A DNA stretch of 61,611 bases, filler included. It is 6 parts of 6 records of this genome, joined end to end, with 100 filler letters (N's around TTAATTAATTAA, not from the genome) between each part and the next. Parts side by side here need not be neighbours in the genome. Positions count along the whole stretch, not along the records: positions 47,338 to 55,186 come from DRR723986_8585; 5 more parts are not named here. One strand, given 5' to 3'. The position numbers and the translations under genes were made by a program. The notes below the pieces were generated by a model. It was given only the letters and a program-made list of their open reading frames with translations, did not search any database and was not told where the DNA came from. The first letter of the stretch is position 1, and the number at the start of each line of letters is the position of its first letter. This document shows positions 1-61,611 of this stretch, one piece after another.

Positions 1-35
1 GGACGCAGCGCAGCGAAGATCCGGGATCGGTGAGC
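1..35. repeat. Probable truncated REP-like palindromic repeat at contig start
   Basis: GGACGCAGCGCAGCGAAGATCCGGGATC resembles the right part of the rhizobial-type REP hairpin (..ATCCCGG..CCGGGATC); non-coding and at a contig end. Confidence 0.4.
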
Positions 36-187
36 CAAAGACCATCTTGGGAAGGTACGCTTTGCCTTGGGTGCCGCTGGCTCTCCATTCCCCGCTCGCG
101 CATAGCGTTGCTGGGGCGACGGCAATATCGCTGAAGAGCCGAAGCCGGCAGCGGAACTGCCGGCCTCATAACGCGATTTCCGCTGGC

Positions 188-3100
188 TTACGCGGTGCCG
201 CAGATTTCCGCGAGCAGGCTTGCCGCCACGGAGAATTTCGACACGCTGAGACCGCCGTCGAGGATTTCGGAAACCGAGCGTTTGCGCCGGCCCACTTCCG
301 CCTCGTGTTCCTCCAGCCAGCTTGTAAAACCGCCGGCGCGAACCGCCGCGATGGCCAGGGCGCGCTGCGCGGAGACCAGCATGGCCCGTGCCCGGTCGAG
401 CGCGAGACCGTCGTAGTAGTCCCGGACGTCGAGATCGTTGGCGAGCTCGAGCATCGCACCGAGCTGGAAGTGGTGAGCAACTTCGAAATAGGCCCTTGCA
501 GCCGTATCCAGATCTGCCCCGGTTTCTTCCGACACGATGACGATATCGGGAATGGCCCGCTCGGCCGGCAGCCAGGCGATCCGCCGGGCGAGGCTTTCCG
601 GAACACCCTGCTCCACGAAGGCTGCAGTGCGCTCCGCCAGAACCGCGGCGGGTTCTTCCGGCAAGACCGCTTCCAGGCGGTCGCGCAGCGCGGCGATACC
701 GGCACGGAACCGCTCGACAACGGCAAACAGGCCCTTGTCGAAGGACACGTTGCGCTTGAACCAGACGACCCGTTCCAGAAGCAGCGACTGGATTTCCGAA
801 TAGAGCTCCAGCTGCAGAGCGCCGTCGATCTTCGTGTCGAGCTGGTCGATCTCCGTGTTGAGATCGGTCAGGTCGTAGCTGTTGCGCACGGCAACGAAGC
901 CCTGAGCGATTTCGGTCGCGGTTGCGTCGGTCTGGTCACGCAGACGGGTGATGAAGGTCGCTCCGCCCCGGTTGATCATCGAGTTGGCCAGCATCGTGGC
1001 GATGATTTCACGCCGCAGGCGGTGGCCGCTGATCTCGTCCTTGTAGGTGTCGGCCATCTGGTCCGGGAAATAGCGGAACAGTTCGCGCGCCAGATAATCG
1101 TCGTCCGGAACCGAGCTTTCCAGCAGCGCGTCGTAAAGCGTGATCTTGGCATAGGCCAGCAGCACGCCCAGTTCGGCGCGGGTCAGCAGCAGCCCGGCCT
1201 TGCGCATCTCGTCGAGTGTTGCCTCGTCCGGCAGCTGTTCGACCACCCGGTCCAGAAGGCCTGCCTGTTCCAGCTGGCGCATCATGCGCACCTGGTAGCC
1301 GAAGTCTTCCATGCCGCGCAGTTCGGTCATGGAGATGGCCAGGGTCTGCAGATAGTTGTTCCGCAACACGAGTTCGGCGACCTCGTCGGTCATTTCAGCC
1401 AGAAGTTCGTTGCGCTGCTCGATGGTCAGCTTGCCGGATTTCACCGCGGCGCCGAGGGCGATCTTGATGTTGACCTCCATGTCCGAGGAGTTCACCCCGG
1501 CGGAATTGTCGATCGCATCGGAGTTGCAGCGTCCACCCTTCTTGTTGAACTCGATACGGGCGAGCTGGGTCAGGCCGAGGTTGGCACCTTCGCCGATCAC
1601 CTTTGCGCCGATTGCCGATGCGGTGATGCGGATCGGGTCATTGGCGCGATCGCCCACATCGGCGTCCGTCTCGGACTTGGCGCGAATATAAGTGCCGATA
1701 CCGCCGAACCACAGCAGGTCGACTTCCATCTTCAAGATGGCGGTCATCACTTCCTGCGGCGTTGCACTTCCCTTGTTCAGGTTGAGCAGGGACTGCATTT
1801 CCGGTGAAAGCGGAATGGACTTCAGCTGGCGCGAGAAGATGCCGCCACCCTTGGAAATCAGGTCGGTGTTGTAGTCCTTCCAGGACGAGCGGCCGAGGTC
1901 GAACATTCGCTTGCGCTCTTCCCAGGTCTTTGCCGGGTCCGGATCCGGATCGATGAAGATGTCGCGGTGATCGAAGGCCGCGATCAGTCTGGTTGCTTTC
2001 GACAGCAACATGCCGTTGCCGAAGACGTCGCCGGACATGTCGCCGACACCGGCCGCCGTGAAGGGCTGGGTCTGGATATCCCGGTTCATCTCGCGGAAGT
2101 GCCGCTTGACCGCTTCCCAGGCGCCGCGTGCGGTGATGCCCATCTTCTTGTGATCGTAGCCGGCGGACCCGCCGGAGGCGAAAGCGTCGCCAAGCCAGAA
2201 ATGCCTTCCTTCCGAAATGCCGTTGGCCGTATCGGAGAAGGTGGCCGTGCCCTTGTCGGCTGCCACCACCAGATAGGGGTCGTCACCGTCATAGCGCTGC
2301 ACGCGCTCCGGCGGCAGGATGTTGTCCTCGCCGAGGTTGTCGGTCACGTCCAGAAGGGCGTTGATGAAGATCTTGTAGCTTTCGGTGCCTTCCTTGAACC
2401 AGGCATCGCGATCGCTCATCGGCGGCAGGTTCTTGGGCACGAAACCACCCTTGGCACCGACCGGGACGATCACTGCGTTCTTCACCTGCTGTGCCTTCAC
2501 CAGGCCGAGCACTTCGGTGCGGAAGTCCTGCGGCCGGTCAGACCAGCGCAGGCCGCCACGGGCAACCATGCCGAAACGAAGGTGCACGCCTTCCACGCGG
2601 GGGCTGTAGACGAAGATTTCCCGGAACGGACGCGGTTGGGGCAGGTCGTCGATCTGGCGGCTGTCGATCTTGAAGGCAAAGGTCGGCTTGGGCTGCCCCT
2701 TCTTGTCGAGCTGGTAGAAGTTCGTGCGCAGGATCGATTCAATCGTGTTCTGGAACCGGCGCAGGATGCGGTCGTCGTCAAGGCTGGCGACGTCCTCCAG
2801 ATCGGCGGTGAGTTCGCTTTCCAGCCGTTCCGTGCCGAGGTCCCTGTCCTTTTCGGTGACATCCGGGTTGAAGCGCAGGTGGAACAGTTCGACCAGTTTG
2901 GCCGCGATCTTCGGGTAGTTGTTGAGCGTGGACCACATATAGTCTTCGGAAAAGCGGATACCGGCCTGGCGCAGGTATCTCGACAGCGCGCGGATCACCG
3001 CCACGTCGCGCCAGGCAAGCTCCGCCGTCAGCACCAGGCGGTTATAGCCGTCGTCTTCCGCCAGCCCGGTCCAGACTGCCATGAACATGCTTTCCAGCCG

Positions 3101-4999
3101 GGATTGCAGCTGATCGGAAAAGACGATGTCTTCGCCGCTGCGCGATTCCAGCGTCATTTCGTGCAGGTAGGACAAGGGGGCATCGGCCGGCGTGACGCGG
3201 TAGGTCCGCTCGTTGATCACCCGGAAACCCATGTTTTCCAGGAGCGGCACGCGCGCGGACAGCGGGATCGGCGAACCGCGGTGATAGACCTTCAGCGACA
3301 GGCGGCTGTCCCTGGTGCCTGCCTGGCGGTGGAACGTGATGGTGGTGTCGTTCTTGTCGGACAGGGTTTCCAGCTTGACGATGTCGAACAGCGCGGACTG
3401 GGCGTTGTAGACTTCCTTGTAGCCGCCATGGAACGAAAGCGCGTAACGGTCGGCCAGCTTGCGGGCCTGCGAGGGTGCGAATTCGTCCTTGAGCGCATCG
3501 CGCACGCTGTCGGACCAGGTGCGCACCATGTCGGCAACGGCGGCCTCCAGCTCTTCCTGCTGCGGCGTCGGCGTTTCCCCGCGATCGCGGCCGATGATGT
3601 AGTGAACCCGCGCCAGCGGACCTTCTGGATAGGTAACGTACCAGGCTGACACGCGTCCTTCATAGACCGAGGCCAGATAGGTGCCGACGTTCAGGCGCAC
3701 TTCGGTGGAATAGCGGTCACGCGGGACGAAGACCAGAATGGAGACATAGCGGTCGAACTTGTCCGGGCGGGACAGCACGCGAATGCGCGGGCGCTCGTCC
3801 AGCTGCAGGATGGCGATGGAAAAGTCGAACAGGCGCTCCCGTTCGATCTGGAACAGCTCGTCACGCGGGAAAGCTTCCAGAACGTTGCGGAGGGCGCGAC
3901 CGGAATGGCTTTCCGACCCGTAGCCGGCGCGGGCCAGAACGCTGGCAACCTTGCGCCGCAGGAACGGGATGGTGCTGGTCGGTTCGGTATAGGCGGTCGA
4001 GGCGAACAGGCCGACGATGCGCAGCTCGCCGTTCATGTTGCCTTCGTCGTCATAAAGCTTGGCGCCGACGTAATCCATGTGCACGCGCCGGTGCACGGTG
4101 CTCTTCACGTTGGCCTTGGCAATGATCAGCGGTTCGGGTTTCTTCAGGAACTCGCGAATTTCCGGCGTGATCTGCACGAACTCTGTGCCGCGGCGGAGAA
4201 CGCGCACATCCGGGTCGGACAAGAGGCCGAGGCCCGTGCCCTCATGGGGGGAAAGCTCGCCCTCCTCGACGCCGCCTTCGAACATGTATTCGCGCATGCC
4301 GAGGAAAATGAAGTTGTCGTTCTCCATCCACTCCAGGAAGTGGATTGCCTCCCACAACTCGTCGCTGCTGCCGGGGATTTGCGTGGTCTTGTAGGTGTCG
4401 ATGGCCTCCGCCAGGCGTTCCTGCATCGGCTTGAAGTCCGACACGACGGCGCGGACATCGGACAGAACCTTGTCGAGCCGTGCCTTGAGGGCTGCGCGGG
4501 CTTCGGGCGAATCAATCCGTGTCACGTGGATATGGATGAGGCTTTCCTGCCGGTCGGTCCGCTTCGGTGGTTTCTTGCGGGCCGTGGCGCTTGTCAGTTT
4601 GCCGTTGTCATCCCGTTCCACGATGAAGATCGGGTGCAGGACCAAATGCACTTCGATCTTGCTTTCCTGCAGCTCGTCCATGACGGAATCGACCAGGAAG
4701 GGCATGTTGTCGTTGACGATCTCGATAATCGAGACGCCCTTGACCTTGCTGCCCTGGGCCTTGAACGCCGGATCGGCGATGCTGACACGATGCGTGCCGA
4801 GTTCGTGGTTCTGGAAATCCTGCCAGGCGTCCCGGGCAAAGCCGGTCAGCTCTTCCGCGGTGTAGGCCACGAGGTCTTCCGCTGCGCCCCGGTCATAAAA
4901 GGCGCGGGAAAACTCGGCGAGAGCCGGATCTTCCTGATTCAAGGTTGCTTGGACCGCGTCGATGAGTTTGAGTTTCTCGACGTCGTGTTTGTCCGGCAT
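188..4999 (-). CDS. gdhB: NAD-specific glutamate dehydrogenase (large, GDH2 type)
   Basis: 1603 aa; motifs ARGGLRWSDR, KAQQVKNAVIVPVGAKGGF, DDPYLVVAADKGTATFSD, GVGDMSGDVFGNGML. Confidence 0.95.
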   Translation of the reverse strand: MPDKHDVEKLKLIDAVQATLNQEDPALAEFSRAFYDRGAAEDLVAYTAEELTGFARDAWQDFQNHELGTHRVSIADPAFKAQGSKVKGVSIIEIVNDNMPFLVDSVMDELQESKIEVHLVLHPIFIVERDDNGKLTSATARKKPPKRTDRQESLIHIHVTRIDSPEARAALKARLDKVLSDVRAVVSDFKPMQERLAEAIDTYKTTQIPGSSDELWEAIHFLEWMENDNFIFLGMREYMFEGGVEEGELSPHEGTGLGLLSDPDVRVLRRGTEFVQITPEIREFLKKPEPLIIAKANVKSTVHRRVHMDYVGAKLYDDEGNMNGELRIVGLFASTAYTEPTSTIPFLRRKVASVLARAGYGSESHSGRALRNVLEAFPRDELFQIERERLFDFSIAILQLDERPRIRVLSRPDKFDRYVSILVFVPRDRYSTEVRLNVGTYLASVYEGRVSAWYVTYPEGPLARVHYIIGRDRGETPTPQQEELEAAVADMVRTWSDSVRDALKDEFAPSQARKLADRYALSFHGGYKEVYNAQSALFDIVKLETLSDKNDTTITFHRQAGTRDSRLSLKVYHRGSPIPLSARVPLLENMGFRVINERTYRVTPADAPLSYLHEMTLESRSGEDIVFSDQLQSRLESMFMAVWTGLAEDDGYNRLVLTAELAWRDVAVIRALSRYLRQAGIRFSEDYMWSTLNNYPKIAAKLVELFHLRFNPDVTEKDRDLGTERLESELTADLEDVASLDDDRILRRFQNTIESILRTNFYQLDKKGQPKPTFAFKIDSRQIDDLPQPRPFREIFVYSPRVEGVHLRFGMVARGGLRWSDRPQDFRTEVLGLVKAQQVKNAVIVPVGAKGGFVPKNLPPMSDRDAWFKEGTESYKIFINALLDVTDNLGEDNILPPERVQRYDGDDPYLVVAADKGTATFSDTANGISEGRHFWLGDAFASGGSAGYDHKKMGITARGAWEAVKRHFREMNRDIQTQPFTAAGVGDMSGDVFGNGMLLSKATRLIAAFDHRDIFIDPDPDPAKTWEERKRMFDLGRSSWKDYNTDLISKGGGIFSRQLKSIPLSPEMQSLLNLNKGSATPQEVMTAILKMEVDLLWFGGIGTYIRAKSETDADVGDRANDPIRITASAIGAKVIGEGANLGLTQLARIEFNKKGGRCNSDAIDNSAGVNSSDMEVNIKIALGAAVKSGKLTIEQRNELLAEMTDEVAELVLRNNYLQTLAISMTELRGMEDFGYQVRMMRQLEQAGLLDRVVEQLPDEATLDEMRKAGLLLTRAELGVLLAYAKITLYDALLESSVPDDDYLARELFRYFPDQMADTYKDEISGHRLRREIIATMLANSMINRGGATFITRLRDQTDATATEIAQGFVAVRNSYDLTDLNTEIDQLDTKIDGALQLELYSEIQSLLLERVVWFKRNVSFDKGLFAVVERFRAGIAALRDRLEAVLPEEPAAVLAERTAAFVEQGVPESLARRIAWLPAERAIPDIVIVSEETGADLDTAARAYFEVAHHFQLGAMLELANDLDVRDYYDGLALDRARAMLVSAQRALAIAAVRAGGFTSWLEEHEAEVGRRKRSVSEILDGGLSVSKFSVAASLLAEICGTA

Positions 5000-5106
5000 T
5001 TTCCATCCCCTTAGGCGATCGTATGGTTTGGCTCTGTCGCTCGCTCGTTCTAAGACTTAAGTTCATATTTCAGCGACATAAACGGTTTCATGACGGGAGG
5101 AGCAAA

Positions 5107-5673
5107 TTGTCAAGTAAAGTCACGGCCTTGCAAATCGATTCAAATGTAACATTGAGTGAAAAGACACAGGCTTATTTCGACTTGTGCCAGGAGAAGCTGG
5201 GTCTCGTTCCCAACGTCCTCAAGGCATATGCGTTCGACGAAACGAAGCTGCGCGCCTTCACCGACATGTACAACGACCTCATGCTGGGCGAATGTACACT
5301 CTCCAAGCTCGAGAGAGAGATGATTGCCGTTGCGGTATCAGCGGTCAACCGCTGTTTTTATTGTCTGACGGCTCATGGTGCTGCGGTGCGCGAGCTTTCC
5401 GGGGACCCCGTGCTGGGGGAACTGATGGTGATGAACTACCGCGTTGCGGACCTTTCGCCAAAGCAGCGGGCGATGCTCGACTTCGCCGTCAAGTTGACGG
5501 AGAAGCCGGCGGAAATCGTGGAAAGCGACCGGCAAGCCCTGCGCGATGTCGGGTTTACGGATCGCGACATCTGGGACATCGCCTCGGTAACGGGCTTCTT
5601 CAACATGTCCAACAGGGTGGCAGCGGCGTCCGACATGCGCCCGAATGATGAGTATCACTCAAGGGCCCGTTGA
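5107..5673 (+). CDS. Peroxidase-related carboxymuconolactone decarboxylase/AhpD family protein
   Basis: EREMIAVAVSAVNRCFYCLTAHG CxxC motif; TTG start at 5107 after GGAGGAG RBS. Confidence 0.85.
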   Translation: MSSKVTALQIDSNVTLSEKTQAYFDLCQEKLGLVPNVLKAYAFDETKLRAFTDMYNDLMLGECTLSKLEREMIAVAVSAVNRCFYCLTAHGAAVRELSGDPVLGELMVMNYRVADLSPKQRAMLDFAVKLTEKPAEIVESDRQALRDVGFTDRDIWDIASVTGFFNMSNRVAAASDMRPNDEYHSRAR

Positions 5674-5812
5674 GATAACGGAGCGTCGCGCGGCGGTGAC
5701 AAGCCGCGCGATTGGGTGTATGACGCTTGCGATTTTGCACCGATCTGCCTGACAGCTTTCGGGCCCTGGGGTTCGAAACTGGCGGCGATCACGAGAGGGA
5801 GAGGAACGGGCG

Positions 5813-6763
5813 ATGGTTGCGCGCGTGTTTATTGATGGTGAAGCCGGTACGACGGGTCTGCAGATCCGCGAGCGCCTTGCCATGCGCCGCGACCTTGAGC
5901 TGATCTCCATTCCGGACGAAAGCCGGAAGGATCCGGCAGCCCGGGCCGACTACCTCAACAAGGCCGATATTGCCATTCTTTGCCTGCCGGATGCGGCGGC
6001 CAAGGAAAGCGTTGCCCTGATCGAGAACGACACCACCCGTGTGATTGACGCTTCCAGCGCCCACCGGGTTGCCGAGGGCTGGGCCTACGGTTTTGCCGAA
6101 ATGGACCTCGACCAGGCCGATATCATCGCCGCAGCCATGCGCGTTGCCAATCCGGGCTGCTGGCCGCAAGGCCTGATCGCCGCGGTTCGTCCGCTGATCA
6201 CCGCGGAGCTGCTGCCGTCGGACTTCAACCTGACCTATTTCGGCATCTCCGGGTATTCCGGTGGTGGCAAGGGCATGATTGCCGATTACGAAGCCGCCGG
6301 AACCAGCGCAAATTCGTTTGCGCCGTACGCGCTCGGGTTCAATCACAAGCACCTTCCGGAAATGACGGAATACGGCCTGCTCGACGCAGCTCCACTGTTC
6401 ACTCCGACTGTTGGCGATTTCTACAAGGGCATGCTGACGGTGGTTCCGTTGAACCTGGCAGGCCTTGCCAAGGTGCCGACGGGCGAGCAGCTGCATGCGG
6501 CGATCGCCGATCATTTCGCTTCGGCACCCGGCGGTTTTGTCGAGGTCGCACCGCTGGAAGCGCTCGAGAAATCCGACAGCCTCAACCCGCAGGCGCTCAA
6601 CGACACCAACAAGCTGCATCTGCACGTCTTTGCAAATGACGCCAGGGCGCAGGCCGCGATCGTTGCCGTCTACGACAACCTGGGCAAGGGCGCGTCCGGC
6701 GCTGCCGTCCAGAACCTCAATCTGATGCTCGGTGTCGATCAGACAACCAGCCTTGCTGCGTAA
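5813..6763 (+). CDS. argC: N-acetyl-gamma-glutamyl-phosphate reductase (type 2)
   Basis: [33 protein letters not shown]. Confidence 0.95.
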
Positions 6764-6801
6764 GCGGCATCCGTTTTCAGGCCTTTCAGGAGAGAAGAAG
6801 A

Positions 6802-7137
6802 ATGGAAAAATTTGAAACCCTGACCGGTGTCGCAGCGCCGTTGCCGATCGTGAACATCGACACGGACATGATCATTCCGAAGCAGTTCCTGAAGACGATC
6901 AAGCGCACGGGCCTCGGCACCGCGCTGTTCCACGAAATGCGCACCAACGACGACGGATCGGAGAACGAGAGCTTCGTTCTCAACAAGGCCGCCTACCGCA
7001 ATGCCAAGATCCTGATCGCCGGCGACAACTTCGGCTGCGGTTCCTCGCGCGAGCATGCGCCCTGGGCGCTGCTTGATTTCGGCATCCGCTGCGTGATCTC
7101 CACCTCGTTCGCCGACATCTTCTACAACAACTGCTTC
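6802..7137 (+). CDS. leuD: 3-isopropylmalate dehydratase small subunit, 3'-truncated at contig end
   Basis: [29 protein letters not shown]. Confidence 0.95.
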
Positions 7138-7237
7138 NNNNNNNNNNNNNNNNNNNNNNNNNNNNNNNNNNNNNNNNNNNNTTAATTAATTAANNNNNNN
7201 NNNNNNNNNNNNNNNNNNNNNNNNNNNNNNNNNNNNN
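7138..7237. other. Artificial contig spacer
   Basis: N-run with TTAATTAATTAA all-frame stop linker. Confidence 0.99.
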
Positions 7238-8856
7238 GCCTTGCGGATGCAGGTCAGCATGCCAAGGGCCAGCACATCCACCTTCATGATGCCGAGGGCG
7301 TTGATGTCGTCCTTGTCCCATTCGATGAAGGTGCGCTTGTCCATGGCCGCATTACCGATGGGTACGGTCTCGGTGAGGGGGCCCTGCGTCAGTACGAAAC
7401 CGCCGACATGCTGGGACAGGTGGCGCGGGAACCCGATCAGCTGCCGGGTCAGGAGGATGGCGCGGCGGATCAGCGGGCTGCGCGGGTCGAGCCCCGCCTC
7501 AACGATGCGCTTGTCCGGCATGGCATCGTTCCAGCTACCCCAGACGCCATTGGCCAGCGCACTGGAAATGTCCTCGCTGAGGCCGAGCGCCTTGCAGACT
7601 TCACGCACGGCGGAGCGGGAGCGGTAGGAAATCACTGTTGCCGTCAGGGCGGCGCGGCGGCGGCCATACCGTCCGTAGACATACTGGATCACTTCTTCGC
7701 GGCGTTCATGTTCGAAATCGACGTCGATGTCCGGCGGCTCCCGCCGTTCGCGCGACAGGAAGCGGGCGAACAGCAGCTTGGTCAGGGTCGGGTCGACGCT
7801 GGTAATGCCGAGACAGTAGCAGACGGCAGAATTCGCCGCAGAGCCGCGCCCCTGGCACAGGATGTCCTTGCTGCGCGCCCAGGCAACGATGTCGTGTACA
7901 GTCAGGAAATAGGGCGCGTAGGAAAGCTCCTCGATGAGGGCAAGTTCCTCTTCCAGCTGCCGGGAGACCTGTTCCGGAATGCCATTCGGATAGCGGCTTG
8001 CCGCGCCTTCCCAGGTGAGCTTCGTCAGGTGGTTTTGCGGCGTCGCGCCGGAGGGAACGGGTTCGTCCGGATATTCATAGGCCAACTCGTCCAGGCTGAA
8101 ATTACAGCGTTCCGCGATCACCTGCGTCTGTTCGACGGCCGCTTCGAAGCCCTGGAACAGGCGCGCCATTTCGGCCGGGCGTTTCAGGTGGCGTTCCGCG
8201 TTCGCTTCCAGCCGGTAGCCTGCAGTGTCGATGGTGCAGTGTTCGCGGATACAGGTCAGCACGTCCTGCAGGGGGCGGCGGTCCGGCGCGTGGTAGAGCA
8301 CGTCATTGGTCGCGACCAGCGGGACGTTCGCACTGGCGGCGAGTTCCTCCAGCCGGGCGATACGCTCCCGGTTCCGGCCGGAATAGGTGTAGCGTGCGGC
8401 AAGCCAGGTGCGGCCTGGCGCGGCAGCGGCGATCTTGCGCAGCGTATCGGCAAACGCCGCAGGCGGAACAGCGGGCGGCATGACGATCAGTACCTGTCCC
8501 TCGCTGGCGGCGAGGATGTTTTCCAGTGTCAGGTGGCATTCGCCCTTCGGTACGTCCGGCTTCATCTTGCTGTCTGACAGGAGGCGCGACAGGCGGCCAT
8601 AGGCAGTCCGGTCCATCGGGTAGGCCAGGATCTCCGGTCCCTCCAGCGGCACCAGCCGTGCCCCGACCAGCAGCTTCAGCCCGGCTTCCTTCGCCGCCAC
8701 ATGCGCCCGCACGACCCCGGCCAGCGTGTTGCGGTCCGCGACGCCAATCGCCGACAGGCCCAGCTCCGCCGCCCGCTGCACCAGTTCGGCGCCATGGCTT
8801 GCCCCCCGCAGGAAGGAGAAGTTCGTCGTCACGGCGAGCTCTGCGTAACCACTCAT
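7238..8856 (-). CDS. dnaE2: Error-prone DNA polymerase DnaE2 (ImuC), 3'-truncated
   Basis: PHP domain ([11 protein letters not shown]), [39 protein letters not shown]; follows imuB. Confidence 0.95.
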
Positions 8857-10466
8857 GCCAGCAGCCCCTGCATGAACCAGTCCGGGTGGCTGCCGCGCCC
8901 ATCATCGTAGAGCCCCTCGCGGAAGATCCAGTAGCGGTGGCCGTACTCGTCCTCGACGCGGTAATAGTCCCGCGCGCGGGGCATGGCCTGAACTCCGCTG
9001 CCGGGCGTCGGCAGGTGGGTCCACCATTCCGGCGCGATCCGCTCCGGCCCGTCAGCCTTCACCACGCGGCGCACCACCCGGCGCCAGACGAAGCGCAGGG
9101 GCGGCCCGTCCGGTACTTCGGCGACCGCATCGATCGGCTCGGGCCGGTCCAGCATGCGGAGGGGACGCAGGCCCGGCAGGGTGTCGGGGGGCGGCGGGGT
9201 GTCTTCGGGCAGCTGGCCTACAAAAGGCACGTACCGCTCGGACATGTCCGGCGGGTGGCGCGCCTCCGGCTGGATGATCATGACACGGGCCTCGCCTAGT
9301 CGTGCCTGGATCCGGTCTGCGAGCGCGGAAAGCAGCCCCAAGTCCGTTATAGTCATGGCAAGATCAGTGGATAATGGCTGGCTTCCGGCCTCCATGGGGG
9401 CGGTTCTGAGGGCTTCCAGCAGCAGGAGGTCGATGCCGAAACCGGGGTCGATCCGGTCCAGCCGCTCCCGGAAAAGGTGCAGGATGTGGGCCGGTTTGCG
9501 CACCGGCCGCGCCATGTTGACGGTCAGGCTGCGCGTCTCGCCATCAGAGCGGAACGCATGAAAAACAAAGCCTTGCGCACCAAGGCCATGCGCCGACAGT
9601 TTCGCGCACAGCTCCTCCGTCAGGCGACTCAGGCCCTCGTTGACCCCGGCGCTGTCGCTCAGCGGCTCCGGGCAGGGCAGGCGGGCGGCATAGTCCGGTG
9701 GCGGGCGCAGCGGCGCAAATGGCTCGGCCCGCACGCCCAGCGCCTGATCCAGCCGCAGCATCACCGCCTCCACCGCCTCGCGGGACTGGAAGCGCCGGGA
9801 AAGTGATTTGCGATCAATGCTGTAGAGCTGACCGATCCGAGTCAGGCCGAACCGGCGGAGCAGGGTCAGCACGGGACCCGACAGCCGCAGCGCCCGCACC
9901 GGAAGCGCCGCCAGCCCCGTCCGCTCGGCCCCCGGCGGCAAGATCACCGGCGCCCCATCCTCCGCCACTGTCCGCGCCAGCGCCCAGGCCGCGCCGGGCG
10001 CACCCGCAAAGGCGAGGCGGTGGCCATACCCGGCCTGCGAAACCCGCGCCGACAGGGCCGCCGCCATTCCGGCCTCCCCGCCGAAAAGATGGTCGCAGCC
10101 CGTCGTCTCCAGCAGCAGGCCGTCGTTGCCATCCGTGCACACGAGGGGAGAGAAGCGCACCATCCAGTCCGCAAGGGCCAGCAGGGCAGCGATATCGCTC
10201 TCCCGGTCGAGCTGTTCGGTCATGAGGCCCGGCAGCGCGCTGCGGGCATCCTTGAGGCTCAGCCCGGCATGGATGCCGACGGCCATGGCAGGTGCGTTCG
10301 CCGCCGCGACGGCCAGCCCGTGGGTGGACTTTTCATAGAGAACAAAGGGCTGCGGTTCAGCCGGCCCTGCGCTGGTGTCCGTGCCTTGTGGCGAAGGACG
10401 GCGCCGGGCGCGGCGCAGCCGGTCCAGCGGCCATTCCGGAAACCATATGGAGAGATAGCGTCTCAT
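8853..10466 (-). CDS. imuB: Y-family polymerase-like protein ImuB
   Basis: [10 protein letters not shown] and [16 protein letters not shown]-terminal motifs; lies between imuA and dnaE2; start taken at [10 protein letters not shown]. Confidence 0.9.
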
Positions 10467-11097
10467 CGTTCCACTCGAGATCAAAAGCCTGCCCCACGGC
10501 GGCAGGGGCGGTGCGGCAGCGTTCCAGGAGGGCGCGGTAGCGTGGCTGGCCGGGGGCGCGGGGGTCGTGACGGTTCATCGCCGAAAGTTGTGTGCCGACC
10601 CGCCAGCGGGTGGCGGCCGCCGTCGCGCCGCTGCAGCTGTGCGGCAAGAGGAGCGTGACCGGCACGCCATGCTTCTCGGACGCCAGGGCGAGGCGGCGCG
10701 TCGCGGTGAAGTCCGCCTCCTCAAGCTCGACCACGACATGACGGACGGCGCCGGACATGATGCCTTCTTCCGCACTCCAGAGGGCCTCAGCGGATTTGCG
10801 GGCGTTGATGCAGAGCCGCGGCTCCTGCCCGCCGGTCATCTGCTGCAGGGAGGCGGCTGGGATGTGTCCGGCATCCCGGGAAACGCTTGTCTGGCAGATC
10901 CACAGGCAGGCGCCTTTCTGTGTCGGGTGCAGCATGCCAAGGACGAAGCCGGTTGCAGCGGCCCGGTGGCCATAAGCTGTCTCCGTAACCTCATGCACGC
11001 CATGGACGCCCAGCCCGTAAGGGAAGGCGTCTGGCTGCGCCGAGGCAGCTGTGACAGGCCGGATCAGGCCTCTGGCTTTCAGGGTCGTAATGTCCAT
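10357..11097 (-). CDS. imuA: ImuA RecA-like SOS mutagenesis protein
   Basis: ALWSAEEG, TATRRLALASE, AAATRWRV motifs; first gene of the cassette. Confidence 0.85.
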   Translation of the reverse strand: MDITTLKARGLIRPVTAASAQPDAFPYGLGVHGVHEVTETAYGHRAAATGFVLGMLHPTQKGACLWICQTSVSRDAGHIPAASLQQMTGGQEPRLCINARKSAEALWSAEEGIMSGAVRHVVVELEEADFTATRRLALASEKHGVPVTLLLPHSCSGATAAATRWRVGTQLSAMNRHDPRAPGQPRYRALLERCRTAPAAVGQAFDLEWNDETLSLHMVSGMAAGPAAPRPAPSFATRHGHQRRAG

Positions 11098-11099
11098 TT

Positions 11100-11114
11100 G
11101 TTCTTATTTTGTTC
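11100..11114 (-). promoter_or_regulatory. Alphaproteobacterial LexA (SOS) box
   Basis: GTTC-TTATTTT-GTTC, i.e. GAAC-N7-GAAC on the minus strand, 2 nt upstream of the imuA ATG. Confidence 0.9.
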
Positions 11115-11173
11115 TTTTCTGGTGCGTGAGTCAATTCGGCTCACGCGCGGACGGAACCACCGGCGCAAACGAA

Positions 11174-11199
11174 AAGTGCCGGCACAGGGGCCGGCACTT
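11174..11199 (-). terminator. Intrinsic terminator downstream of efp
   Basis: AAGTGCCGGC-acaggg-GCCGGCACTT stem followed by a short T-run on the minus strand. Confidence 0.7.
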
Positions 11200-11226
11200 G
11201 CTTGATCTGAATGGAGCGCTGGTGGC

Positions 11227-11799
11227 TTAGTCCTTGGCGCGTTCCAGATAGGTGTTGTCTTCGGTGTTGACGATGATGCGCGTGCCAACGTCGATGTGCG
11301 GTGGCACCATCACGCGGACGCCATTGTCCAGGATGGCCGGCTTGTAGCTGCTCGACGCCGTCTGGCCTTTCACAACCGGTTCGGTTTCCGCGATTGTTGC
11401 CGTGATACGGGCCGGCAGGGTCGCGGAGACGGGAGAACCGTTGAAGATCTGCAGGTTGACTTCCATGTTTTCCTGCAGGAATGCGGCGTTGTCGCCCAGC
11501 ATCGTGCCGGAAACGTAGACTTGCTCAAACGTTTCCGGGTGCATGAACACGTAGTTGTCACCGTCCTGGTAGAGGTAGGTGTAGCCGATATCTTCGACGA
11601 AAGCCTTTTCCAGCTTGTCGGTCGTCTTGTAGGTGTTGACGATCTTGATGCCGTCCGAGATGCGGCGCATCTCGATCGTGGTGGTCGGTGTGCCCTTGCC
11701 AGGACGGAAGGATTCAGCCTTTAGGACGGAATAGAGCTGTCCGTCGGTATACTCGATGATGTTGCCCCGGCGGATGTTTGCTGCGATTTCGACGGCCAT
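11227..11799 (-). CDS. efp: Elongation factor P
   Basis: PGKG loop with the modifiable Lys; [17 protein letters not shown]; start MAVEIAAN. Confidence 0.95.
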
Positions 11800-11948
11800 G
11801 ATGTGTTCCCGAATTGCCCGGACCCGTGCCGGTGCTATAGAGCGCGCCGTTTCAGCGCGCTTGATCGGGCTCCGCCATACCGGCACTTGCGTGTTTCGCC
11901 AAGCGCCGGTTCACATATTTTGACGCTTGCGGACATTGGGCAGGGCAG

Positions 11949-12974
11949 ATGACTGACGGGAAATGGTGGCATCCGGCGCGGCACAGGGACCGCCGCCCCT
12001 TCCTGTTGAAACGCGGGCAGGTGCGCCGCGCGCTGGCCGGCTGGTTCGCCCAGGAGGGCTTTCTGGAGGTCGAATGTGCAGCTTTGCAGGTTTCACCTGG
12101 GAATGAGACCCATCTCCACGCCTTTGAAACGGCTTTCAGGACCGACGATGGACGGGTCAGCCCGCTTTACCTGCACACGTCGCCAGAGTTTTCCTGCAAG
12201 AAACTCCTCGCAGCGGGCGAAGAGAAAATCGTCGATTTTTCAAGGGTGTTTCGGAACCGGGAGCAGGGGGCGCTGCACTCACCCGAGTTCACGATGATCG
12301 AGTGGTACCGTACGGGCGCGCGTCTGACAGACGTGATGTGGGATGTGGTCATGCTCTGCCGGACAGCCCTCGCGGCAACAGGGCACGAGGCGCTGACCTG
12401 GCGGGGGCGGACCTGCGATCCGGGCGTGACTCCGGAGTACCTTACGCTGACTGAAGCGTTCCAACGGTATGCTAAAACGGACTTAAACGGACTATTGGAT
12501 GACCGGTGCGGATTTCTGTGTGCTGCCCGCGACGCCGGTGTGGGGGTGTCGGATGACGCCTCATGGTCCGACATTTTCTCCGCCGTGCTGGTCACCCTGA
12601 TCGAGCCTGCGCTCGGCGACGAGCGCCTGACCGTGCTCCATCGCTATCCGATCTGCGAGGCGGCCCTGGCCCGTGCCTGCCCGGATGACCCGCGCTTCGC
12701 CGAGCGGTTCGAGCTCTATGCCTGCGGCGTGGAACTCGCGAACGGGTTCAATGAACTGACCAATGCTGAAGAACAGCGTGCGCGCTTCGAGGCGGACATG
12801 GATCTCAAGCAGGATCTTTATGGCGAGCGCTATCCGATAGACGAGGACTTCCTCGAGGCTCTGGACTGGATGTCGAATGCCTGCGGTGTGGCCCTCGGGT
12901 TCGACCGTCTCGTGATGCTCGCATCGGGTGCGCGCTCAATACAGGATGTCCAGTGGACGCCGGTGGAGACATGA
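11949..12974 (+). CDS. epmA: EF-P lysine aminoacylase (GenX/PoxA)
   Basis: LHTSPEF..KKLLA, FRNRE...HSPEFTMIEWY, ERFELY..GVELANGF, GVALGFDRL; LysRS catalytic domain without anticodon-binding domain. Confidence 0.93.
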   Translation: MTDGKWWHPARHRDRRPFLLKRGQVRRALAGWFAQEGFLEVECAALQVSPGNETHLHAFETAFRTDDGRVSPLYLHTSPEFSCKKLLAAGEEKIVDFSRVFRNREQGALHSPEFTMIEWYRTGARLTDVMWDVVMLCRTALAATGHEALTWRGRTCDPGVTPEYLTLTEAFQRYAKTDLNGLLDDRCGFLCAARDAGVGVSDDASWSDIFSAVLVTLIEPALGDERLTVLHRYPICEAALARACPDDPRFAERFELYACGVELANGFNELTNAEEQRARFEADMDLKQDLYGERYPIDEDFLEALDWMSNACGVALGFDRLVMLASGARSIQDVQWTPVET

Positions 12975-14008
12975 GCCGGCCGCTCAACACGCCTGAGGCA
13001 ATGAAAGACGCCGGGCTGCTCTCTGAAGAGGCGGCAGCCGCGCTGGCTCCCGTTGCGGACCGGTATGCGATTGCCGTGACGTCTTTTCTCGCTGACCGGA
13101 TCGACCGGTCCGATCCGAACGATCCGATTGCCCGCATGTTCGTCCCACGAAGGGAGGAACTCGTCCGCACGCCGGCAGAGCTGGCCGACCCGATTGGCGA
13201 TGCGGCGCATACACCGGTAGCCGGTATTGTGCACCGCTATCCGGACCGCGTGCTATTGAAGCCGGTCGCGGTGTGCCCGGTCTACTGCCGCTTCTGCTTC
13301 CGCCGTGAAATGGTGGGGCCGGGTGTTGGCGAGACGCTAAGCCCGTCTGAGTCGGGTGCCGCGCTCGACTATATCCGTACACAGCCAGGTGTGCGGGAAG
13401 TGATCCTGACGGGCGGAGACCCGTTCATGTTGTCCCCGGCGCGGGCGAAGGCTCTGACGCAGGCGATTGCTGCCATTCCTCACGTCGAGGTCATCCGCTG
13501 GCATACGCGCATGCCGGTTGCAGATCCGGCGCGCGTCACGCCCGAATTTATCGAGGCGCTCAAGGCAAGCAACAAGGCGGTTTATGTTTCGATCCACATC
13601 AATCATGTGAAAGAGTTGTCGCCCGAAACCAGGGCCGCCGCCGCGCGCCTTGCCGATTCAGGCTTCCCGCTCGTGTCCCAGTCCGTCCTGCTGCGCGGTG
13701 TGAATGATGATGTGGAGGCGCTGGCCGAGTTGATGCAGGCGCTCGTCGCTGCGCGTATTCGCCCTTATTATCTGCACCATCCGGACCTCGCGCCTGGCAC
13801 CGGGCATTTCCGGGTCAGCGTCGAGGACGGTCAGGCGCTGTATGCCGCCCTGAGAGACCGGGTGTCCGGGCTGGCCCTGCCGCACTATGTGATCGATATC
13901 CCGGGCGGGGTGTCCAAGGCCAATGCAGCGCCGTCCGATGTGGTGGAATCGGCTGAAGGCCGGGCTCTGCGCGGCCGGGACGGGAATCTTCATCCGTACA
14001 AAGGATAA
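12971..14008 (+). CDS. epmB: Lysine 2,3-aminomutase-like radical SAM protein (EF-P beta-lysylation)
   Basis: HRYPDRVLL, CPVYCRFCFRR, ILTGGDP; ATGA overlap with epmA. Confidence 0.9.
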   Translation: MSRPLNTPEAMKDAGLLSEEAAAALAPVADRYAIAVTSFLADRIDRSDPNDPIARMFVPRREELVRTPAELADPIGDAAHTPVAGIVHRYPDRVLLKPVAVCPVYCRFCFRREMVGPGVGETLSPSESGAALDYIRTQPGVREVILTGGDPFMLSPARAKALTQAIAAIPHVEVIRWHTRMPVADPARVTPEFIEALKASNKAVYVSIHINHVKELSPETRAAAARLADSGFPLVSQSVLLRGVNDDVEALAELMQALVAARIRPYYLHHPDLAPGTGHFRVSVEDGQALYAALRDRVSGLALPHYVIDIPGGVSKANAAPSDVVESAEGRALRGRDGNLHPYKG

Positions 14009-14017
14009 TGCATCTGG

Positions 14018-15157
14018 CTAGTCGAGCGTTCGCCGATAGCGCAACATCGCGATGGAGACCGCCACGGCGGTGAAGATGCACAAGGCGATGATCGGGTTCT
14101 GAAGCTGCGCCAGGCTGGTGTCTTTCAGCATGACACCCCGCACGATGCGCAGAAAATGTGTCAGCGGCAGGCCTTCCCCGATGACCTGGGCCCATTCCGG
14201 CATGCCGCGAAAAGGGAACATAAAGCCTGAGAGCAGGATCGACGGCAGGAAGAAAAAGAAGGTCAGCTGCATGGCCTGCATCTGCGTGCGGGCGATGGTC
14301 GAAAAGGTGAAGCCAAGCGCAAGGTTTGCCAGCACGAACACGGAGACACCAAGGAACAGGATCCACGGGTTGCCGATGAAGGGCACATCGAACAGCACAC
14401 GTGCCGCCAGCAGGATCAACCCGGTCTGCCCGGCACCGACCGCAACATAAGGCAATATCTTGCCCAGCATGACTTCGAAGGGTTTCACCGGCATGGCGAG
14501 CAGGTTTTCGATCGTGCCCTGTTCGGATTCGCGCGTCATCGCGATGGCGGTAATCATCACCAGCGTCATGGTCAGGATCACGCCGAGGAGGCCGGGCACG
14601 ATATTGTAGCTGGTCTTGGCTTCGGGATTGTACATCTGGTGCACAACCAGGTCGAATGGCGGCGGTCCGCCACTCAGACTGGCGAGCGGGCCTTTCAGGT
14701 CGTGCCGCAGCGCATCTGTCAGGATCCTCTGGGCGAATGCGACAGCGCCGGATGCGGCGGCAGGGTCGGTTGCGTCGGCTTCGATCAGGATTTGCGGGTG
14801 TTCGCCGCGCACCAGCTGCCGGGTGAAGCCCGCCGGGACAGAGACAACGAAGGCCACTTCGCCCCGGGCCAACAAGTCGCCGGTCTCGCGGGGGTCATCT
14901 GTTTGCATGACGAAGTCATAATAGTCCGACGTCCTGAGCGACTGAACCATCGTGCGCACAATTGGCGTCTGCTCCTCTACCAGCAACGCTGCGGGCAGGT
15001 GTTTTGGATTCATGTTGATCGCGTAGCCGAACAGGATCAGCTGTATGATCGGTATGCCGAACATGACGGCGAAGGTCAGGCGGTCGCACCGGATCTGGAC
15101 AGTCTCTTTCATGAACACGGCCCAGATGCGGCAGAAGGAGCGGAGCAGGCTGTTCAT
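14018..15157 (-). CDS. ABC-2 type transporter permease
   Basis: Multiple TM helices; RESEQGTIENLLAMP; LLSGFMFPF. Confidence 0.9.
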   Translation of the reverse strand: MNSLLRSFCRIWAVFMKETVQIRCDRLTFAVMFGIPIIQLILFGYAINMNPKHLPAALLVEEQTPIVRTMVQSLRTSDYYDFVMQTDDPRETGDLLARGEVAFVVSVPAGFTRQLVRGEHPQILIEADATDPAAASGAVAFAQRILTDALRHDLKGPLASLSGGPPPFDLVVHQMYNPEAKTSYNIVPGLLGVILTMTLVMITAIAMTRESEQGTIENLLAMPVKPFEVMLGKILPYVAVGAGQTGLILLAARVLFDVPFIGNPWILFLGVSVFVLANLALGFTFSTIARTQMQAMQLTFFFFLPSILLSGFMFPFRGMPEWAQVIGEGLPLTHFLRIVRGVMLKDTSLAQLQNPIIALCIFTAVAVSIAMLRYRRTLD

Positions 15158-16086
15158 GCGTGCACCCGCTTGTCTTGGCCGGCTTCGGCACTGAGTGCGA
15201 TGAAGGCGTCTTCCAGGCTGGTACGGACTTCGCTCCAGCTGACATCTGGTGCCTGATGCTTGTCCAGAGCGACCTGGATGGCGGCGCGGTCGTTCCCGCT
15301 GACATGAAGGGCAGATCCGAAATAGGCGACGTGTTCGACGCCAGGCTCATCCTTGATGTCATCCGCCAGGCGCCGGACCCCTTCGCCTTCACCGCGGAAG
15401 GTCAGTAAGCCCGACCGGTTGATCACGTCCGCTACCCTGCCTTCGACAATTTTTTCGCCATGGGCAAGATAGACGATCCGGTCACACCGTTCGGCTTCGT
15501 CCATATAGTGGGTGGAGACGAGCACCGTCATGCCCTGCAGGGAGAGATGGTGGATCTCGTCCCAGAAATCGCGCCGGGCCTGAGGATCGACCCCGGCGGT
15601 CGGCTCGTCCAGCAGCAGGAGTTTCGGATCGTGCATGGTTACGGCCGCGAGGGCGAGGCGCTGCTTCCAGCCCCCGGACAAGGCGCCGGACTGCTGGTGC
15701 TGGCGATGTGTCAGGCCGAGTGCCTCGAGTGTTTCGTCGACAGTCTGGTGGAGATGCGGCAGGTGGTAGAGTCGGGCGACGAATTCCAGGTTTTCCCGGA
15801 TGGTCATATCGGTCCAGAAGGAGAATTTCTGGGTCATGTATCCGGTCAACTCGCGGATCCGCGGGGCATCGCGTTGGATATCATAGCCGAGGCACTGGCC
15901 CGTCCCTTCGGTCACGCGCAGCAAGCCGCAGATCATCCGGATTGTCGTTGTCTTGCCGGAGCCGTTCGGACCGAGGAAGCCCCAGACTTCGCCGCGCGGC
16001 ATCTGGATGTCGACACCGGCCACGGCGGTCTTGCTGCCGAAGCGCTTGACCAGGCCATGAACGTCGATGGCGTAGTCACCGGACAT
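15154..16086 (-). CDS. ABC transporter ATP-binding protein
   Basis: GPNGSGKT, LSGGWKQR, LLLLDEPT. Confidence 0.95.
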   Translation of the reverse strand: MSGDYAIDVHGLVKRFGSKTAVAGVDIQMPRGEVWGFLGPNGSGKTTTIRMICGLLRVTEGTGQCLGYDIQRDAPRIRELTGYMTQKFSFWTDMTIRENLEFVARLYHLPHLHQTVDETLEALGLTHRQHQQSGALSGGWKQRLALAAVTMHDPKLLLLDEPTAGVDPQARRDFWDEIHHLSLQGMTVLVSTHYMDEAERCDRIVYLAHGEKIVEGRVADVINRSGLLTFRGEGEGVRRLADDIKDEPGVEHVAYFGSALHVSGNDRAAIQVALDKHQAPDVSWSEVRTSLEDAFIALSAEAGQDKRVHA

Positions 16087-17039
16087 TACCAGTTCACCTC
16101 CACCGGCAGGCCCGGATGCAGACCGATGCCTGCCGGAACTCTGGCCTCAACCATAAAGACCAGCTTCTCGCGGGAATGGCGCGCATAAATCACCGGCGGG
16201 GCAAATTCTGCTTCGTGGGCGATGAAGGTGATTTCCGCTTTCACCGGTGACGGCTTTCCATCAACTGTCACGGACACTGAATCCCCGACTTTCAGCTGGG
16301 AAAGATCCGTCTCCGGAACATAGAAGCGGGCTTTGAGACCATTGTCCGGCAGGATGGCGATAACCGGCGTTCCGGGATTGACGAACTCGCCCGTGCGGAA
16401 AAAGACTTCCTCAATCCGGCCGCTGACGGGCGCAACAGTGCGCCGTTCATTGAGCCGGTATTCCGCGGCTGCCTTGGCGGCTTCAGCGGATCGCGTTGCG
16501 GCCTGCGCGGCTTCGCGGGTTGCATCCCGTGCGGGCAGGGCAGCGACTTTCAGATCCTGCTCGGCGGCTTGGACAGCGGCTGTGGCGGCATCGAATTCTG
16601 CTTCGACTGTGTCGCGCTGGGATTTCGGGGCGAAGCCCTGTTCGACGAGGGGCAGGATGCGGTCGCGCTCGCTCGTGGCTTTCGCAAGGCGGGCGCGGGC
16701 AGAGGACAATTGCGCTTCAAGGCGTTTTATTTCCGGCGGGCGGGCCCCTGTGCTGAGGTCGTCCGCTTGCGCCATCGCCTGGCTCAGCCGGGAACTGGCC
16801 TCGGAAACTGCAGCCTCTTCCGCAGTGCTGTCGAGCCGGAACAGGAAGGCGCCGAGGGCGACGCGGTCTCCCTCTTTTACGGGCTGCTCGACAATGCGCC
16901 CGGCAGTCGGGGCGGCGACATATGTCCAGTCCGCTTCGATATAGCCGAGATGGACCGGTTCGTCATTGGGCGCGCAAGCGGCGAGCGAGATCAAGCAGGC
17001 GCCGGCAATGAGTGTGCGGAGTTCAGCAACATGTTTCAT
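16086..17039 (-). CDS. HlyD family membrane fusion protein
   Basis: Lipobox LAAC, lipoyl-like halves around a coiled coil, GLHPGLPVEV C-terminus. Confidence 0.9.
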   Translation of the reverse strand: MKHVAELRTLIAGACLISLAACAPNDEPVHLGYIEADWTYVAAPTAGRIVEQPVKEGDRVALGAFLFRLDSTAEEAAVSEASSRLSQAMAQADDLSTGARPPEIKRLEAQLSSARARLAKATSERDRILPLVEQGFAPKSQRDTVEAEFDAATAAVQAAEQDLKVAALPARDATREAAQAATRSAEAAKAAAEYRLNERRTVAPVSGRIEEVFFRTGEFVNPGTPVIAILPDNGLKARFYVPETDLSQLKVGDSVSVTVDGKPSPVKAEITFIAHEAEFAPPVIYARHSREKLVFMVEARVPAGIGLHPGLPVEVNW

Positions 17040-17662
17040 GACGTGGTCCCGATCTGAAGGGCTCTGAGCATGAATTGCTCATGGATTTCGAAAAGCTGGT
17101 CGAGATCGACTTCGGCTTCGGACTTCTGATTGAAGACACCCTGCCAGAGCGCGCTGAAGATCACGGGCGCCATGACCAGCCGCGCGGTGAGCTCAGGGTT
17201 CTCGATCCTTGCCTCGCCGGTTTCGTCAGCTCTGCGCAGAAGCGAGGTGATCATCGACAGGACACGGTCGACCAGTTCTTCCCGGTATCCTCTCACGGTA
17301 TCGGGGAACAGCTGGCTGTCTCCCACAAGAACTTTGAGCAGGCGTGGCAGTTCCGTTTTCCGGATCAGGTTCGGGGCGAACATGCGGATGCCGTGCAGGG
17401 CTTCCTTCAGGGACGCCGCTTCATGGGTTATCCGTTCGATGATTTCCAGATTGGGCGATGCGAGGGACTCCACGAGTCCGTGAAAGATCGACTCTTTTGA
17501 GTCGAAGTAGAGATAAACAGCCCCTTTGGACAATCTGGCGCGCCTGGCGATGTCATCGATCCGCGTGGCGGCGAACCCATTTTCGAAGAATTCATCCAGC
17601 GCAGCAGCGAGGAGGGCCTGACGCCGCTCGTCTTTCGCTTCATCCGTCCTGGCCCTGCGCAT
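17036..17662 (-). CDS. TetR/AcrR family regulator
   Basis: N-terminal HTH (IDDIARRARLSKGAVYLYFDSKE). Confidence 0.93.
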   Translation of the reverse strand: MRRARTDEAKDERRQALLAAALDEFFENGFAATRIDDIARRARLSKGAVYLYFDSKESIFHGLVESLASPNLEIIERITHEAASLKEALHGIRMFAPNLIRKTELPRLLKVLVGDSQLFPDTVRGYREELVDRVLSMITSLLRRADETGEARIENPELTARLVMAPVIFSALWQGVFNQKSEAEVDLDQLFEIHEQFMLRALQIGTTS

Positions 17663-17678
17663 GATCGCACCGATAATA

Positions 17679-17692
17679 ACTGACCGGTCAGT
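17679..17692. promoter_or_regulatory. Probable TetR operator
   Basis: Perfect 14-bp palindrome ACTGACCGGTCAGT, 16 nt upstream of the tetR start. Confidence 0.7.
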
Positions 17693-17891
17693 AAGTTAGT
17701 GTTGGTGGCTGTCTCTGTCAATGCTGTTACATATTTGTAATTGCCGGATATTCTTTGGCGAATGGGAGCCTGATTGCGCGGAGGTCGCGGCTTCAGAGAG
17801 AAGGTGCGGTCGTCTTGGAACCTTCACACATCTGACACGAAACTTTCGGCATGGGCTTCTATGGCTGCCGCCATGGAGCTGGGAAAGTCAT

Positions 17892-18245
17892 ATGCCGAGT
17901 GATGATCAATTCGTATATTCGCTGGAACTCAAGATCCTCGATCTCGAAAAACTGGTGAAGGATCTGGCAAAGCGGATTGAAGAGCTGGAGGCCAAACAGG
18001 TCTCTGCGGAGCAAATTGCGAAACCTGACATTCCCGACGAAGTTCTGCTGCAAATAGAACAGGGCGAAAACCCGGTTCGTGCCTTTCGGCAGTATCGATT
18101 AATGACCCAGAAAGAACTGAGCGAGCGGTGCGGTATTCGAGCTAATCACATTTCCGCCATGGAGCGTGGTATGCCGTTCGGCTTGAAGACGGCCAAACGC
18201 CTCGCTGAAGCGCTGGAAGTTCCTGTAGGATTGCTGACTCAATGA
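17892..18245 (+). CDS. XRE family HTH protein with N-terminal coiled coil
   Basis: GENPVRAFRQYRLMTQKELSERCGI..HISAMERG HTH_3 pattern. Confidence 0.8.
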   Translation: MPSDDQFVYSLELKILDLEKLVKDLAKRIEELEAKQVSAEQIAKPDIPDEVLLQIEQGENPVRAFRQYRLMTQKELSERCGIRANHISAMERGMPFGLKTAKRLAEALEVPVGLLTQ

Positions 18246-19123
18246 AACCTTTATCCACGTTGATCTTTGGTACCCTGATTGTGCTGTCCGCCTGCGGGCC
18301 GGATGAGGCGCCGGCCCCCGAAAATACGCAGGAGTCCGGTCCCGCTATCGTGGAGATTCAAGAGACGGAAGCGACTGAGAAACTCGATCTTCGATACAGT
18401 CTGACAGAGAGCCTCGACGGCACCATTCGTGTATTTGCTGCTGAAAAAGGCGATGAGACCTGGCTTTATGAAATGCGTCTGCAGAATGGCCGATGGACCT
18501 CGCCGGAGCGTATGGATGTGCCTGGTCGCATGCTGGTTCAGGGGCCGAGCTTCAGCCGGCAGGACGGCGCTCTCTACTTTGCCAGCGACGCCGAACTGGA
18601 AGTCCGTCCTGGCCGCAAGGACCTGAACATATGGCGGATGCCACTGCGTGATGGTGCGTGGGGTGAACCAGTTCCGCTCGAAGGGGATGTCAATACTGGC
18701 GCAAACGAGACCATGGCAGCAATTTCAAGCGATGGCTTGATGGTTTTTGTTTCCAATCACAGCCGTATGGGCGGCGGCGGCTATGACCTTGGAGAGGCGC
18801 GTCAGGACGACTCCGGCGCATGGGTATTCCAGCGGGCATTGGACGAGTTGAATGACGTGCGGGCCAATGATCACATATGTCTGACAGACGACGGTCAATA
18901 CCTCTTCTTCTATTCACATCGGCAGCCCAAGCTCGGCGTCGTAGATATCTGGATCAGCCAGCGCCAGGAAGACGATCAGTGGAGTGAGCCAATCAATCCG
19001 GGGCCGCCCATGAGTACTCCGATCGCGGATTTCGGAGCAGGCCTCTCAGGGGATGGCAAGACACTTTTCTTCTCCAGGGGGGGGCAATTGATGTGGATTC
19101 CGATTGACTCTGTGTTGCCCTGA
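18242..19123 (+). CDS. PD40/TolB-like beta-propeller lipoprotein
   Basis: Lipobox LSAC; repeated DG..LYF.S / DIW.. / W..P..L motifs. Confidence 0.75.
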   Translation: MKPLSTLIFGTLIVLSACGPDEAPAPENTQESGPAIVEIQETEATEKLDLRYSLTESLDGTIRVFAAEKGDETWLYEMRLQNGRWTSPERMDVPGRMLVQGPSFSRQDGALYFASDAELEVRPGRKDLNIWRMPLRDGAWGEPVPLEGDVNTGANETMAAISSDGLMVFVSNHSRMGGGGYDLGEARQDDSGAWVFQRALDELNDVRANDHICLTDDGQYLFFYSHRQPKLGVVDIWISQRQEDDQWSEPINPGPPMSTPIADFGAGLSGDGKTLFFSRGGQLMWIPIDSVLP

Positions 19124-19411
19124 CCGGCTGTCTTTGCGGCGTTCATAATTGTTCATAAATTTTTCAGTTTGTTGGTAACTTGAATAACGTGCAACCTTAG
19201 TTAGACTTAGTAAAAATGCATATTATTCAAATACTTGGATAGATTTCTTGTGCTATTTTGGCTTGTCACAAAACCTTGGCCAAACTGTTTCGATATCGTT
19301 AAGTTTTCAATCCATAAGCCTGCATTGTGCATGAGATTCCCAAGGGGATTTGAGGATCCATGCATATCGCACAGATCAAAGCACCCCGCTGGGGTGCGAG
19401 AGGGAAGGCTC

Positions 19412-19557
19412 ATGAAACTCCGCAAAACTTTAAAACTCGCGACAATGGCCAGTGTCGCCATTCTGACGCTCGCGGCGTGTTCCGACACGGATATCTCGTC
19501 GCCGGGCGCGCCGAGCACTCCTGTTAGTCCGCCGCCGCCGCCGCCGCCGCCGCCGCC
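19412..19557 (+). CDS. Lipoprotein N-terminus with polyproline tract, truncated
   Basis: MKLRKTLKLATMASVAILTLAAC lipobox followed by SPPPPPPPPP up to the contig end. Confidence 0.75.
19529..19557 (+). repeat. (CCG)n trinucleotide repeat encoding poly-Pro
   Basis: At least 9 CCG units running into the gap. Confidence 0.95.
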
Positions 19558-19657
19558 NNNNNNNNNNNNNNNNNNNNNNNNNNNNNNNNNNNNNNNNNNN
19601 NTTAATTAATTAANNNNNNNNNNNNNNNNNNNNNNNNNNNNNNNNNNNNNNNNNNNN
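19558..19657. other. Artificial contig spacer
   Basis: N-run with TTAATTAATTAA. Confidence 0.99.
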
Positions 19658-20540
19658 GGTCGCCCTTCATCAGGCCAAGCCAGTTGGTGTAGACGACGAC
19701 CTTGTCTTCCGCGTCGACGGCGGCAACGGAATCCTCGCAGTCCATGATAGTCGACATGGCCGACTCCAGGATCACGTCGGCGATGTGGGCGGCATCGGTC
19801 TTGCCGATCGGATGCTGCGCATCAATGTCGATTTCAAGGTGCAGACCGTTTCTGACCAGCAGGACCTTGTAGGGAGCCGCGTTGTCCCCGGAATAGCCGG
19901 CAAACTGCGAACCGTCGGCAAGGCTCGTGGAGCCCGTCTTGGTGGAAAGAACCAGAGCTTCGCCTTCAACGGCAAAACCGGTCACGTCGGACCAGCTTCC
20001 ATCAGCCAGCGGTGCGGCCTCATCCAGGACCTTGCGTGCATAGGCGATCACCTCGGCACCGCGTGCCGGATCAAATCCCTTGCCTGCCGGCAAAGAGCCC
20101 ATCGCATCGGTGCCGTAAAGTGCATCGTAAAGAGAGCCCCAGCGGGCGTTGGCGGCATTCAGCGCATAGCGCGCGTTCATCACCGGAACGACAAGCTGCG
20201 GGCCCGCGACAGAGCCGATTTCCGGATCGATATTGGCGGTACCAACGGCAAAGTCCGCACCTTCCGGCACCAGGTAACCGATTTCCGTCAGGAAGGTCTT
20301 GTAGCCGTCCATGTCCGGAGTACCGGGGTTGGCCTTGTGCCAGATATCGATCTTTTCCTGAAGGCTGTCGCGCTTCGCCAGCAGTGCCCGGTTCTTCGGT
20401 GCCAGATCGTGGATCAGGCTGGACAGGCTTTTCCAGAAATGGTCCTGATCGACGCCGGTATCCGGAAGGGCCTTTTCATTGACGAAGTCATAAAGAACCC
20501 TGGCAACTTGCAATCCATGGGCATCGACGCGGCCTGTCAT
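19658..20540 (-). CDS. glcB: Malate synthase G, 3'-truncated
   Basis: [46 protein letters not shown]. Confidence 0.95.
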
Positions 20541-20769
20541 CTGTCAGCTCCCCTAAACGAACTTGAATGTCTGATATTAGCCCGTGTTTTGGGGTCTTAA
20601 CACGCAATCGTCAATTGCCGGGTCGATTGGATGACTTTTTCCATTTTGGAAAAGATCCAGATCATTATCTCCAACAGTATAAGTCGGTATACAAAAAGAT
20701 AGCCCTTTGCGTCCGCCCGCCAATCCGTTACCGATGGGTTTCCACTCCATCTTCCACGCAACGGTTTTC

Positions 20770-21681
20770 ATGTTTTCGCTGGTTAAACGTGTAGGCGACC
20801 TGACCTACGGCAACGCCCTGTTGATGCTGGCCCTGACCACACTGTTCTGGGGCGGCAATACCGTCGCCGGTCGTCTGGCCGTGGGCGAAGTGTCTCCGAT
20901 GGTGGTGGTGTTCCTGCGTTGGGTGATCGTTGCCGGCATCCTGGTCCCGCTGCAATGGCGACACATACTTGCGGAGTGGCCCCTGATGCGGCCCTATTCG
21001 TTCCGCATGGTGCTGATGGCCGTCTTCGGGTTCATCGGGTTCAACACCCTTTTCTACATCGCTGCGACGGAAACCACGGCCGTCAACCTTGGCATTATCC
21101 AGGGATCCGTTCCGATTCTTGTTCTGATCGGTTCCATGATTGCCTTCGGCAGCAGGATCCGAGCCCTGCAGGTGATCGGCATTCTGCTGACGCTTGCCGG
21201 GGTGACGCTGATTGCCGCCCAGGGCAGCCTGGACGTACTGCTGGCGCTTGCCGTCAATCCGGGCGATGGCGTCATGCTGATCGCCTGTGTGCTCTATTCC
21301 GGCTATACGCTGGCCCTGCGTGACCGGCCCCAGGTCTCACCACTGGCCTTCTTTGCGGTTCTGTCCGCCATTGCGGCCATCACATCTCTGCCCGGACTTG
21401 CATACGACATCGCCGCCGGCACCGTTCAGTGGCCGTCACTCCAGGGCTGGCTCGTAGTCCTTTATATCGCGCTGTTTCCCTCCTGCCTCGCGCAGATCTT
21501 CTTCATGCGAGGTGTCGAACTGATCGGACCGGCGCGCGCGGGGGTCTTTATCAACCTCGTGCCGATCTTCGCCGCCATACTGGCGGTCTCCATCCTCGGA
21601 GAACCATTCAAATGGTACCACGGCACCGCTCTGGCGCTGGTGATCGGCGGTATCTGGCTGTCGGAGCGCAAGGCAGGTTAA
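20770..21681 (+). CDS. DMT/EamA family transporter
   Basis: About 10 TM helices; FWGGN; GPARAGVFINLVPIF. Confidence 0.9.
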   Translation: MFSLVKRVGDLTYGNALLMLALTTLFWGGNTVAGRLAVGEVSPMVVVFLRWVIVAGILVPLQWRHILAEWPLMRPYSFRMVLMAVFGFIGFNTLFYIAATETTAVNLGIIQGSVPILVLIGSMIAFGSRIRALQVIGILLTLAGVTLIAAQGSLDVLLALAVNPGDGVMLIACVLYSGYTLALRDRPQVSPLAFFAVLSAIAAITSLPGLAYDIAAGTVQWPSLQGWLVVLYIALFPSCLAQIFFMRGVELIGPARAGVFINLVPIFAAILAVSILGEPFKWYHGTALALVIGGIWLSERKAG

Positions 21682-21790
21682 GCGGAACGGCACAGTGCCG
21701 ACCCAGTTGCAACCGTGTCGAGGCCCATTATCCTTGCTGCCGTTTTGAGTTTTTTGGATACACCTTTTCTATCTGACCGGGATTTCAGGC

Positions 21791-23329
21791 GTGTTGCGCA
21801 GTTTCAAAGGTTCTCTCCGCGTGTTTGCCCTCGTGGCAGCCACCTTGTGTGTTGTCTCGACCGCCGAAGCCGGGCTGTTGTCGCGGCTTGCGCGGGAAGC
21901 AGGCGATGCGGCGGGGTCCGCAGGCAAGCATATCGACACACCCAAGCATCTTCTCGATGAAGGCGCCTCCATTGCAAAGCGGCTGCCCAAGGTCCCAGGT
22001 GCTGCATCCCTTGCCCTGATGCCGGCGCCCGGCAACGCCTGGCAGCTTGTCACGCCTGACGGAAAAAGCCTTCAGCTCGCCTCCCTGCACGACTTGCCGA
22101 ATGCCCTGGATGATGCCGCCAGACAGACCCACCGGCCACTGGCAGGTGATCTCCCGGGCAAGGCTCCTGTGCCCGACGCCCTACAACTTGCGCTTCGGGA
22201 AACCGATTTTTTCAAGCTTCGGGACCAGCTGGATAGCCTGCCCGCCAAAGCACGGCCGGTGATGGTGAGGCCAAATGGCAAGACCTACGACCTGAAACCG
22301 ATCAGCACTTCAAATGGCACACGGCTTGCGGTTGCGCTTTCTCCAGACGTCCTGATCAACCCGGCAACCGCAAGGGCGCTCGACGGAAACATCAGGTTCC
22401 TGTCCCGGCCGGTTAAACGCGCGGATCTCAAGATGGCGCGGTTCAACAGCTCCGAAGCAGCCAATGCTTCAGGTCCTGGAGACATGATTGCCGATCTGAA
22501 TGCCGACATTCTGGCCTCCAGCCTGGCGAAGTACAAAAACAGGACGCTGGTTGTCACCGGCCGCATCACCCCGCACCCGCAAACCGGTCGGCCTCAGCTC
22601 AGCGTGCGTGACGGCAAGTCCGTGCGGGAAATCGACCTCGACGCATTTCAGAAGGCGGCTGAAAGCCAGCGGGTCAACCTGATGCTTGTGGAAAGCAAGT
22701 CACTGGTGCAGCCCGGCAAAAGCTGGTTTTCAAGAACATCACTCGAAAAGCGCTTCGAGGCCGCGCAGTCGGCAATGACCCAGGCGGAGCTGCTCAAGGC
22801 ACTTTCGCCTCCGAACAGCACGACACTGATCCACGCTGCCGATGAACGAAACTTCCGCCTTGTTACCGCAAGCCGTTTCAGCCCGGAGGCGAACCCCGTA
22901 ACGACCTCGCCTCAGGTGTCTGCCACTGCCGGAGACGACTATACGCTCGCAGGCTGGTTGCTGGACGCAAGCTTGCGCACAAGTGTCAGGACCATTCACC
23001 GCAATGGCGAGGACCCCGAGCACACGGAAGAAGTCGAAAGCCGCTGGATACCCTGGATATCAAATTTCGACCTGATCTTGCTCTCGGTCCTTTCCGTCGT
23101 AACGCTGTTCATGAGCTGGTATCTCTGGCGCTGGTGGAACCGCTTCTGGCGTTTCGTGCTGGGGAACCGGGCTGCCGCCGATGCTCCCTCTTTGCCGCTC
23201 AAGCTCGTGAAGATTGTCTTCTTCCTGCCGTTTGCACTGATCATGCTGGTTCCGGCGATGATCTGGCTCTTTATCGGCGACTGGGTGAGATTTCTTACAT
23301 GGCCGTTCCGAAAAGCATTCGGACGTTAA
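21791..23329 (+). CDS. Hypothetical exported protein with C-terminal membrane anchor
   Basis: 512-aa ORF; signal peptide ending AEA; two C-terminal hydrophobic Trp-rich helices; no recognisable family. Confidence 0.7.
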   Translation: MLRSFKGSLRVFALVAATLCVVSTAEAGLLSRLAREAGDAAGSAGKHIDTPKHLLDEGASIAKRLPKVPGAASLALMPAPGNAWQLVTPDGKSLQLASLHDLPNALDDAARQTHRPLAGDLPGKAPVPDALQLALRETDFFKLRDQLDSLPAKARPVMVRPNGKTYDLKPISTSNGTRLAVALSPDVLINPATARALDGNIRFLSRPVKRADLKMARFNSSEAANASGPGDMIADLNADILASSLAKYKNRTLVVTGRITPHPQTGRPQLSVRDGKSVREIDLDAFQKAAESQRVNLMLVESKSLVQPGKSWFSRTSLEKRFEAAQSAMTQAELLKALSPPNSTTLIHAADERNFRLVTASRFSPEANPVTTSPQVSATAGDDYTLAGWLLDASLRTSVRTIHRNGEDPEHTEEVESRWIPWISNFDLILLSVLSVVTLFMSWYLWRWWNRFWRFVLGNRAAADAPSLPLKLVKIVFFLPFALIMLVPAMIWLFIGDWVRFLTWPFRKAFGR

Positions 23330-23425
23330 CGCATTTGCGCGTAATCCTGTGCCCTATTGCCCGTGGCGGCAATAATTTTGGATGGCCAATTTGAAATTGC
23401 CGCAATCGCGGTGCACCATAACGAC

Positions 23426-26419
23426 ATGGAAACTCCATTAATTACAGGCGCTTTCGCGCTGCTCCTGATTACGATTTCCCTGCTGCAGCCCCTTGCCAGA
23501 CGGCTTGGGCTGGCGCCCAGCGTTTTGCTGGCCACGGTCGGCACCATGATCGGCATTCTGGCGATCTATCTACGCTACACTGCCGAAACAAATGCCTTCA
23601 ACGCTATTGCGGACGTCTTCATCAATCCCCCGCTGGATTCGGAGATGATCCTCTACATTTTTCTGCCCATCCTTCTATTTCAAACCGCCCTCACCCTGGA
23701 AGTTCGACGGATCGTCGAGGACATTGCCCCGATCCTGCTGATGGCGGTTGTCGCCGTCTTCGTCGCAACAGCCTTCATCGGCTTTGCCCTTTATCCGCTG
23801 GCAACGCTGTTTTCGCTCACCGACATCACGCTGATCGCCTGCCTGCTGCTGGGCTCGATTGTCGCCACGACGGACCCGGTTGCCGTTGTCGCCATCTTCC
23901 GAGATATTGGCGCGCCCGCGCGGCTCGGCCGCATCGTGGAAGGCGAGAGCCTGCTGAACGATGCTGCCGCCATCGTGATCTTCGTCATCCTGCTGCACAT
24001 GCTGGCCGGTCACGAAACCATGACCGTCGGCGAAGCCGCCATTGCCTTCTGCCGCTCTTTCGCCGGTGGCATCATCGTGGGTGCGCTGCTTGGCCGGATC
24101 GCGGTTTCCCTTCTGCCGATCATGCGCGACATTCCGCTGGCACAGGTGACCCTGAGCCTGGCACTGCCCTACGGCACCTATGTGCTCAGCGATCAGTTCG
24201 TTGATGTTTCCGCCGTTGTTGCCGTCGTCTGTGCGGGCACTGTGTTCAACCTTTACGGCCCGGCCCGCATTCAGCCGGCCAGCTGGCAATTTCTCCATGC
24301 GGTCTGGGAGCAGATCTCCTTCTGGGCTGCTTCGCTCATCTTCCTCCTGTCCGCCATCCTGATCCCGCGTTTCGTGGAAGGCTTCACGCCTGTCGACATT
24401 CTGTTGCTGTTCGTCGTCATCGTCGCCGCATTGGCCGCCCGTGCGGTCGTCATCTTCGGACTGCTACCGGTGCTCAGCGTGTTCCGGATGGGACAGGCGG
24501 TCAACGACCGCTACAAGACGGTAATCCTGTGGGGCGGCATGCGCGGCGCCGTCACGCTGACGCTGGCGCTCAGCGTGTCCGAGCATGCGATGCTGTCGGA
24601 CGAAGTGTCGGTCTTCGTCACCAAACTGGCGACGGGCTTCGTCCTGTTCACGCTGCTGGTTTACGGCACCAGTCTGAAGCCACTGATCCGGCTGCTCGGC
24701 CTCGACAAGCTGAATGCCCGCGACGAGGCCTTGCGAACACAGTACCTGGCCCTGGCTTTGTCAGACGTCCGGCACGAACTGGAAACCGCCGCCCGCAACT
24801 ATCACATTGCCCCGCGCGTCACGGACGATGTGCTGAAAGACTACGAGAGCCGTGCGGAAGCCGCAGCTGCGGAAACCAACAAACTGGAAGAACTGAAGGA
24901 CTGGGACCGCGTCCGCATTGGCCTGATTGCGCTGGCCGACCGGGAACAGCAGCTCGTGCTGGAGCATTTCCACGAAAAGACCATCTCCGGACGGTCTGTT
25001 TCGCGGTTCCTGGCCCTGACCGGACGTACCGGTGACCTGACACGAAGCGACGGCCGGTCCGGCTATAATCAGGCTGCGCGTCAGCCGTTGAAATTCGGCC
25101 TCGGCTTCCGCCTCGCCCAGACACTGCAGCGGCGGCTCAGGATTGCCCGGCCACTGGCCATCCGTCTTGCCGACCGGTTCGAATTCCTGCTGGTTTACCG
25201 GATCCTTGCCGACGAGCTTGTCGACTTCAACAACAAGCGGATACGCCCCCTGCTCGGTGACCGTGTTGCCGACATTCTGCAGGACACCCTGGCGATCCGG
25301 CAGGACGAGACCCTTGCAGCCATCGATGCCCTGCGCCTGCAGTATCCGGATTACGCCGACGCCCTGGAAGGACAGTTCCTGCGCAAGGCCGGCGTCCGGC
25401 TGGAAGAAACCGCCTATGACGAAGCCAAGGAGCAAATGCTGATCGGCACCGAGCTGCATCGCGACCTTCTGCGGGATGTCGAGCGGACCCGAAAAGCCTG
25501 TCACACGCGGCCTAAACTCGATCTTGGCCTGAAGACCCGCGAACTCGTCAGCGCGCATCCGCTGTTTGCGGACCTCACCCGCAAGCAGCAGAAGGCCATT
25601 CGCCGGATGATGCGGCCGCAATTCGCAACCCCGGGCGAGAAACTGATCCGCAAGGGCGACCGAGGGGATGCTGCCTATTTCATTGCGTCCGGCGCAGTGG
25701 AAGTGCGTGCACCCAGCCACAACATCCGTCTTGGCCGCGGTGACGTGTTTGGTGAAATCGCGCTGATGACCGGCGGCCGCCGCAGCGCGGATGTCGTCGC
25801 ACTCGGTTATTGCCAGTTGCTCAGCCTCAGGGCGCAGGACTTCAAGGCACTGCTGGCCGAAAACGAGGACTTGCGCAACCACGTCGCCATGCTGACCAAA
25901 CGGCGTCAGCTGATGAACCTGGACGACGGTGAAACGGAAATGGAAGATCCTGTCTTTCCCATTTTCACCGAGATCAGAACCAGCAACCAGACCGGTGAGG
26001 AGCTGTCCCCGGAGACCGTTCTTGCGGAGCCTGATGCAGGAGAAACAGAAACCGAAATTCTCACCTTCGATGAGGCGGACGCGCAGAATGACCCGTCGCT
26101 CATGGAGAAGTTGAGCGCGGCGGATACCGTCACTGCAACGCCCGAAGAGCCGTCTCAGTTGGAGACGGACAAAGACAGCCACGCCGAAGAAGACGAAGAA
26201 GTACAGGAAGTCGCCAAGAGCGACGCCGGTTCTGCCGATGCGGAACCGGAAAAGGGGGGCGTTGAAGGCATGCAGCCACGCTCGAAAGGCTTCGAAGCTT
26301 CTGCAGCGGACGCATCAGCACCGGACCAGGGCAAGACGGAACCAACTGAAGAGGCCGCCGCCACGAGCGAGCCTGAGGAAACTCGAAAGCCGAAGACCAA
26401 GACCCGCGAGACGGCATAA
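23426..26419 (+). CDS. CPA1 Na+/H+ antiporter with cyclic-nucleotide-binding domain and acidic tail
   Basis: TDPVAV, EGESLLNDAAAIV, WGGMRGAV; cNMP domain FGEIAL..RRSADV; E/A-rich C-terminal tail. Confidence 0.9.
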   Translation: METPLITGAFALLLITISLLQPLARRLGLAPSVLLATVGTMIGILAIYLRYTAETNAFNAIADVFINPPLDSEMILYIFLPILLFQTALTLEVRRIVEDIAPILLMAVVAVFVATAFIGFALYPLATLFSLTDITLIACLLLGSIVATTDPVAVVAIFRDIGAPARLGRIVEGESLLNDAAAIVIFVILLHMLAGHETMTVGEAAIAFCRSFAGGIIVGALLGRIAVSLLPIMRDIPLAQVTLSLALPYGTYVLSDQFVDVSAVVAVVCAGTVFNLYGPARIQPASWQFLHAVWEQISFWAASLIFLLSAILIPRFVEGFTPVDILLLFVVIVAALAARAVVIFGLLPVLSVFRMGQAVNDRYKTVILWGGMRGAVTLTLALSVSEHAMLSDEVSVFVTKLATGFVLFTLLVYGTSLKPLIRLLGLDKLNARDEALRTQYLALALSDVRHELETAARNYHIAPRVTDDVLKDYESRAEAAAAETNKLEELKDWDRVRIGLIALADREQQLVLEHFHEKTISGRSVSRFLALTGRTGDLTRSDGRSGYNQAARQPLKFGLGFRLAQTLQRRLRIARPLAIRLADRFEFLLVYRILADELVDFNNKRIRPLLGDRVADILQDTLAIRQDETLAAIDALRLQYPDYADALEGQFLRKAGVRLEETAYDEAKEQMLIGTELHRDLLRDVERTRKACHTRPKLDLGLKTRELVSAHPLFADLTRKQQKAIRRMMRPQFATPGEKLIRKGDRGDAAYFIASGAVEVRAPSHNIRLGRGDVFGEIALMTGGRRSADVVALGYCQLLSLRAQDFKALLAENEDLRNHVAMLTKRRQLMNLDDGETEMEDPVFPIFTEIRTSNQTGEELSPETVLAEPDAGETETEILTFDEADAQNDPSLMEKLSAADTVTATPEEPSQLETDKDSHAEEDEEVQEVAKSDAGSADAEPEKGGVEGMQPRSKGFEASAADASAPDQGKTEPTEEAAATSEPEETRKPKTKTRETA

Positions 26420-26437
26420 GCCTCTGATCGGAATACA

Positions 26438-26469
26438 ATCGCCGCAGCGGACGTTCCCCTGCGGCGATG
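26438..26469. terminator. Hairpin between convergent genes
   Basis: ATCGCCGCAG..CTGCGGCGAT inverted repeat. Confidence 0.6.
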
Positions 26470-26479
26470 GTACGCCGTA

Positions 26480-27286
26480 TTATCCAGCTTTCTGAATTTC
26501 GACCGAATGCGGATAGGGAATGGAGATGCCACCGGCATCAAACGCTTCCTTGACCGACTTCAGCATGTGGAACTTCAGTTCCCAGTAGTTTCCGGCATCA
26601 CACCACAGCCTGACGCCAAGATCGACCGAACTGTCTCCCAGATTGGTCAACCGGACCCAGGGCTCCGGATCCTTGTGAACGCGCTCGTCCGCGTTGGCGA
26701 CATCGAGAATGATCTGCACCGCCTTGTCTATATCGTCATCATAGTCGATGCCGAAGGTCAGATCGAGACGCCGGGTGGAATGCGCCGAGAAATTGGTGAT
26801 GACCGTGCCCCAGGCCTTGCCGTTCGGCATGATGATCTGAACGTTGTCCGGCGTCACAAGCTCGGTGACGAAGATGTTGAGATCCTTCACCGTTCCGGAC
26901 GTTCCGCCGATATCAACATATTGGCCTATCTTGTAGGGCCGGAAGATGATCAGCATCACGCCTGCGGCGATGTCGCTCAATGTTCCCTGCAACGCCAGGC
27001 CGATGGCCAGTGTACCGGCGCCCAGCACGGCAACGAGACTGGTGGCCTGAATACCGAAGAGTTGCAGAACCGCGATAACCGTGATGAGCAGGATCAGCCA
27101 GCGAACGATGGATGCGGCAAAGCTGCCGATCGTGTCGTCGATGCGCGGGTGAGCCACGATCCTGCTCTTGACGATGCTCGACAGGAAGCCGGCCAGAAAC
27201 CAGCCGATCACCAGAACGATGATGGCTTTCACTGCGTTGATGATCAGTGGCGTATAGACGCTCACCTGGTCGATTGCGCTTTCCAT
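26480..27286 (-). CDS. mscS: Small-conductance mechanosensitive channel
   Basis: AVLGAGTLAIGLALQGTLS, RPYKIGQYV, GISIPYP. Confidence 0.92.
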   Translation of the reverse strand: MESAIDQVSVYTPLIINAVKAIIVLVIGWFLAGFLSSIVKSRIVAHPRIDDTIGSFAASIVRWLILLITVIAVLQLFGIQATSLVAVLGAGTLAIGLALQGTLSDIAAGVMLIIFRPYKIGQYVDIGGTSGTVKDLNIFVTELVTPDNVQIIMPNGKAWGTVITNFSAHSTRRLDLTFGIDYDDDIDKAVQIILDVANADERVHKDPEPWVRLTNLGDSSVDLGVRLWCDAGNYWELKFHMLKSVKEAFDAGGISIPYPHSVEIQKAG

Positions 27287-27382
27287 GAAGTCCCTCCGTT
27301 CCCATGCAATCACTTGAATACGTGGAAGTACTATCAGCAGATTTAGGCACTGGCCAGCAATGCACCCTGAGATTGCTGTAAC

Positions 27383-28930
27383 TTACCGGAATATTGCCGG
27401 GGAGCCGGCTTCATCGGCTGAACCGGCAAGCCAATCCTCGAGAAACTGTGCCATTTCCTCGTTGCCGCATCCACTGATGCAGCGCGGATCAAGCAAGCTG
27501 CCGGCCTCAAGCAGCAGGCGTGCACAGGCGATGTGATCGGCTTCACGGCGTTTCGGGGCAAATTCCGAACCGTGGACGACAGTGTCGAGAGCATCGCCAC
27601 CAAAGCGGTTCTTGCGGGTAAGATCCGGTCCAAGCGAGAGGAAATAGGCCATTTCATCCGCAAGGCCGTTCCAGCCCGCCACCTGCAATGGTGGCAGTCC
27701 CATGTCGTCGGACTCATTCGGGTCCAGTCCGGCCGCAATCAGCGCCTTCATGTGTTCCAGCTTGCCTGGAATGAAGGCGAGCCGGGTCAGCAGGCTTTTG
27801 TCTTCCTTGCTCAGACGCGCAGTATCGAGACTACCAGGATTTGCCTTTCCCTCGGCGCAGGCGGCCAGAACCTGTTCGTTCCGGTCCAGCTTGTGCGCAT
27901 GACCTTTCTCCGCCAGGTATTTGGCGACCGGCAGATTGCCGTAAATCAACGCCATGGCGTATCCGGTATGGCCGTCCCAAACCGCGTCCGGATCGGCGCC
28001 ATGGGCAAGCAACAGCTCGACAACCTTCACCGAGCCACCGCGCCGGGCTGCCTGATGTAGGGAGGGAATCGTGTTCATGGGCTGGCCGCTCGGATGATCC
28101 GGTACGGTGATGTTCGGATCGGCTCCGGCTTCCAGAAGCAGACGGACCTTGATTTCATCATCGAAATCGAGTGCGCGCGGCAAGGCATTGGTCCCATCCG
28201 GCTGCGCGCCATGCTTCAGAAGCAGTTCGAGCGCACGCGGATGCTCGAGTTCGGTGGCGTGGTAGAGGCTTTCGTTATCGTTGGGACTGGCTCCCTGTTC
28301 CAGCAACCAACGGCCAAGGTCGAAATTATCCGCATGACACAAAGCGCCGTAGAGTGCGGACAGCATGTGTTTGTCGCCCGGCCTTTCCGGGTAACCGTCA
28401 TTCACATCCGCGCCGTTGGCGACCAGCAGTTCGGCAATGGCAATCATGTCTGCCGCCCGTTCCGGACGCCGATGTATTTCCTTGGAAAAAGCCAGATGCA
28501 GGATCGGCGAGCGCACACCCACCAGGCGCGTGGCGGCTGCAGCATCCGCTGCCACCACCCTGCGAACGGCGTCGAGGTCGTACAGGGCAACCTGAAGACC
28601 GAAATTGTCGTCCTTCAGCGTCGGGTCATCGGCAAGCAGTTTTTCCGTAACCCAATGCTGGCCGAAATAGAGCGCCTGTTTCAAACGCTCTGCCCGCTCA
28701 TCCCTGCTCAGGGATGCTACTTCGAGAGTGAATTTCAGCTTCGGCCAGCTGTCATGACCGGCTTCACGGGCAATGACATGAAGAAAATCCGCGTGGCGGA
28801 GGGGCTTTGAGGGGTCTACGTGGGCAGAAACGCGTTTAGAGGCTTCCGCCTCGCCTTTCAGAAAGGCTTTTCTGAGACGGCGTGCGGATTTCTTGAAGTC
28901 GTCGAGGGAAGTTGCAGGTCCTGCGGACAT
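27383..28930 (-). CDS. Ankyrin-repeat protein with small N-terminal helical domain
   Basis: Repeated LL..GA.PN/D units; N-terminal LDDFKKSARRLRKA...HVIAREAGHDSWPKLK; AGGAG RBS before ATG 28930. Confidence 0.88.
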   Translation of the reverse strand: MSAGPATSLDDFKKSARRLRKAFLKGEAEASKRVSAHVDPSKPLRHADFLHVIAREAGHDSWPKLKFTLEVASLSRDERAERLKQALYFGQHWVTEKLLADDPTLKDDNFGLQVALYDLDAVRRVVAADAAAATRLVGVRSPILHLAFSKEIHRRPERAADMIAIAELLVANGADVNDGYPERPGDKHMLSALYGALCHADNFDLGRWLLEQGASPNDNESLYHATELEHPRALELLLKHGAQPDGTNALPRALDFDDEIKVRLLLEAGADPNITVPDHPSGQPMNTIPSLHQAARRGGSVKVVELLLAHGADPDAVWDGHTGYAMALIYGNLPVAKYLAEKGHAHKLDRNEQVLAACAEGKANPGSLDTARLSKEDKSLLTRLAFIPGKLEHMKALIAAGLDPNESDDMGLPPLQVAGWNGLADEMAYFLSLGPDLTRKNRFGGDALDTVVHGSEFAPKRREADHIACARLLLEAGSLLDPRCISGCGNEEMAQFLEDWLAGSADEAGSPAIFR

Positions 28931-29060
28931 GGCTTTTCTCCTGTGTCGAAAGCCCGGGCGATCCGCTGGTGTCGGGCGCAGGTGAAAAACCGGCATATGG
29001 CGTCAGAAGTCAGGGTGCTTTCGCTTTCCGCGGATCCGGCAGCCGCCCTCGTCGGCGACG
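28931..29060 (-). ncRNA. Candidate structured cis-regulatory 5' leader RNA
   Basis: Long-range pairings GAUCCGC/GCGGAUC and GGGCG/CGCCC closing just before the RBS; upstream TTGCAA-N17-CAATTT promoter-like sequence. Confidence 0.45.
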
Positions 29061-29100
29061 CCAAATTGCATGAGGACACAACGGATTGCAACCCCGGAGG

Positions 29101-29511
29101 TCAGTCCGGACCGTTCTCCCTCTCGAACCGTTCTCGAGCCGAGGAGACAGCGGCTTCGTTCTCGATCGCCCAGTTGGTGAGCGCTTTCAGCGGCACCAGA
29201 AGCGTCCGGCCGAGCGGCGTCAGCGAATAGTCGACGCGCGGGGGAATACTAGGGGTCACGACGCGGCTGACCAGGCCGTCCTTTTCAAGTTCCCGCAAGG
29301 TCGCCGTTAGGGATTTCTGGGTCACGCCGCCAATCGATCGCTTGAGATCGGAAAACCGGCGCGGCTCATATTCAAGATGGGCAACCACCAGGCTGCACCA
29401 TTTGCTGCCGACAGTTTGCAGCAGTCTACGTACCGGCACGCAGCGCGGATCCTCGTGGTGCGGCAACTGTTCACGCGGCAGCTCTTCGACGGGTTTCGCC
29501 AGCGGTTTCAT
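29101..29511 (-). CDS. HxlR family winged-helix regulator
   Basis: KW..LV, RRFSDLKRSIGGVTQKSLT..LRELE.DGLV.R, PPRVDYSLT; start could be 29532. Confidence 0.92.
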   Translation of the reverse strand: MKPLAKPVEELPREQLPHHEDPRCVPVRRLLQTVGSKWCSLVVAHLEYEPRRFSDLKRSIGGVTQKSLTATLRELEKDGLVSRVVTPSIPPRVDYSLTPLGRTLLVPLKALTNWAIENEAAVSSARERFERENGPD

Positions 29512-29515
29512 CAAG

Positions 29516-29602
29516 GATACCTCGGTTTCCAAAAAGTGCCGTCTTGCGGCCGGCTCAGTCTTACATCATTTCATACCAGTATCCAACGTATACCGAGGTA
29601 TC
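29516..29602. promoter_or_regulatory. Probable HxlR operator pair in divergent promoter
   Basis: GATACCTCGGT (29516-29526) and its exact reverse complement ACCGAGGTATC (29592-29602). Confidence 0.55.
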
Positions 29603-29646
29603 GTCTGGATACTCCTCCCAAGCTTTTGTTTCTCAAGGAATTCATC

Positions 29647-30213
29647 ATGTCGCTGAAACTGAAGATCATCTCCGGGTCGACCCGGCCTGGCCGCGTCGGG
29701 CCGACGATCGCGAAATGGGCAGCCAGTGCCGCCGAAGCACATGGCGGCTTCGAGGTGGAAAGCATCGATCTCGCCGACATCAACCTGCCGCTTCTGGACG
29801 AGCCGGCGCATCCGGCTGCCCAGCAATACACCCACGACCACACCAAGCGCTGGAGCAGTATTGTCGCCGACGCAGACGCGTTCCTGTTCCTGACCCCGGA
29901 ATACGACTATTTCACACCGGCATCCTTGGTGAATGCGGTGCAGGTGCTTTACCGCGAATGGAACTACAAGCCGGCCGGCATCATCAGCTACGGCGGCATT
30001 TCCGGTGGCCTGCGTGCGTCGCAGACGCTGCGCGAGCTGCTTGGCAACGTCAACGTGATGGCTCTGCCGCAGGTGGTTCCGGTTCCCTTCTTCCCGGAAT
30101 TCATCAACGACGAAAGCGTCTTCACGCCGAACGACAAGATGAGCGAAGGCGCCACCCAGCTTCTGGGCGAGCTGACCAAGTGGGCGACCGCCCTGAAGAC
30201 CATGCGCGGTTAA
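29647..30213 (+). CDS. NADPH-dependent FMN reductase
   Basis: GSTRPGR, TPEYDY, W..KP..IISYGG..GG.RA. Confidence 0.9.
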   Translation: MSLKLKIISGSTRPGRVGPTIAKWAASAAEAHGGFEVESIDLADINLPLLDEPAHPAAQQYTHDHTKRWSSIVADADAFLFLTPEYDYFTPASLVNAVQVLYREWNYKPAGIISYGGISGGLRASQTLRELLGNVNVMALPQVVPVPFFPEFINDESVFTPNDKMSEGATQLLGELTKWATALKTMRG

Positions 30214-30218
30214 ATGAC

Positions 30219-30249
30219 AAGGCCGCCGGATGTCGATCCGGCGGCCCCT
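30219..30249. terminator. Hairpin between convergent genes
   Basis: GGCCGCCGGAT-gtcg-ATCCGGCGGCC. Confidence 0.7.
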
Positions 30250-30279
30250 AGATCTTCTGAAACTCTTGAAGACCAGGTT

Positions 30280-31143
30280 CTACTTCTTGACCGGCCCCAG
30301 ATCGCACGGCGCCTTGCTATCGTCAGGTACGAAGAAATCAGGTGCCAGTGCCAGGCTCGGGTCCACCCGATACTTGTCGAAATCGGCGACACCGCGACTG
30401 GCCAGGAACGTGTCGTCAATGACGAACTGTCCGGTAAAATCCTTCGACGGTGTGGTGAAGATCTCATAGGCTGCATCGGCCAGAATGTCCGGCGTCCGGC
30501 TCTGCTGCATCATCTTGTCACCACCGATGATGTTCTTGATCGCCGCCGTCGCGATGGTCGTGCGTGGCCATAGCGCGTTGACCGCAATCCCCTTGGAGCG
30601 CAGCTCGCCTGCCAGCCCCAGCACCACCAGGCTCATTCCGTATTTGGCGATCGAATAGGGCGTGAAGGGCGCGAACCATTTCTCCTGCATGTCCAGCGGG
30701 GGCGACAGCATCAGGATATGCGGGTTGTCGGACTGTTTCAGATGTTCGATGGCATGTTTGGAACAGGCAAGCGTTCCACGGGTGTTGATCTGGTGCATCA
30801 GATCGAACCGCTTCATGTCGGTCTGCTGCAGCGGGGTCAGTTGAATGGCACTGGCGTTGTTGACCAGAATGTCGATCCCGCCGAAATGCGCCGCGGTCTT
30901 GTCCATTGCTTCCTTGACCGCTTCGTCGTCGCGCACGTCGAGCAGCACCGGCAGTGCCTTGCCACCTGCCGCCTCGATCTCCTCGGCAGCGGAATAGATC
31001 GTGCCTTCCAGTTTGGGATGTGGCTCGGCGGTTTTGGCGGCAACCGCAACGTTGGCTCCGTCACGCGCGGCCCGCAGCGCAATAGCCTTGCCGATCCCGC
31101 GCGATGCGCCAGTGATGAAAAGTGTCTTGCCCTTCAGGGACAT
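30280..31143 (-). CDS. Short-chain dehydrogenase (HSDL2-like)
   Basis: TGASRGIG, KTAEPHPKLEGTI, YSIAK. Confidence 0.9.
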   Translation of the reverse strand: MSLKGKTLFITGASRGIGKAIALRAARDGANVAVAAKTAEPHPKLEGTIYSAAEEIEAAGGKALPVLLDVRDDEAVKEAMDKTAAHFGGIDILVNNASAIQLTPLQQTDMKRFDLMHQINTRGTLACSKHAIEHLKQSDNPHILMLSPPLDMQEKWFAPFTPYSIAKYGMSLVVLGLAGELRSKGIAVNALWPRTTIATAAIKNIIGGDKMMQQSRTPDILADAAYEIFTTPSKDFTGQFVIDDTFLASRGVADFDKYRVDPSLALAPDFFVPDDSKAPCDLGPVKK

Positions 31144-31216
31144 GGTGGTTCCTCCGTAAGCCGCTCTCCGGCGACAACCTTGCGGTCTGAAATTTTCTCA
31201 TCCGAGCAAACGTGGC

Positions 31217-31963
31217 TCAGGCCTTCTTTTTCGTCATGAAAGCCTGGAAGGCAGCTATCGTTTCCGGCGCACTCAGCCGGCTGGCGAAGATCCTGATTTC
31301 TTCCTCTACGCGCTCGGACAGCCGAGCTGTGTCGCCGCGCAGAAGCTTTCTGGAAAGCGCCATTGCTTCGGGCGGCTTTGCGGCGATTTCCTTCGCGCAG
31401 GCAAGTGCTGCCGCGTCGACGTCGCCTTCGACAACCTCGTTTACCAGTCCGGCCTGTGCCGCCTTTTCGGCCGAAAAGGCGTTGCCGAGGCAGAGCAGCT
31501 CAAAGGCCCGGGCCGGCCCCATGATCTGTGGTCCGAGAAGGCTGGACCCCGCCTCCGGAACAAGCCCAAGATCGACGAAGGGGGAACGGATGAGGGCGCG
31601 CGGGCTGGCAAACACCATGTCGCAATGCATCAACAAGGTCGTGCCGACACCGATGGCGATACCGTCTATCGAGGCAACCAAAGGCTTTTCGTTGCGAACC
31701 AGAGCCCTCAGGAACCGGACGACCGGTGTTTCACCAAGTCCGGTCTTGCCGGCGTATTGCAGGAAGTCGCCAATATCGTTGCCGGCGGTAAAAACTTCCG
31801 GCAGGCCGCAGATCAGATGACAGCGAATATCCGCATCCGTGTTGCCTGTTTCCAGAGCTTCGGCGAGATCACTGTACATCTGCCCGGTCAGGGCGTTCTT
31901 CTTTTCCGGCCGGTCCAGACGCAGGGTCTGGACACCGTCTTCAAGGGACTTGCGGATCATCAT
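31217..31963 (-). CDS. Enoyl-CoA hydratase/isomerase
   Basis: LDRPEKKNAL, FTAGND, AIGVG..L..HCD, LGLVPEAG. Confidence 0.92.
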   Translation of the reverse strand: MMIRKSLEDGVQTLRLDRPEKKNALTGQMYSDLAEALETGNTDADIRCHLICGLPEVFTAGNDIGDFLQYAGKTGLGETPVVRFLRALVRNEKPLVASIDGIAIGVGTTLLMHCDMVFASPRALIRSPFVDLGLVPEAGSSLLGPQIMGPARAFELLCLGNAFSAEKAAQAGLVNEVVEGDVDAAALACAKEIAAKPPEAMALSRKLLRGDTARLSERVEEEIRIFASRLSAPETIAAFQAFMTKKKA

Positions 31964-31981
31964 CTACTCCGATCAGGCGGT

Positions 31982-33290
31982 TCAGGACGCCAGGGCTTCG
32001 GCGTCGAACGCCTGAATGGCTTCGGCGGACAGAAGAATATCCGACTTCAAACCGGCGGTTTCCCCCATTGTGGTTTCACAGAAATTGCGGGCAAGCAGCG
32101 TACGTTCTGACAGCCGCTGTGCCGGTTCACCTGTCGAGGCAAGCGCCCCCTTGGCAAGCAAGGCGCCGCCCAGGGTCAGCCCGGCCAGCCGCAGATAGGG
32201 CGTCGCCCCGGCGAGGGCATCGCCGACCCTGCCTTCCGCCTGCGCGCTCAGCATGAAGCTCGTTGCTTCCTCAAGATCCCGGATACTGGCCGAGAGCCGA
32301 TCCGCGGTGGCACCGAATTCAGGGCGGTTGGAGGCAGCAACCTCGTCGGCCACGGTCTGCAGCTCCGCGATGAAGCCCTTGATGTGTTCGCCGCCGGACA
32401 GCGGCAGCTTGCGCATGACCAGGTCGATGGACTGGATACCATTGGTGCCTTCATAAATCGGGGCGATGCGCGCGTCGCGCAGATGTTGTGCGGCGCCGGT
32501 TTCCTCGATGAAGCCCATGCCGCCGTGTATCTGAATACCCAGCGAAGCGACCTCGACGCCGAAGTCGGTCGGCAGCGCCTTGGCGATCGGCGTCAGCAGG
32601 CTTGCACGCTCGTTCCAGAAGGTCTTGCCGGCTTCGTCTTCGGCAATCTTCGACATGTCGATGGCGTGGGCACAGGCATAACAGATGGCGCGGGCAACCT
32701 GCGTGCGCGCCTTCATGCCCAGCAGCATGCGTTTGATATCCGGGTGGCGGGCAATCGGGCTCATGCCTTCGCCGGTCTCGCCGGGAGCCCTGCCCTGCTT
32801 GCGCTCCAGCGCGTAGGCAAGCGCATGCTGATAGGCGCGCTCGGCCACACCAAGCCCTTGAATACCGACCGCAAGGCGAGCGTTGTTCATCATCGTGAAC
32901 ATGCAGGCCAGACCGCGATTTTCCTCACCGACCAGCCAACCGATGGCACCGCCCTCGTCGCCATAGACCATGGTGCAGGTGGGCGAACCGTGAATACCCA
33001 TCTTGTGTTCGACACCGGCCACTTTCACGTCGTTTCGCTCGCCCAAGGAACCGTCGTCGTTGACCAGGATCTTCGGTACAAGGAACAGCGAAATGCCCTT
33101 GGTGCCTGCGGGCGCATCCGGCAGGCGCGCCAGCACCATGTGAACGATGTTGTCGGTAAGATCGTGGTCGCCGTAGGTAATGAAAATCTTCTGGCCGAAG
33201 ATGCGGTAGGTGCCGTCGTCCCGACGCTCGGCCTTTGCCTTGAGCGCGTTCAGATCCGAACCGGCCTGCGGTTCGGTCAGGTTCATGGTG
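31982..33290 (-). CDS. Acyl-CoA dehydrogenase, 5'-truncated
   Basis: MNLTEPQAGSD, GQKIFIT, QIHGGMGF, IYEGTNGIQ. Confidence 0.93.
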
Positions 33291-33390
33291 NNNNNNNNNN
33301 NNNNNNNNNNNNNNNNNNNNNNNNNNNNNNNNNNTTAATTAATTAANNNNNNNNNNNNNNNNNNNNNNNNNNNNNNNNNNNNNNNNNNNN
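33291..33390. other. Artificial contig spacer
   Basis: N-run with TTAATTAATTAA. Confidence 0.99.
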
Positions 33391-34986
33391 TTCGATGCCG
33401 CCGCGTTCGTTCAGCATCAGGGTGTAGGCAACGCGGCCATTGGCCATCGCCATATTGTTGGTGCACACCCGCTGGAGGAAACTTTCCGCATCCCCGCCTT
33501 CGACCATCAGCTTGCCCAGCATGGTATAATCGATCATCGCCACACCTTCGCGGGCGGCTTTTTGCTCTTCGAGCGCATAGTTGAACCAGTTTTGGCGGCC
33601 AAAACTGTATTCGTATTTCGGCTCGACCCCGTCTGGGGCGAACCAGCCCGGGCGTTCCCAACCCTGCGATTCCGAGAAACAGGCACCACGGGCCTTCATC
33701 GCGTGATAAAAGGGTGTGCGACGCAAATTGCGCGCGGTTTCGCGCTGACGGTTTGGCCAATGCATTGCATAGGTCAGCACCAATGTTTCGGGGCACCGCT
33801 CGCGCAGGTAAAGGTCACGCGCCTGAAATTCTTCGCACCGCTTGGGGTCCATCTCGCTCAGATCAATGGGCGGATGGCCATCAATGATCCATTGCGCCAA
33901 CGCACGACCCGCACCTGATCCGGATTGGATCCCGGTCGAATTGACACCGGCCAGCACGTAGTAGTCTTTGACATCCGGCGCTTCGCCCAGGGTGAACCGA
34001 CCGTCATAGGAATAGCTTTCAGGGCCGTTAAAGAAGGTACGAATGCCGGTTTCCTGCAGGATCGGCACCCGGTTCATCGCCAGCTCAAGCACCTCCATCA
34101 CGTCGTCTTCGACAAAGGGCAGGCTGTCGAATTCAAAGTCTGGCGAAATCCCCTGCATGCCCCAAGGCTTGGCCTGGAAATGTGCAAAACCAAACAACAG
34201 CTTGCCTGCGTCTTCTTTCCAGTAGGTGCCATCGCAGTACGACCGCAGAACCGGCAAGTCGCTGGGCAGATTGTCGATTGCCTCGGTCACCAGATAATAG
34301 TGTTCACAGGCGTGCAGCGGCACGCCGACCCCGTTCTGTTGGCCCAACTCGCGCGCCCACATGCCGGCGCAGTTCACCACCACATCGGCCTGGATTGTAC
34401 CCTGATCGGTGCGCACGCCTGCGGCCTTGCCATTGCGAGTCAGCACTTCTTCAACTTTGATATTCTCAAAGATTTTGGCCCCGCGCATCCGCGCTCCTTT
34501 GGCCAGAGCCGTGGTCAGATCCACCGGGTTGGCGGATCCGTCACTGGGCATGTAAATGCCTCCCTGAACCCCCTCAGGGTTCATCAGCGGCCAGCGTTCC
34601 TGAATTTCGGCTGTTTCCAGATACTGCGCCTCGATGCCAAAGAGCGCTGCGAAATCGGCCTTGCGTTTCAGCTCTGCCATGCGCTCGTGGTTGGTGGCAA
34701 CCGAGATAGAGCCCGATCGGCGATAGCCAGGATTCTGACCCGTTTCGGCTTCGATTTCCTCCAGCAGCTCAATGCCATATTTGGCGAAAGCGGTGGTGGC
34801 ATGGCTGCCCTGCAGCTGCCCAACCAATCCGGCGGCATGCCAGGTGGTGCCCGAAGTCAACTGTTTGCGTTCCAGCAGGACCACATCAGTAAGTCCCTGT
34901 TTGGCCAGATGATAGGCCACGGAGCAGCCATGAATGCCGCCGCCAATAATGACGACCTGTGCCTGTGACGGAAGTTGCTTTTTCAT
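33391..34986 (-). CDS. FAD-dependent GcvT-family dehydrogenase (dimethylglycine/sarcosine dehydrogenase-like), 3'-truncated
   Basis: IIGGGIHG, SGTTWHAAGL, NGPES, GWERP.WF; start of GcvT domain. Confidence 0.9.
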
Positions 34987-35003
34987 TGTCTGGGCCTGTT
35001 AAC

Positions 35004-36182
35004 TTAAGTGATTATTGGGAGATCGCGCGCAGCTCGGCGCGTCAGCAGCTCGGCACCATCCTCGCGGATGACGATGTTCTCTTCGTGCAGCATCATTTTG
35101 CCGTCGCCAAAGGCCAGCCCGGGCTCAAGTGTCAGCACCATGCCGGCCTGAATGACCGTGTCATCTCCCGGCATATGCGAGGGCCATTCGGTGACCTGCA
35201 TGCCCAGCCCATGGCCCATACGCCCGATCTGATGGCCGCTGCATCCGCCATCTTCCAAGACCTGCGCCATAGTCGCCCATAGCTGAGAGGTGGTGATGCC
35301 GGGACGGGCAGATTTCAAACCCGCTTCGGTGGCGCGCCAGGCCAGATCGTAGGCGGATTTCGCCTCATCCGAGGCATGGCCAAAGGCAAAATTGCGATCA
35401 AAGTCGCAACTATAGCCATCATACAGCGAACCGGTGTCCAGCAGCAGCATGTCGCCGTCTGCAATCATCCTGTCTGACGGGCGGTTGATCACATCCTCGA
35501 ACCCACCAGGCCCAGAACTGCCAACCAGATAGGGCACATCATCGGCCCCCTTTTGCAGCAAATCGATCTTGAACTTGGCAAAGGCCTGCCGCTCGGTGTC
35601 ACCTGCCTTGATATAGTTCGGCAGATCCTCAAATGCAGCCGAGGCGATGCTGCACATGCGGGCAATCTTGGCAATCTCAGCCTCGGATTTCACCATGCGC
35701 AGGCTGCGCACCACGTCCGTGGCATCCGCCAGCGATATCCCCTTCAGCCCGGCTTGCAGTCTTTGGAAATCTGCCGCTGGCATGCGCACATGGGTTTCAT
35801 GTCCCATTGGCAGGCCAAGAACGCCACCCTTGGGCATCACCTCATGCAATGTGTCCGTCAGCAAGGAAATGCCGTCATCTTCTGGCTGGGGTGCCAACCA
35901 GGTGCGGATGTCGGAAATCCAGGTCAGTGACATGCTGGGGCCACCGATTTCGGGGATCACCGCAATGGGCGCACCTTTGGCCGGGATAACCACAAACCAC
36001 GGGCGTGTGGGGCTCAGCCAGAAAATGGTATCAAAGCCGGTGAAATAGCGCACCTCTGGTTCGGTGGTCAGCAGCATGGCATCATGACCGAGCCGGGCCA
36101 TGATTTTCTGAGCTGCTTCGGTACGCTGTTCAAATTCGGCGGTGGCAAACCCACGAGGGGCAGCAGGATGCAAATCCGACAT
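35004..36182 (-). CDS. M24 family Xaa-Pro peptidase-like hydrolase
   Basis: Creatinase-like N-domain; LRMVKSEAEI; metal ligands DTG..DFDR, GHGLG, EPG, EE. Confidence 0.88.
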   Translation of the reverse strand: MSDLHPAAPRGFATAEFEQRTEAAQKIMARLGHDAMLLTTEPEVRYFTGFDTIFWLSPTRPWFVVIPAKGAPIAVIPEIGGPSMSLTWISDIRTWLAPQPEDDGISLLTDTLHEVMPKGGVLGLPMGHETHVRMPAADFQRLQAGLKGISLADATDVVRSLRMVKSEAEIAKIARMCSIASAAFEDLPNYIKAGDTERQAFAKFKIDLLQKGADDVPYLVGSSGPGGFEDVINRPSDRMIADGDMLLLDTGSLYDGYSCDFDRNFAFGHASDEAKSAYDLAWRATEAGLKSARPGITTSQLWATMAQVLEDGGCSGHQIGRMGHGLGMQVTEWPSHMPGDDTVIQAGMVLTLEPGLAFGDGKMMLHEENIVIREDGAELLTRRAARDLPIIT

Positions 36183-36186
36183 CTGG

Positions 36187-36969
36187 TCAGTCCTTGGTCT
36201 GGAGTTGGTGTTGAAAGAGCAAGCCACCCGCGGCAACGGTATCTGTGATCCCCGCCAACCGCGCCAAATGCCAAGCGGTCACCTGATTGCTCGAGAGCAC
36301 CGGTTTACCCAACTGCGCCTCGGCCTCGGCAAGGACCGGCAGAACACGCAGGCTGGTGCAGGACACAAAAACCCCGTCGCAATCCGGGCGCTGCCCTACC
36401 TTTTTGATCGCAGCGAGGATACTGTCAGAGGAAATGCGAGCGACCTTAAAATCATCGGATTGGTTGAAGGTTCCAATCGCGTTTACCTCAATCCCTGTCT
36501 CGGCCAGATTGTCGCGCATTTCCACGGTGACATCAGGCGCATAGGGCGTGATCAGTGCGATCCGTTTGAGGCTCAAGGCACGCAACGCCGCTTTGCAGGC
36601 GGTGATCGGATTGCTGGTGTTTGCCTTGGGATGCGCGGCGCGCAGGATCTGGTCCACCCTGTCTTCACCGATCATGGTGGCACCCGAGGTACAGCAATAT
36701 CCGATTGCATCAAAGTCAAAGGAAGCCGGGAGCAACCCTGCGGCGACAGGTAAATCCGTCTCCATTCGGCGCAGCGTATCGCAGGTCACTTCCATCTCGT
36801 TGGGGATCCGGGCGTGATAAAGAGCTAGCCCCTCAAGGCGCAGAAGCGCGGCAAACTCATGCTCAATCGTCTGATCCGATTGCAGCACGATCATTCCGAT
36901 CCGGGCGCGCGACCCCAGTCCCGCATCCTGTGCGGAGGTCAGATTTTGGATGTCGAGCCCTGCGCTCAT
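36187..36969 (-). CDS. Asp/Glu racemase / maleate isomerase family protein
   Basis: YCCTSG, ITPY, FVSCTSL, VLSSNQ. Confidence 0.88.
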   Translation of the reverse strand: MSAGLDIQNLTSAQDAGLGSRARIGMIVLQSDQTIEHEFAALLRLEGLALYHARIPNEMEVTCDTLRRMETDLPVAAGLLPASFDFDAIGYCCTSGATMIGEDRVDQILRAAHPKANTSNPITACKAALRALSLKRIALITPYAPDVTVEMRDNLAETGIEVNAIGTFNQSDDFKVARISSDSILAAIKKVGQRPDCDGVFVSCTSLRVLPVLAEAEAQLGKPVLSSNQVTAWHLARLAGITDTVAAGGLLFQHQLQTKD

Positions 36970-37076
36970 GGTTGGCGTTCTGAAGTCTGGCAGTTCACAG
37001 CGGTTTTCCCTCTCTGGGTCCCGCACCTTGAATTTCATGAGTAACCCATGCACTCAGATGAGAGATCTTTGGAAAT

Positions 37077-37107
37077 CTGGTATATACCAGCTACTGGTGT
37101 ATACCAA
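37077..37107. promoter_or_regulatory. Tandem GntR/HutC-type operators
   Basis: CTGGTATATACCAG perfect palindrome (37077-37090) and CTGGTGTATACCAA (37094-37107) in the divergent intergenic region. Confidence 0.75.
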
Positions 37108-37133
37108 GAAAAATCTTACGAAAGTGAAGTTGA

Positions 37134-37877
37134 ATGAGCCGACCAGATAACCACCAGAAGAATAAAGAGCCAGCATTTCAAAAAGTTATCGAGGCATTGC
37201 GTGCGCAGATTCACAGCGGTGAATTAGAGGAACACGCGGCTCTTCCTTCTGAACGGACCCTGGGCGAACAATTTCACATCAGCAGAATGACCGCACGCCG
37301 CGCACTTCTTGCGCTCGAGATGGAAGGCCTTGCCTATAGTTCCGAGCGTCGCGGGCGTTTTGTGTCACCGCAAAGGCTGACCTATAATATCAGCAAAACG
37401 GTCAGTTTTTCGGAACACGCCGAAGAAGGCGAAATAGGGTTGAAGATCGAACTCGTTTCGCAAGATGTGATAGAGGCCACACCACCCCTTGCAGCTAAAC
37501 TGGCAATCGAAACAGGCCGGAAACTATATACCTACACCCGACTTTTCCGCCTCAAGGGACATCCGGCCTTTATTGAGGAAGAATTCGCGATCGCTGATCT
37601 GTTTCCAGACATGTTCAGCCACAATCTGGAACAATCCACAACGCGCCTTATGGAGCAGGAATACAATATGCCGGCGCATTCCGGAGATATCTCCATTCGC
37701 ATGCGTGCCTTGAACGAAAGAGAGTCCAAGCTTCTGAGCTTGCCGACGTATCATGCTGGTATTGAGTTGGAGCAAGTGATTCTGGACCGAGATGGCCAGC
37801 CATTCTGTTTTGGACGACAATTATGGCGAGGTGAACTTGCTGAATTTACCGCACATGCCATCGTTCGCGATCGATAA
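37134..37877 (+). CDS. GntR family regulator with UTRA domain (HutC subfamily)
   Basis: LPSERTL...ISRMTARRAL wHTH plus C-terminal UTRA-like domain. Confidence 0.92.
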   Translation: MSRPDNHQKNKEPAFQKVIEALRAQIHSGELEEHAALPSERTLGEQFHISRMTARRALLALEMEGLAYSSERRGRFVSPQRLTYNISKTVSFSEHAEEGEIGLKIELVSQDVIEATPPLAAKLAIETGRKLYTYTRLFRLKGHPAFIEEEFAIADLFPDMFSHNLEQSTTRLMEQEYNMPAHSGDISIRMRALNERESKLLSLPTYHAGIELEQVILDRDGQPFCFGRQLWRGELAEFTAHAIVRDR

Positions 37878-38268
37878 CGCATTGCTCCGTCCATCTTAGC
37901 CTGACCAAGGAGAAGGTGGCACCGCGCGCAGATTTCCCGCTTGCTAATAGGTTTGGGTTACTTTTGTTCTGCGCATCGAAAGTGTGTCATAGGCGCTTGT
38001 GTGCCATAGGGGCGCGTGCCCAATCCAATCGACGTGATCCTTCGCGAACTCTCAGTGCATATTGGCGGGGCGAGCTGTGCAGCCGTTCGTGGACAAAGGT
38101 ATTCAGTTCGACTCTCAGTGAAACCTGCATCCATCTTCCTATGGACGCTCGCGTGCCCTCTGAGATTTCAAACCGAACGGGGTTCTGGGGTCGCTTCTGG
38201 CCGACGATACGCCCTTTGTTCCAGGCGGGGCGGAATCCACACGTGACGGGTAGGTTTGGTGCTTCCAT
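37874..38268 (-). pseudogene. Decayed tyrosine recombinase/integrase
   Basis: PAWNKGRIVGQKRP fused directly to PVRFEISEGTR; in other frames SMRRTKVTQTY*QAGNLRAV and LLGQAKMDGAMRY; deletion, stop and frameshifts. Confidence 0.8.
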
Positions 38269-39040
38269 GACGGTTCCTCTGATCGGCCATTCCCTCCCAC
38301 CCCGACAATCCGACGTTGACGAGGCTGCTTATCATAGGACGCTGCGTCGCATCTGAGGTCTAGAACACAATCTGCTGAAATAGGATGACGAATTACACCC
38401 GGGTGATTGCCTTGGAAATGAAGGTAGATATGTCCTGCTGCTGCTCGGAGATGCCACACCCCAAGCGCTACAAGAACGCTAAGGCTAACTGAAAAGTGCA
38501 GACCCCCATGCAAGGAAGGGGCCGCTTGCTCGAAAAGCCCAACGCGACATTCTGATGTTGTCTCAGCTCGTGTTCACTGAACGCAGGCAACAGGTGCTTG
38601 ATCAAAAACAAGCTGAAGTGGCGTATCGGAAAAACGTCTGAAGAGAGCACGCAAAAGTCCGTTCTTCGAGGTTTTTGATCCAAGCCTTTAGGATCTCGGC
38701 CATTTACATTCAAAGCCCATACACAGGGTGCTGATGCGCACAGATCTCCTAGGAATTGGCCGAGCGTGGAAAACGGAAGACCCAGGTGTGGGATTGGGAG
38801 GCCTGAGCCATCACCAAGCGCTGGATTCAGTTAGAACCGGGGTCAACAGGTTGACGATCTTCTTGGTTGTATAAAATGAAGAAACACGCATCCCATTGTT
38901 CACAAATTTCAAATTTGTCAGGGGTCAGGTGTCCCCGGAGTGTGTGTTACCCGGGCATTGCTATGCCAGATCATTTCAAGACGATAAGCAAATGAACACG
39001 AGGGTCAGCTCTGCTTTCTTCCTCATCAGAAGAATGCAAT

Positions 39041-39520
39041 TTAGTCGTCCAGAGAGCCGTGTACAGCCAGTTGGTCTAGTTCTGCACTTTGGGTTTCGAT
39101 AACCCGATAGCTTTCGCGGACACCTGCGGTGGTCAGTTCACGTGCCACGGTCAAAAGCGTGCCGTCGGCATGTTCGTCACATAAATCTGCCATGTGGGAA
39201 ATCTCGTCTGCGGCCACTGGGCGCGCGGCGTCGAGGTCGGGGGCGCCGTAATAGGTGACAAAATGCTGGGCTAGGTGGTCCGTCAGGCGGGCGACCTCGT
39301 TTGGTTCCACAGATGACACGGCAACAAAGGTGGCGCGCCCGTGTGTTTCCAACCCAAGCCAACCGTTTGCAAAAGCCTGACGGGCCTTTCCAGTGAGATC
39401 AGCTTCGCTCCAGTTTGAGAACTCAAACCCACCTGAGACGCACCATTCGCCGGTGCGGGCATGTGTGGCAAAGACACGGGTGTCGCTCTCATCAAGATGT
39501 GTCGCAATGGCCAGTTTCAT
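39041..39520 (-). CDS. Conserved hypothetical protein of FDH accessory clusters (DUF6505-like)
   Basis: DESDTRVF..GEWCVSGGFEF..RQAFANGWLG; coupled to the upstream gene. Confidence 0.7.
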   Translation of the reverse strand: MKLAIATHLDESDTRVFATHARTGEWCVSGGFEFSNWSEADLTGKARQAFANGWLGLETHGRATFVAVSSVEPNEVARLTDHLAQHFVTYYGAPDLDAARPVAADEISHMADLCDEHADGTLLTVARELTTAGVRESYRVIETQSAELDQLAVHGSLDD

Positions 39521-40230
39521 CAGGGGGTCTCCAACACGGTTGTCAGGGGGATCAATTGGGTGGTGCCGTCGGCGTCACGCAAAAGCATGCCGAATTCTTC
39601 GTCTACGCCCATGAATGTGCCTGTTTTACCATTCTGGGTTACGGTTTCGCCAACATCATGGGCCAGCCCGCGCCATTCTTCGTGCAAGGGGCGCGGCCCG
39701 TCGTGTTCCCAGCGGTTGATCCAGTTCAGGGTATGGCGGGCCCAGGCCTCGAGCAGGGCAGGGGCTTCGACGTCGCTGCAGCCTTCGGCATAGAGGGCTG
39801 TGGCATCGGGGGTTTCCCCGGGATTGTCGCTGGCGGGCCAAAGTGGGATCGCGACGCCGACGACCAGCCAGTCCGGAGATGAGGCGGGGTCTGTATCGGA
39901 TGCCATGACGCAGAAGCGGCCACATCGCGCGCCGTTGACACGCAGGGCGCCGTTCCATTCCAGATGAACCGCGACTTCGGGGGGGGCCAATGCGCCAAGC
40001 GCGTTCTGAAACCCGACGCCGCAGGTGGGCAGCATAGCCATAGCTGAGGCAAGCGGCACCTCGGGAGCAAAGACCATTGCTGCGGTCAGCGTGTTTGGTG
40101 CCAGGTTGTAAACGATCAAACCGGCGTCACAGCCCATTGCGGCCTTGGCGCAGGCGGTATCGAAGGGATCAATGGGGCCTGTTACAGCCAAGCCCGACAT
40201 CAGCGGGGGAAAAACGATGACGTCGCTCAT
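39520..40230 (-). CDS. Biotin/lipoate-protein ligase-like protein (DUF4444-like C-terminus)
   Basis: APPEVAVHLEW..LRVNGARCG, PDWLVVG, GTFMGVDEEFGMLL. Confidence 0.75.
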   Translation of the reverse strand: MSDVIVFPPLMSGLAVTGPIDPFDTACAKAAMGCDAGLIVYNLAPNTLTAAMVFAPEVPLASAMAMLPTCGVGFQNALGALAPPEVAVHLEWNGALRVNGARCGRFCVMASDTDPASSPDWLVVGVAIPLWPASDNPGETPDATALYAEGCSDVEAPALLEAWARHTLNWINRWEHDGPRPLHEEWRGLAHDVGETVTQNGKTGTFMGVDEEFGMLLRDADGTTQLIPLTTVLETP

Positions 40231-41321
40231 GCATGGCCCCCGGCGATAAGCGTTTGTGCGATTGCATGGAACGCTTTGGCCTGCGCGCTGTCCGGTTGAC
40301 TTGTCACAATGGGTGCACCGCCATCTGCTGCCATCCGGATCTGCAGATCCAGCGGGATTTCAGCGAGTAGGGGAACGCCGAGTTTGTCCGCCTCGGCGGC
40401 AACGCCGCCATGGCCGAACACATGCTCTTCGTGGCCACAGTTCGAACAGATGTGGGTGGACATGTTTTCAATCATCCCAAGGATTGGCACGTTCAATTGC
40501 TGGAACATGTCTATCCCCTTTCGGGCATCCAGCAGCGCGATATCTTGCGGGGTTGAGACGATGATTGCCCCGTCCACCTGCGATTTCTGCGCCAAGGTCA
40601 TTTGAACGTCGCCTGTTCCCGGTGGCAGGTCCACGATCAGTACATCCAGCGCGCCCCATTGAACTTGTGTCATCATTTGTTGCAGCGCCCCCATCAACAT
40701 TGGGCCGCGCCACACGACGGCTTGATCGTCATTGGTCATCAGGCCCATCGACATCATTGTGACACCGTGGTTGCGCAGAGGCAAAATAATCTTGCCGTCC
40801 GGGCTGGCGGGACGCCCCGAAACCCCCAACATGCGAGGTTGTGAGGGGCCATATACGTCTGCGTCCAACAGACCAACGCGCCGTCCTTCGGCGGCCAGAG
40901 CGCAGGCAAGATTGGCCGACACTGTTGATTTTCCGACTCCGCCTTTGCCGGACGCAACAGCGAGAATCCGATCGACCCCCGGGATTTTTTGCGGGCCTTT
41001 TGGCGCTGCCGGTTTTGGTTTCAGATCGGGCGGAGGCGTCTGGCTGCTGTGGGCCGTCATCACGATATTGGCGGTGATGCCAAGGGCGCTGAGCGCAGTT
41101 TCGGCCTGCGCCTTTGTTGCTTCATAGGCTTTGGCCTGTGCGGGATCGATTTCCAGTACAAACCGGGCTGTGTTGTCGTCGACGTTTAAGGCACGCATTG
41201 CCCCTGAGGACACGATGTCGCCACCATTGGGGTCAGTCACGCCTTTGAGTGCGGCCAGAACCTTATCTCGGATCACGTTGAATTCCTGTTCTTTGATCTT
41301 TGCCGGTCCTTGCGGAGGCAT
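40227..41321 (-). CDS. mrp: Mrp/NBP35 (ApbC) Fe-S cluster carrier ATPase
   Basis: SGKGGVGKST, DADVYGPS, DLPPGTGD, ENMS..C..C; true start may be about 45 nt downstream. Confidence 0.92.
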   Translation of the reverse strand: MPPQGPAKIKEQEFNVIRDKVLAALKGVTDPNGGDIVSSGAMRALNVDDNTARFVLEIDPAQAKAYEATKAQAETALSALGITANIVMTAHSSQTPPPDLKPKPAAPKGPQKIPGVDRILAVASGKGGVGKSTVSANLACALAAEGRRVGLLDADVYGPSQPRMLGVSGRPASPDGKIILPLRNHGVTMMSMGLMTNDDQAVVWRGPMLMGALQQMMTQVQWGALDVLIVDLPPGTGDVQMTLAQKSQVDGAIIVSTPQDIALLDARKGIDMFQQLNVPILGMIENMSTHICSNCGHEEHVFGHGGVAAEADKLGVPLLAEIPLDLQIRMAADGGAPIVTSQPDSAQAKAFHAIAQTLIAGGHA

Positions 41322-41328
41322 TTATGTT

Positions 41329-43278
41329 TCAGTGATCGCGGCGCTTTGACAGATAGTCTTCGGTGGTGCGGGGGCGAGGGCGCTTGCCACCCTCAAACGG
41401 GTTGTCCTTGGCGTGGTACTGCGCGTTGACCCGACAGGTGTCGCACATCTGGATCATGCGGGCGGCACCGGGGTTGGCGAACATCGCGTGATTGCCAGCC
41501 AGTTTTTCGGTGATTTTCTCGATGGTGGATTTCACACCAAACAGGGCGCCGCATCCAACACAGCCAAACGGCTCTTCCTCGTGCAGGACAGCCTGATCCA
41601 GAGCGGAAGGGTTCAGGTTCATTTGGGGTTCAAGGGTGATTGCCTGTTCCGGGCAGGTTGACGCGCAGATCCCGCATTGCAGGCAGGCGTCCTCTTGGAA
41701 GCGGAGTTGAGGGAGGTCAGGGTTATCGCCAAGCGCCCCAGAGGGACACAGCGAGACACAGGACAGGCACAGCGTGCAGTCGTCGGTGTTGACGACCACG
41801 GCGCCATAAGGCGCGCCCGCAGGCAATGTCAGCGTTTCATTTTGTGAATTCAGTGCGGTGGCGGCTTGGCGCGCAATCTGGCGGCGGGTGCCCATCGGGC
41901 GGACGGGTGTGGCCACAGGGGCAGGCGGCGTTGCCGCGTACAGCGCATCGGCCATTGCATCGGGGTCGTCGGAGTCCAGCAGGACAACCGAAGCGCCAAG
42001 AGCGGTGGCAAGGGCGGCTTCGTAGGCGATCACTTGTCGGTCAGCGCCGGGGGCCAGTTGGATGTTGACCTGTGCGAAACCGGCAGCTTGCGCCGCGACC
42101 ATCTCGGCGTGGCCAAAGGCGGCCAGCGCCGCCAGTTCCAGCGGGATGACATGGGCCGGTAGACCACGGCCAAAGCGGGCGGCCAGTCGGATCATCTCGG
42201 ACCCATGGTCGTTAACCACCAACAGGCTGGGGCTGTCTCCGCCAGCTTCGAGATAGGCGCGGGCCAGTGTTTGCACGCGGCGGAATGTCAGATCAACGGG
42301 GGGCGCATCATAGCTGATCGCGCCGGACGGGCAGAGCGAGGAACAGGCACCGCAGCCCGCGCAGATCATCGGGTCAATTGTGACATGGTCGCCGTTTGGG
42401 GTAATTGCGCCGGTTGGGCAGACGTCAAGGCACCGCGAGCAGCCGGATTGGCTGGCACGGGAATGGGCGCACAACAGGGGTTCTGATTTGATGTAGAGCG
42501 GTTTTTCAAATGTCCCGATAAGGTGAGAGGCCGCCAGTATGACGCTGGAAATGGCTGGAGGATGTTTGGGATCTGCGTGCAGATACCCTTCGCGTTTTTC
42601 GGGCGCTGGAAAGAGAGGTGTGTTGCCTGTCAGGTCAATGATGACGTCACAGTCCGATCGACCTCCGTCGCGCGGGGCGGTGAACTGTATCGGTCCGCGC
42701 CCACCCAGCACGCGTTGTTCGAGCGCATCAATCACGACCGAGAATTGCCCGAGCGACCCTTGGGCGCGTCTGAGTTGACCGCGGATCACATCATAATCAC
42801 GGGTCACAGGGGCCTCGGAGCCGGGGGCAAGCAACAGGGTCACAGCCAGATGTTCGGCCAGCGCTTCGGCGGCGGGGATGGCCACATCCGGGGGACCGAT
42901 GATCAGACAACTGCCATCAGACACGACTTCGATGGCTTTGCTGGGCTGCGCAGGCAATCCAGCTTCGGCGATCAGGGCGGACATTTTGGGTAGTTTCGAT
43001 GCGGGGTCATCGGACCATGAGGCCCGGTCGCGCAGGTCGAGTGTGGCGGGGGCAGGCACCCCTAATTCAGAGGAAAGTGAGTCGAAAAGTTGAGCTTCTT
43101 GCGCACAACAAATCATTGCATCACCGGCCTGAATTGCCGCTGCTGCATCGTTGATCTGGTCGGTGCACAGGGCGGTAAACACCTTTGAGACGGGGGTTCC
43201 GCATGTCTCGGAAATCGCCTCGGCATCGATGGCTTGACTGCCGGAGCAGTCACATAAAATCAACGTCTTAGTCATCAT
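41329..43278 (-). CDS. Multi-4Fe-4S ferredoxin-type protein
   Basis: Four CxxCxxCxxxCP-type motifs plus C-terminal CxxC pairs. Confidence 0.88.
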   Translation of the reverse strand: MMTKTLILCDCSGSQAIDAEAISETCGTPVSKVFTALCTDQINDAAAAIQAGDAMICCAQEAQLFDSLSSELGVPAPATLDLRDRASWSDDPASKLPKMSALIAEAGLPAQPSKAIEVVSDGSCLIIGPPDVAIPAAEALAEHLAVTLLLAPGSEAPVTRDYDVIRGQLRRAQGSLGQFSVVIDALEQRVLGGRGPIQFTAPRDGGRSDCDVIIDLTGNTPLFPAPEKREGYLHADPKHPPAISSVILAASHLIGTFEKPLYIKSEPLLCAHSRASQSGCSRCLDVCPTGAITPNGDHVTIDPMICAGCGACSSLCPSGAISYDAPPVDLTFRRVQTLARAYLEAGGDSPSLLVVNDHGSEMIRLAARFGRGLPAHVIPLELAALAAFGHAEMVAAQAAGFAQVNIQLAPGADRQVIAYEAALATALGASVVLLDSDDPDAMADALYAATPPAPVATPVRPMGTRRQIARQAATALNSQNETLTLPAGAPYGAVVVNTDDCTLCLSCVSLCPSGALGDNPDLPQLRFQEDACLQCGICASTCPEQAITLEPQMNLNPSALDQAVLHEEEPFGCVGCGALFGVKSTIEKITEKLAGNHAMFANPGAARMIQMCDTCRVNAQYHAKDNPFEGGKRPRPRTTEDYLSKRRDH

Positions 43279-43598
43279 CTTCCTCCGTTTTCCGGGGCGC
43301 TGAAAGTCGCGGTTTCGCCCTGGAAATCCACTTCAAATAGGCATGATTCTGAGGGCAGGTAAACCGGTTTTCTGAACGAGGGAATCAGCAAACACCGTGA
43401 GAAAGCGTTAGGTGATTCGCGCTCTCAAAGAGATTTCATAAATCCGATAGAAATACTCGAGATAGACAATTCGTCTGCGTGATGTTTGGTCGAAATTTCT
43501 TTCTCGACATTTTGTCTAGATCGCACATTTAGCACGACAAAGTACTTTATGTGGCGGTCTGCCCCGCGTCATTCTTGGAGACGGGAGGACAGCTGGGT

Positions 43599-44168
43599 TT
43601 GATCCACGATCCAAATAGATTTGAACAAATGCCGGTTGGCATTGTTTTGCGCCGCGTGCCGGGGGTGACCCAGTGGGCGGCTTGGTCGTGGAAAGCGACC
43701 GGAGTTTTGCCGGGGGCTGCGGATGCGAATTGGCGGGTGTTGCGGACGGAAGGCGACATGACCGAATATCACGCCACCACGCTGCCGGTTGAACTGCACG
43801 GTGCGGAAACCGAGGCATATCTGCATGGTCTGGCAGCGCAAGAACCGGCTTTGTATGTCGTGATGCGCGAGAGTGTTCGTGTGGATGAACCCCTCGATAT
43901 CGTTCTGATTACAGCCTCGCCATATGAGGCGCAGGATTATGCGGACAGTGGCGAAGAGATCATTGAGAAGATCGCGATGCCCGCGGCGGTGGTGGCTTGG
44001 GTTTTGGATTTTGTCGAAACCCACCACCGCGAAGAGATCTTCAAGAAACGCAAGCGCGACAAGAAAGACATTGGGTTGGTCGAGGATGGCGTCGGGGACG
44101 CGCGCATCACTCAGATGGCTGATGTCTATCGCGCTCCGTCGCAAGCCAAAAAGGAGCGTTTGCAATGA
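43599..44168 (+). CDS. DUF3305-like FDH accessory protein
   Basis: MPVGIVLRR..W, ELH..ETEAY..L, TASPYEAQ, FKKRKRD; start uncertain (43599 or 43629). Confidence 0.75.
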   Translation: MIHDPNRFEQMPVGIVLRRVPGVTQWAAWSWKATGVLPGAADANWRVLRTEGDMTEYHATTLPVELHGAETEAYLHGLAAQEPALYVVMRESVRVDEPLDIVLITASPYEAQDYADSGEEIIEKIAMPAAVVAWVLDFVETHHREEIFKKRKRDKKDIGLVEDGVGDARITQMADVYRAPSQAKKERLQ

Positions 44169-44800
44169 GCCGCTTCTGGGCAAACCGAAAGGCGGCTGTG
44201 CAAGCCGAGGCCAAAGCTGATGAACAACAGGTTGAAGCCGACGCGCAAGCCCTGCGTGAGGCTGAACTGGCGGACCGTACCGATGCGGAAATTCTGGCTG
44301 AGCTTGAGTTGCCCGATCCGGATACGTTGGAGGAGGGGGACGATTTCAAAGTGTTCCTGACGGAGGCCGTACCAGCGCGCATCCGTACCCGTGCACTGCG
44401 TCGGCTTTGGCGGTTAAATCCGGTTTTGGCCAATGTTGATGGGTTGGTTGATTACGGCGAAGATTTCAACGACGCCTCTTTCTTTCTCGAAAATATGCAG
44501 ACCGCTTATCAGGTGGGTAAGGGGATGACGGAACACGTGTTGGAGTTGGCCCGTCAAGCCGAAGCCGAGACCGAGGGTGAAACCACCCCTGAAGCCCCCG
44601 AGATGGAAACGCCCGAGCAACTGGCCCATCGGGAAGATGATGACGTGGACGAGGTGCCTGTCTTTGTAAGCAAGACGTCGGCAGCTCAGCCTCCGAACGT
44701 AGAGCCCGAGTCTGAGCTTCAAGCCCCCAATATGCACCGCATGCGGTTTGTCTTTGATGCCCCCGCCAATCCGGGGCTGCCGGAGATGGCGAATGAATGA
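44165..44800 (+). CDS. DUF3306-like FDH accessory protein
   Basis: LPDPDTL..GDDF..FL, RALRRLW, DGL.DYGEDF. Confidence 0.8.
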   Translation: MSRFWANRKAAVQAEAKADEQQVEADAQALREAELADRTDAEILAELELPDPDTLEEGDDFKVFLTEAVPARIRTRALRRLWRLNPVLANVDGLVDYGEDFNDASFFLENMQTAYQVGKGMTEHVLELARQAEAETEGETTPEAPEMETPEQLAHREDDDVDEVPVFVSKTSAAQPPNVEPESELQAPNMHRMRFVFDAPANPGLPEMANE

Positions 44801-45416
44801 GGATACCCAAATGAATGTAGCGCAAGACCTCCGTGTCTCTGAGGAAGATCGCCTGCGGGCGGATCTTTATAACTATCTCGGCAAGATCTTGTCTGGGCCA
44901 CCAAATGCGGACCTGCTGAGTATGACGTCGGGCCTGTCGGGCGACGATACCCCGCTGGGCGTAGCAATCAATGCGCTGGCCAAGATTGCAAAGTTGTCGA
45001 AACCAGCGGCGATCGAAAGCGAATTCAACAAGCTGTTCATTGGTTTGGGTCGGGGTGAGCTGTTGCCCTATGCAAGCTATTACCTGACCGGGTTCCTGAA
45101 TGAAAAGCCGCTGGCGAAATTGCGTCAGGATATGGCCGCGCGGGGCCTGACGCGGGCACAAAACGTCTATGAGCCCGAAGATAACATTGCGTCTTTGATG
45201 GAGATTATGGGCGCGCTGATCGTTGGCCGATTTGGGCAAGCGCGCGATGTCAGGGATCAGAAGCTCTTTTTCAACACGCATATCGCTCCGTGGGCTGGGC
45301 ATTTTTTCGCGGATTTAGAAGCGGCCAAAAACTCGGTTTTCTATGCAGCTGTCGGTCAGGTTGGCCGCGTTTTCATGGAGATTGAAGCCGAAGGATTTCG
45401 AATGAGCGCGGAGTGA
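44793..45416 (+). CDS. TorD/DmsD family molybdoenzyme chaperone
   Basis: EFNKLFIG, PYASYY, EPEDNI, FFNTHIAPW. Confidence 0.88.
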   Translation: MNEDTQMNVAQDLRVSEEDRLRADLYNYLGKILSGPPNADLLSMTSGLSGDDTPLGVAINALAKIAKLSKPAAIESEFNKLFIGLGRGELLPYASYYLTGFLNEKPLAKLRQDMAARGLTRAQNVYEPEDNIASLMEIMGALIVGRFGQARDVRDQKLFFNTHIAPWAGHFFADLEAAKNSVFYAAVGQVGRVFMEIEAEGFRMSAE

Positions 45417-45465
45417 TCCGCTTAAACTGGTGGGCAACCACCGCCAACAGAGAGGAGGAACTCTC

Positions 45466-45660
45466 ATGACCCAGAAGGACAAGGAGACGACAAGTCGCCG
45501 GGACTTTCTGAAACTGGCCGGAACAGCAGCCCCAGCGGCTGCGGTGACCGTTATGGCCAGCGGGCAACAGGCCGAAGCGGCCGCTGAGCCTGATCTGCAA
45601 TCCACACGATTGCAGGACACGGCGCAGACGCGCGCCTATTTTGACTCGGCCCGTTTCTAA
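45466..45660 (+). CDS. Small twin-arginine signal protein preceding FDH
   Basis: SRRDFLK Tat motif; GGAGG RBS. Confidence 0.8.
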   Translation: MTQKDKETTSRRDFLKLAGTAAPAAAVTVMASGQQAEAAAEPDLQSTRLQDTAQTRAYFDSARF

Positions 45661-45764
45661 CAGGCCGATCAACCCGTACCTGAGACGACTGGTTGCGTTA
45701 GGCCCGACAGTCAAAGGTTTTCATCAACCCAGCCAGCCCCAGTGGGGTAGCAAGGGAGGTTAAC

Positions 45765-47237
45765 ATGCTGAGGAAAAAGACCAACGGGGTTGCGAGACGC
45801 CCCCAGCGGACCAGTATCCTTTCCGAAGTCGCGGAAAAATCCGTCGACCGCCGCGCGTTTTTGCGTGGCAGCGGCCTGGCCATTGGTGGTCTTGCCGCGA
45901 TCAGCGCCACTGGAGGAACAGTGACGCAGGCCAATGCGCAGACTGCTGCAGCCGGGGCCGTTGAGACGATAAAATCTATCTGCACCCATTGTTCGGTTGG
46001 CTGTACAGTCGTTGCCGAAGTGGAAAGTGGTGTCTGGACCGGGCAGGAACCTGGTTATGACAGCCCGTTCAACTTGGGAGCACATTGTGCCAAAGGCGCC
46101 TCGGTGCGCGAACATGCCCATGGCGAACGCCGCCTGAAATACCCGATGAAGAAAGAGGGTGGCGAATGGAAGCGCATCAGCTGGGCGCAAGCGATCGACG
46201 AGATCGGCGACGGCATGATGAAGATCCGGGAAGAAAGCGGCCCGGACAGCGTCTATTGGTTGGGCAGTGCTAAGCATTCGAATGAACAGGCCTATCTGTT
46301 CCGCAAATTCGCCGCCTATTGGGGCACGAACAACGTGGATCACCAGGCCCGGATCTGTCACTCGACCACAGTGGCCGGTGTTGCAAACACATGGGGCTAC
46401 GGCGCCATGACGAACAGCTACAACGACATTCATAATTCCAAGTCCATCTTTATTATCGGTGGTAACCCAGCAGAAGCACACCCTGTGTCGCTGTTGCACG
46501 TGCTCAAGGCGAAAGAAGAAAACAACGCGCCGCTGATCGTGTGTGACCCGCGGTTTACGCGCACAGCGGCCCATGCGGATGAATATGTACGTTTCCGTCC
46601 GGGCACAGATGTTGCGCTGGTTTGGGGTCTGTTGTGGCATATCTTTGAGAACGGTTGGGAAGACAAAGAGTTCATCCGCACCCGTGTCTGGGGTATGGAT
46701 CAGATCCGCACCGAAGTGAAAAAGTGGAACCCCGAAGAAGTCGAACGCGTCACTGGTGCTCCGGGTGAACAGTTGCGTCGCGTTGCGCGGACTTTGGCCA
46801 ACAACCGACCCGGCACCGTGATCTGGTGTATGGGTGGCACACAGCACACCAACGGCAACAACAACACACGCGCCTATTGCGTTCTTCAGCTTGCGTTGGG
46901 GAACATGGGCGCCGAAGGTGGCGGAACGAACATTTTCCGTGGCCACGACAACGTGCAGGGCGCGACCGATCTTGGCGTTCTGAGCCACACCTTGCCGGGC
47001 TATTATGGTCTGTCGGCTGGTGCTTGGGCCCATTGGGCGCGCGTCTGGGAAGAAGATCCAGAATGGCTGGGTGCGCAGTTTGCCAAGGTTACCGGGTCAG
47101 ACGGCAAGGAAAAGAGCCTGCAGAATCTAAAGGGCATTCCTGTCAGTCGCTGGATCGACGGCGTTCTGGAAGATCCCGATAACATGGACAACCCTGATAA
47201 GGTGCGTGCCATGGTTTTGTGGGGGCATGCGCCCAAC
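45765..47237 (+). CDS. fdhA: Formate dehydrogenase alpha subunit (Tat-exported, Cys-type), 3'-truncated
   Basis: DRRAFL Tat motif, CTHCSVGC..C Fe-S motif, QARICHSTT active site, RGHDNVQG. Confidence 0.93.
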
Positions 47238-47337
47238 NNNNNNNNNNNNNNNNNNNNNNNNNNNNNNNNNNNNNNNNNNNNTTAATTAATTAANNNNNNN
47301 NNNNNNNNNNNNNNNNNNNNNNNNNNNNNNNNNNNNN
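47238..47337. other. Artificial contig spacer
   Basis: N-run with TTAATTAATTAA. Confidence 0.99.
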
Positions 47338-47463
<126 letters not shown>

Positions 47464-47472
47464 TTACGTGTA

Positions 47473-47988
47473 TCAGCCGACGCGCGCCATGTCGAAATGG
47501 TCGACGCGCTCGCCGCGGCCCATGCAGAAAATCGGGCGCCGGTCCGCCTTCATGAATTTCAGCTTCTCAAGAACGCGGCCGGATGCCGGATTATCGACGA
47601 GGTAGCCGGAGACAAAGCCGTGTTCGCCCCGCTCACGCAGCCAGTTGATCAGCGCGCCGGCGGCTTCGGTCATGAGGCCGTTGCCCCATTCGGCCGGGGA
47701 CAGCCAATAGCCGATCTCGAATGGCAGCTGCAGCTCGTCGCGTTCTGCGCCGACCACGCCGATCAACTCGCCGTCCTGTTCAATAGCGAAGATGTGTGCC
47801 GCATTGCGCTCCCGGCGGGCCGGATGCTTGGAGATCCATTCGGCTGACTGGGCCACCGTCTGATGCGGCGGGATGCGGGCGACCATGCGATAGATCTTCG
47901 GATCGTTCACCAGGTCTGTGATCGTCGGTGCATCGTCCACGCGCAGCCGCCTCAGGGCGAATCTGTCGGTCGTTATGGCTGCACACAT
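47473..47988 (-). CDS. GNAT (RimJ/RimL-type) acetyltransferase
   Basis: EIGYWL...WGNGLMTEAA, DNPASGRVLEKL; AGGAG RBS before ATG 47988. Confidence 0.9.
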   Translation of the reverse strand: MCAAITTDRFALRRLRVDDAPTITDLVNDPKIYRMVARIPPHQTVAQSAEWISKHPARRERNAAHIFAIEQDGELIGVVGAERDELQLPFEIGYWLSPAEWGNGLMTEAAGALINWLRERGEHGFVSGYLVDNPASGRVLEKLKFMKADRRPIFCMGRGERVDHFDMARVG

Positions 47989-48119
47989 GCTGTGACTCCT
48001 TCCTGAGTCGTAAGCGGGCAGGGGAGACATGGAAAAGGGGGAGACAGTGGCCTGCCTCCCCCCGGAAACTGATCGTCTGGTGCGATCCGGCCACGTTCCC
48101 GCGGCCGCGCTGTCAGCCG

Positions 48120-48389
48120 CTATTCTGCTGCTTCCGCCACCGGTACAATGTTTACGTAGACGCGGCCCTTGGCCTTCTTCGCAAACTCGACCTTGCCCTC
48201 GGTGAGGGCAAAGAGGGTGTGATCGCGGCCCATGCCGACGCCTTTGCCCGGCCACTTCTGGGTGCCGCGCTGACGTACGAGAATGTTGCCCGGGATGACG
48301 TGCTCGCCACCGAACTTCTTCACACCGAGGTACTTCGGATTCGAATCGCGACCGTTACGGGACGAACCACCTGATTTCTTATGAGCCAT
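48120..48389 (-). CDS. rpmA: 50S ribosomal protein L27
   Basis: [26 protein letters not shown]. Confidence 0.98.
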
Positions 48390-48430
48390 GGTTTGCTCCT
48401 GATCCTTTAGCGGAGGGCCTTATACAGGCC

Positions 48431-49057
48431 TTATGCGTCTTTTGCGAGTTCTTTTGCCTGCTCGACCCAGCCGTCCTTGGCGAAGCGGCCGGAGAGGCTG
48501 AGCTGTTCTTCCAGCTCGGCGATCTGAGCGTCGGTAAGGGCAGCGATCTGAGCGAAGGTGGTGATGCCTGCGCCGTTCAGCTTTTTCTCAAGAGCCGGGC
48601 CAATGCCGGTCAGCTTCTTGAGGTTGTCAGCTGCGCCAGCTTCGGCGGCCGGGGCGGCAGCTGCCTCTGCTTTCGGAGCAGCGGTTTCAGCCTTCGGGGC
48701 CTCTTCCGTCTTGGCAGCGGCTTTTTTCGCCGGCTTCTTGGCACCGTCAGCGCTGATACCGGTGATTTTCACCACGGTCAGGTGCTGTTTGTGGCCGATC
48801 GTGCGGCGGTAGGTCTGGCGCTGGCGCTTCTTGCGGGTGATGACCTTGTCGCCGCGGGTCTGCTCAGCGATTTCGCCGGTCACAGCGGCGCCGGCCACGA
48901 CGGGCGCGCCAACCGTAACATTTGCGCCTTCGCCCAGCATCAGGACGGTATCGAACACCACATCCTTGCCAGCTTCGGCATTAAGCTTTTCGACAACAAT
49001 CGTGTCGCCTTCAGCGACCTTGTATTGTTTGCCACCTGTCTTGATGACCGCGAACAT
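48431..49057 (-). CDS. rplU: 50S ribosomal protein L21 with C-terminal helix-hairpin-helix extension
   Basis: [17 protein letters not shown]-rich linker then [19 protein letters not shown]. Confidence 0.96.
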
Positions 49058-49238
49058 GGGTCTCATCCTTCCGGCATGGAAATAAACGGGATATGCACGG
49101 GAGCCGTCACCGGCCCCGCGCCTGAAGCGGGGGGTAAACACTAAAGCGGCAGCGCTGTCAAATATCATCTTCAGGCGTTTTCAGGTGGTTGAAATCCGCG
49201 CGCAGTCATTATAGGTGACGGCGCTTCAACACCGGCGC

Positions 49239-49328
49239 GGAGAGGTGCTAGAGTGGTTGAATAGGCTAGTCTCGAAAACTAGTGAACTCGCAAGGGTTCC
49301 GAGGGTTCGAATCCCTCTCTCTCCGCCA
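49239..49328 (+). tRNA. tRNA-Ser(CGA)
   Basis: GGAGAGG acceptor stem, CTAGT-CT-CGA-AA-ACTAG anticodon arm, long variable arm, GGTTCGAATCC T-arm, encoded CCA. Confidence 0.96.
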
Positions 49329-49495
49329 GCCACACCCCCAAACAGAGAAAAGTACCGTCGCTTCCACGCAAAGCCCCGCACACCGTGGGCTTTGGCGCCA
49401 GGGCTGCGTCTCCGTTTCCGGAACAGGGTAGATTTCGCGCCCGAAATTGGCCGCCGTCTCCAATCGCCAAATGCAACAGTACCCTCAGGCCCGAT

Positions 49496-49686
49496 TTCCC
49501 TGATAACCTGCAATTTACAGGGAAATTCTGCAAAACAACAGGGAAACGCCCCAGAACACGCCGGGAATTCCTCGTGAAATCAGTGGGTTTCGGGAAAATT
49601 CCCTAATCCAGGAACAGGGAATTTCCCGACGACAAACAGGGAAATGATTTCAAAGTACAGGGAACCGTATCGCCAATATCAGGGAG
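49496..49686 (+). repeat. Phased ACAGGGAA direct-repeat array
   Basis: Exact copies at 49517, 49538, 49614, 49636, 49657; degenerate copies at 49560 and 49679; 21-22 bp period; inverted TTCCCTGA at 49496. Confidence 0.9.
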
Positions 49687-51328
49687 CCGCTTCGAACCCC
49701 AGCGCCGTCCATTGTTCATCCCAGTCCAAGGGAATTCCGGACGCTACGAGCTGCGTCAGCGTCAGACCCTCGGGCTGTCGGCCATTCAGGATCGCACCGA
49801 CAATAACAGGCGAAAGGAACGCGAGCTGGATGCGCTGCCGGACCATCAGCGTCTTCCACCCATAACGCGCTGCAATGTCCTTCATGAGGATGCCAGATTT
49901 GATTTCCTCCAGCCAGGAATGCGCGAGAGCAATTATCCGGATCAGCTTCGGGTCCGGAACCGTATGGATCGCTCCAAACACCAGCTTCGATTCCTTCCCG
50001 CGCCGCCTGACCCCGAACGGCGCTTCAAGTTGGAGATGGTTCCAGTCAATGTCTTCTCCCGCCACTCCGAACCACTCGGCGATCACATTCGCAGACAGTG
50101 TGATGTCCAACCGCCCGGCAGAGACCTGCACCCGCTCGATCAGGTCCGCGGCCACATTCCGGGAGAGCCTCCCGAGATTGCTCTTCAGGTTTTCAAGTAA
50201 CAACGGTGTTGGACTGCTGAGGAGCCGGGACACATCACTGTTGATATGCCGGAAGACAGCTTCGCACACGGCGTCTTCCAGCTGCTTCGCCGGTAGCCTC
50301 CAGCCGGAAGCATCCGCCGGTGATCCTGCCAGCAACCGACTCGAGACATAATAGCGATATCGGCGACTACCTTTCTGGGAGTGGGTCGGGGTCAAGAAGT
50401 CACCCGTCTCGTCAAAGATCCGTCCGGTCAGCAAGGCACCAGACCTGGACGGGCATCGGGACTTCTTCGGAGATTTTAGGTCCAGCTGTTCCTGCACACG
50501 ATCCCACAAATCCTGATCCACAATCGCATCATGTATTCCTTCGTGGGATTCCTGCTTATGGCGGATGCGACCGATATAGACCGGGTTGCGTAGGATAAAG
50601 TTGATCTGTCCGCGACTGAGGGGCTTGGAACCCGTTACCTTACCATCGCTGAAGGTCCGCCGCTTGGACCGGTAGCCACGAGCGATGACATCCTGCTCGA
50701 CTAGGCGCAGGCAACCATAGTGGTCATAGAGACGGAAGATTTCCCGGACGATCTCTGCTTCCTTGTCATTGATCACGAGCGTCTGCATTTTCGGATCCGG
50801 ATGCCGGTCATATCCGAGCGGGAGCAGCCCCCCCATCCAGTAGCCCTTCTTCTTCGATGCAGTGATCTTGTCCCGGATACGTTCGGCGGTGACCTCCCGC
50901 TCGAACTGGGCAAATGAGAGCAGCACATTGAGCGTCAGGCGGCCCATACTCGTCGATGTGTTGAACGACTGGGTGACCGAGACGAAGGAGCAGTCCGCGG
51001 CATCGAACCGGTCGACCAGTCTGGCAAAGTCCGCAAGTGACCGGGTGAGCCGGTCGATTTTGTAGACAACCACCAGATCCACCTTGCCATTCGCGATGTC
51101 CTCCAGAAGCCGCTGAAGTGCAGGACGGTCCAGGTTGCCGCCCGACAATCCGCCGTCATCATAGTGCGCCGGGACCAGCTTCCAGCCCTCATGTCGCTGG
51201 CTGGAGATGTAGCTCTCACAGGCTTCCCGCTGGGCATCGAGTGAGTTGAACGCCTGGTCGAGGCCCTCGTCGCTCGATTTGCGGGTATAGATGGCGCAAC
51301 GGATTGTCCGGCGGTCGGGCTTTGTCAT
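49679..51328 (-). CDS. Large serine recombinase
   Basis: CAIYTRKSS catalytic Ser, DRPALQRLL, YKIDRLTRS, FAQFEREVTAERIRD, recombinase domain (RNPVYIG..H..IVD..LW); ATGA overlap with the upstream gene. Confidence 0.93.
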   Translation of the reverse strand: MTKPDRRTIRCAIYTRKSSDEGLDQAFNSLDAQREACESYISSQRHEGWKLVPAHYDDGGLSGGNLDRPALQRLLEDIANGKVDLVVVYKIDRLTRSLADFARLVDRFDAADCSFVSVTQSFNTSTSMGRLTLNVLLSFAQFEREVTAERIRDKITASKKKGYWMGGLLPLGYDRHPDPKMQTLVINDKEAEIVREIFRLYDHYGCLRLVEQDVIARGYRSKRRTFSDGKVTGSKPLSRGQINFILRNPVYIGRIRHKQESHEGIHDAIVDQDLWDRVQEQLDLKSPKKSRCPSRSGALLTGRIFDETGDFLTPTHSQKGSRRYRYYVSSRLLAGSPADASGWRLPAKQLEDAVCEAVFRHINSDVSRLLSSPTPLLLENLKSNLGRLSRNVAADLIERVQVSAGRLDITLSANVIAEWFGVAGEDIDWNHLQLEAPFGVRRRGKESKLVFGAIHTVPDPKLIRIIALAHSWLEEIKSGILMKDIAARYGWKTLMVRQRIQLAFLSPVIVGAILNGRQPEGLTLTQLVASGIPLDWDEQWTALGFEAAP

Positions 51329-51729
51329 GCTGATCCTCTCAGTCCGAAGAAGCGCGGGCCGGACCATTTCGCGCCGGTGATCTCCTTTGCGATGGCTGAG
51401 AGCGAGCGATAGGTCTTGCCGCGATATGAAAAGCCATTGTCGATCCGGTCCACCACATGTGCGACACCGTTCCATTCGCGGACCAGCCGGGCATCGGATC
51501 TGAGTTGGACGGTGGGACTGACTGCTCCGTCCGAATCAGCGATCGACCGAAGCTGCTTTATAAGCCGAAGGTCCTGGCCGCCGTGCTCAGCAGCCTGGGT
51601 TTCGAAGGCGACGATCCGACAGAGCAGGGGCGTGCTCAAGCCCTTCGGTGGCGGCGTGTCGAGTAGTTGCTCGTAACGATCGACCAGGTCGGCGCGAGAG
51701 ATATCTTGAAGTTCAGCCGTAGGCGTCAT
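51325..51729 (-). CDS. DUF2924-like protein
   Basis: RLVREWNG..H.V, F.YRGKTYRSLSAIAKEITGAKWSGPRFFGL. Confidence 0.88.
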   Translation of the reverse strand: MTPTAELQDISRADLVDRYEQLLDTPPPKGLSTPLLCRIVAFETQAAEHGGQDLRLIKQLRSIADSDGAVSPTVQLRSDARLVREWNGVAHVVDRIDNGFSYRGKTYRSLSAIAKEITGAKWSGPRFFGLRGSA

Positions 51730-51980
51730 TTCTTCGCTCCAACGATGCGGTAGCGGGATTGGCGCGAGCCTTCTGCTGGCTCCAGCTTCTCCACCTCGAT
51801 CCCGGCCTGCTTTAGGCGGGTGAGCGCAGCGCGAGTTGTGTGCGTCTGCCAGCCGAGTTTTGTGGAGAGTGCTTCAATGGTCATACCCTCAGGATTGGCG
51901 AGGAGGCTTTTGAGCTGATCTGTTTTCGAAGCCCTGGCTTTGGGCTGCGGAGCGGCGCGGGTGGATTTGCGGTTTTTCAT
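51726..51980 (-). CDS. DUF3489-like winged-helix protein
   Basis: SK...L..LL..PEG.TI..L....GWQTHTTRAALT.L...YRI; AAGGA RBS before ATG 51980. Confidence 0.82.
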   Translation of the reverse strand: MKNRKSTRAAPQPKARASKTDQLKSLLANPEGMTIEALSTKLGWQTHTTRAALTRLKQAGIEVEKLEPAEGSRQSRYRIVGAKK

Positions 51981-52108
51981 CGGGTTTCCTTTCAGGTCTG
52001 AGGAAGCGATCAGTGCTTCCACGACCCGAAGGCCCGAGGATTTTCCGGGCGTTCGCGATGTCGTCCGCGACAGGAATAGCAATGCTCGGAATAAGGCTGC
52101 AGTCCAGT

Positions 52109-52336
52109 CTATTCGCTCTGTGAGCGGATATACTTCAACATAGCGGCCTCGGCTTTTCCGCAGTGAGATTTTGCCTTGTCGAGTAGGGCGCCAAGAGACT
52201 GTATCTCCCGGAGGCGCTTTTCGTCAGGAAGAACAGGCAGTTGAGCTTCTACGGCCTGCTCGCAGGCATCTTCAGCAGCTTCCAGTACCTTTATGATCCT
52301 GCGGCGGATTTGGTCGATGGCGTCCATGTCGGACAC
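52109..52336 (-). CDS. Small helical hypothetical protein
   Basis: 75-aa ORF with amphipathic helical pattern, co-oriented with the element core; start GTG 52336 or ATG 52327. Confidence 0.55.
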   Translation of the reverse strand: MSDMDAIDQIRRRIIKVLEAAEDACEQAVEAQLPVLPDEKRLREIQSLGALLDKAKSHCGKAEAAMLKYIRSQSE

Positions 52337-52576
52337 GTGCGCTCAGGTAGGCGCAGAAGTCCACGTTGCTACCTGGTGCTTCGGCTGGAAAATCCCGGAA
52401 GCAGTCATAAGCGCATCGACTACCCGACAACCGAGAATCGTCCGAGGGGTTATTAGCGGCTTGATGGCTAAAGGTCGGTCTAAATCCATTTAGACAAATG
52501 TAACGCAGCGCGGAACTGCGGTTAGAAAAGCAAAGGCCGTTTCCAGCGTACGCCGGTATTGATATATATATTGCCC

Positions 52577-54052
52577 ATGAGCGACGCCAAGCCGACCAAA
52601 ACAACGAACCCGATCCACTTCGAAGACCTTGATCCCAAGCGATTTGAAGACCTCGTTCGTGAGCTGATTTACGACTTCCGTGATTGGCAGACGATAGAAG
52701 CGACGGGGAAGGGGGGTGACGATGATGGCTTTGACATCAGAGCTTATGAGCGCACCACTACAACTGTCGTTGATGATGACGGCAACGAGGTTGTCCGCCC
52801 GATGGATGGTAACCTCTGGATGGTCCAGTGCAAACGTGAGAAGAGCATTCCGCCGAGCAAGGTAAAGAAAATCTTGAAGGATATCGATCCTGAGAACCCA
52901 CCGTACGGATACATCCTAGCGGCTGCGGCTAACTTCTCCAAAAAGTCCTACGACACCTTTCGTGATGAGCTAACAAAATTAGGCGTCTTAGAATTCTATC
53001 TTTGGGGCAATGCCACGCTCGAAACCGAGCTGCATCAACCAAAGAACGACAGAATCCTATTCACTTTTTTTGGCATATCGAATGTTCGGCGAAGGCGTTC
53101 GCGTGCCACCGAAATCAGATCAGAGGTGACGAACAAGAACCGCGTTATGCGAATTCTTGGAGATCGCCTATCAAACTCCTGGATTTTGGCCCGGGACTCT
53201 AAGGATCGCCACTACCCGTACGAGTCGCGCTACGCAGATTTCGAGGAAAGGCCGCGGTGGAAGGACTACGAAGTTGTCGAACTGCATCCGCGGGGCGTGA
53301 TCGTCTCGGTGAAGCAGTGCTATGCGTGGTTCGACGACGAAAAGAAGACCTACGATCTTGCTGAGCCACCGATCTTTATAAACAACCCATACGACCGAAA
53401 CCACGATACGCAACGAGATCGGGAGAAGCGGGAGGCAGATGGTCTCGTCAGAGATTTTTGGGAACGGCTACCCAAGAAGCACCAGGCGATGTTCCATCTC
53501 AACGGTATCATTCGCTACGAAGACATGCTGGTCATTGATGATAAAGGTGACAGCTGGAACGAGGTTCCTCATATCTTTGTGGACTTTATGGAGGGTTCGC
53601 CTGTGTCTGGAACCCTTGAATTTCTAGAGAAGGCAGAGCGGCACATCTGGCTTGACGATTTCTCGCGAGTGGAGGTCTTTCCGAAGTCGTTTCCTCAACC
53701 GCAGTTCGGTGAAGTCTACGATGAGGAAGGGCTGGCTTTGCCCGACACCATAAGTGAGCAGATCGCCAACTTCCGAGGTAATCTCGACACACTGTATGAT
53801 GTTGACGGTCGGTTCGGCCACCTAAAGCCAGGCGATGTCGCGGTCGTTCGGTTCGGCAACAAGGACGGCCGCTTTATACAGATCACTCATCGGTACAAGT
53901 TGTCGGGCAGCGACATGCTTCGGGATGCGCCGCACCTGACTTGGCAAATCAAACAGCAGATTGAACGAGAGCCGACAGCCGATGATGTGTTGGATGTGCT
54001 TGAATTCCGCGCTTGCTACGAGCATCAGTGGAAGGGGCAGCACCACAACTGA
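52577..54052 (+). CDS. Mrr-like restriction endonuclease domain protein with uncharacterised C-terminus
   Basis: LDPKRFEDLV..L, G..DDGFDI..(x)n..VQCK PD-(D/E)XK variant at the N-terminus. Confidence 0.75.
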   Translation: MSDAKPTKTTNPIHFEDLDPKRFEDLVRELIYDFRDWQTIEATGKGGDDDGFDIRAYERTTTTVVDDDGNEVVRPMDGNLWMVQCKREKSIPPSKVKKILKDIDPENPPYGYILAAAANFSKKSYDTFRDELTKLGVLEFYLWGNATLETELHQPKNDRILFTFFGISNVRRRRSRATEIRSEVTNKNRVMRILGDRLSNSWILARDSKDRHYPYESRYADFEERPRWKDYEVVELHPRGVIVSVKQCYAWFDDEKKTYDLAEPPIFINNPYDRNHDTQRDREKREADGLVRDFWERLPKKHQAMFHLNGIIRYEDMLVIDDKGDSWNEVPHIFVDFMEGSPVSGTLEFLEKAERHIWLDDFSRVEVFPKSFPQPQFGEVYDEEGLALPDTISEQIANFRGNLDTLYDVDGRFGHLKPGDVAVVRFGNKDGRFIQITHRYKLSGSDMLRDAPHLTWQIKQQIEREPTADDVLDVLEFRACYEHQWKGQHHN

Positions 54053-54314
54053 TCTATTTACTCTAGCACTTGAAACGCCCCCCACACACATTCCTTGCTG
54101 TGCGACATTGAACCTTCGGGGGGAAGCTTCGTCAACAAAGTGGCCTCACACACCACTTGGCGAGAACGTTCGTAAAGTGCGAACGGCTGCCAAGGCGCTT
54201 CCAATTCTATGTCTGGACTTGCGCCCAAGGCTGACGTCCGTATTGGGTGACAAAAGGTCTAGGTTGGCTTTTGGAAGGTGGCGGAACGAATGTCCATTTC
54301 TTACCGTACAAAGC

Positions 54315-55157
54315 CTATTTCACTTTAGGATATGCTGGCCATCCTTGAATATCCCGATTGATTGGGTCGTTCATGAAGAAGTCGAAGTACTTTACGGCCT
54401 GAGAAAGGGCATCGACCTGATCATCCGTCTTTCCTTCTGGGAACGCCCGAAGCTCGGCTTCAAAGTCATCGAGCCATGGAGCGGATTTTGGCAGAAACAC
54501 CTTCCCGGCGGCGATTGAGATCATGGCTGCTTCCATTCGCGCGACCTTGTTCCCCGTGGGTGTAATTCCCTGAATGAGGCTGGGGTATCGTATCAGCTTG
54601 TCTTCACGCCCTGCGTACTTCCGCAATATGCCCGTGATCAGTTCTCTGCCATTTGCCGTCTTCTCGATCACCATCCGGTCAAAATCGTACTTCGCATCAG
54701 CCTCCAAGACGATGTCCAGAAGGTCGTACAAGGATAATTTCTTGCGTATGACGTTGGTAACATAAAGTCTTCCATTGGAAATTCTTCCGACGAGAATTAC
54801 GTCATACGATTTTGAGGCAGCACCAGAGGATGCATCTACACTTATAAAGCGATCGTCCCAAACTTTGGGCGGGGTTTCATAACGCTTGAACTTGCAAAGA
54901 TCGATCAAGCCTCCGCCGAGCGGAGTCGGGTGTTGCTGAAACTGTGAGGAAAAAGCCCGCGGCGTCATCGTCCGTCGGCGCTTTTCTAATTCCTCGAGAG
55001 GGTAGTGGGATTCGTGAAAAGACTCTCCGGCCTTGCGATGGTGAAAGAGGCCAGGGCCTGTTGGGATCTTCTCATCATTCTCGGCTATCGCCGAGATCTT
55101 GAGCACCTCGAAATCTCCCCGATTTAAGAAGTGACCGGCCAAGTCATATTCGGAAAG
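54315..55157 (-). pseudogene. Phage terminase large subunit C-terminal (nuclease) portion, 5' part cut off
   Basis: DLAGH, FSSQFQQHP, ISVDAS, IEK.ANG, ELRAFPEGKTDDQVDALSQA; in-frame TGA at 55170-55172 within unrelated upstream sequence. Confidence 0.75.
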
Positions 55158-55186
55158 GGTAGCGTCCCATCAGGTGGTGTAATTCG
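55158..55186. mobile_element. Probable IS terminal inverted repeat (IS256-like) at contig end
   Basis: GGTAGCGTCCCATCAGGTGGTGTAATTCG resembles, from recall, alphaproteobacterial IS256-family ends; coincides with loss of terminase-like sequence and with the assembly break. Confidence 0.5.
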
Positions 55187-55286
55187 NNNNNNNNNNNNNN
55201 NNNNNNNNNNNNNNNNNNNNNNNNNNNNNNTTAATTAATTAANNNNNNNNNNNNNNNNNNNNNNNNNNNNNNNNNNNNNNNNNNNN
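55187..55286. other. Artificial contig spacer
   Basis: N-run with TTAATTAATTAA. Confidence 0.99.
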
Positions 55287-55539
55287 TGTGCAGAACTACG
55301 AAGGCGTCTGCATCGCCCGTAACAACGGTCACGGCATTGCCGGGTCTTTCACAGTTCGCAAAATCAGCTTTGGCGAAGGTGTTGAGCGCGTATTCCCGCT
55401 GCACTCCACCAACATCGACAGCATCACAGTGGTCCGCCGTGGCCGTGTGCGTCGCGCCAAACTGTATTACCTGCGCTCGCGTCGCGGTAAATCCGCGCGT
55501 ATCGTTGAGAATTCCAACTACAAGCCGAAAAAAGCGTAA
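55287..55539 (+). CDS. rplS: 50S ribosomal protein L19, 5'-truncated
   Basis: [31 protein letters not shown]. Confidence 0.97.
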
Positions 55540-55551
55540 GGGGCCGGATCA

Positions 55552-55773
55552 ATGAAAGCCGATACACATCCCGAATACCACATGATCAACGTCAAAATGA
55601 CTGACGGCACGATCGTGCAGATGAAATCCACTTGGGGCAAAGAAGGCGATCAACTGTCGCTGGACATCGACCCATCCGTGCACCCCGCATGGACAGGCGG
55701 CACATCCCGCCTGATGGACACCGGTGGCCGCGTGTCCAAGTTCAAGAACAAATACGCAGGCCTCAGCCTGTAA
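55552..55773 (+). CDS. rpmE: 50S ribosomal protein L31
   Basis: [26 protein letters not shown]. Confidence 0.97.
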
Positions 55774-55796
55774 GGCACCTGATAACGTATGTTACG

Positions 55797-55829
55797 AAAA
55801 AGGCGTGGACCACGGTCCGCGCCTTTTTT
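55797..55829. terminator. Bidirectional intrinsic terminator
   Basis: AAAAAGGCGTGGACC-ac-GGTCCGCGCCTTTTTT between convergent rpmE and ABC-F genes. Confidence 0.9.
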
Positions 55830-55852
55830 ATGGCCCGATGGACTCTGCGACC

Positions 55853-57373
55853 TTAGCCCCCCGCCATTTCGCCTTGCAAAAAGGCATCGGGGCTGTCGAT
55901 CTCTTCCAGCTTCTTGCCGTTGATCCACCAGAAGCGGTTGCCCACATTGCGCAGAAAGCTGCGGTCGTGACTGACCAAAAGACATGACGCGCCATGGGCG
56001 ATCAATTCCTCCTCCAGCGCCTCCTGCCCTTCGATATCCAGATGGTTGGTCGGTTCATCTAGCAAATAGAAATTCGGGTTCTTCAGCCGCAGCACCAACA
56101 TCGCCAGACGCGCCTTTTGCCCGCCGGACAAGGCACCGATCTTGGTGTCCTGCATCTGGATGTTCACGCCAGCCCCGGCCAGCAATCCGCGCGCCCGCTG
56201 ATCACCAACGTCGAACTGACCCGCCACCGTTGTCATTGGCGTGGCGGCATCGTCCAGCTGGCTGAGATGTTGATCCGAATAGGCAGGCACCACCGATGGC
56301 GCGGATTTGACCGCGCTGCCTTCCTGCCCTTCCAACGCGCACTGCACCATCTGGATCAACTGGGTCTTGCCCGTGCCATTGGCCCCCAGCAACACCACGC
56401 GATCCCCTTTCGAGATCCACTTTTGCCCGGTCCGGTACAGCAGCCGCCCGTCCGGTGTCGTCACATCCGCCTCGTCAAAGGTGATCAACGCCTTGGCATG
56501 GGTGCCGCTGTTGCCCAGCTTGATCTCGCCAGCGCTGCGGTCTTTGTGCGCCGGTCTGGCCGCAGCTTCCATCTTGGCGGCGCGTTCGGTCAACTGCTTG
56601 GTCTTGGTGATCAACAGATCAGAGCCGGAGTTGATCCCGATGTTCTTGAGCTTGGCCGCCTGTTTGCGCAACTGCTGCGCCTTGTTCAGATCATTGGCAA
56701 AGCGGCGCTCGTCCGCCGCGTCGGCTTCTTCCAGCGCGGCCCGCGCAGGCGTGAAAGGCAGATCAAACACCCGCGACCGTTCCGCACGCAAGAACAGTGT
56801 GCGGTTTGTGGTGGCATCCAGAAACGCCCGGTCATGCGACGTGATCAGCACCGGCAGTTCCCTGGGCAATGCCGCAATCCAGCCCTGCAACAACCCGATC
56901 CGGTGCAGATCAAGGTGGTTGGTCGGCTCGTCCAACATCAACATATCCGGCTCAGTGATCCAGGCTGCGGCCAGCAATGCGGTGCGCTGCCAGCCACCGC
57001 TGAGCGTATTCAGGGACTGATGTTGCAAGTCATACGGCACCGCAAGTTCATCCAGCGCCACGTCCACGCGCCAGCTTTCGTATTCGGCCTGTTCCGCCGG
57101 GAGGGCGCCGAGCACCAGATCATAAAGTGTCATTTCCTGCGCCGCCTCGGGCACATATTGCTGCACATGGCCGATGCGCAATCCCCGTGCACGGGTCACG
57201 TCCCCTGTGGTTTGCTCAAACTCACCGGCAAGGCAGCTCATCAAGGTGGATTTGCCGCGGCCGTTCGCAGCAACCAAACCGATCCGGTCGCCTTTGGACA
57301 TGGTCAGATTCAGATCGGTAAAAAGCGGGTCACCAAGGGTCACGCCCAAGGCATTTACATTCAACAGTGTCAT
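55853..57373 (-). CDS. ABC-F family ATPase (ribosome-associated)
   Basis: Two NBDs (ANGRGKST/LSGGW/LDEPTNHLD and GANGTGKT/LSGGQ/LDEPTNHLD), helical linker, no TM segments. Confidence 0.93.
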   Translation of the reverse strand: MTLLNVNALGVTLGDPLFTDLNLTMSKGDRIGLVAANGRGKSTLMSCLAGEFEQTTGDVTRARGLRIGHVQQYVPEAAQEMTLYDLVLGALPAEQAEYESWRVDVALDELAVPYDLQHQSLNTLSGGWQRTALLAAAWITEPDMLMLDEPTNHLDLHRIGLLQGWIAALPRELPVLITSHDRAFLDATTNRTLFLRAERSRVFDLPFTPARAALEEADAADERRFANDLNKAQQLRKQAAKLKNIGINSGSDLLITKTKQLTERAAKMEAAARPAHKDRSAGEIKLGNSGTHAKALITFDEADVTTPDGRLLYRTGQKWISKGDRVVLLGANGTGKTQLIQMVQCALEGQEGSAVKSAPSVVPAYSDQHLSQLDDAATPMTTVAGQFDVGDQRARGLLAGAGVNIQMQDTKIGALSGGQKARLAMLVLRLKNPNFYLLDEPTNHLDIEGQEALEEELIAHGASCLLVSHDRSFLRNVGNRFWWINGKKLEEIDSPDAFLQGEMAGG

Positions 57374-57447
57374 TGTGGTCTCAAGTCATATCAAAACGGG
57401 CCGCAAAGCGGCTTGAGGCAGACCAATGGGCAATTGTTCCCTGATCA

Positions 57448-57471
57448 GCCCTGTAAACGGATTTACAGGGC
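57448..57471 (-). promoter_or_regulatory. Attenuator-like hairpin
   Basis: GCCCTGTAAA-cgga-TTTACAGGGC perfect inverted repeat. Confidence 0.6.
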
Positions 57472-57510
57472 GGCGCGGGGACCATGCTGAAGACGGCGGA
57501 TGATACGCAT
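57463..57510 (-). CDS. Putative leader peptide MRIIRRLQHGPRAAL
   Basis: AGGAGG upstream; stop codon lies inside a perfect 10-bp hairpin; located in the ABC-F 5' region. Confidence 0.6.
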   Translation of the reverse strand: MRIIRRLQHGPRAAL

Positions 57511-57589
57511 ATTCAGCTGTTGCCCTCCTGTTGTTGAAATAGACCGTTGCCTCAGACTAGGAAAACCCTGCCGCAATGGCAACCACGGA

Positions 57590-58588
57590 TCACAGCGGGA
57601 AATCCGCCTTAACGATCAACCCACTTTCGCGCCAGTCAAAGGCCATATCGCCGCCCGTGCTGGTGGTCAGGGTCTTGATGATGCGTGATCCGCTTTGCCG
57701 GGCGGGCACAACCACGGGCGGGCCGTTGGTTTCTTCCCAATGAAAGGCAATGCTGCGCCCGTCTTCGCGGTCCTGCACGACCCATCGCAATTCAACGCGC
57801 CCCTCAGCAACACTGAGCGCACCATGTTTGACCGAATTGGTTGCCAACTCGTGCAGGCCAAGCGTGATGGGCGAGATCAACCCCGCAGGCAGCGCAACCG
57901 CTGGCCCGGACAGGTTGAGCTGCACCAAACCGCCCGGCGCGTAGGGGGCGAGAATGGTCCGAGCCAGCGCTTCAAATTCTGTTCCCTCATCCGTATTGGG
58001 CCGGATCGTGTTGAAATGCACATCGCTCAGCGCCGTCAGACGCTCACCGATCTTGGTGGCCAACGCCGCGGTGTCATTTTCCTCACGCCCCGTCATGCGC
58101 ACAATCACATTCATCACGTTCACAATATTACGCAACCGATGCAGCAGCTCATCATCGGCAAGCTGGCGGGCTTTCTTCTCCATCTCGCGCTTGGCTGTCA
58201 CATCCAGTTGCGAGCCGAAGTAGTACATCAAGCCCCCGTCATCATCGAGGATCGGACCAATTTGCAGGGCATTCACAAACGACGTGCCATCCTTGCGGTA
58301 ATTTACGATCTCAACCGTATCCACCTCGGCGCTTGCAATCACTTTGCGGATCGCCGCAACGCTTTCCTCCGTGGTGCCGGGCCCCTGCAACATCCGGCAA
58401 TTCTGGCCAATGACTTCGTCCTCGGCATACCCTGTCAAATCGCAGAACGCCGCATTGGCAAAGACAATGGGATTGTCCGGCAAGGTTGGATCCGTGATGC
58501 AAAGCGGGATCTGCGCATGGCGCACAGTTTCCGCAATAGCCCGATCATTGCGCAACGCCCACGCGCCATCCTTGCCGTTACCGTTCAA
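57590..58588 (-). CDS. LOV-domain HWE histidine kinase (blue-light sensor)
   Basis: DNPIVFAN..F..LTGY..EVIGQNCRMLQG with photoactive Cys; ELLHRLRN, LHELATNSVKHGAL, WEE..GP; start uncertain. Confidence 0.9.
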   Translation of the reverse strand: MNGNGKDGAWALRNDRAIAETVRHAQIPLCITDPTLPDNPIVFANAAFCDLTGYAEDEVIGQNCRMLQGPGTTEESVAAIRKVIASAEVDTVEIVNYRKDGTSFVNALQIGPILDDDGGLMYYFGSQLDVTAKREMEKKARQLADDELLHRLRNIVNVMNVIVRMTGREENDTAALATKIGERLTALSDVHFNTIRPNTDEGTEFEALARTILAPYAPGGLVQLNLSGPAVALPAGLISPITLGLHELATNSVKHGALSVAEGRVELRWVVQDREDGRSIAFHWEETNGPPVVVPARQSGSRIIKTLTTSTGGDMAFDWRESGLIVKADFPL

Positions 58589-58845
58589 CGTCACACTCCG
58601 GTAAAAATTTCGCACCAAGGCCGTCTTGCGCATCCGGTGCGGGCGCATCATAGAGACACAAACCCAAGCGGGCACGCGGCCCCTAGCGTTAACCATACGG
58701 TCTCAAAGCACAATTTGCCAAGCCTCTGATCCGGTAACGCAGGGGGAGGGATTGCAGATGCTAACGCTTTCAAATTCAGGCAACCCAACATATAGTGGTG
58801 CCCAACAAGATCCTGTGAGTAACAGGCATGAAGAGGGACAGCAGA

Positions 58846-59655
58846 ATGGCGCATATCATTGTCGTCGGTAACGAAAAAGGCGGCGCAGGCAAATCGACCG
58901 TTTCCATGCATGTGGCCACGGCCCTTGCCCGTATGGGCCACCGCATCAGCGGTCTGGATCTGGATTTGCGCCAACGCACTTTTGGCCGCTACATCGAAAA
59001 CCGCCGCGCTTACCTTGAGGAATCGGGTCTGGATCTGGCCTGCCCGGCGCTGTGCGATTTGCCCGAAGTGGCCCAAGAAAGCCTGCGCCCCGGCGAGAAC
59101 ATGTATGATCACCGGCTCAGCGCTGCGGTGGCGCAAATGGAAGCTGACAACGATTTTATCCTGATTGATTGCCCCGGCTCCCACACCCGGCTCAGCCAGG
59201 TGGCGCATTCCTTGGCCGATACGCTGATCACGCCTCTGAACGACAGCTTTATCGACTTTGATCTGCTGGCCCATACCGATGCCAGCGGTGAAAAGATCAC
59301 CGGACCGTCGGTCTATTCCGAAATGGTCTGGAACGCGCGGCAGTTGCGGGCGCAGGCCGGCCTCTCCGCGATTGACTGGGTCGTCGTGCGCAACCGCATG
59401 GGCGCACAGCGCATGGTCAACAAGGAAAAGATGGAACGCGCGATTGAGAACCTCAGCAAGCGCATCGGGTTCCGCATCGCACCGGGCTTTAACGAGCGGG
59501 TGATTTTCCGCGAGCTGTTCCCGCGTGGCCTGACCTTGCTGGACCTCAAGGACATTGGCGTCAAACAGCTGAATATTTCTAATATCGCAGCCCGTCAGGA
59601 ATTGCGCGATTTGGTCAAGGCGCTGAACCTGCCGGATGTGACGGTCGATTTCTAA
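58846..59655 (+). CDS. mipZ: Division plane positioning ATPase MipZ
   Basis: GNEKGGAGKST, DLDLRQRT, ERVIFRELFPRGLTLLD. Confidence 0.93.
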   Translation: MAHIIVVGNEKGGAGKSTVSMHVATALARMGHRISGLDLDLRQRTFGRYIENRRAYLEESGLDLACPALCDLPEVAQESLRPGENMYDHRLSAAVAQMEADNDFILIDCPGSHTRLSQVAHSLADTLITPLNDSFIDFDLLAHTDASGEKITGPSVYSEMVWNARQLRAQAGLSAIDWVVVRNRMGAQRMVNKEKMERAIENLSKRIGFRIAPGFNERVIFRELFPRGLTLLDLKDIGVKQLNISNIAARQELRDLVKALNLPDVTVDF

Positions 59656-59659
59656 AAGG

Positions 59660-60520
59660 TCAGCGGCGTTGCCGCGCCAGGACGATCAGGTTTGACACAA
59701 ACAGCGCCCCGATCACGATCGCGCCACCGATCAAGGTGTAGCTGCCGGGGTGTTCGCGGATCACGGCCCAAGCCAGCAACGGGGCCAGCACCGATTCCAG
59801 CAAGACCAACAGTCCCACTTCTGCCGATGTGATATAGCGCGGCCCAAGGGCCAGCAGCACAGAGCTGATCAGGATCAAGGCCGCATGACTCAGAACCAAG
59901 GGCCAGGCTGCGGTGGGCATGTCGAACGGTGCGGCCCAAGGCAGGATCACAACCGCACCCAGAACATATCCCATCGCCACCCCAGCCACCATAGAGGTGC
60001 CCTTGGCCGCGCGCGCCGCGGTCAATGCCGCTGCATACAGGGCGGAAATGCACAAAGCGAGCAAATCACCGGCAATATGTGCATTTTCGGTCTCGCCCGA
60101 TCCATAGGCGATCACCGCAAGCCCCGGCACCACGGCAGCAATCGTCAACAGCGTGCGCTGGCTGAACGGTTCGGACAGAAAAACGCGGCTAAAAACAGCG
60201 GCAAACACCGGCAGGGATGCAATGATAAACACAACATTGGCGACCGAGGTCAGGCTAACCGCAATCACAAACAAAACACCGCTGGCGCCCACGCCAACGA
60301 TATAGATCCACCCATAGATCCCAGTCGCCAGAACCGCCCGAAACGGCGCGGCACCACCACGCAGCACCAGCCAGATCGCCGTACCGCCCCCCGCCAGCAG
60401 AACCCGCCAGAACGCGATGGTCAGGGGGTCCGCAGGGATCAACCGCACAAAAAGCGAATCCGGCACCACAAACAGGACACCGAATAGCGTTATCAACAGA
60501 CCTTTGGTTTGATCACTCAT
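59660..60520 (-). CDS. DMT/EamA family transporter
   Basis: About 10 TM helices; [17 protein letters not shown]. Confidence 0.88.
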
Positions 60521-60546
60521 GCGCCATCGGTGACGGGTTTTGCGCG

Positions 60547-60996
60547 CTAAGTAAAGCGGCCCGGATCAACCTGAGACAGTTTGATCAACGCCTTGCGCAG
60601 CACCGTGGCTTCTTGCGGGGTCAATACAGACAGCAGCTTGTGTTCGTACTGTCGCGCAGTCTCACGCAGATCCTTGTAAGCCGCTTCACCTTGGGCCGTG
60701 AGGGCAAGATGTTCCACCCGCCGGTCTGTCTTGTCCTTGCTGCGGGTCAGGAACCGCCGTTCGGCAAGGCGCTGCACCGCACGGCTGATCTTGGTCTTAT
60801 GGAGCCGGGCCCGATTGCCGATCTCGCTTGCGGTCATGCTGCCATAAAGGCCGAGGTGAAACAAAACGCGCCATTCGGTGCGCAACATGCCATACCGGTC
60901 TTTGTAGACCTGCTGAAACGCGAGGGAACTGACCTCCGCCGATTGGTTCAGCAGATACGGGAGGAATTCTTCAAGCTCAAAATTGTCGGTTGGCAT
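60547..60996 (-). CDS. MarR family regulator divergent from hmgA
   Basis: FLPYLLN, EWRVL, KISRAV..L, DRR...L.LT..G. Confidence 0.92.
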
Positions 60997-61012
60997 GTAT
61001 CACATCGCTTGT

Positions 61013-61030
61013 TAGTTACAAAAACAACTA
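61013..61030. promoter_or_regulatory. Probable MarR operator
   Basis: TAGTT-ACAAAAAC-AACTA inverted repeat in the 69-bp divergent gap. Confidence 0.6.
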
Positions 61031-61065
61031 TTACATCCGCAACAAATTCGCAACAGGGGAAACTC

Positions 61066-61611
61066 ATGAACCGTCAGACAAGTCCCAGCGGCATGATCCG
61101 CGCCGCCTCTCCCGCCGGCCCGCACGAAGGCTATATGCCCGGCTTTGGCAACGATTTTGAAACGGAGGCCCTGCCCGGCGCTTTGCCGCAAGGTATGAAC
61201 AGCCCGCAAAAGTGCAACTACGGTCTTTATGGTGAGCAGCTGACCGGCACTGCCTTTACCGCGCCCAGCCACCAGAACGAACGCACATGGTGCTACCGCA
61301 TCCGCCCCTCGGTGAAGCATTCGCACCGCTACGAACGGATCGACCTGCCCTATTGGAAATCCGCGCCGCATATTCCGCAAGATGTGACATCGCTGGGCCA
61401 ATACCGCTGGGATCCCGTGCCGCATTCCGAGGAAAAGCTGACATGGCTCTCGGGCATGCGCACCATGACCTCCGCCGGTGACGTGAACACGCAGGTTGGC
61501 ATGGCCACGCATATCTACCTCGTGACCGAAAGCATGGTAGACAGCTATTTCTACTCCGCCGACAGCGAATTGTTGGTCGTGCCACAAGAAGGCCGCCTGC
61601 GGTTCTGCACC
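61066..61611 (+). CDS. hmgA: Homogentisate 1,2-dioxygenase, 3'-truncated (absent from ORF track)
   Basis: Manual translation [57 protein letters not shown]. Confidence 0.95.

Follow-up and report, generated by a model that had tools for sequence, protein, structure and literature searches.

Which kind of mobile element brings together, at the 3' end of a tRNA-Ser(CGA) gene, a serine recombinase operon, a putative restriction nuclease and a large terminase? The locus that raises this question lies in a window of 61,611 nt, by which we mean the whole stretch of DNA analysed, built up from draft contigs with N...TTAATTAATTAA...N linkers between them (n = 5); the contig carrying the island, DRR723986_8585, occupies positions 47338-55186. 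In the best explanation, which we hold to be reasonably likely, the available sequence is the 5.9 kb on the tRNA side of a compact integrative element whose own terminase would load its DNA into helper capsids.

The island contig and its limits

Each gene named in the first-pass annotation could be located (Table 1): the tRNA gene is followed by a repeat array and an integration operon, and beyond these lie a small ORF, an Mrr-type nuclease gene in the opposite orientation and a co-oriented terminase fragment. The observation that no capsid, portal, tail or conjugation gene is visible held for the island contig in Pfam and PHROGs domain scans; relaxase, coupling protein and type IV secretion genes were found neither on this contig nor in bounded relatives, and Rfam, promoter and terminator scans of the locus returned nothing besides the tRNA. 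Overlooked in the earlier inventory were a ParB_N-DNA methyltransferase and a DUF5681 protein, which belong to the core of the family and would lie past the contig end.

Table 1. Features of the tRNA-Ser island, in window coordinates.
Feature	Position	Strand	Details
tRNA-Ser(CGA), integration target	49239-49328	+	ARAGORN; Rfam tRNA 54.1 bits; 3' end faces element
att-proximal non-coding segment	49329-49495		GTCTC-type motifs at ~49406-49414 and ~49454-49461, recurrent in relatives
CAGGGAA heptamer array	49496-49664		six exact copies, orientation -+++++, plus degenerate and palindromic copies
Large serine recombinase	49679-51328	-	549 aa from ATG 51328; open frame reaches 51475
DUF2924 protein	51325-51729	-	134 aa; PF11149 4.6e-33
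DUF3489 protein, first gene of operon	51726-52082	-	118 aa; PF11994 3.3e-17
Small ORF	52109-52336	-	75 aa; not conserved; sub-threshold coiled-coil-type Pfam match only
Mrr-type nuclease gene	52577-54052	+	491 aa; likely start ATG 52577; N-terminal Mrr_cat plus 350-aa C-terminal region
Large terminase (TerL), 3' 280 codons	54315-55157	-	linker and RNaseH-like nuclease domain; cut by contig end
Contig-end stretch and linker	55158-55286		29 nt non-homologous, then N/TTAATTAATTAA linker; available element sequence stops here

An artificial linker cuts the locus at 55187, and from 55287 on the window continues with a separate, unrelated contig, whose first two ORFs look by eye like ribosomal protein genes and which yielded an ABC ATPase in the domain scan. 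The final 29 nt of the island contig (55158-55186) have no match to TerL and contain an in-frame stop. The idea that the contig end marks a transposon edge found no support, because the terminal 25-mer occurs only once in the 61.6-kb window. Nothing else of the element was recovered from the window by tblastn with P0001 (the full-length TerL relative of this copy and first row of our query alignment), with the methyltransferase of the closest related locus, L003 of Hyphomonas atlantica, or with two DUF5681 proteins. Judging from the relatives, the missing part of this copy should comprise the ATPase half of TerL, DUF5681 and the methyltransferase, and the available 5.9 kb are estimated to be about two-thirds of an element of 8.5-11 kb, which would put the missing share at about one-third and not at the distal half proposed earlier. 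The break inside TerL, with its aberrant last 29 nt, is also compatible with a degraded prophage remnant, or with the edge of an ordinary prophage that has its morphogenesis genes on a missing contig, an account to which we give very little credence in view of the relatives discussed below.

Integration module, tRNA target and CAGGGAA array

The recombinase frame (49679-51475, minus strand; 598 aa) matches Resolvase (PF00239, 1.2e-38) and Recombinase (PF07508, 1.5e-13, residues 238-332) in Pfam as well as the integrase family phrog_95 (5.8e-98), and its C-terminal 110 aa match phrog_14161. With an N-terminal resolvase domain carrying the catalytic serine, a Recombinase domain and a long C-terminal region, the protein has the composition of a large serine recombinase; no separate Pfam call was obtained for a zinc-ribbon or coiled-coil domain, and the catalytic motif Y14-T15-R16-x-S18 is invariant in 16 aligned relatives. 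Both ATGA overlaps from which a translationally coupled operon had been proposed, at 51726-51729 and 51325-51328, are present: on the coding strand, the first (51729-51726) joins the stop codon of DUF3489 to the start of DUF2924, and in the second (51328-51325) the DUF2924 stop codon overlaps an ATG inside the long recombinase ORF, its Met50. Given this second overlap, the recombinase most likely starts at 51328.

DUF2924 is a candidate recombinase accessory or DNA-binding factor. Of the 42 related loci with a recombinase match, 36 have it next to that gene, and it is also found in the phages AcaML1 and WO; since the DUF2924-recombinase pair is common to these temperate phages, it is not specific to satellites. 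The structural model of DUF2924 (pLDDT 78.5) had no PDB match at E ≤ 1e-3, a chain of an MPND-DNA complex being a weak hit (E 1.8), and a profile search retrieved no solved relative. DUF3489, which has weak matches to the wHTH-bearing EutK, Csa3 and CARF proteins and is joined to a MarR-like domain in locus L028, is probably a winged-helix DNA binder. The three proteins of this copy are 88% (recombinase), 84% (DUF2924) and 84% (DUF3489) identical to those of L003.

In an alignment of 11 tRNA-Ser-proximal regions, elements at different tRNA-Ser genes become similar directly at the tRNA 3' end, and from the operon to the tRNA the non-coding sequence of this copy shares 83% identity with that of L003 throughout. 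The attL crossover is predicted at the tRNA end or just past it. Of the 29 related loci whose recombinase is intact, 16 have a tRNA or tmRNA gene adjoining it. Across the family, seven different tRNA species or tmRNA are found next to the recombinase, and 176-658 nt separate the recombinase 3' end from the tRNA 3' end in 12 relative loci. The distal att site or tRNA duplication that the first-pass annotation proposed to look for came to light in a single relative: a search of 24 loci for exact direct repeats of at least 13 nt shared by the tRNA region and the opposite side of the element gave one convincing pair, in L024, where the tmRNA 3' end recurs as an 18-nt direct repeat that bounds the element at 15.6 kb, and none in the remaining 23. 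A 14-nt repeat in L035 was discarded as an att pair, the match falling within TerL.

Between the putative att region and the recombinase gene, six exact CAGGGAA heptamers fall within 169 nt, out of 11 copies in the entire 61.6-kb window. As the window-wide count is not above chance (11 observed versus 8.85 expected), it is the clustering that stands out. Arrays of at least three copies occur in 22 of 80 related loci, either beside the recombinase stop/att site or 0.3-1.2 kb upstream of the methyltransferase gene, and are also present in loci without a recombinase. The array is a conserved cis element and not an incidental one, and it is a candidate pac or recognition site.

The position of the array at the element edge, in fixed orientation, also fits packaging in place without excision, in which the terminase would cut at the array by the tRNA and package the island together with adjacent chromosome into helper capsids, the recombinase serving for the first arrival only. 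Such packaging would resemble lateral transduction. The lack of replication genes in the family and the persistence of recombinase-less copies with an array point in the same direction, and lateral transduction of defence genes driven by PICIs and phages is described in PMC12829572. However, DNA with one-sided homology would integrate poorly in an element-free recipient, and we regard packaging without excision as improbable.

Family core, cargo and proposed packaging

A scan of genome contigs with the P0001 sequence alone returned no relative, and the TerL alignment was then used. The sample comprises the 80 genome loci whose TerL is closest to P0001, 77 of which are distinct at <95% nucleotide identity. 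Profile HMMs detected TerL in all 80 loci, DUF5681 directly upstream in 70 and the methyltransferase in 66; with the recombinase counted within 10 kb, recombinase, DUF2924 and DUF3489 were detected in 42, 36 and 24 loci, respectively. The compact core in relatives consists of the ParB_N-DNA methyltransferase, DUF5681 and TerL, plus a variable slot that often holds defence genes. The family is shown to have a conserved core of two modules, one for integration (DUF3489-DUF2924-recombinase), which usually adjoins a tRNA or tmRNA 3' end, and the other a phage-derived trio for the initiation of packaging. L003 has the same gene order and orientation as this copy, both reaching contig ends on the methyltransferase side, and GenBank record MT839917.1 (5,365 bp) contains the recombinase, DUF2924, methyltransferase, DUF5681 and TerL only.

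The terminase fragment matches phrog_38 (1.3e-48) and TIGR01630 (3.6e-18; score 66.5 bits, cut-off 41.65). It shares 94% identity with residues 210-489 of the 489-aa P0001 and has a TerL nuclease domain, with the residues aligned to the family-invariant D317, D455 and D458 present. The ATPase half, with Walker A and B, is present in P0001 and relatives and lies past the contig end here. The Lys-Ser of Walker A, the Asp-Asp of Walker B and the three nuclease Asp residues (roles assigned by eye) are invariant in 34 TerLs, and the family profile matches the solved TerLs 8dgc and 4bij. In 67 of the 80 loci, TerL is in a single frame and near full length, and in 13 it has in-frame stops, frameshifts or truncations. 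Programmed recoding was considered and rejected: the in-frame stops of seven relatives are TAG, TGA and TAA at different places, a variety that we read as decay. By its position, DUF5681 is a candidate small terminase: Leptospira phage LE3 has the order DUF5681, TerL, portal, with DUF5681 running into the 5' end of TerL. The DUF5681 model (pLDDT 73.3) had no PDB match, and BFVD gave other DUF5681 proteins only. As neither DUF5681 nor DUF2924 has a significant structural match, their roles are assigned by position.

The 75-aa ORF has no relative in the 80 loci by tblastn and may be cargo or spurious. The Mrr_cat domain of the nuclease (PF04471, residues 23-135) is detected weakly (2.7e-05; 24.7 bits against a cut-off of 21), and a D...QxK-type motif of the PD-(D/E)xK class is visible by eye in the translation. 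The protein has at least 814 relatives of ~490-500 aa, labelled 'restriction endonuclease' by some sources, and weakly matches PDC-M58A in PADLOC, which gave weak matches only for the proteins of this window; no solved relative was found, and ESM Atlas queried with the C-terminal region gave no usable match. This candidate single-gene restriction or defence enzyme occupies the slot that in relatives holds defence systems recognised by PADLOC, namely SIR2-HerA and PDC-S41 (L003), ThsB (L053), QatC, an RmrA-like protein and PDC-S31 (L063), and PDC-S26 (L024), in agreement with the defence cargo postulated at the outset.

Portal, capsid, tail and protease families were found in none of the 397 flanking ORFs of the relatives (Pfam; downstream flank covered in 62 of the 80 loci), and structural families in none of 43 uncharacterised ORFs (PHROGs), so that the survey of homologous loci suggested by the first-pass annotation turned up no phage morphogenesis module. 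The family has no lysis or replication genes, and primase, helicase-replicase and AlpA had no match in bounded elements. Housekeeping or other host genes begin 0.3-3 kb past TerL or the methyltransferase, and in L009 ~7.8 kb lie between tRNA-Ser and the first host gene. The absence of structural genes from these flanks, the proximity of host genes, the five-gene 5.4-kb record and the conserved array together make a degraded prophage, which had earlier been left standing, unlikely. Every core gene does have phage relatives, with TerL ~30-33% identical to siphovirus TerLs, and the recombinase with DUF2924 and a ParB-type methyltransferase occur in complete phages. In true phages, however, a portal gene follows TerL, whereas here an opposed nuclease gene and the integration operon do, and this compact set of genes is found again in 77 distinct sequences from several phyla. 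The range of tRNA neighbours speaks for mobility, as do genomes with several copies, among them Aestuariicoccus (L006, which contains two trios, and L081) and Silicimonas (L005 and L010), and a TerL tree that departs from host taxonomy.

A simple satellite model does not predict that the recombinase is absent within 10 kb in 38 of the 80 loci, 11 of which are flanked by at least 8 kb on each side, and the trio could therefore have a function at the level of the host. It might be a host-beneficial module carried as recombinase cargo, either hijacking or blocking procapsids against phages or acting as a restriction-like methyltransferase-terminase pair. In the restriction-like version, the methyltransferase would mark self DNA and the terminase, a nuclease-translocase, would cut unmarked DNA. 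Consistent with such a module, TerL is intact overall in 67 loci, a clade of three Hyphobacterium species keeps the trio without a recombinase (in L020 and L074 beside the same phosphoglucomutase gene), and the trio always adjoins the slot filled with defence genes. However, PADLOC does not recognise the trio, a generic methyltransferase match aside, and the recombinase-less loci are scattered over the TerL tree, with at least eight changes among 48 labelled rows and clustering no greater than with shuffled labels, a pattern that fits repeated decay of mobile elements. Recombinase fragments persist in several of these loci (e.g., L031, L073, L016 and L058), and some are still flanked by a CAGGGAA array and a tRNA. 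We consider it unlikely that the trio is primarily a host module.

Returning to an element that packages itself into helper capsids, we envisage that the recombinase would excise and integrate it at the tRNA 3' end, with DUF2924 and DUF3489 helping or regulating as DNA-binding proteins. Procapsids would come from a helper phage or perhaps from a gene transfer agent; DUF5681 would act as the small terminase on the CAGGGAA array, and the TerL of the element would cut its DNA and pump it into the helper capsids. The methyltransferase would pre-methylate the packaged DNA against the restriction of the next host, and the cargo would shield the host, and hence the element, from other phages. Of the class of packaging-parasitic integrative elements put forward in the first-pass annotation, the part that stands is that these are recurrent small integrative elements and not decayed prophages; packaging parasitism is what we infer from their gene content. 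Since the family has no replication gene, it is hard to account for the filling of a phage head by a circle of 5-16 kb.

Relation to known satellites and significance

Classical PICIs, including SaPIs, are small chromosomal islands, often with defence genes on board, whose own small terminase redirects helper packaging; they encode a primase-replicase, regulators of the AlpA/Stl type and genes for capsid-size redirection, and use the TerL of the helper. The present family falls outside this group, having no primase-replicase, AlpA/Stl regulators or capsid-size redirection genes and bringing its own TerL and ParB_N-methyltransferase. PLEs, the satellites of Vibrio cholerae, are not known to carry virion genes. 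They use a serine recombinase as integrase (PMC9618062) and defend their host; they replicate by their own initiator and manipulate the packaging motor of the helper rather than encode one (PMC11417361); the integrase class is the sole PLE gene in common with our family. The capsid-forming PICIs (cfPICIs), as described in PMC10085698, are integrative phage satellites with their own small and large terminase genes, and their core comprises capsid, portal, protease, head-tail adaptor/connector, terS and terL. The family described here differs from cfPICIs in having, of this set, TerL and a gene in the TerS position only, and in integrating by a large serine recombinase that is coupled with DUF2924 and DUF3489.

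The phages WO of Wolbachia and AcaML1 of Acidithiobacillus share the same recombinase clade (35-49% identical), with DUF2924 immediately upstream (described in part in PMC10299305), and also carry a ParB-type methyltransferase, but are complete phages of 59-66 kb with portal, capsid, baseplate and tail genes, the terminase of AcaML1 being annotated as Nu1/gpA-type. The defence islands that integrate at tRNA or tmRNA genes by tyrosine integrases (phage defence elements; I23, I44 and I55 of Pseudomonas) are, as portrayed in PMC12595487, small, sit at the 3' end of a tmRNA or tRNA gene and vary in their defence cargo; they encode no autonomous transfer functions, and a helper phage mobilises them. 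In contrast to our family, they have a tyrosine integrase and AlpA, no terminase genes and wholly helper-dependent packaging. Marine virion-encapsidated integrative mobile elements (VEIMEs) are presented in PMC9618062 as integrative elements of 5-12 kb, some with serine recombinases and small-terminase homologues and some alphaproteobacterial; TerL is listed there among the helper functions, a point on which our family may differ from VEIMEs.

No description of an element with this core was found in the main texts of open-licence PubMed Central papers and bioRxiv preprints, and the family is apparently both widespread and undescribed. More tentatively, these elements may represent widespread, undescribed minimal satellites, the smallest with five genes in 5.4 kb, which would combine their own terminase holoenzyme (DUF5681 and TerL), a protective methyltransferase, a CAGGGAA packaging signal and a DUF2924-assisted serine recombinase acting at tRNA or tmRNA genes with no capsid or replication genes, and which would shuttle defence genes across Alphaproteobacteria and beyond, in Alphaproteobacteria maybe loading the heads of gene transfer agents rather than those of phages.

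Known satellites borrow the terminase of the helper or build their own capsid; if the proposed mechanism is true, the family would represent a new way of being a phage satellite, in which the packaging enzyme and the site it recognises are all that the element supplies, the rest being stolen. For marine and soil Alphaproteobacteria, a group with few known satellites, it would also constitute a portable hotspot of defence genes. It would further provide the first functional hypotheses for DUF2924, DUF3489 and DUF5681. Those who collect serine integrases as tools for genome engineering may, in addition, find the recombinase clade and its tRNA targets of interest.

Gene content of the window copy

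The window joins six draft contigs through artificial linkers (N...TTAATTAATTAA...N) at 7182, 19602, 33335, 47282, and 55231, and gene neighbourhoods across these five points are therefore artificial. The contig that carries the element spans 7.85 kb (47338-55186). The sequence right of the linker that follows 55186 belongs to an unrelated contig, and the remainder of the element was not found elsewhere in the window. Both ATGA stop-start overlaps that the first-pass annotation had claimed for the DUF3489-DUF2924-recombinase operon were confirmed in the sequence, and on the strength of the second one we assign the start of recombinase translation to Met50 of the longest open frame, which yields a protein of 549 aa. 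The small ORF that follows the operon has no relative in the data searched. The ribosomal protein L21 ORF, on the other side of the tRNA gene, encodes 245 aa, with a C-terminal HHH_5 match besides the L21 domain.

Over residues 210-489 of P0001, a full-length TerL of 489 aa, the terminase piece shows 94% identity. The contig ends in 29 nt that show no relation to TerL, include an in-frame stop, and finish with a 25-mer found nowhere else in the window; they may be noise at the assembly end or mark the border of an insertion. Given the close match to a full-length protein and these aberrant last nucleotides, we read the gene as cut by the assembly rather than as a conserved short form.

Features of the window copy and positions of features in relative loci
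Locus	Feature	Position	Strand	Remarks
Window	GNAT acetyltransferase gene	left part of contig 47338-55186
Window	Ribosomal protein L21 gene	48431-49168	-	left part of contig
Window	tRNA-Ser(cga)	49239-49328
Window	Non-coding DNA	between tRNA-Ser(cga) and operon		350 nt
Window	GTCTC-motif region	49400-49470		from alignment of relatives
Window	CAGGGAA array	49496-49664		six exact copies within 169 nt
Window	Large serine recombinase	49679-51328	-
Window	DUF2924	51325-51729	-
Window	DUF3489	51726-52082	-
Window	75-aa ORF	right of operon
Window	Mrr_cat cargo protein	right of operon	+	491 aa; nuclease domain N-terminal
Window	TerL	54315-55157	-	last 280 codons
Window	Contig end	55158-55186		unrelated to TerL
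L018	Tandem integration modules	1889-7153
L030	Tandem integration modules	14800-20077
L044	Tandem integration modules	6144-10999
L033	Annealing protein-DUF968	9605-10927
L067	Annealing protein-DUF968	6131-7246
L080	Annealing protein-DUF968	5052-7284		with YqaJ exonuclease
L007	TerL in-frame stop	10208
L008	TerL in-frame stop	2807
L009	TerL in-frame stop	10328
L022	TerL in-frame stop	11105
L034	TerL in-frame stop	11045
L045	TerL in-frame stop	2359, 2614
L061	TerL in-frame stop	2759

A family of relatives with a shared core

P0001 alone, used as a query against one genome per species, gave no matches. With a query alignment of 34 TerL relatives, 551 loci were confirmed, and the best 80 of these were analysed (L003-L082); among their TerL sequences, 77 are distinct at <95% nucleotide identity, and three pairs are near-copies. 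All ORFs of the 80 loci were clustered, the cluster HMMs were run against six-frame translations, and families were named by Pfam. TerL, present in all of these best 80 of 551 loci, is directly preceded by a DUF5681 protein of about 140 aa (70/80), upstream of which lies a ParB_N protein with an N6/N4 DNA methyltransferase domain, about 450 aa in length (66/80). A large serine recombinase lies within 10 kb in 42 loci, DUF2924 is found in 36, and DUF3489 in 24; since contig ends cut many of the loci, these counts are lower bounds. Any further gene cluster is present in at most 7 of the best 80.

The nearest relative in this set is L003 from Hyphomonas atlantica, in which methyltransferase, DUF5681, and TerL genes precede 7 kb of cargo, followed by the genes for DUF3489, DUF2924, and the recombinase and finally by the 3' end of the same tRNA as in the window. 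Identity to the window is 84-88% in the integration proteins and 83% in the non-coding tail but only 48-49% in TerL, and the integration and packaging modules therefore differ in history. On these comparisons, the element is a mosaic, with the two modules apparently swapped among elements.

Two further observations concern individual members. A 6.2-kb element-bearing stretch is 99.2% identical between L013 and L014, genome bins assigned to an alphaproteobacterium (Marinosulfonomonas) and a gammaproteobacterium (Methylophaga), which reflects either transfer in the very recent past or an error in binning. In three loci, ERF- or Rad52-type single-strand annealing proteins fused to DUF968 adjoin the trio of methyltransferase, DUF5681, and TerL genes, possibly as a recombination accessory module of some members.

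Integration at tRNA genes and the CAGGGAA array

Across the best 80 of 551 loci, the trio, cargo, and integration operon all read toward the tRNA, as in the window, in 17; the operon is divergent from the trio in 15; the recombinase is upstream of the trio and co-oriented in 8, or downstream of TerL and reading toward it in 2; and 38 have no recombinase within 10 kb. Where the recombinase is near-full (29 loci), a tRNA or tmRNA gene lies within 3 kb of its 3' end in 16 and within 660 nt in 12. The target genes are those for tRNA-Ser (gga, gct, cga), Glu, Arg, Pro, and Gln, and tmRNA. Similarity between elements at different tRNA-Ser genes starts exactly at the tRNA 3' end, which is why a putative attL is placed there by alignment. 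The recombinase clade is rare among deposited phages (9 of 50,697 records), where it occurs in WO, AcaML1, one Ralstonia record, and two short faecal scaffolds. Tandem pairs of integration modules at one tRNA gene, seen in three loci, suggest either that elements inserted there one after another or that they form a tandem array.

Between the tRNA and the heptamer array, GTCTC motifs followed by GGT(A/C)CG recur in elements at different tRNA genes and are candidate binding sites for the recombinase or an accessory factor. CAGGGAA arrays of 3-6 copies, usually one inverted copy followed by direct ones, are found in 22 of the best 80 loci, beside the recombinase stop or att site or 0.3-1.2 kb upstream of the methyltransferase gene. 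Their hosts include Hyphomonas, Paracoccaceae, Caulobacterales, Sphingomonadales, and Hyphomicrobiales; the heptamer is absent from low-GC family members. At least 8 loci that lack recombinase, DUF2924, and DUF3489 retain the array (L011, L012, L052, L055, L062, L064, L072, and L075), which makes DUF5681 or the ParB_N-methyltransferase a likelier binder than an integration protein.

Cargo, boundaries, and the packaging hypothesis

Variable, defence-rich cargo (PADLOC and Pfam) lies downstream of TerL and sometimes between recombinase and tRNA: SIR2-HerA and PDC-S41 in L003; Thoeris ThsB in L053; QatC, an RmrA-like protein, and PDC-S31 in L063; PDC-S26 nucleases, WYL, and RtcB in L024; an AAA_21 ATPase with a UvrD helicase in L049; and REase-ARP in L040. 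The window's Mrr_cat protein belongs to a family with at least 814 equally long members spread over many phyla, called a restriction endonuclease by some sources; no solved structural relative was found. Its domain and its position in the cargo slot suggest a defence gene.

Pfam scans of 397 non-core ORFs flanking the core (batches of 77, 74, 112, 104, and 30) matched no portal, capsid, protease, tail, or lysis family; they covered, at a minimum, the ORFs of 200 aa or longer up to 5.5 kb downstream of TerL in 62 of the 80 loci, the other 18 being short-flanked. Likewise, none of 43 unknown-function ORFs of bounded elements matched a structural family in PHROGs, and one of them is a detached TerL tail. 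Ordinary host genes (for example Nramp, TonB receptors, cytochrome oxidase, citrate synthase, and phosphoglucomutase) start 0.3-3 kb past the core. L024 measures 15.6 kb, its limits marked by a repeated 18-nt stretch of the tmRNA 3' end; L009 covers about 7.8 kb from tRNA-Ser to Nramp; and L076, about 6.2 kb between an insertion sequence and tRNA-Ser(cga), contains only methyltransferase, DUF5681, TerL, DUF2924, and recombinase. The same five genes and no others make up an unverified 5,365-bp "Bacteriophage sp." scaffold in GenBank (MT839917.1, 1-5365), between whose ends no overlap was found. At the start of a 6-kb scaffold (MT837927.1) lie DUF2924 and a recombinase from the same clade, and this scaffold gave no TerL match.

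Phage AcaML1 also carries recombinase and DUF2924 at one end, with two methyltransferases, but unlike the element family it has a full terminase-portal-capsid-baseplate set. The nearest known kinds, cfPICIs, PICIs, PLEs, VEIMEs, and tyrosine-integrase defence islands, each differ from this family in at least one defining feature. No description of this gene set was found in the open-licence papers and preprints searched.

Beyond the observed gene content, order, conservation, and insertion sites, we infer a satellite that would excise and load its DNA into a helper's capsids with its own terminase. Two points count against this life cycle: no replication gene was found in the family, and 38 of the 80 loci lack a recombinase within 10 kb. 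The trio might instead serve the host itself, which we consider unlikely, although a recombinase-less trio is common to three Hyphobacterium species (L020, L067, and L074), forms one TerL clade, and in two of them adjoins the same phosphoglucomutase gene. This trio looks like an immobilised copy inherited vertically. Recombinase-less loci are scattered over the TerL tree (at least 8 changes among 48 labelled rows, with 19 short-flank rows excluded from labelling), no differently from shuffled labels, and some of these loci retain recombinase fragments; scatter and fragments fit repeated decay.

Single in-frame stops (TAG, TGA, or TAA) occur in TerL of seven relatives and are read as early decay rather than as recoding.

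Four observations favour the satellite life cycle. TerL is intact in 67 of the best 80 loci, with invariant ATPase and nuclease motifs. DUF5681 occupies the small-terminase position in a real phage, Leptospira phage LE3, where its ORF overlaps the TerL start and a portal gene follows, a layout unlike that of the element family. Several copies of the element can occur in one genome, and host families are intermixed on the TerL tree.
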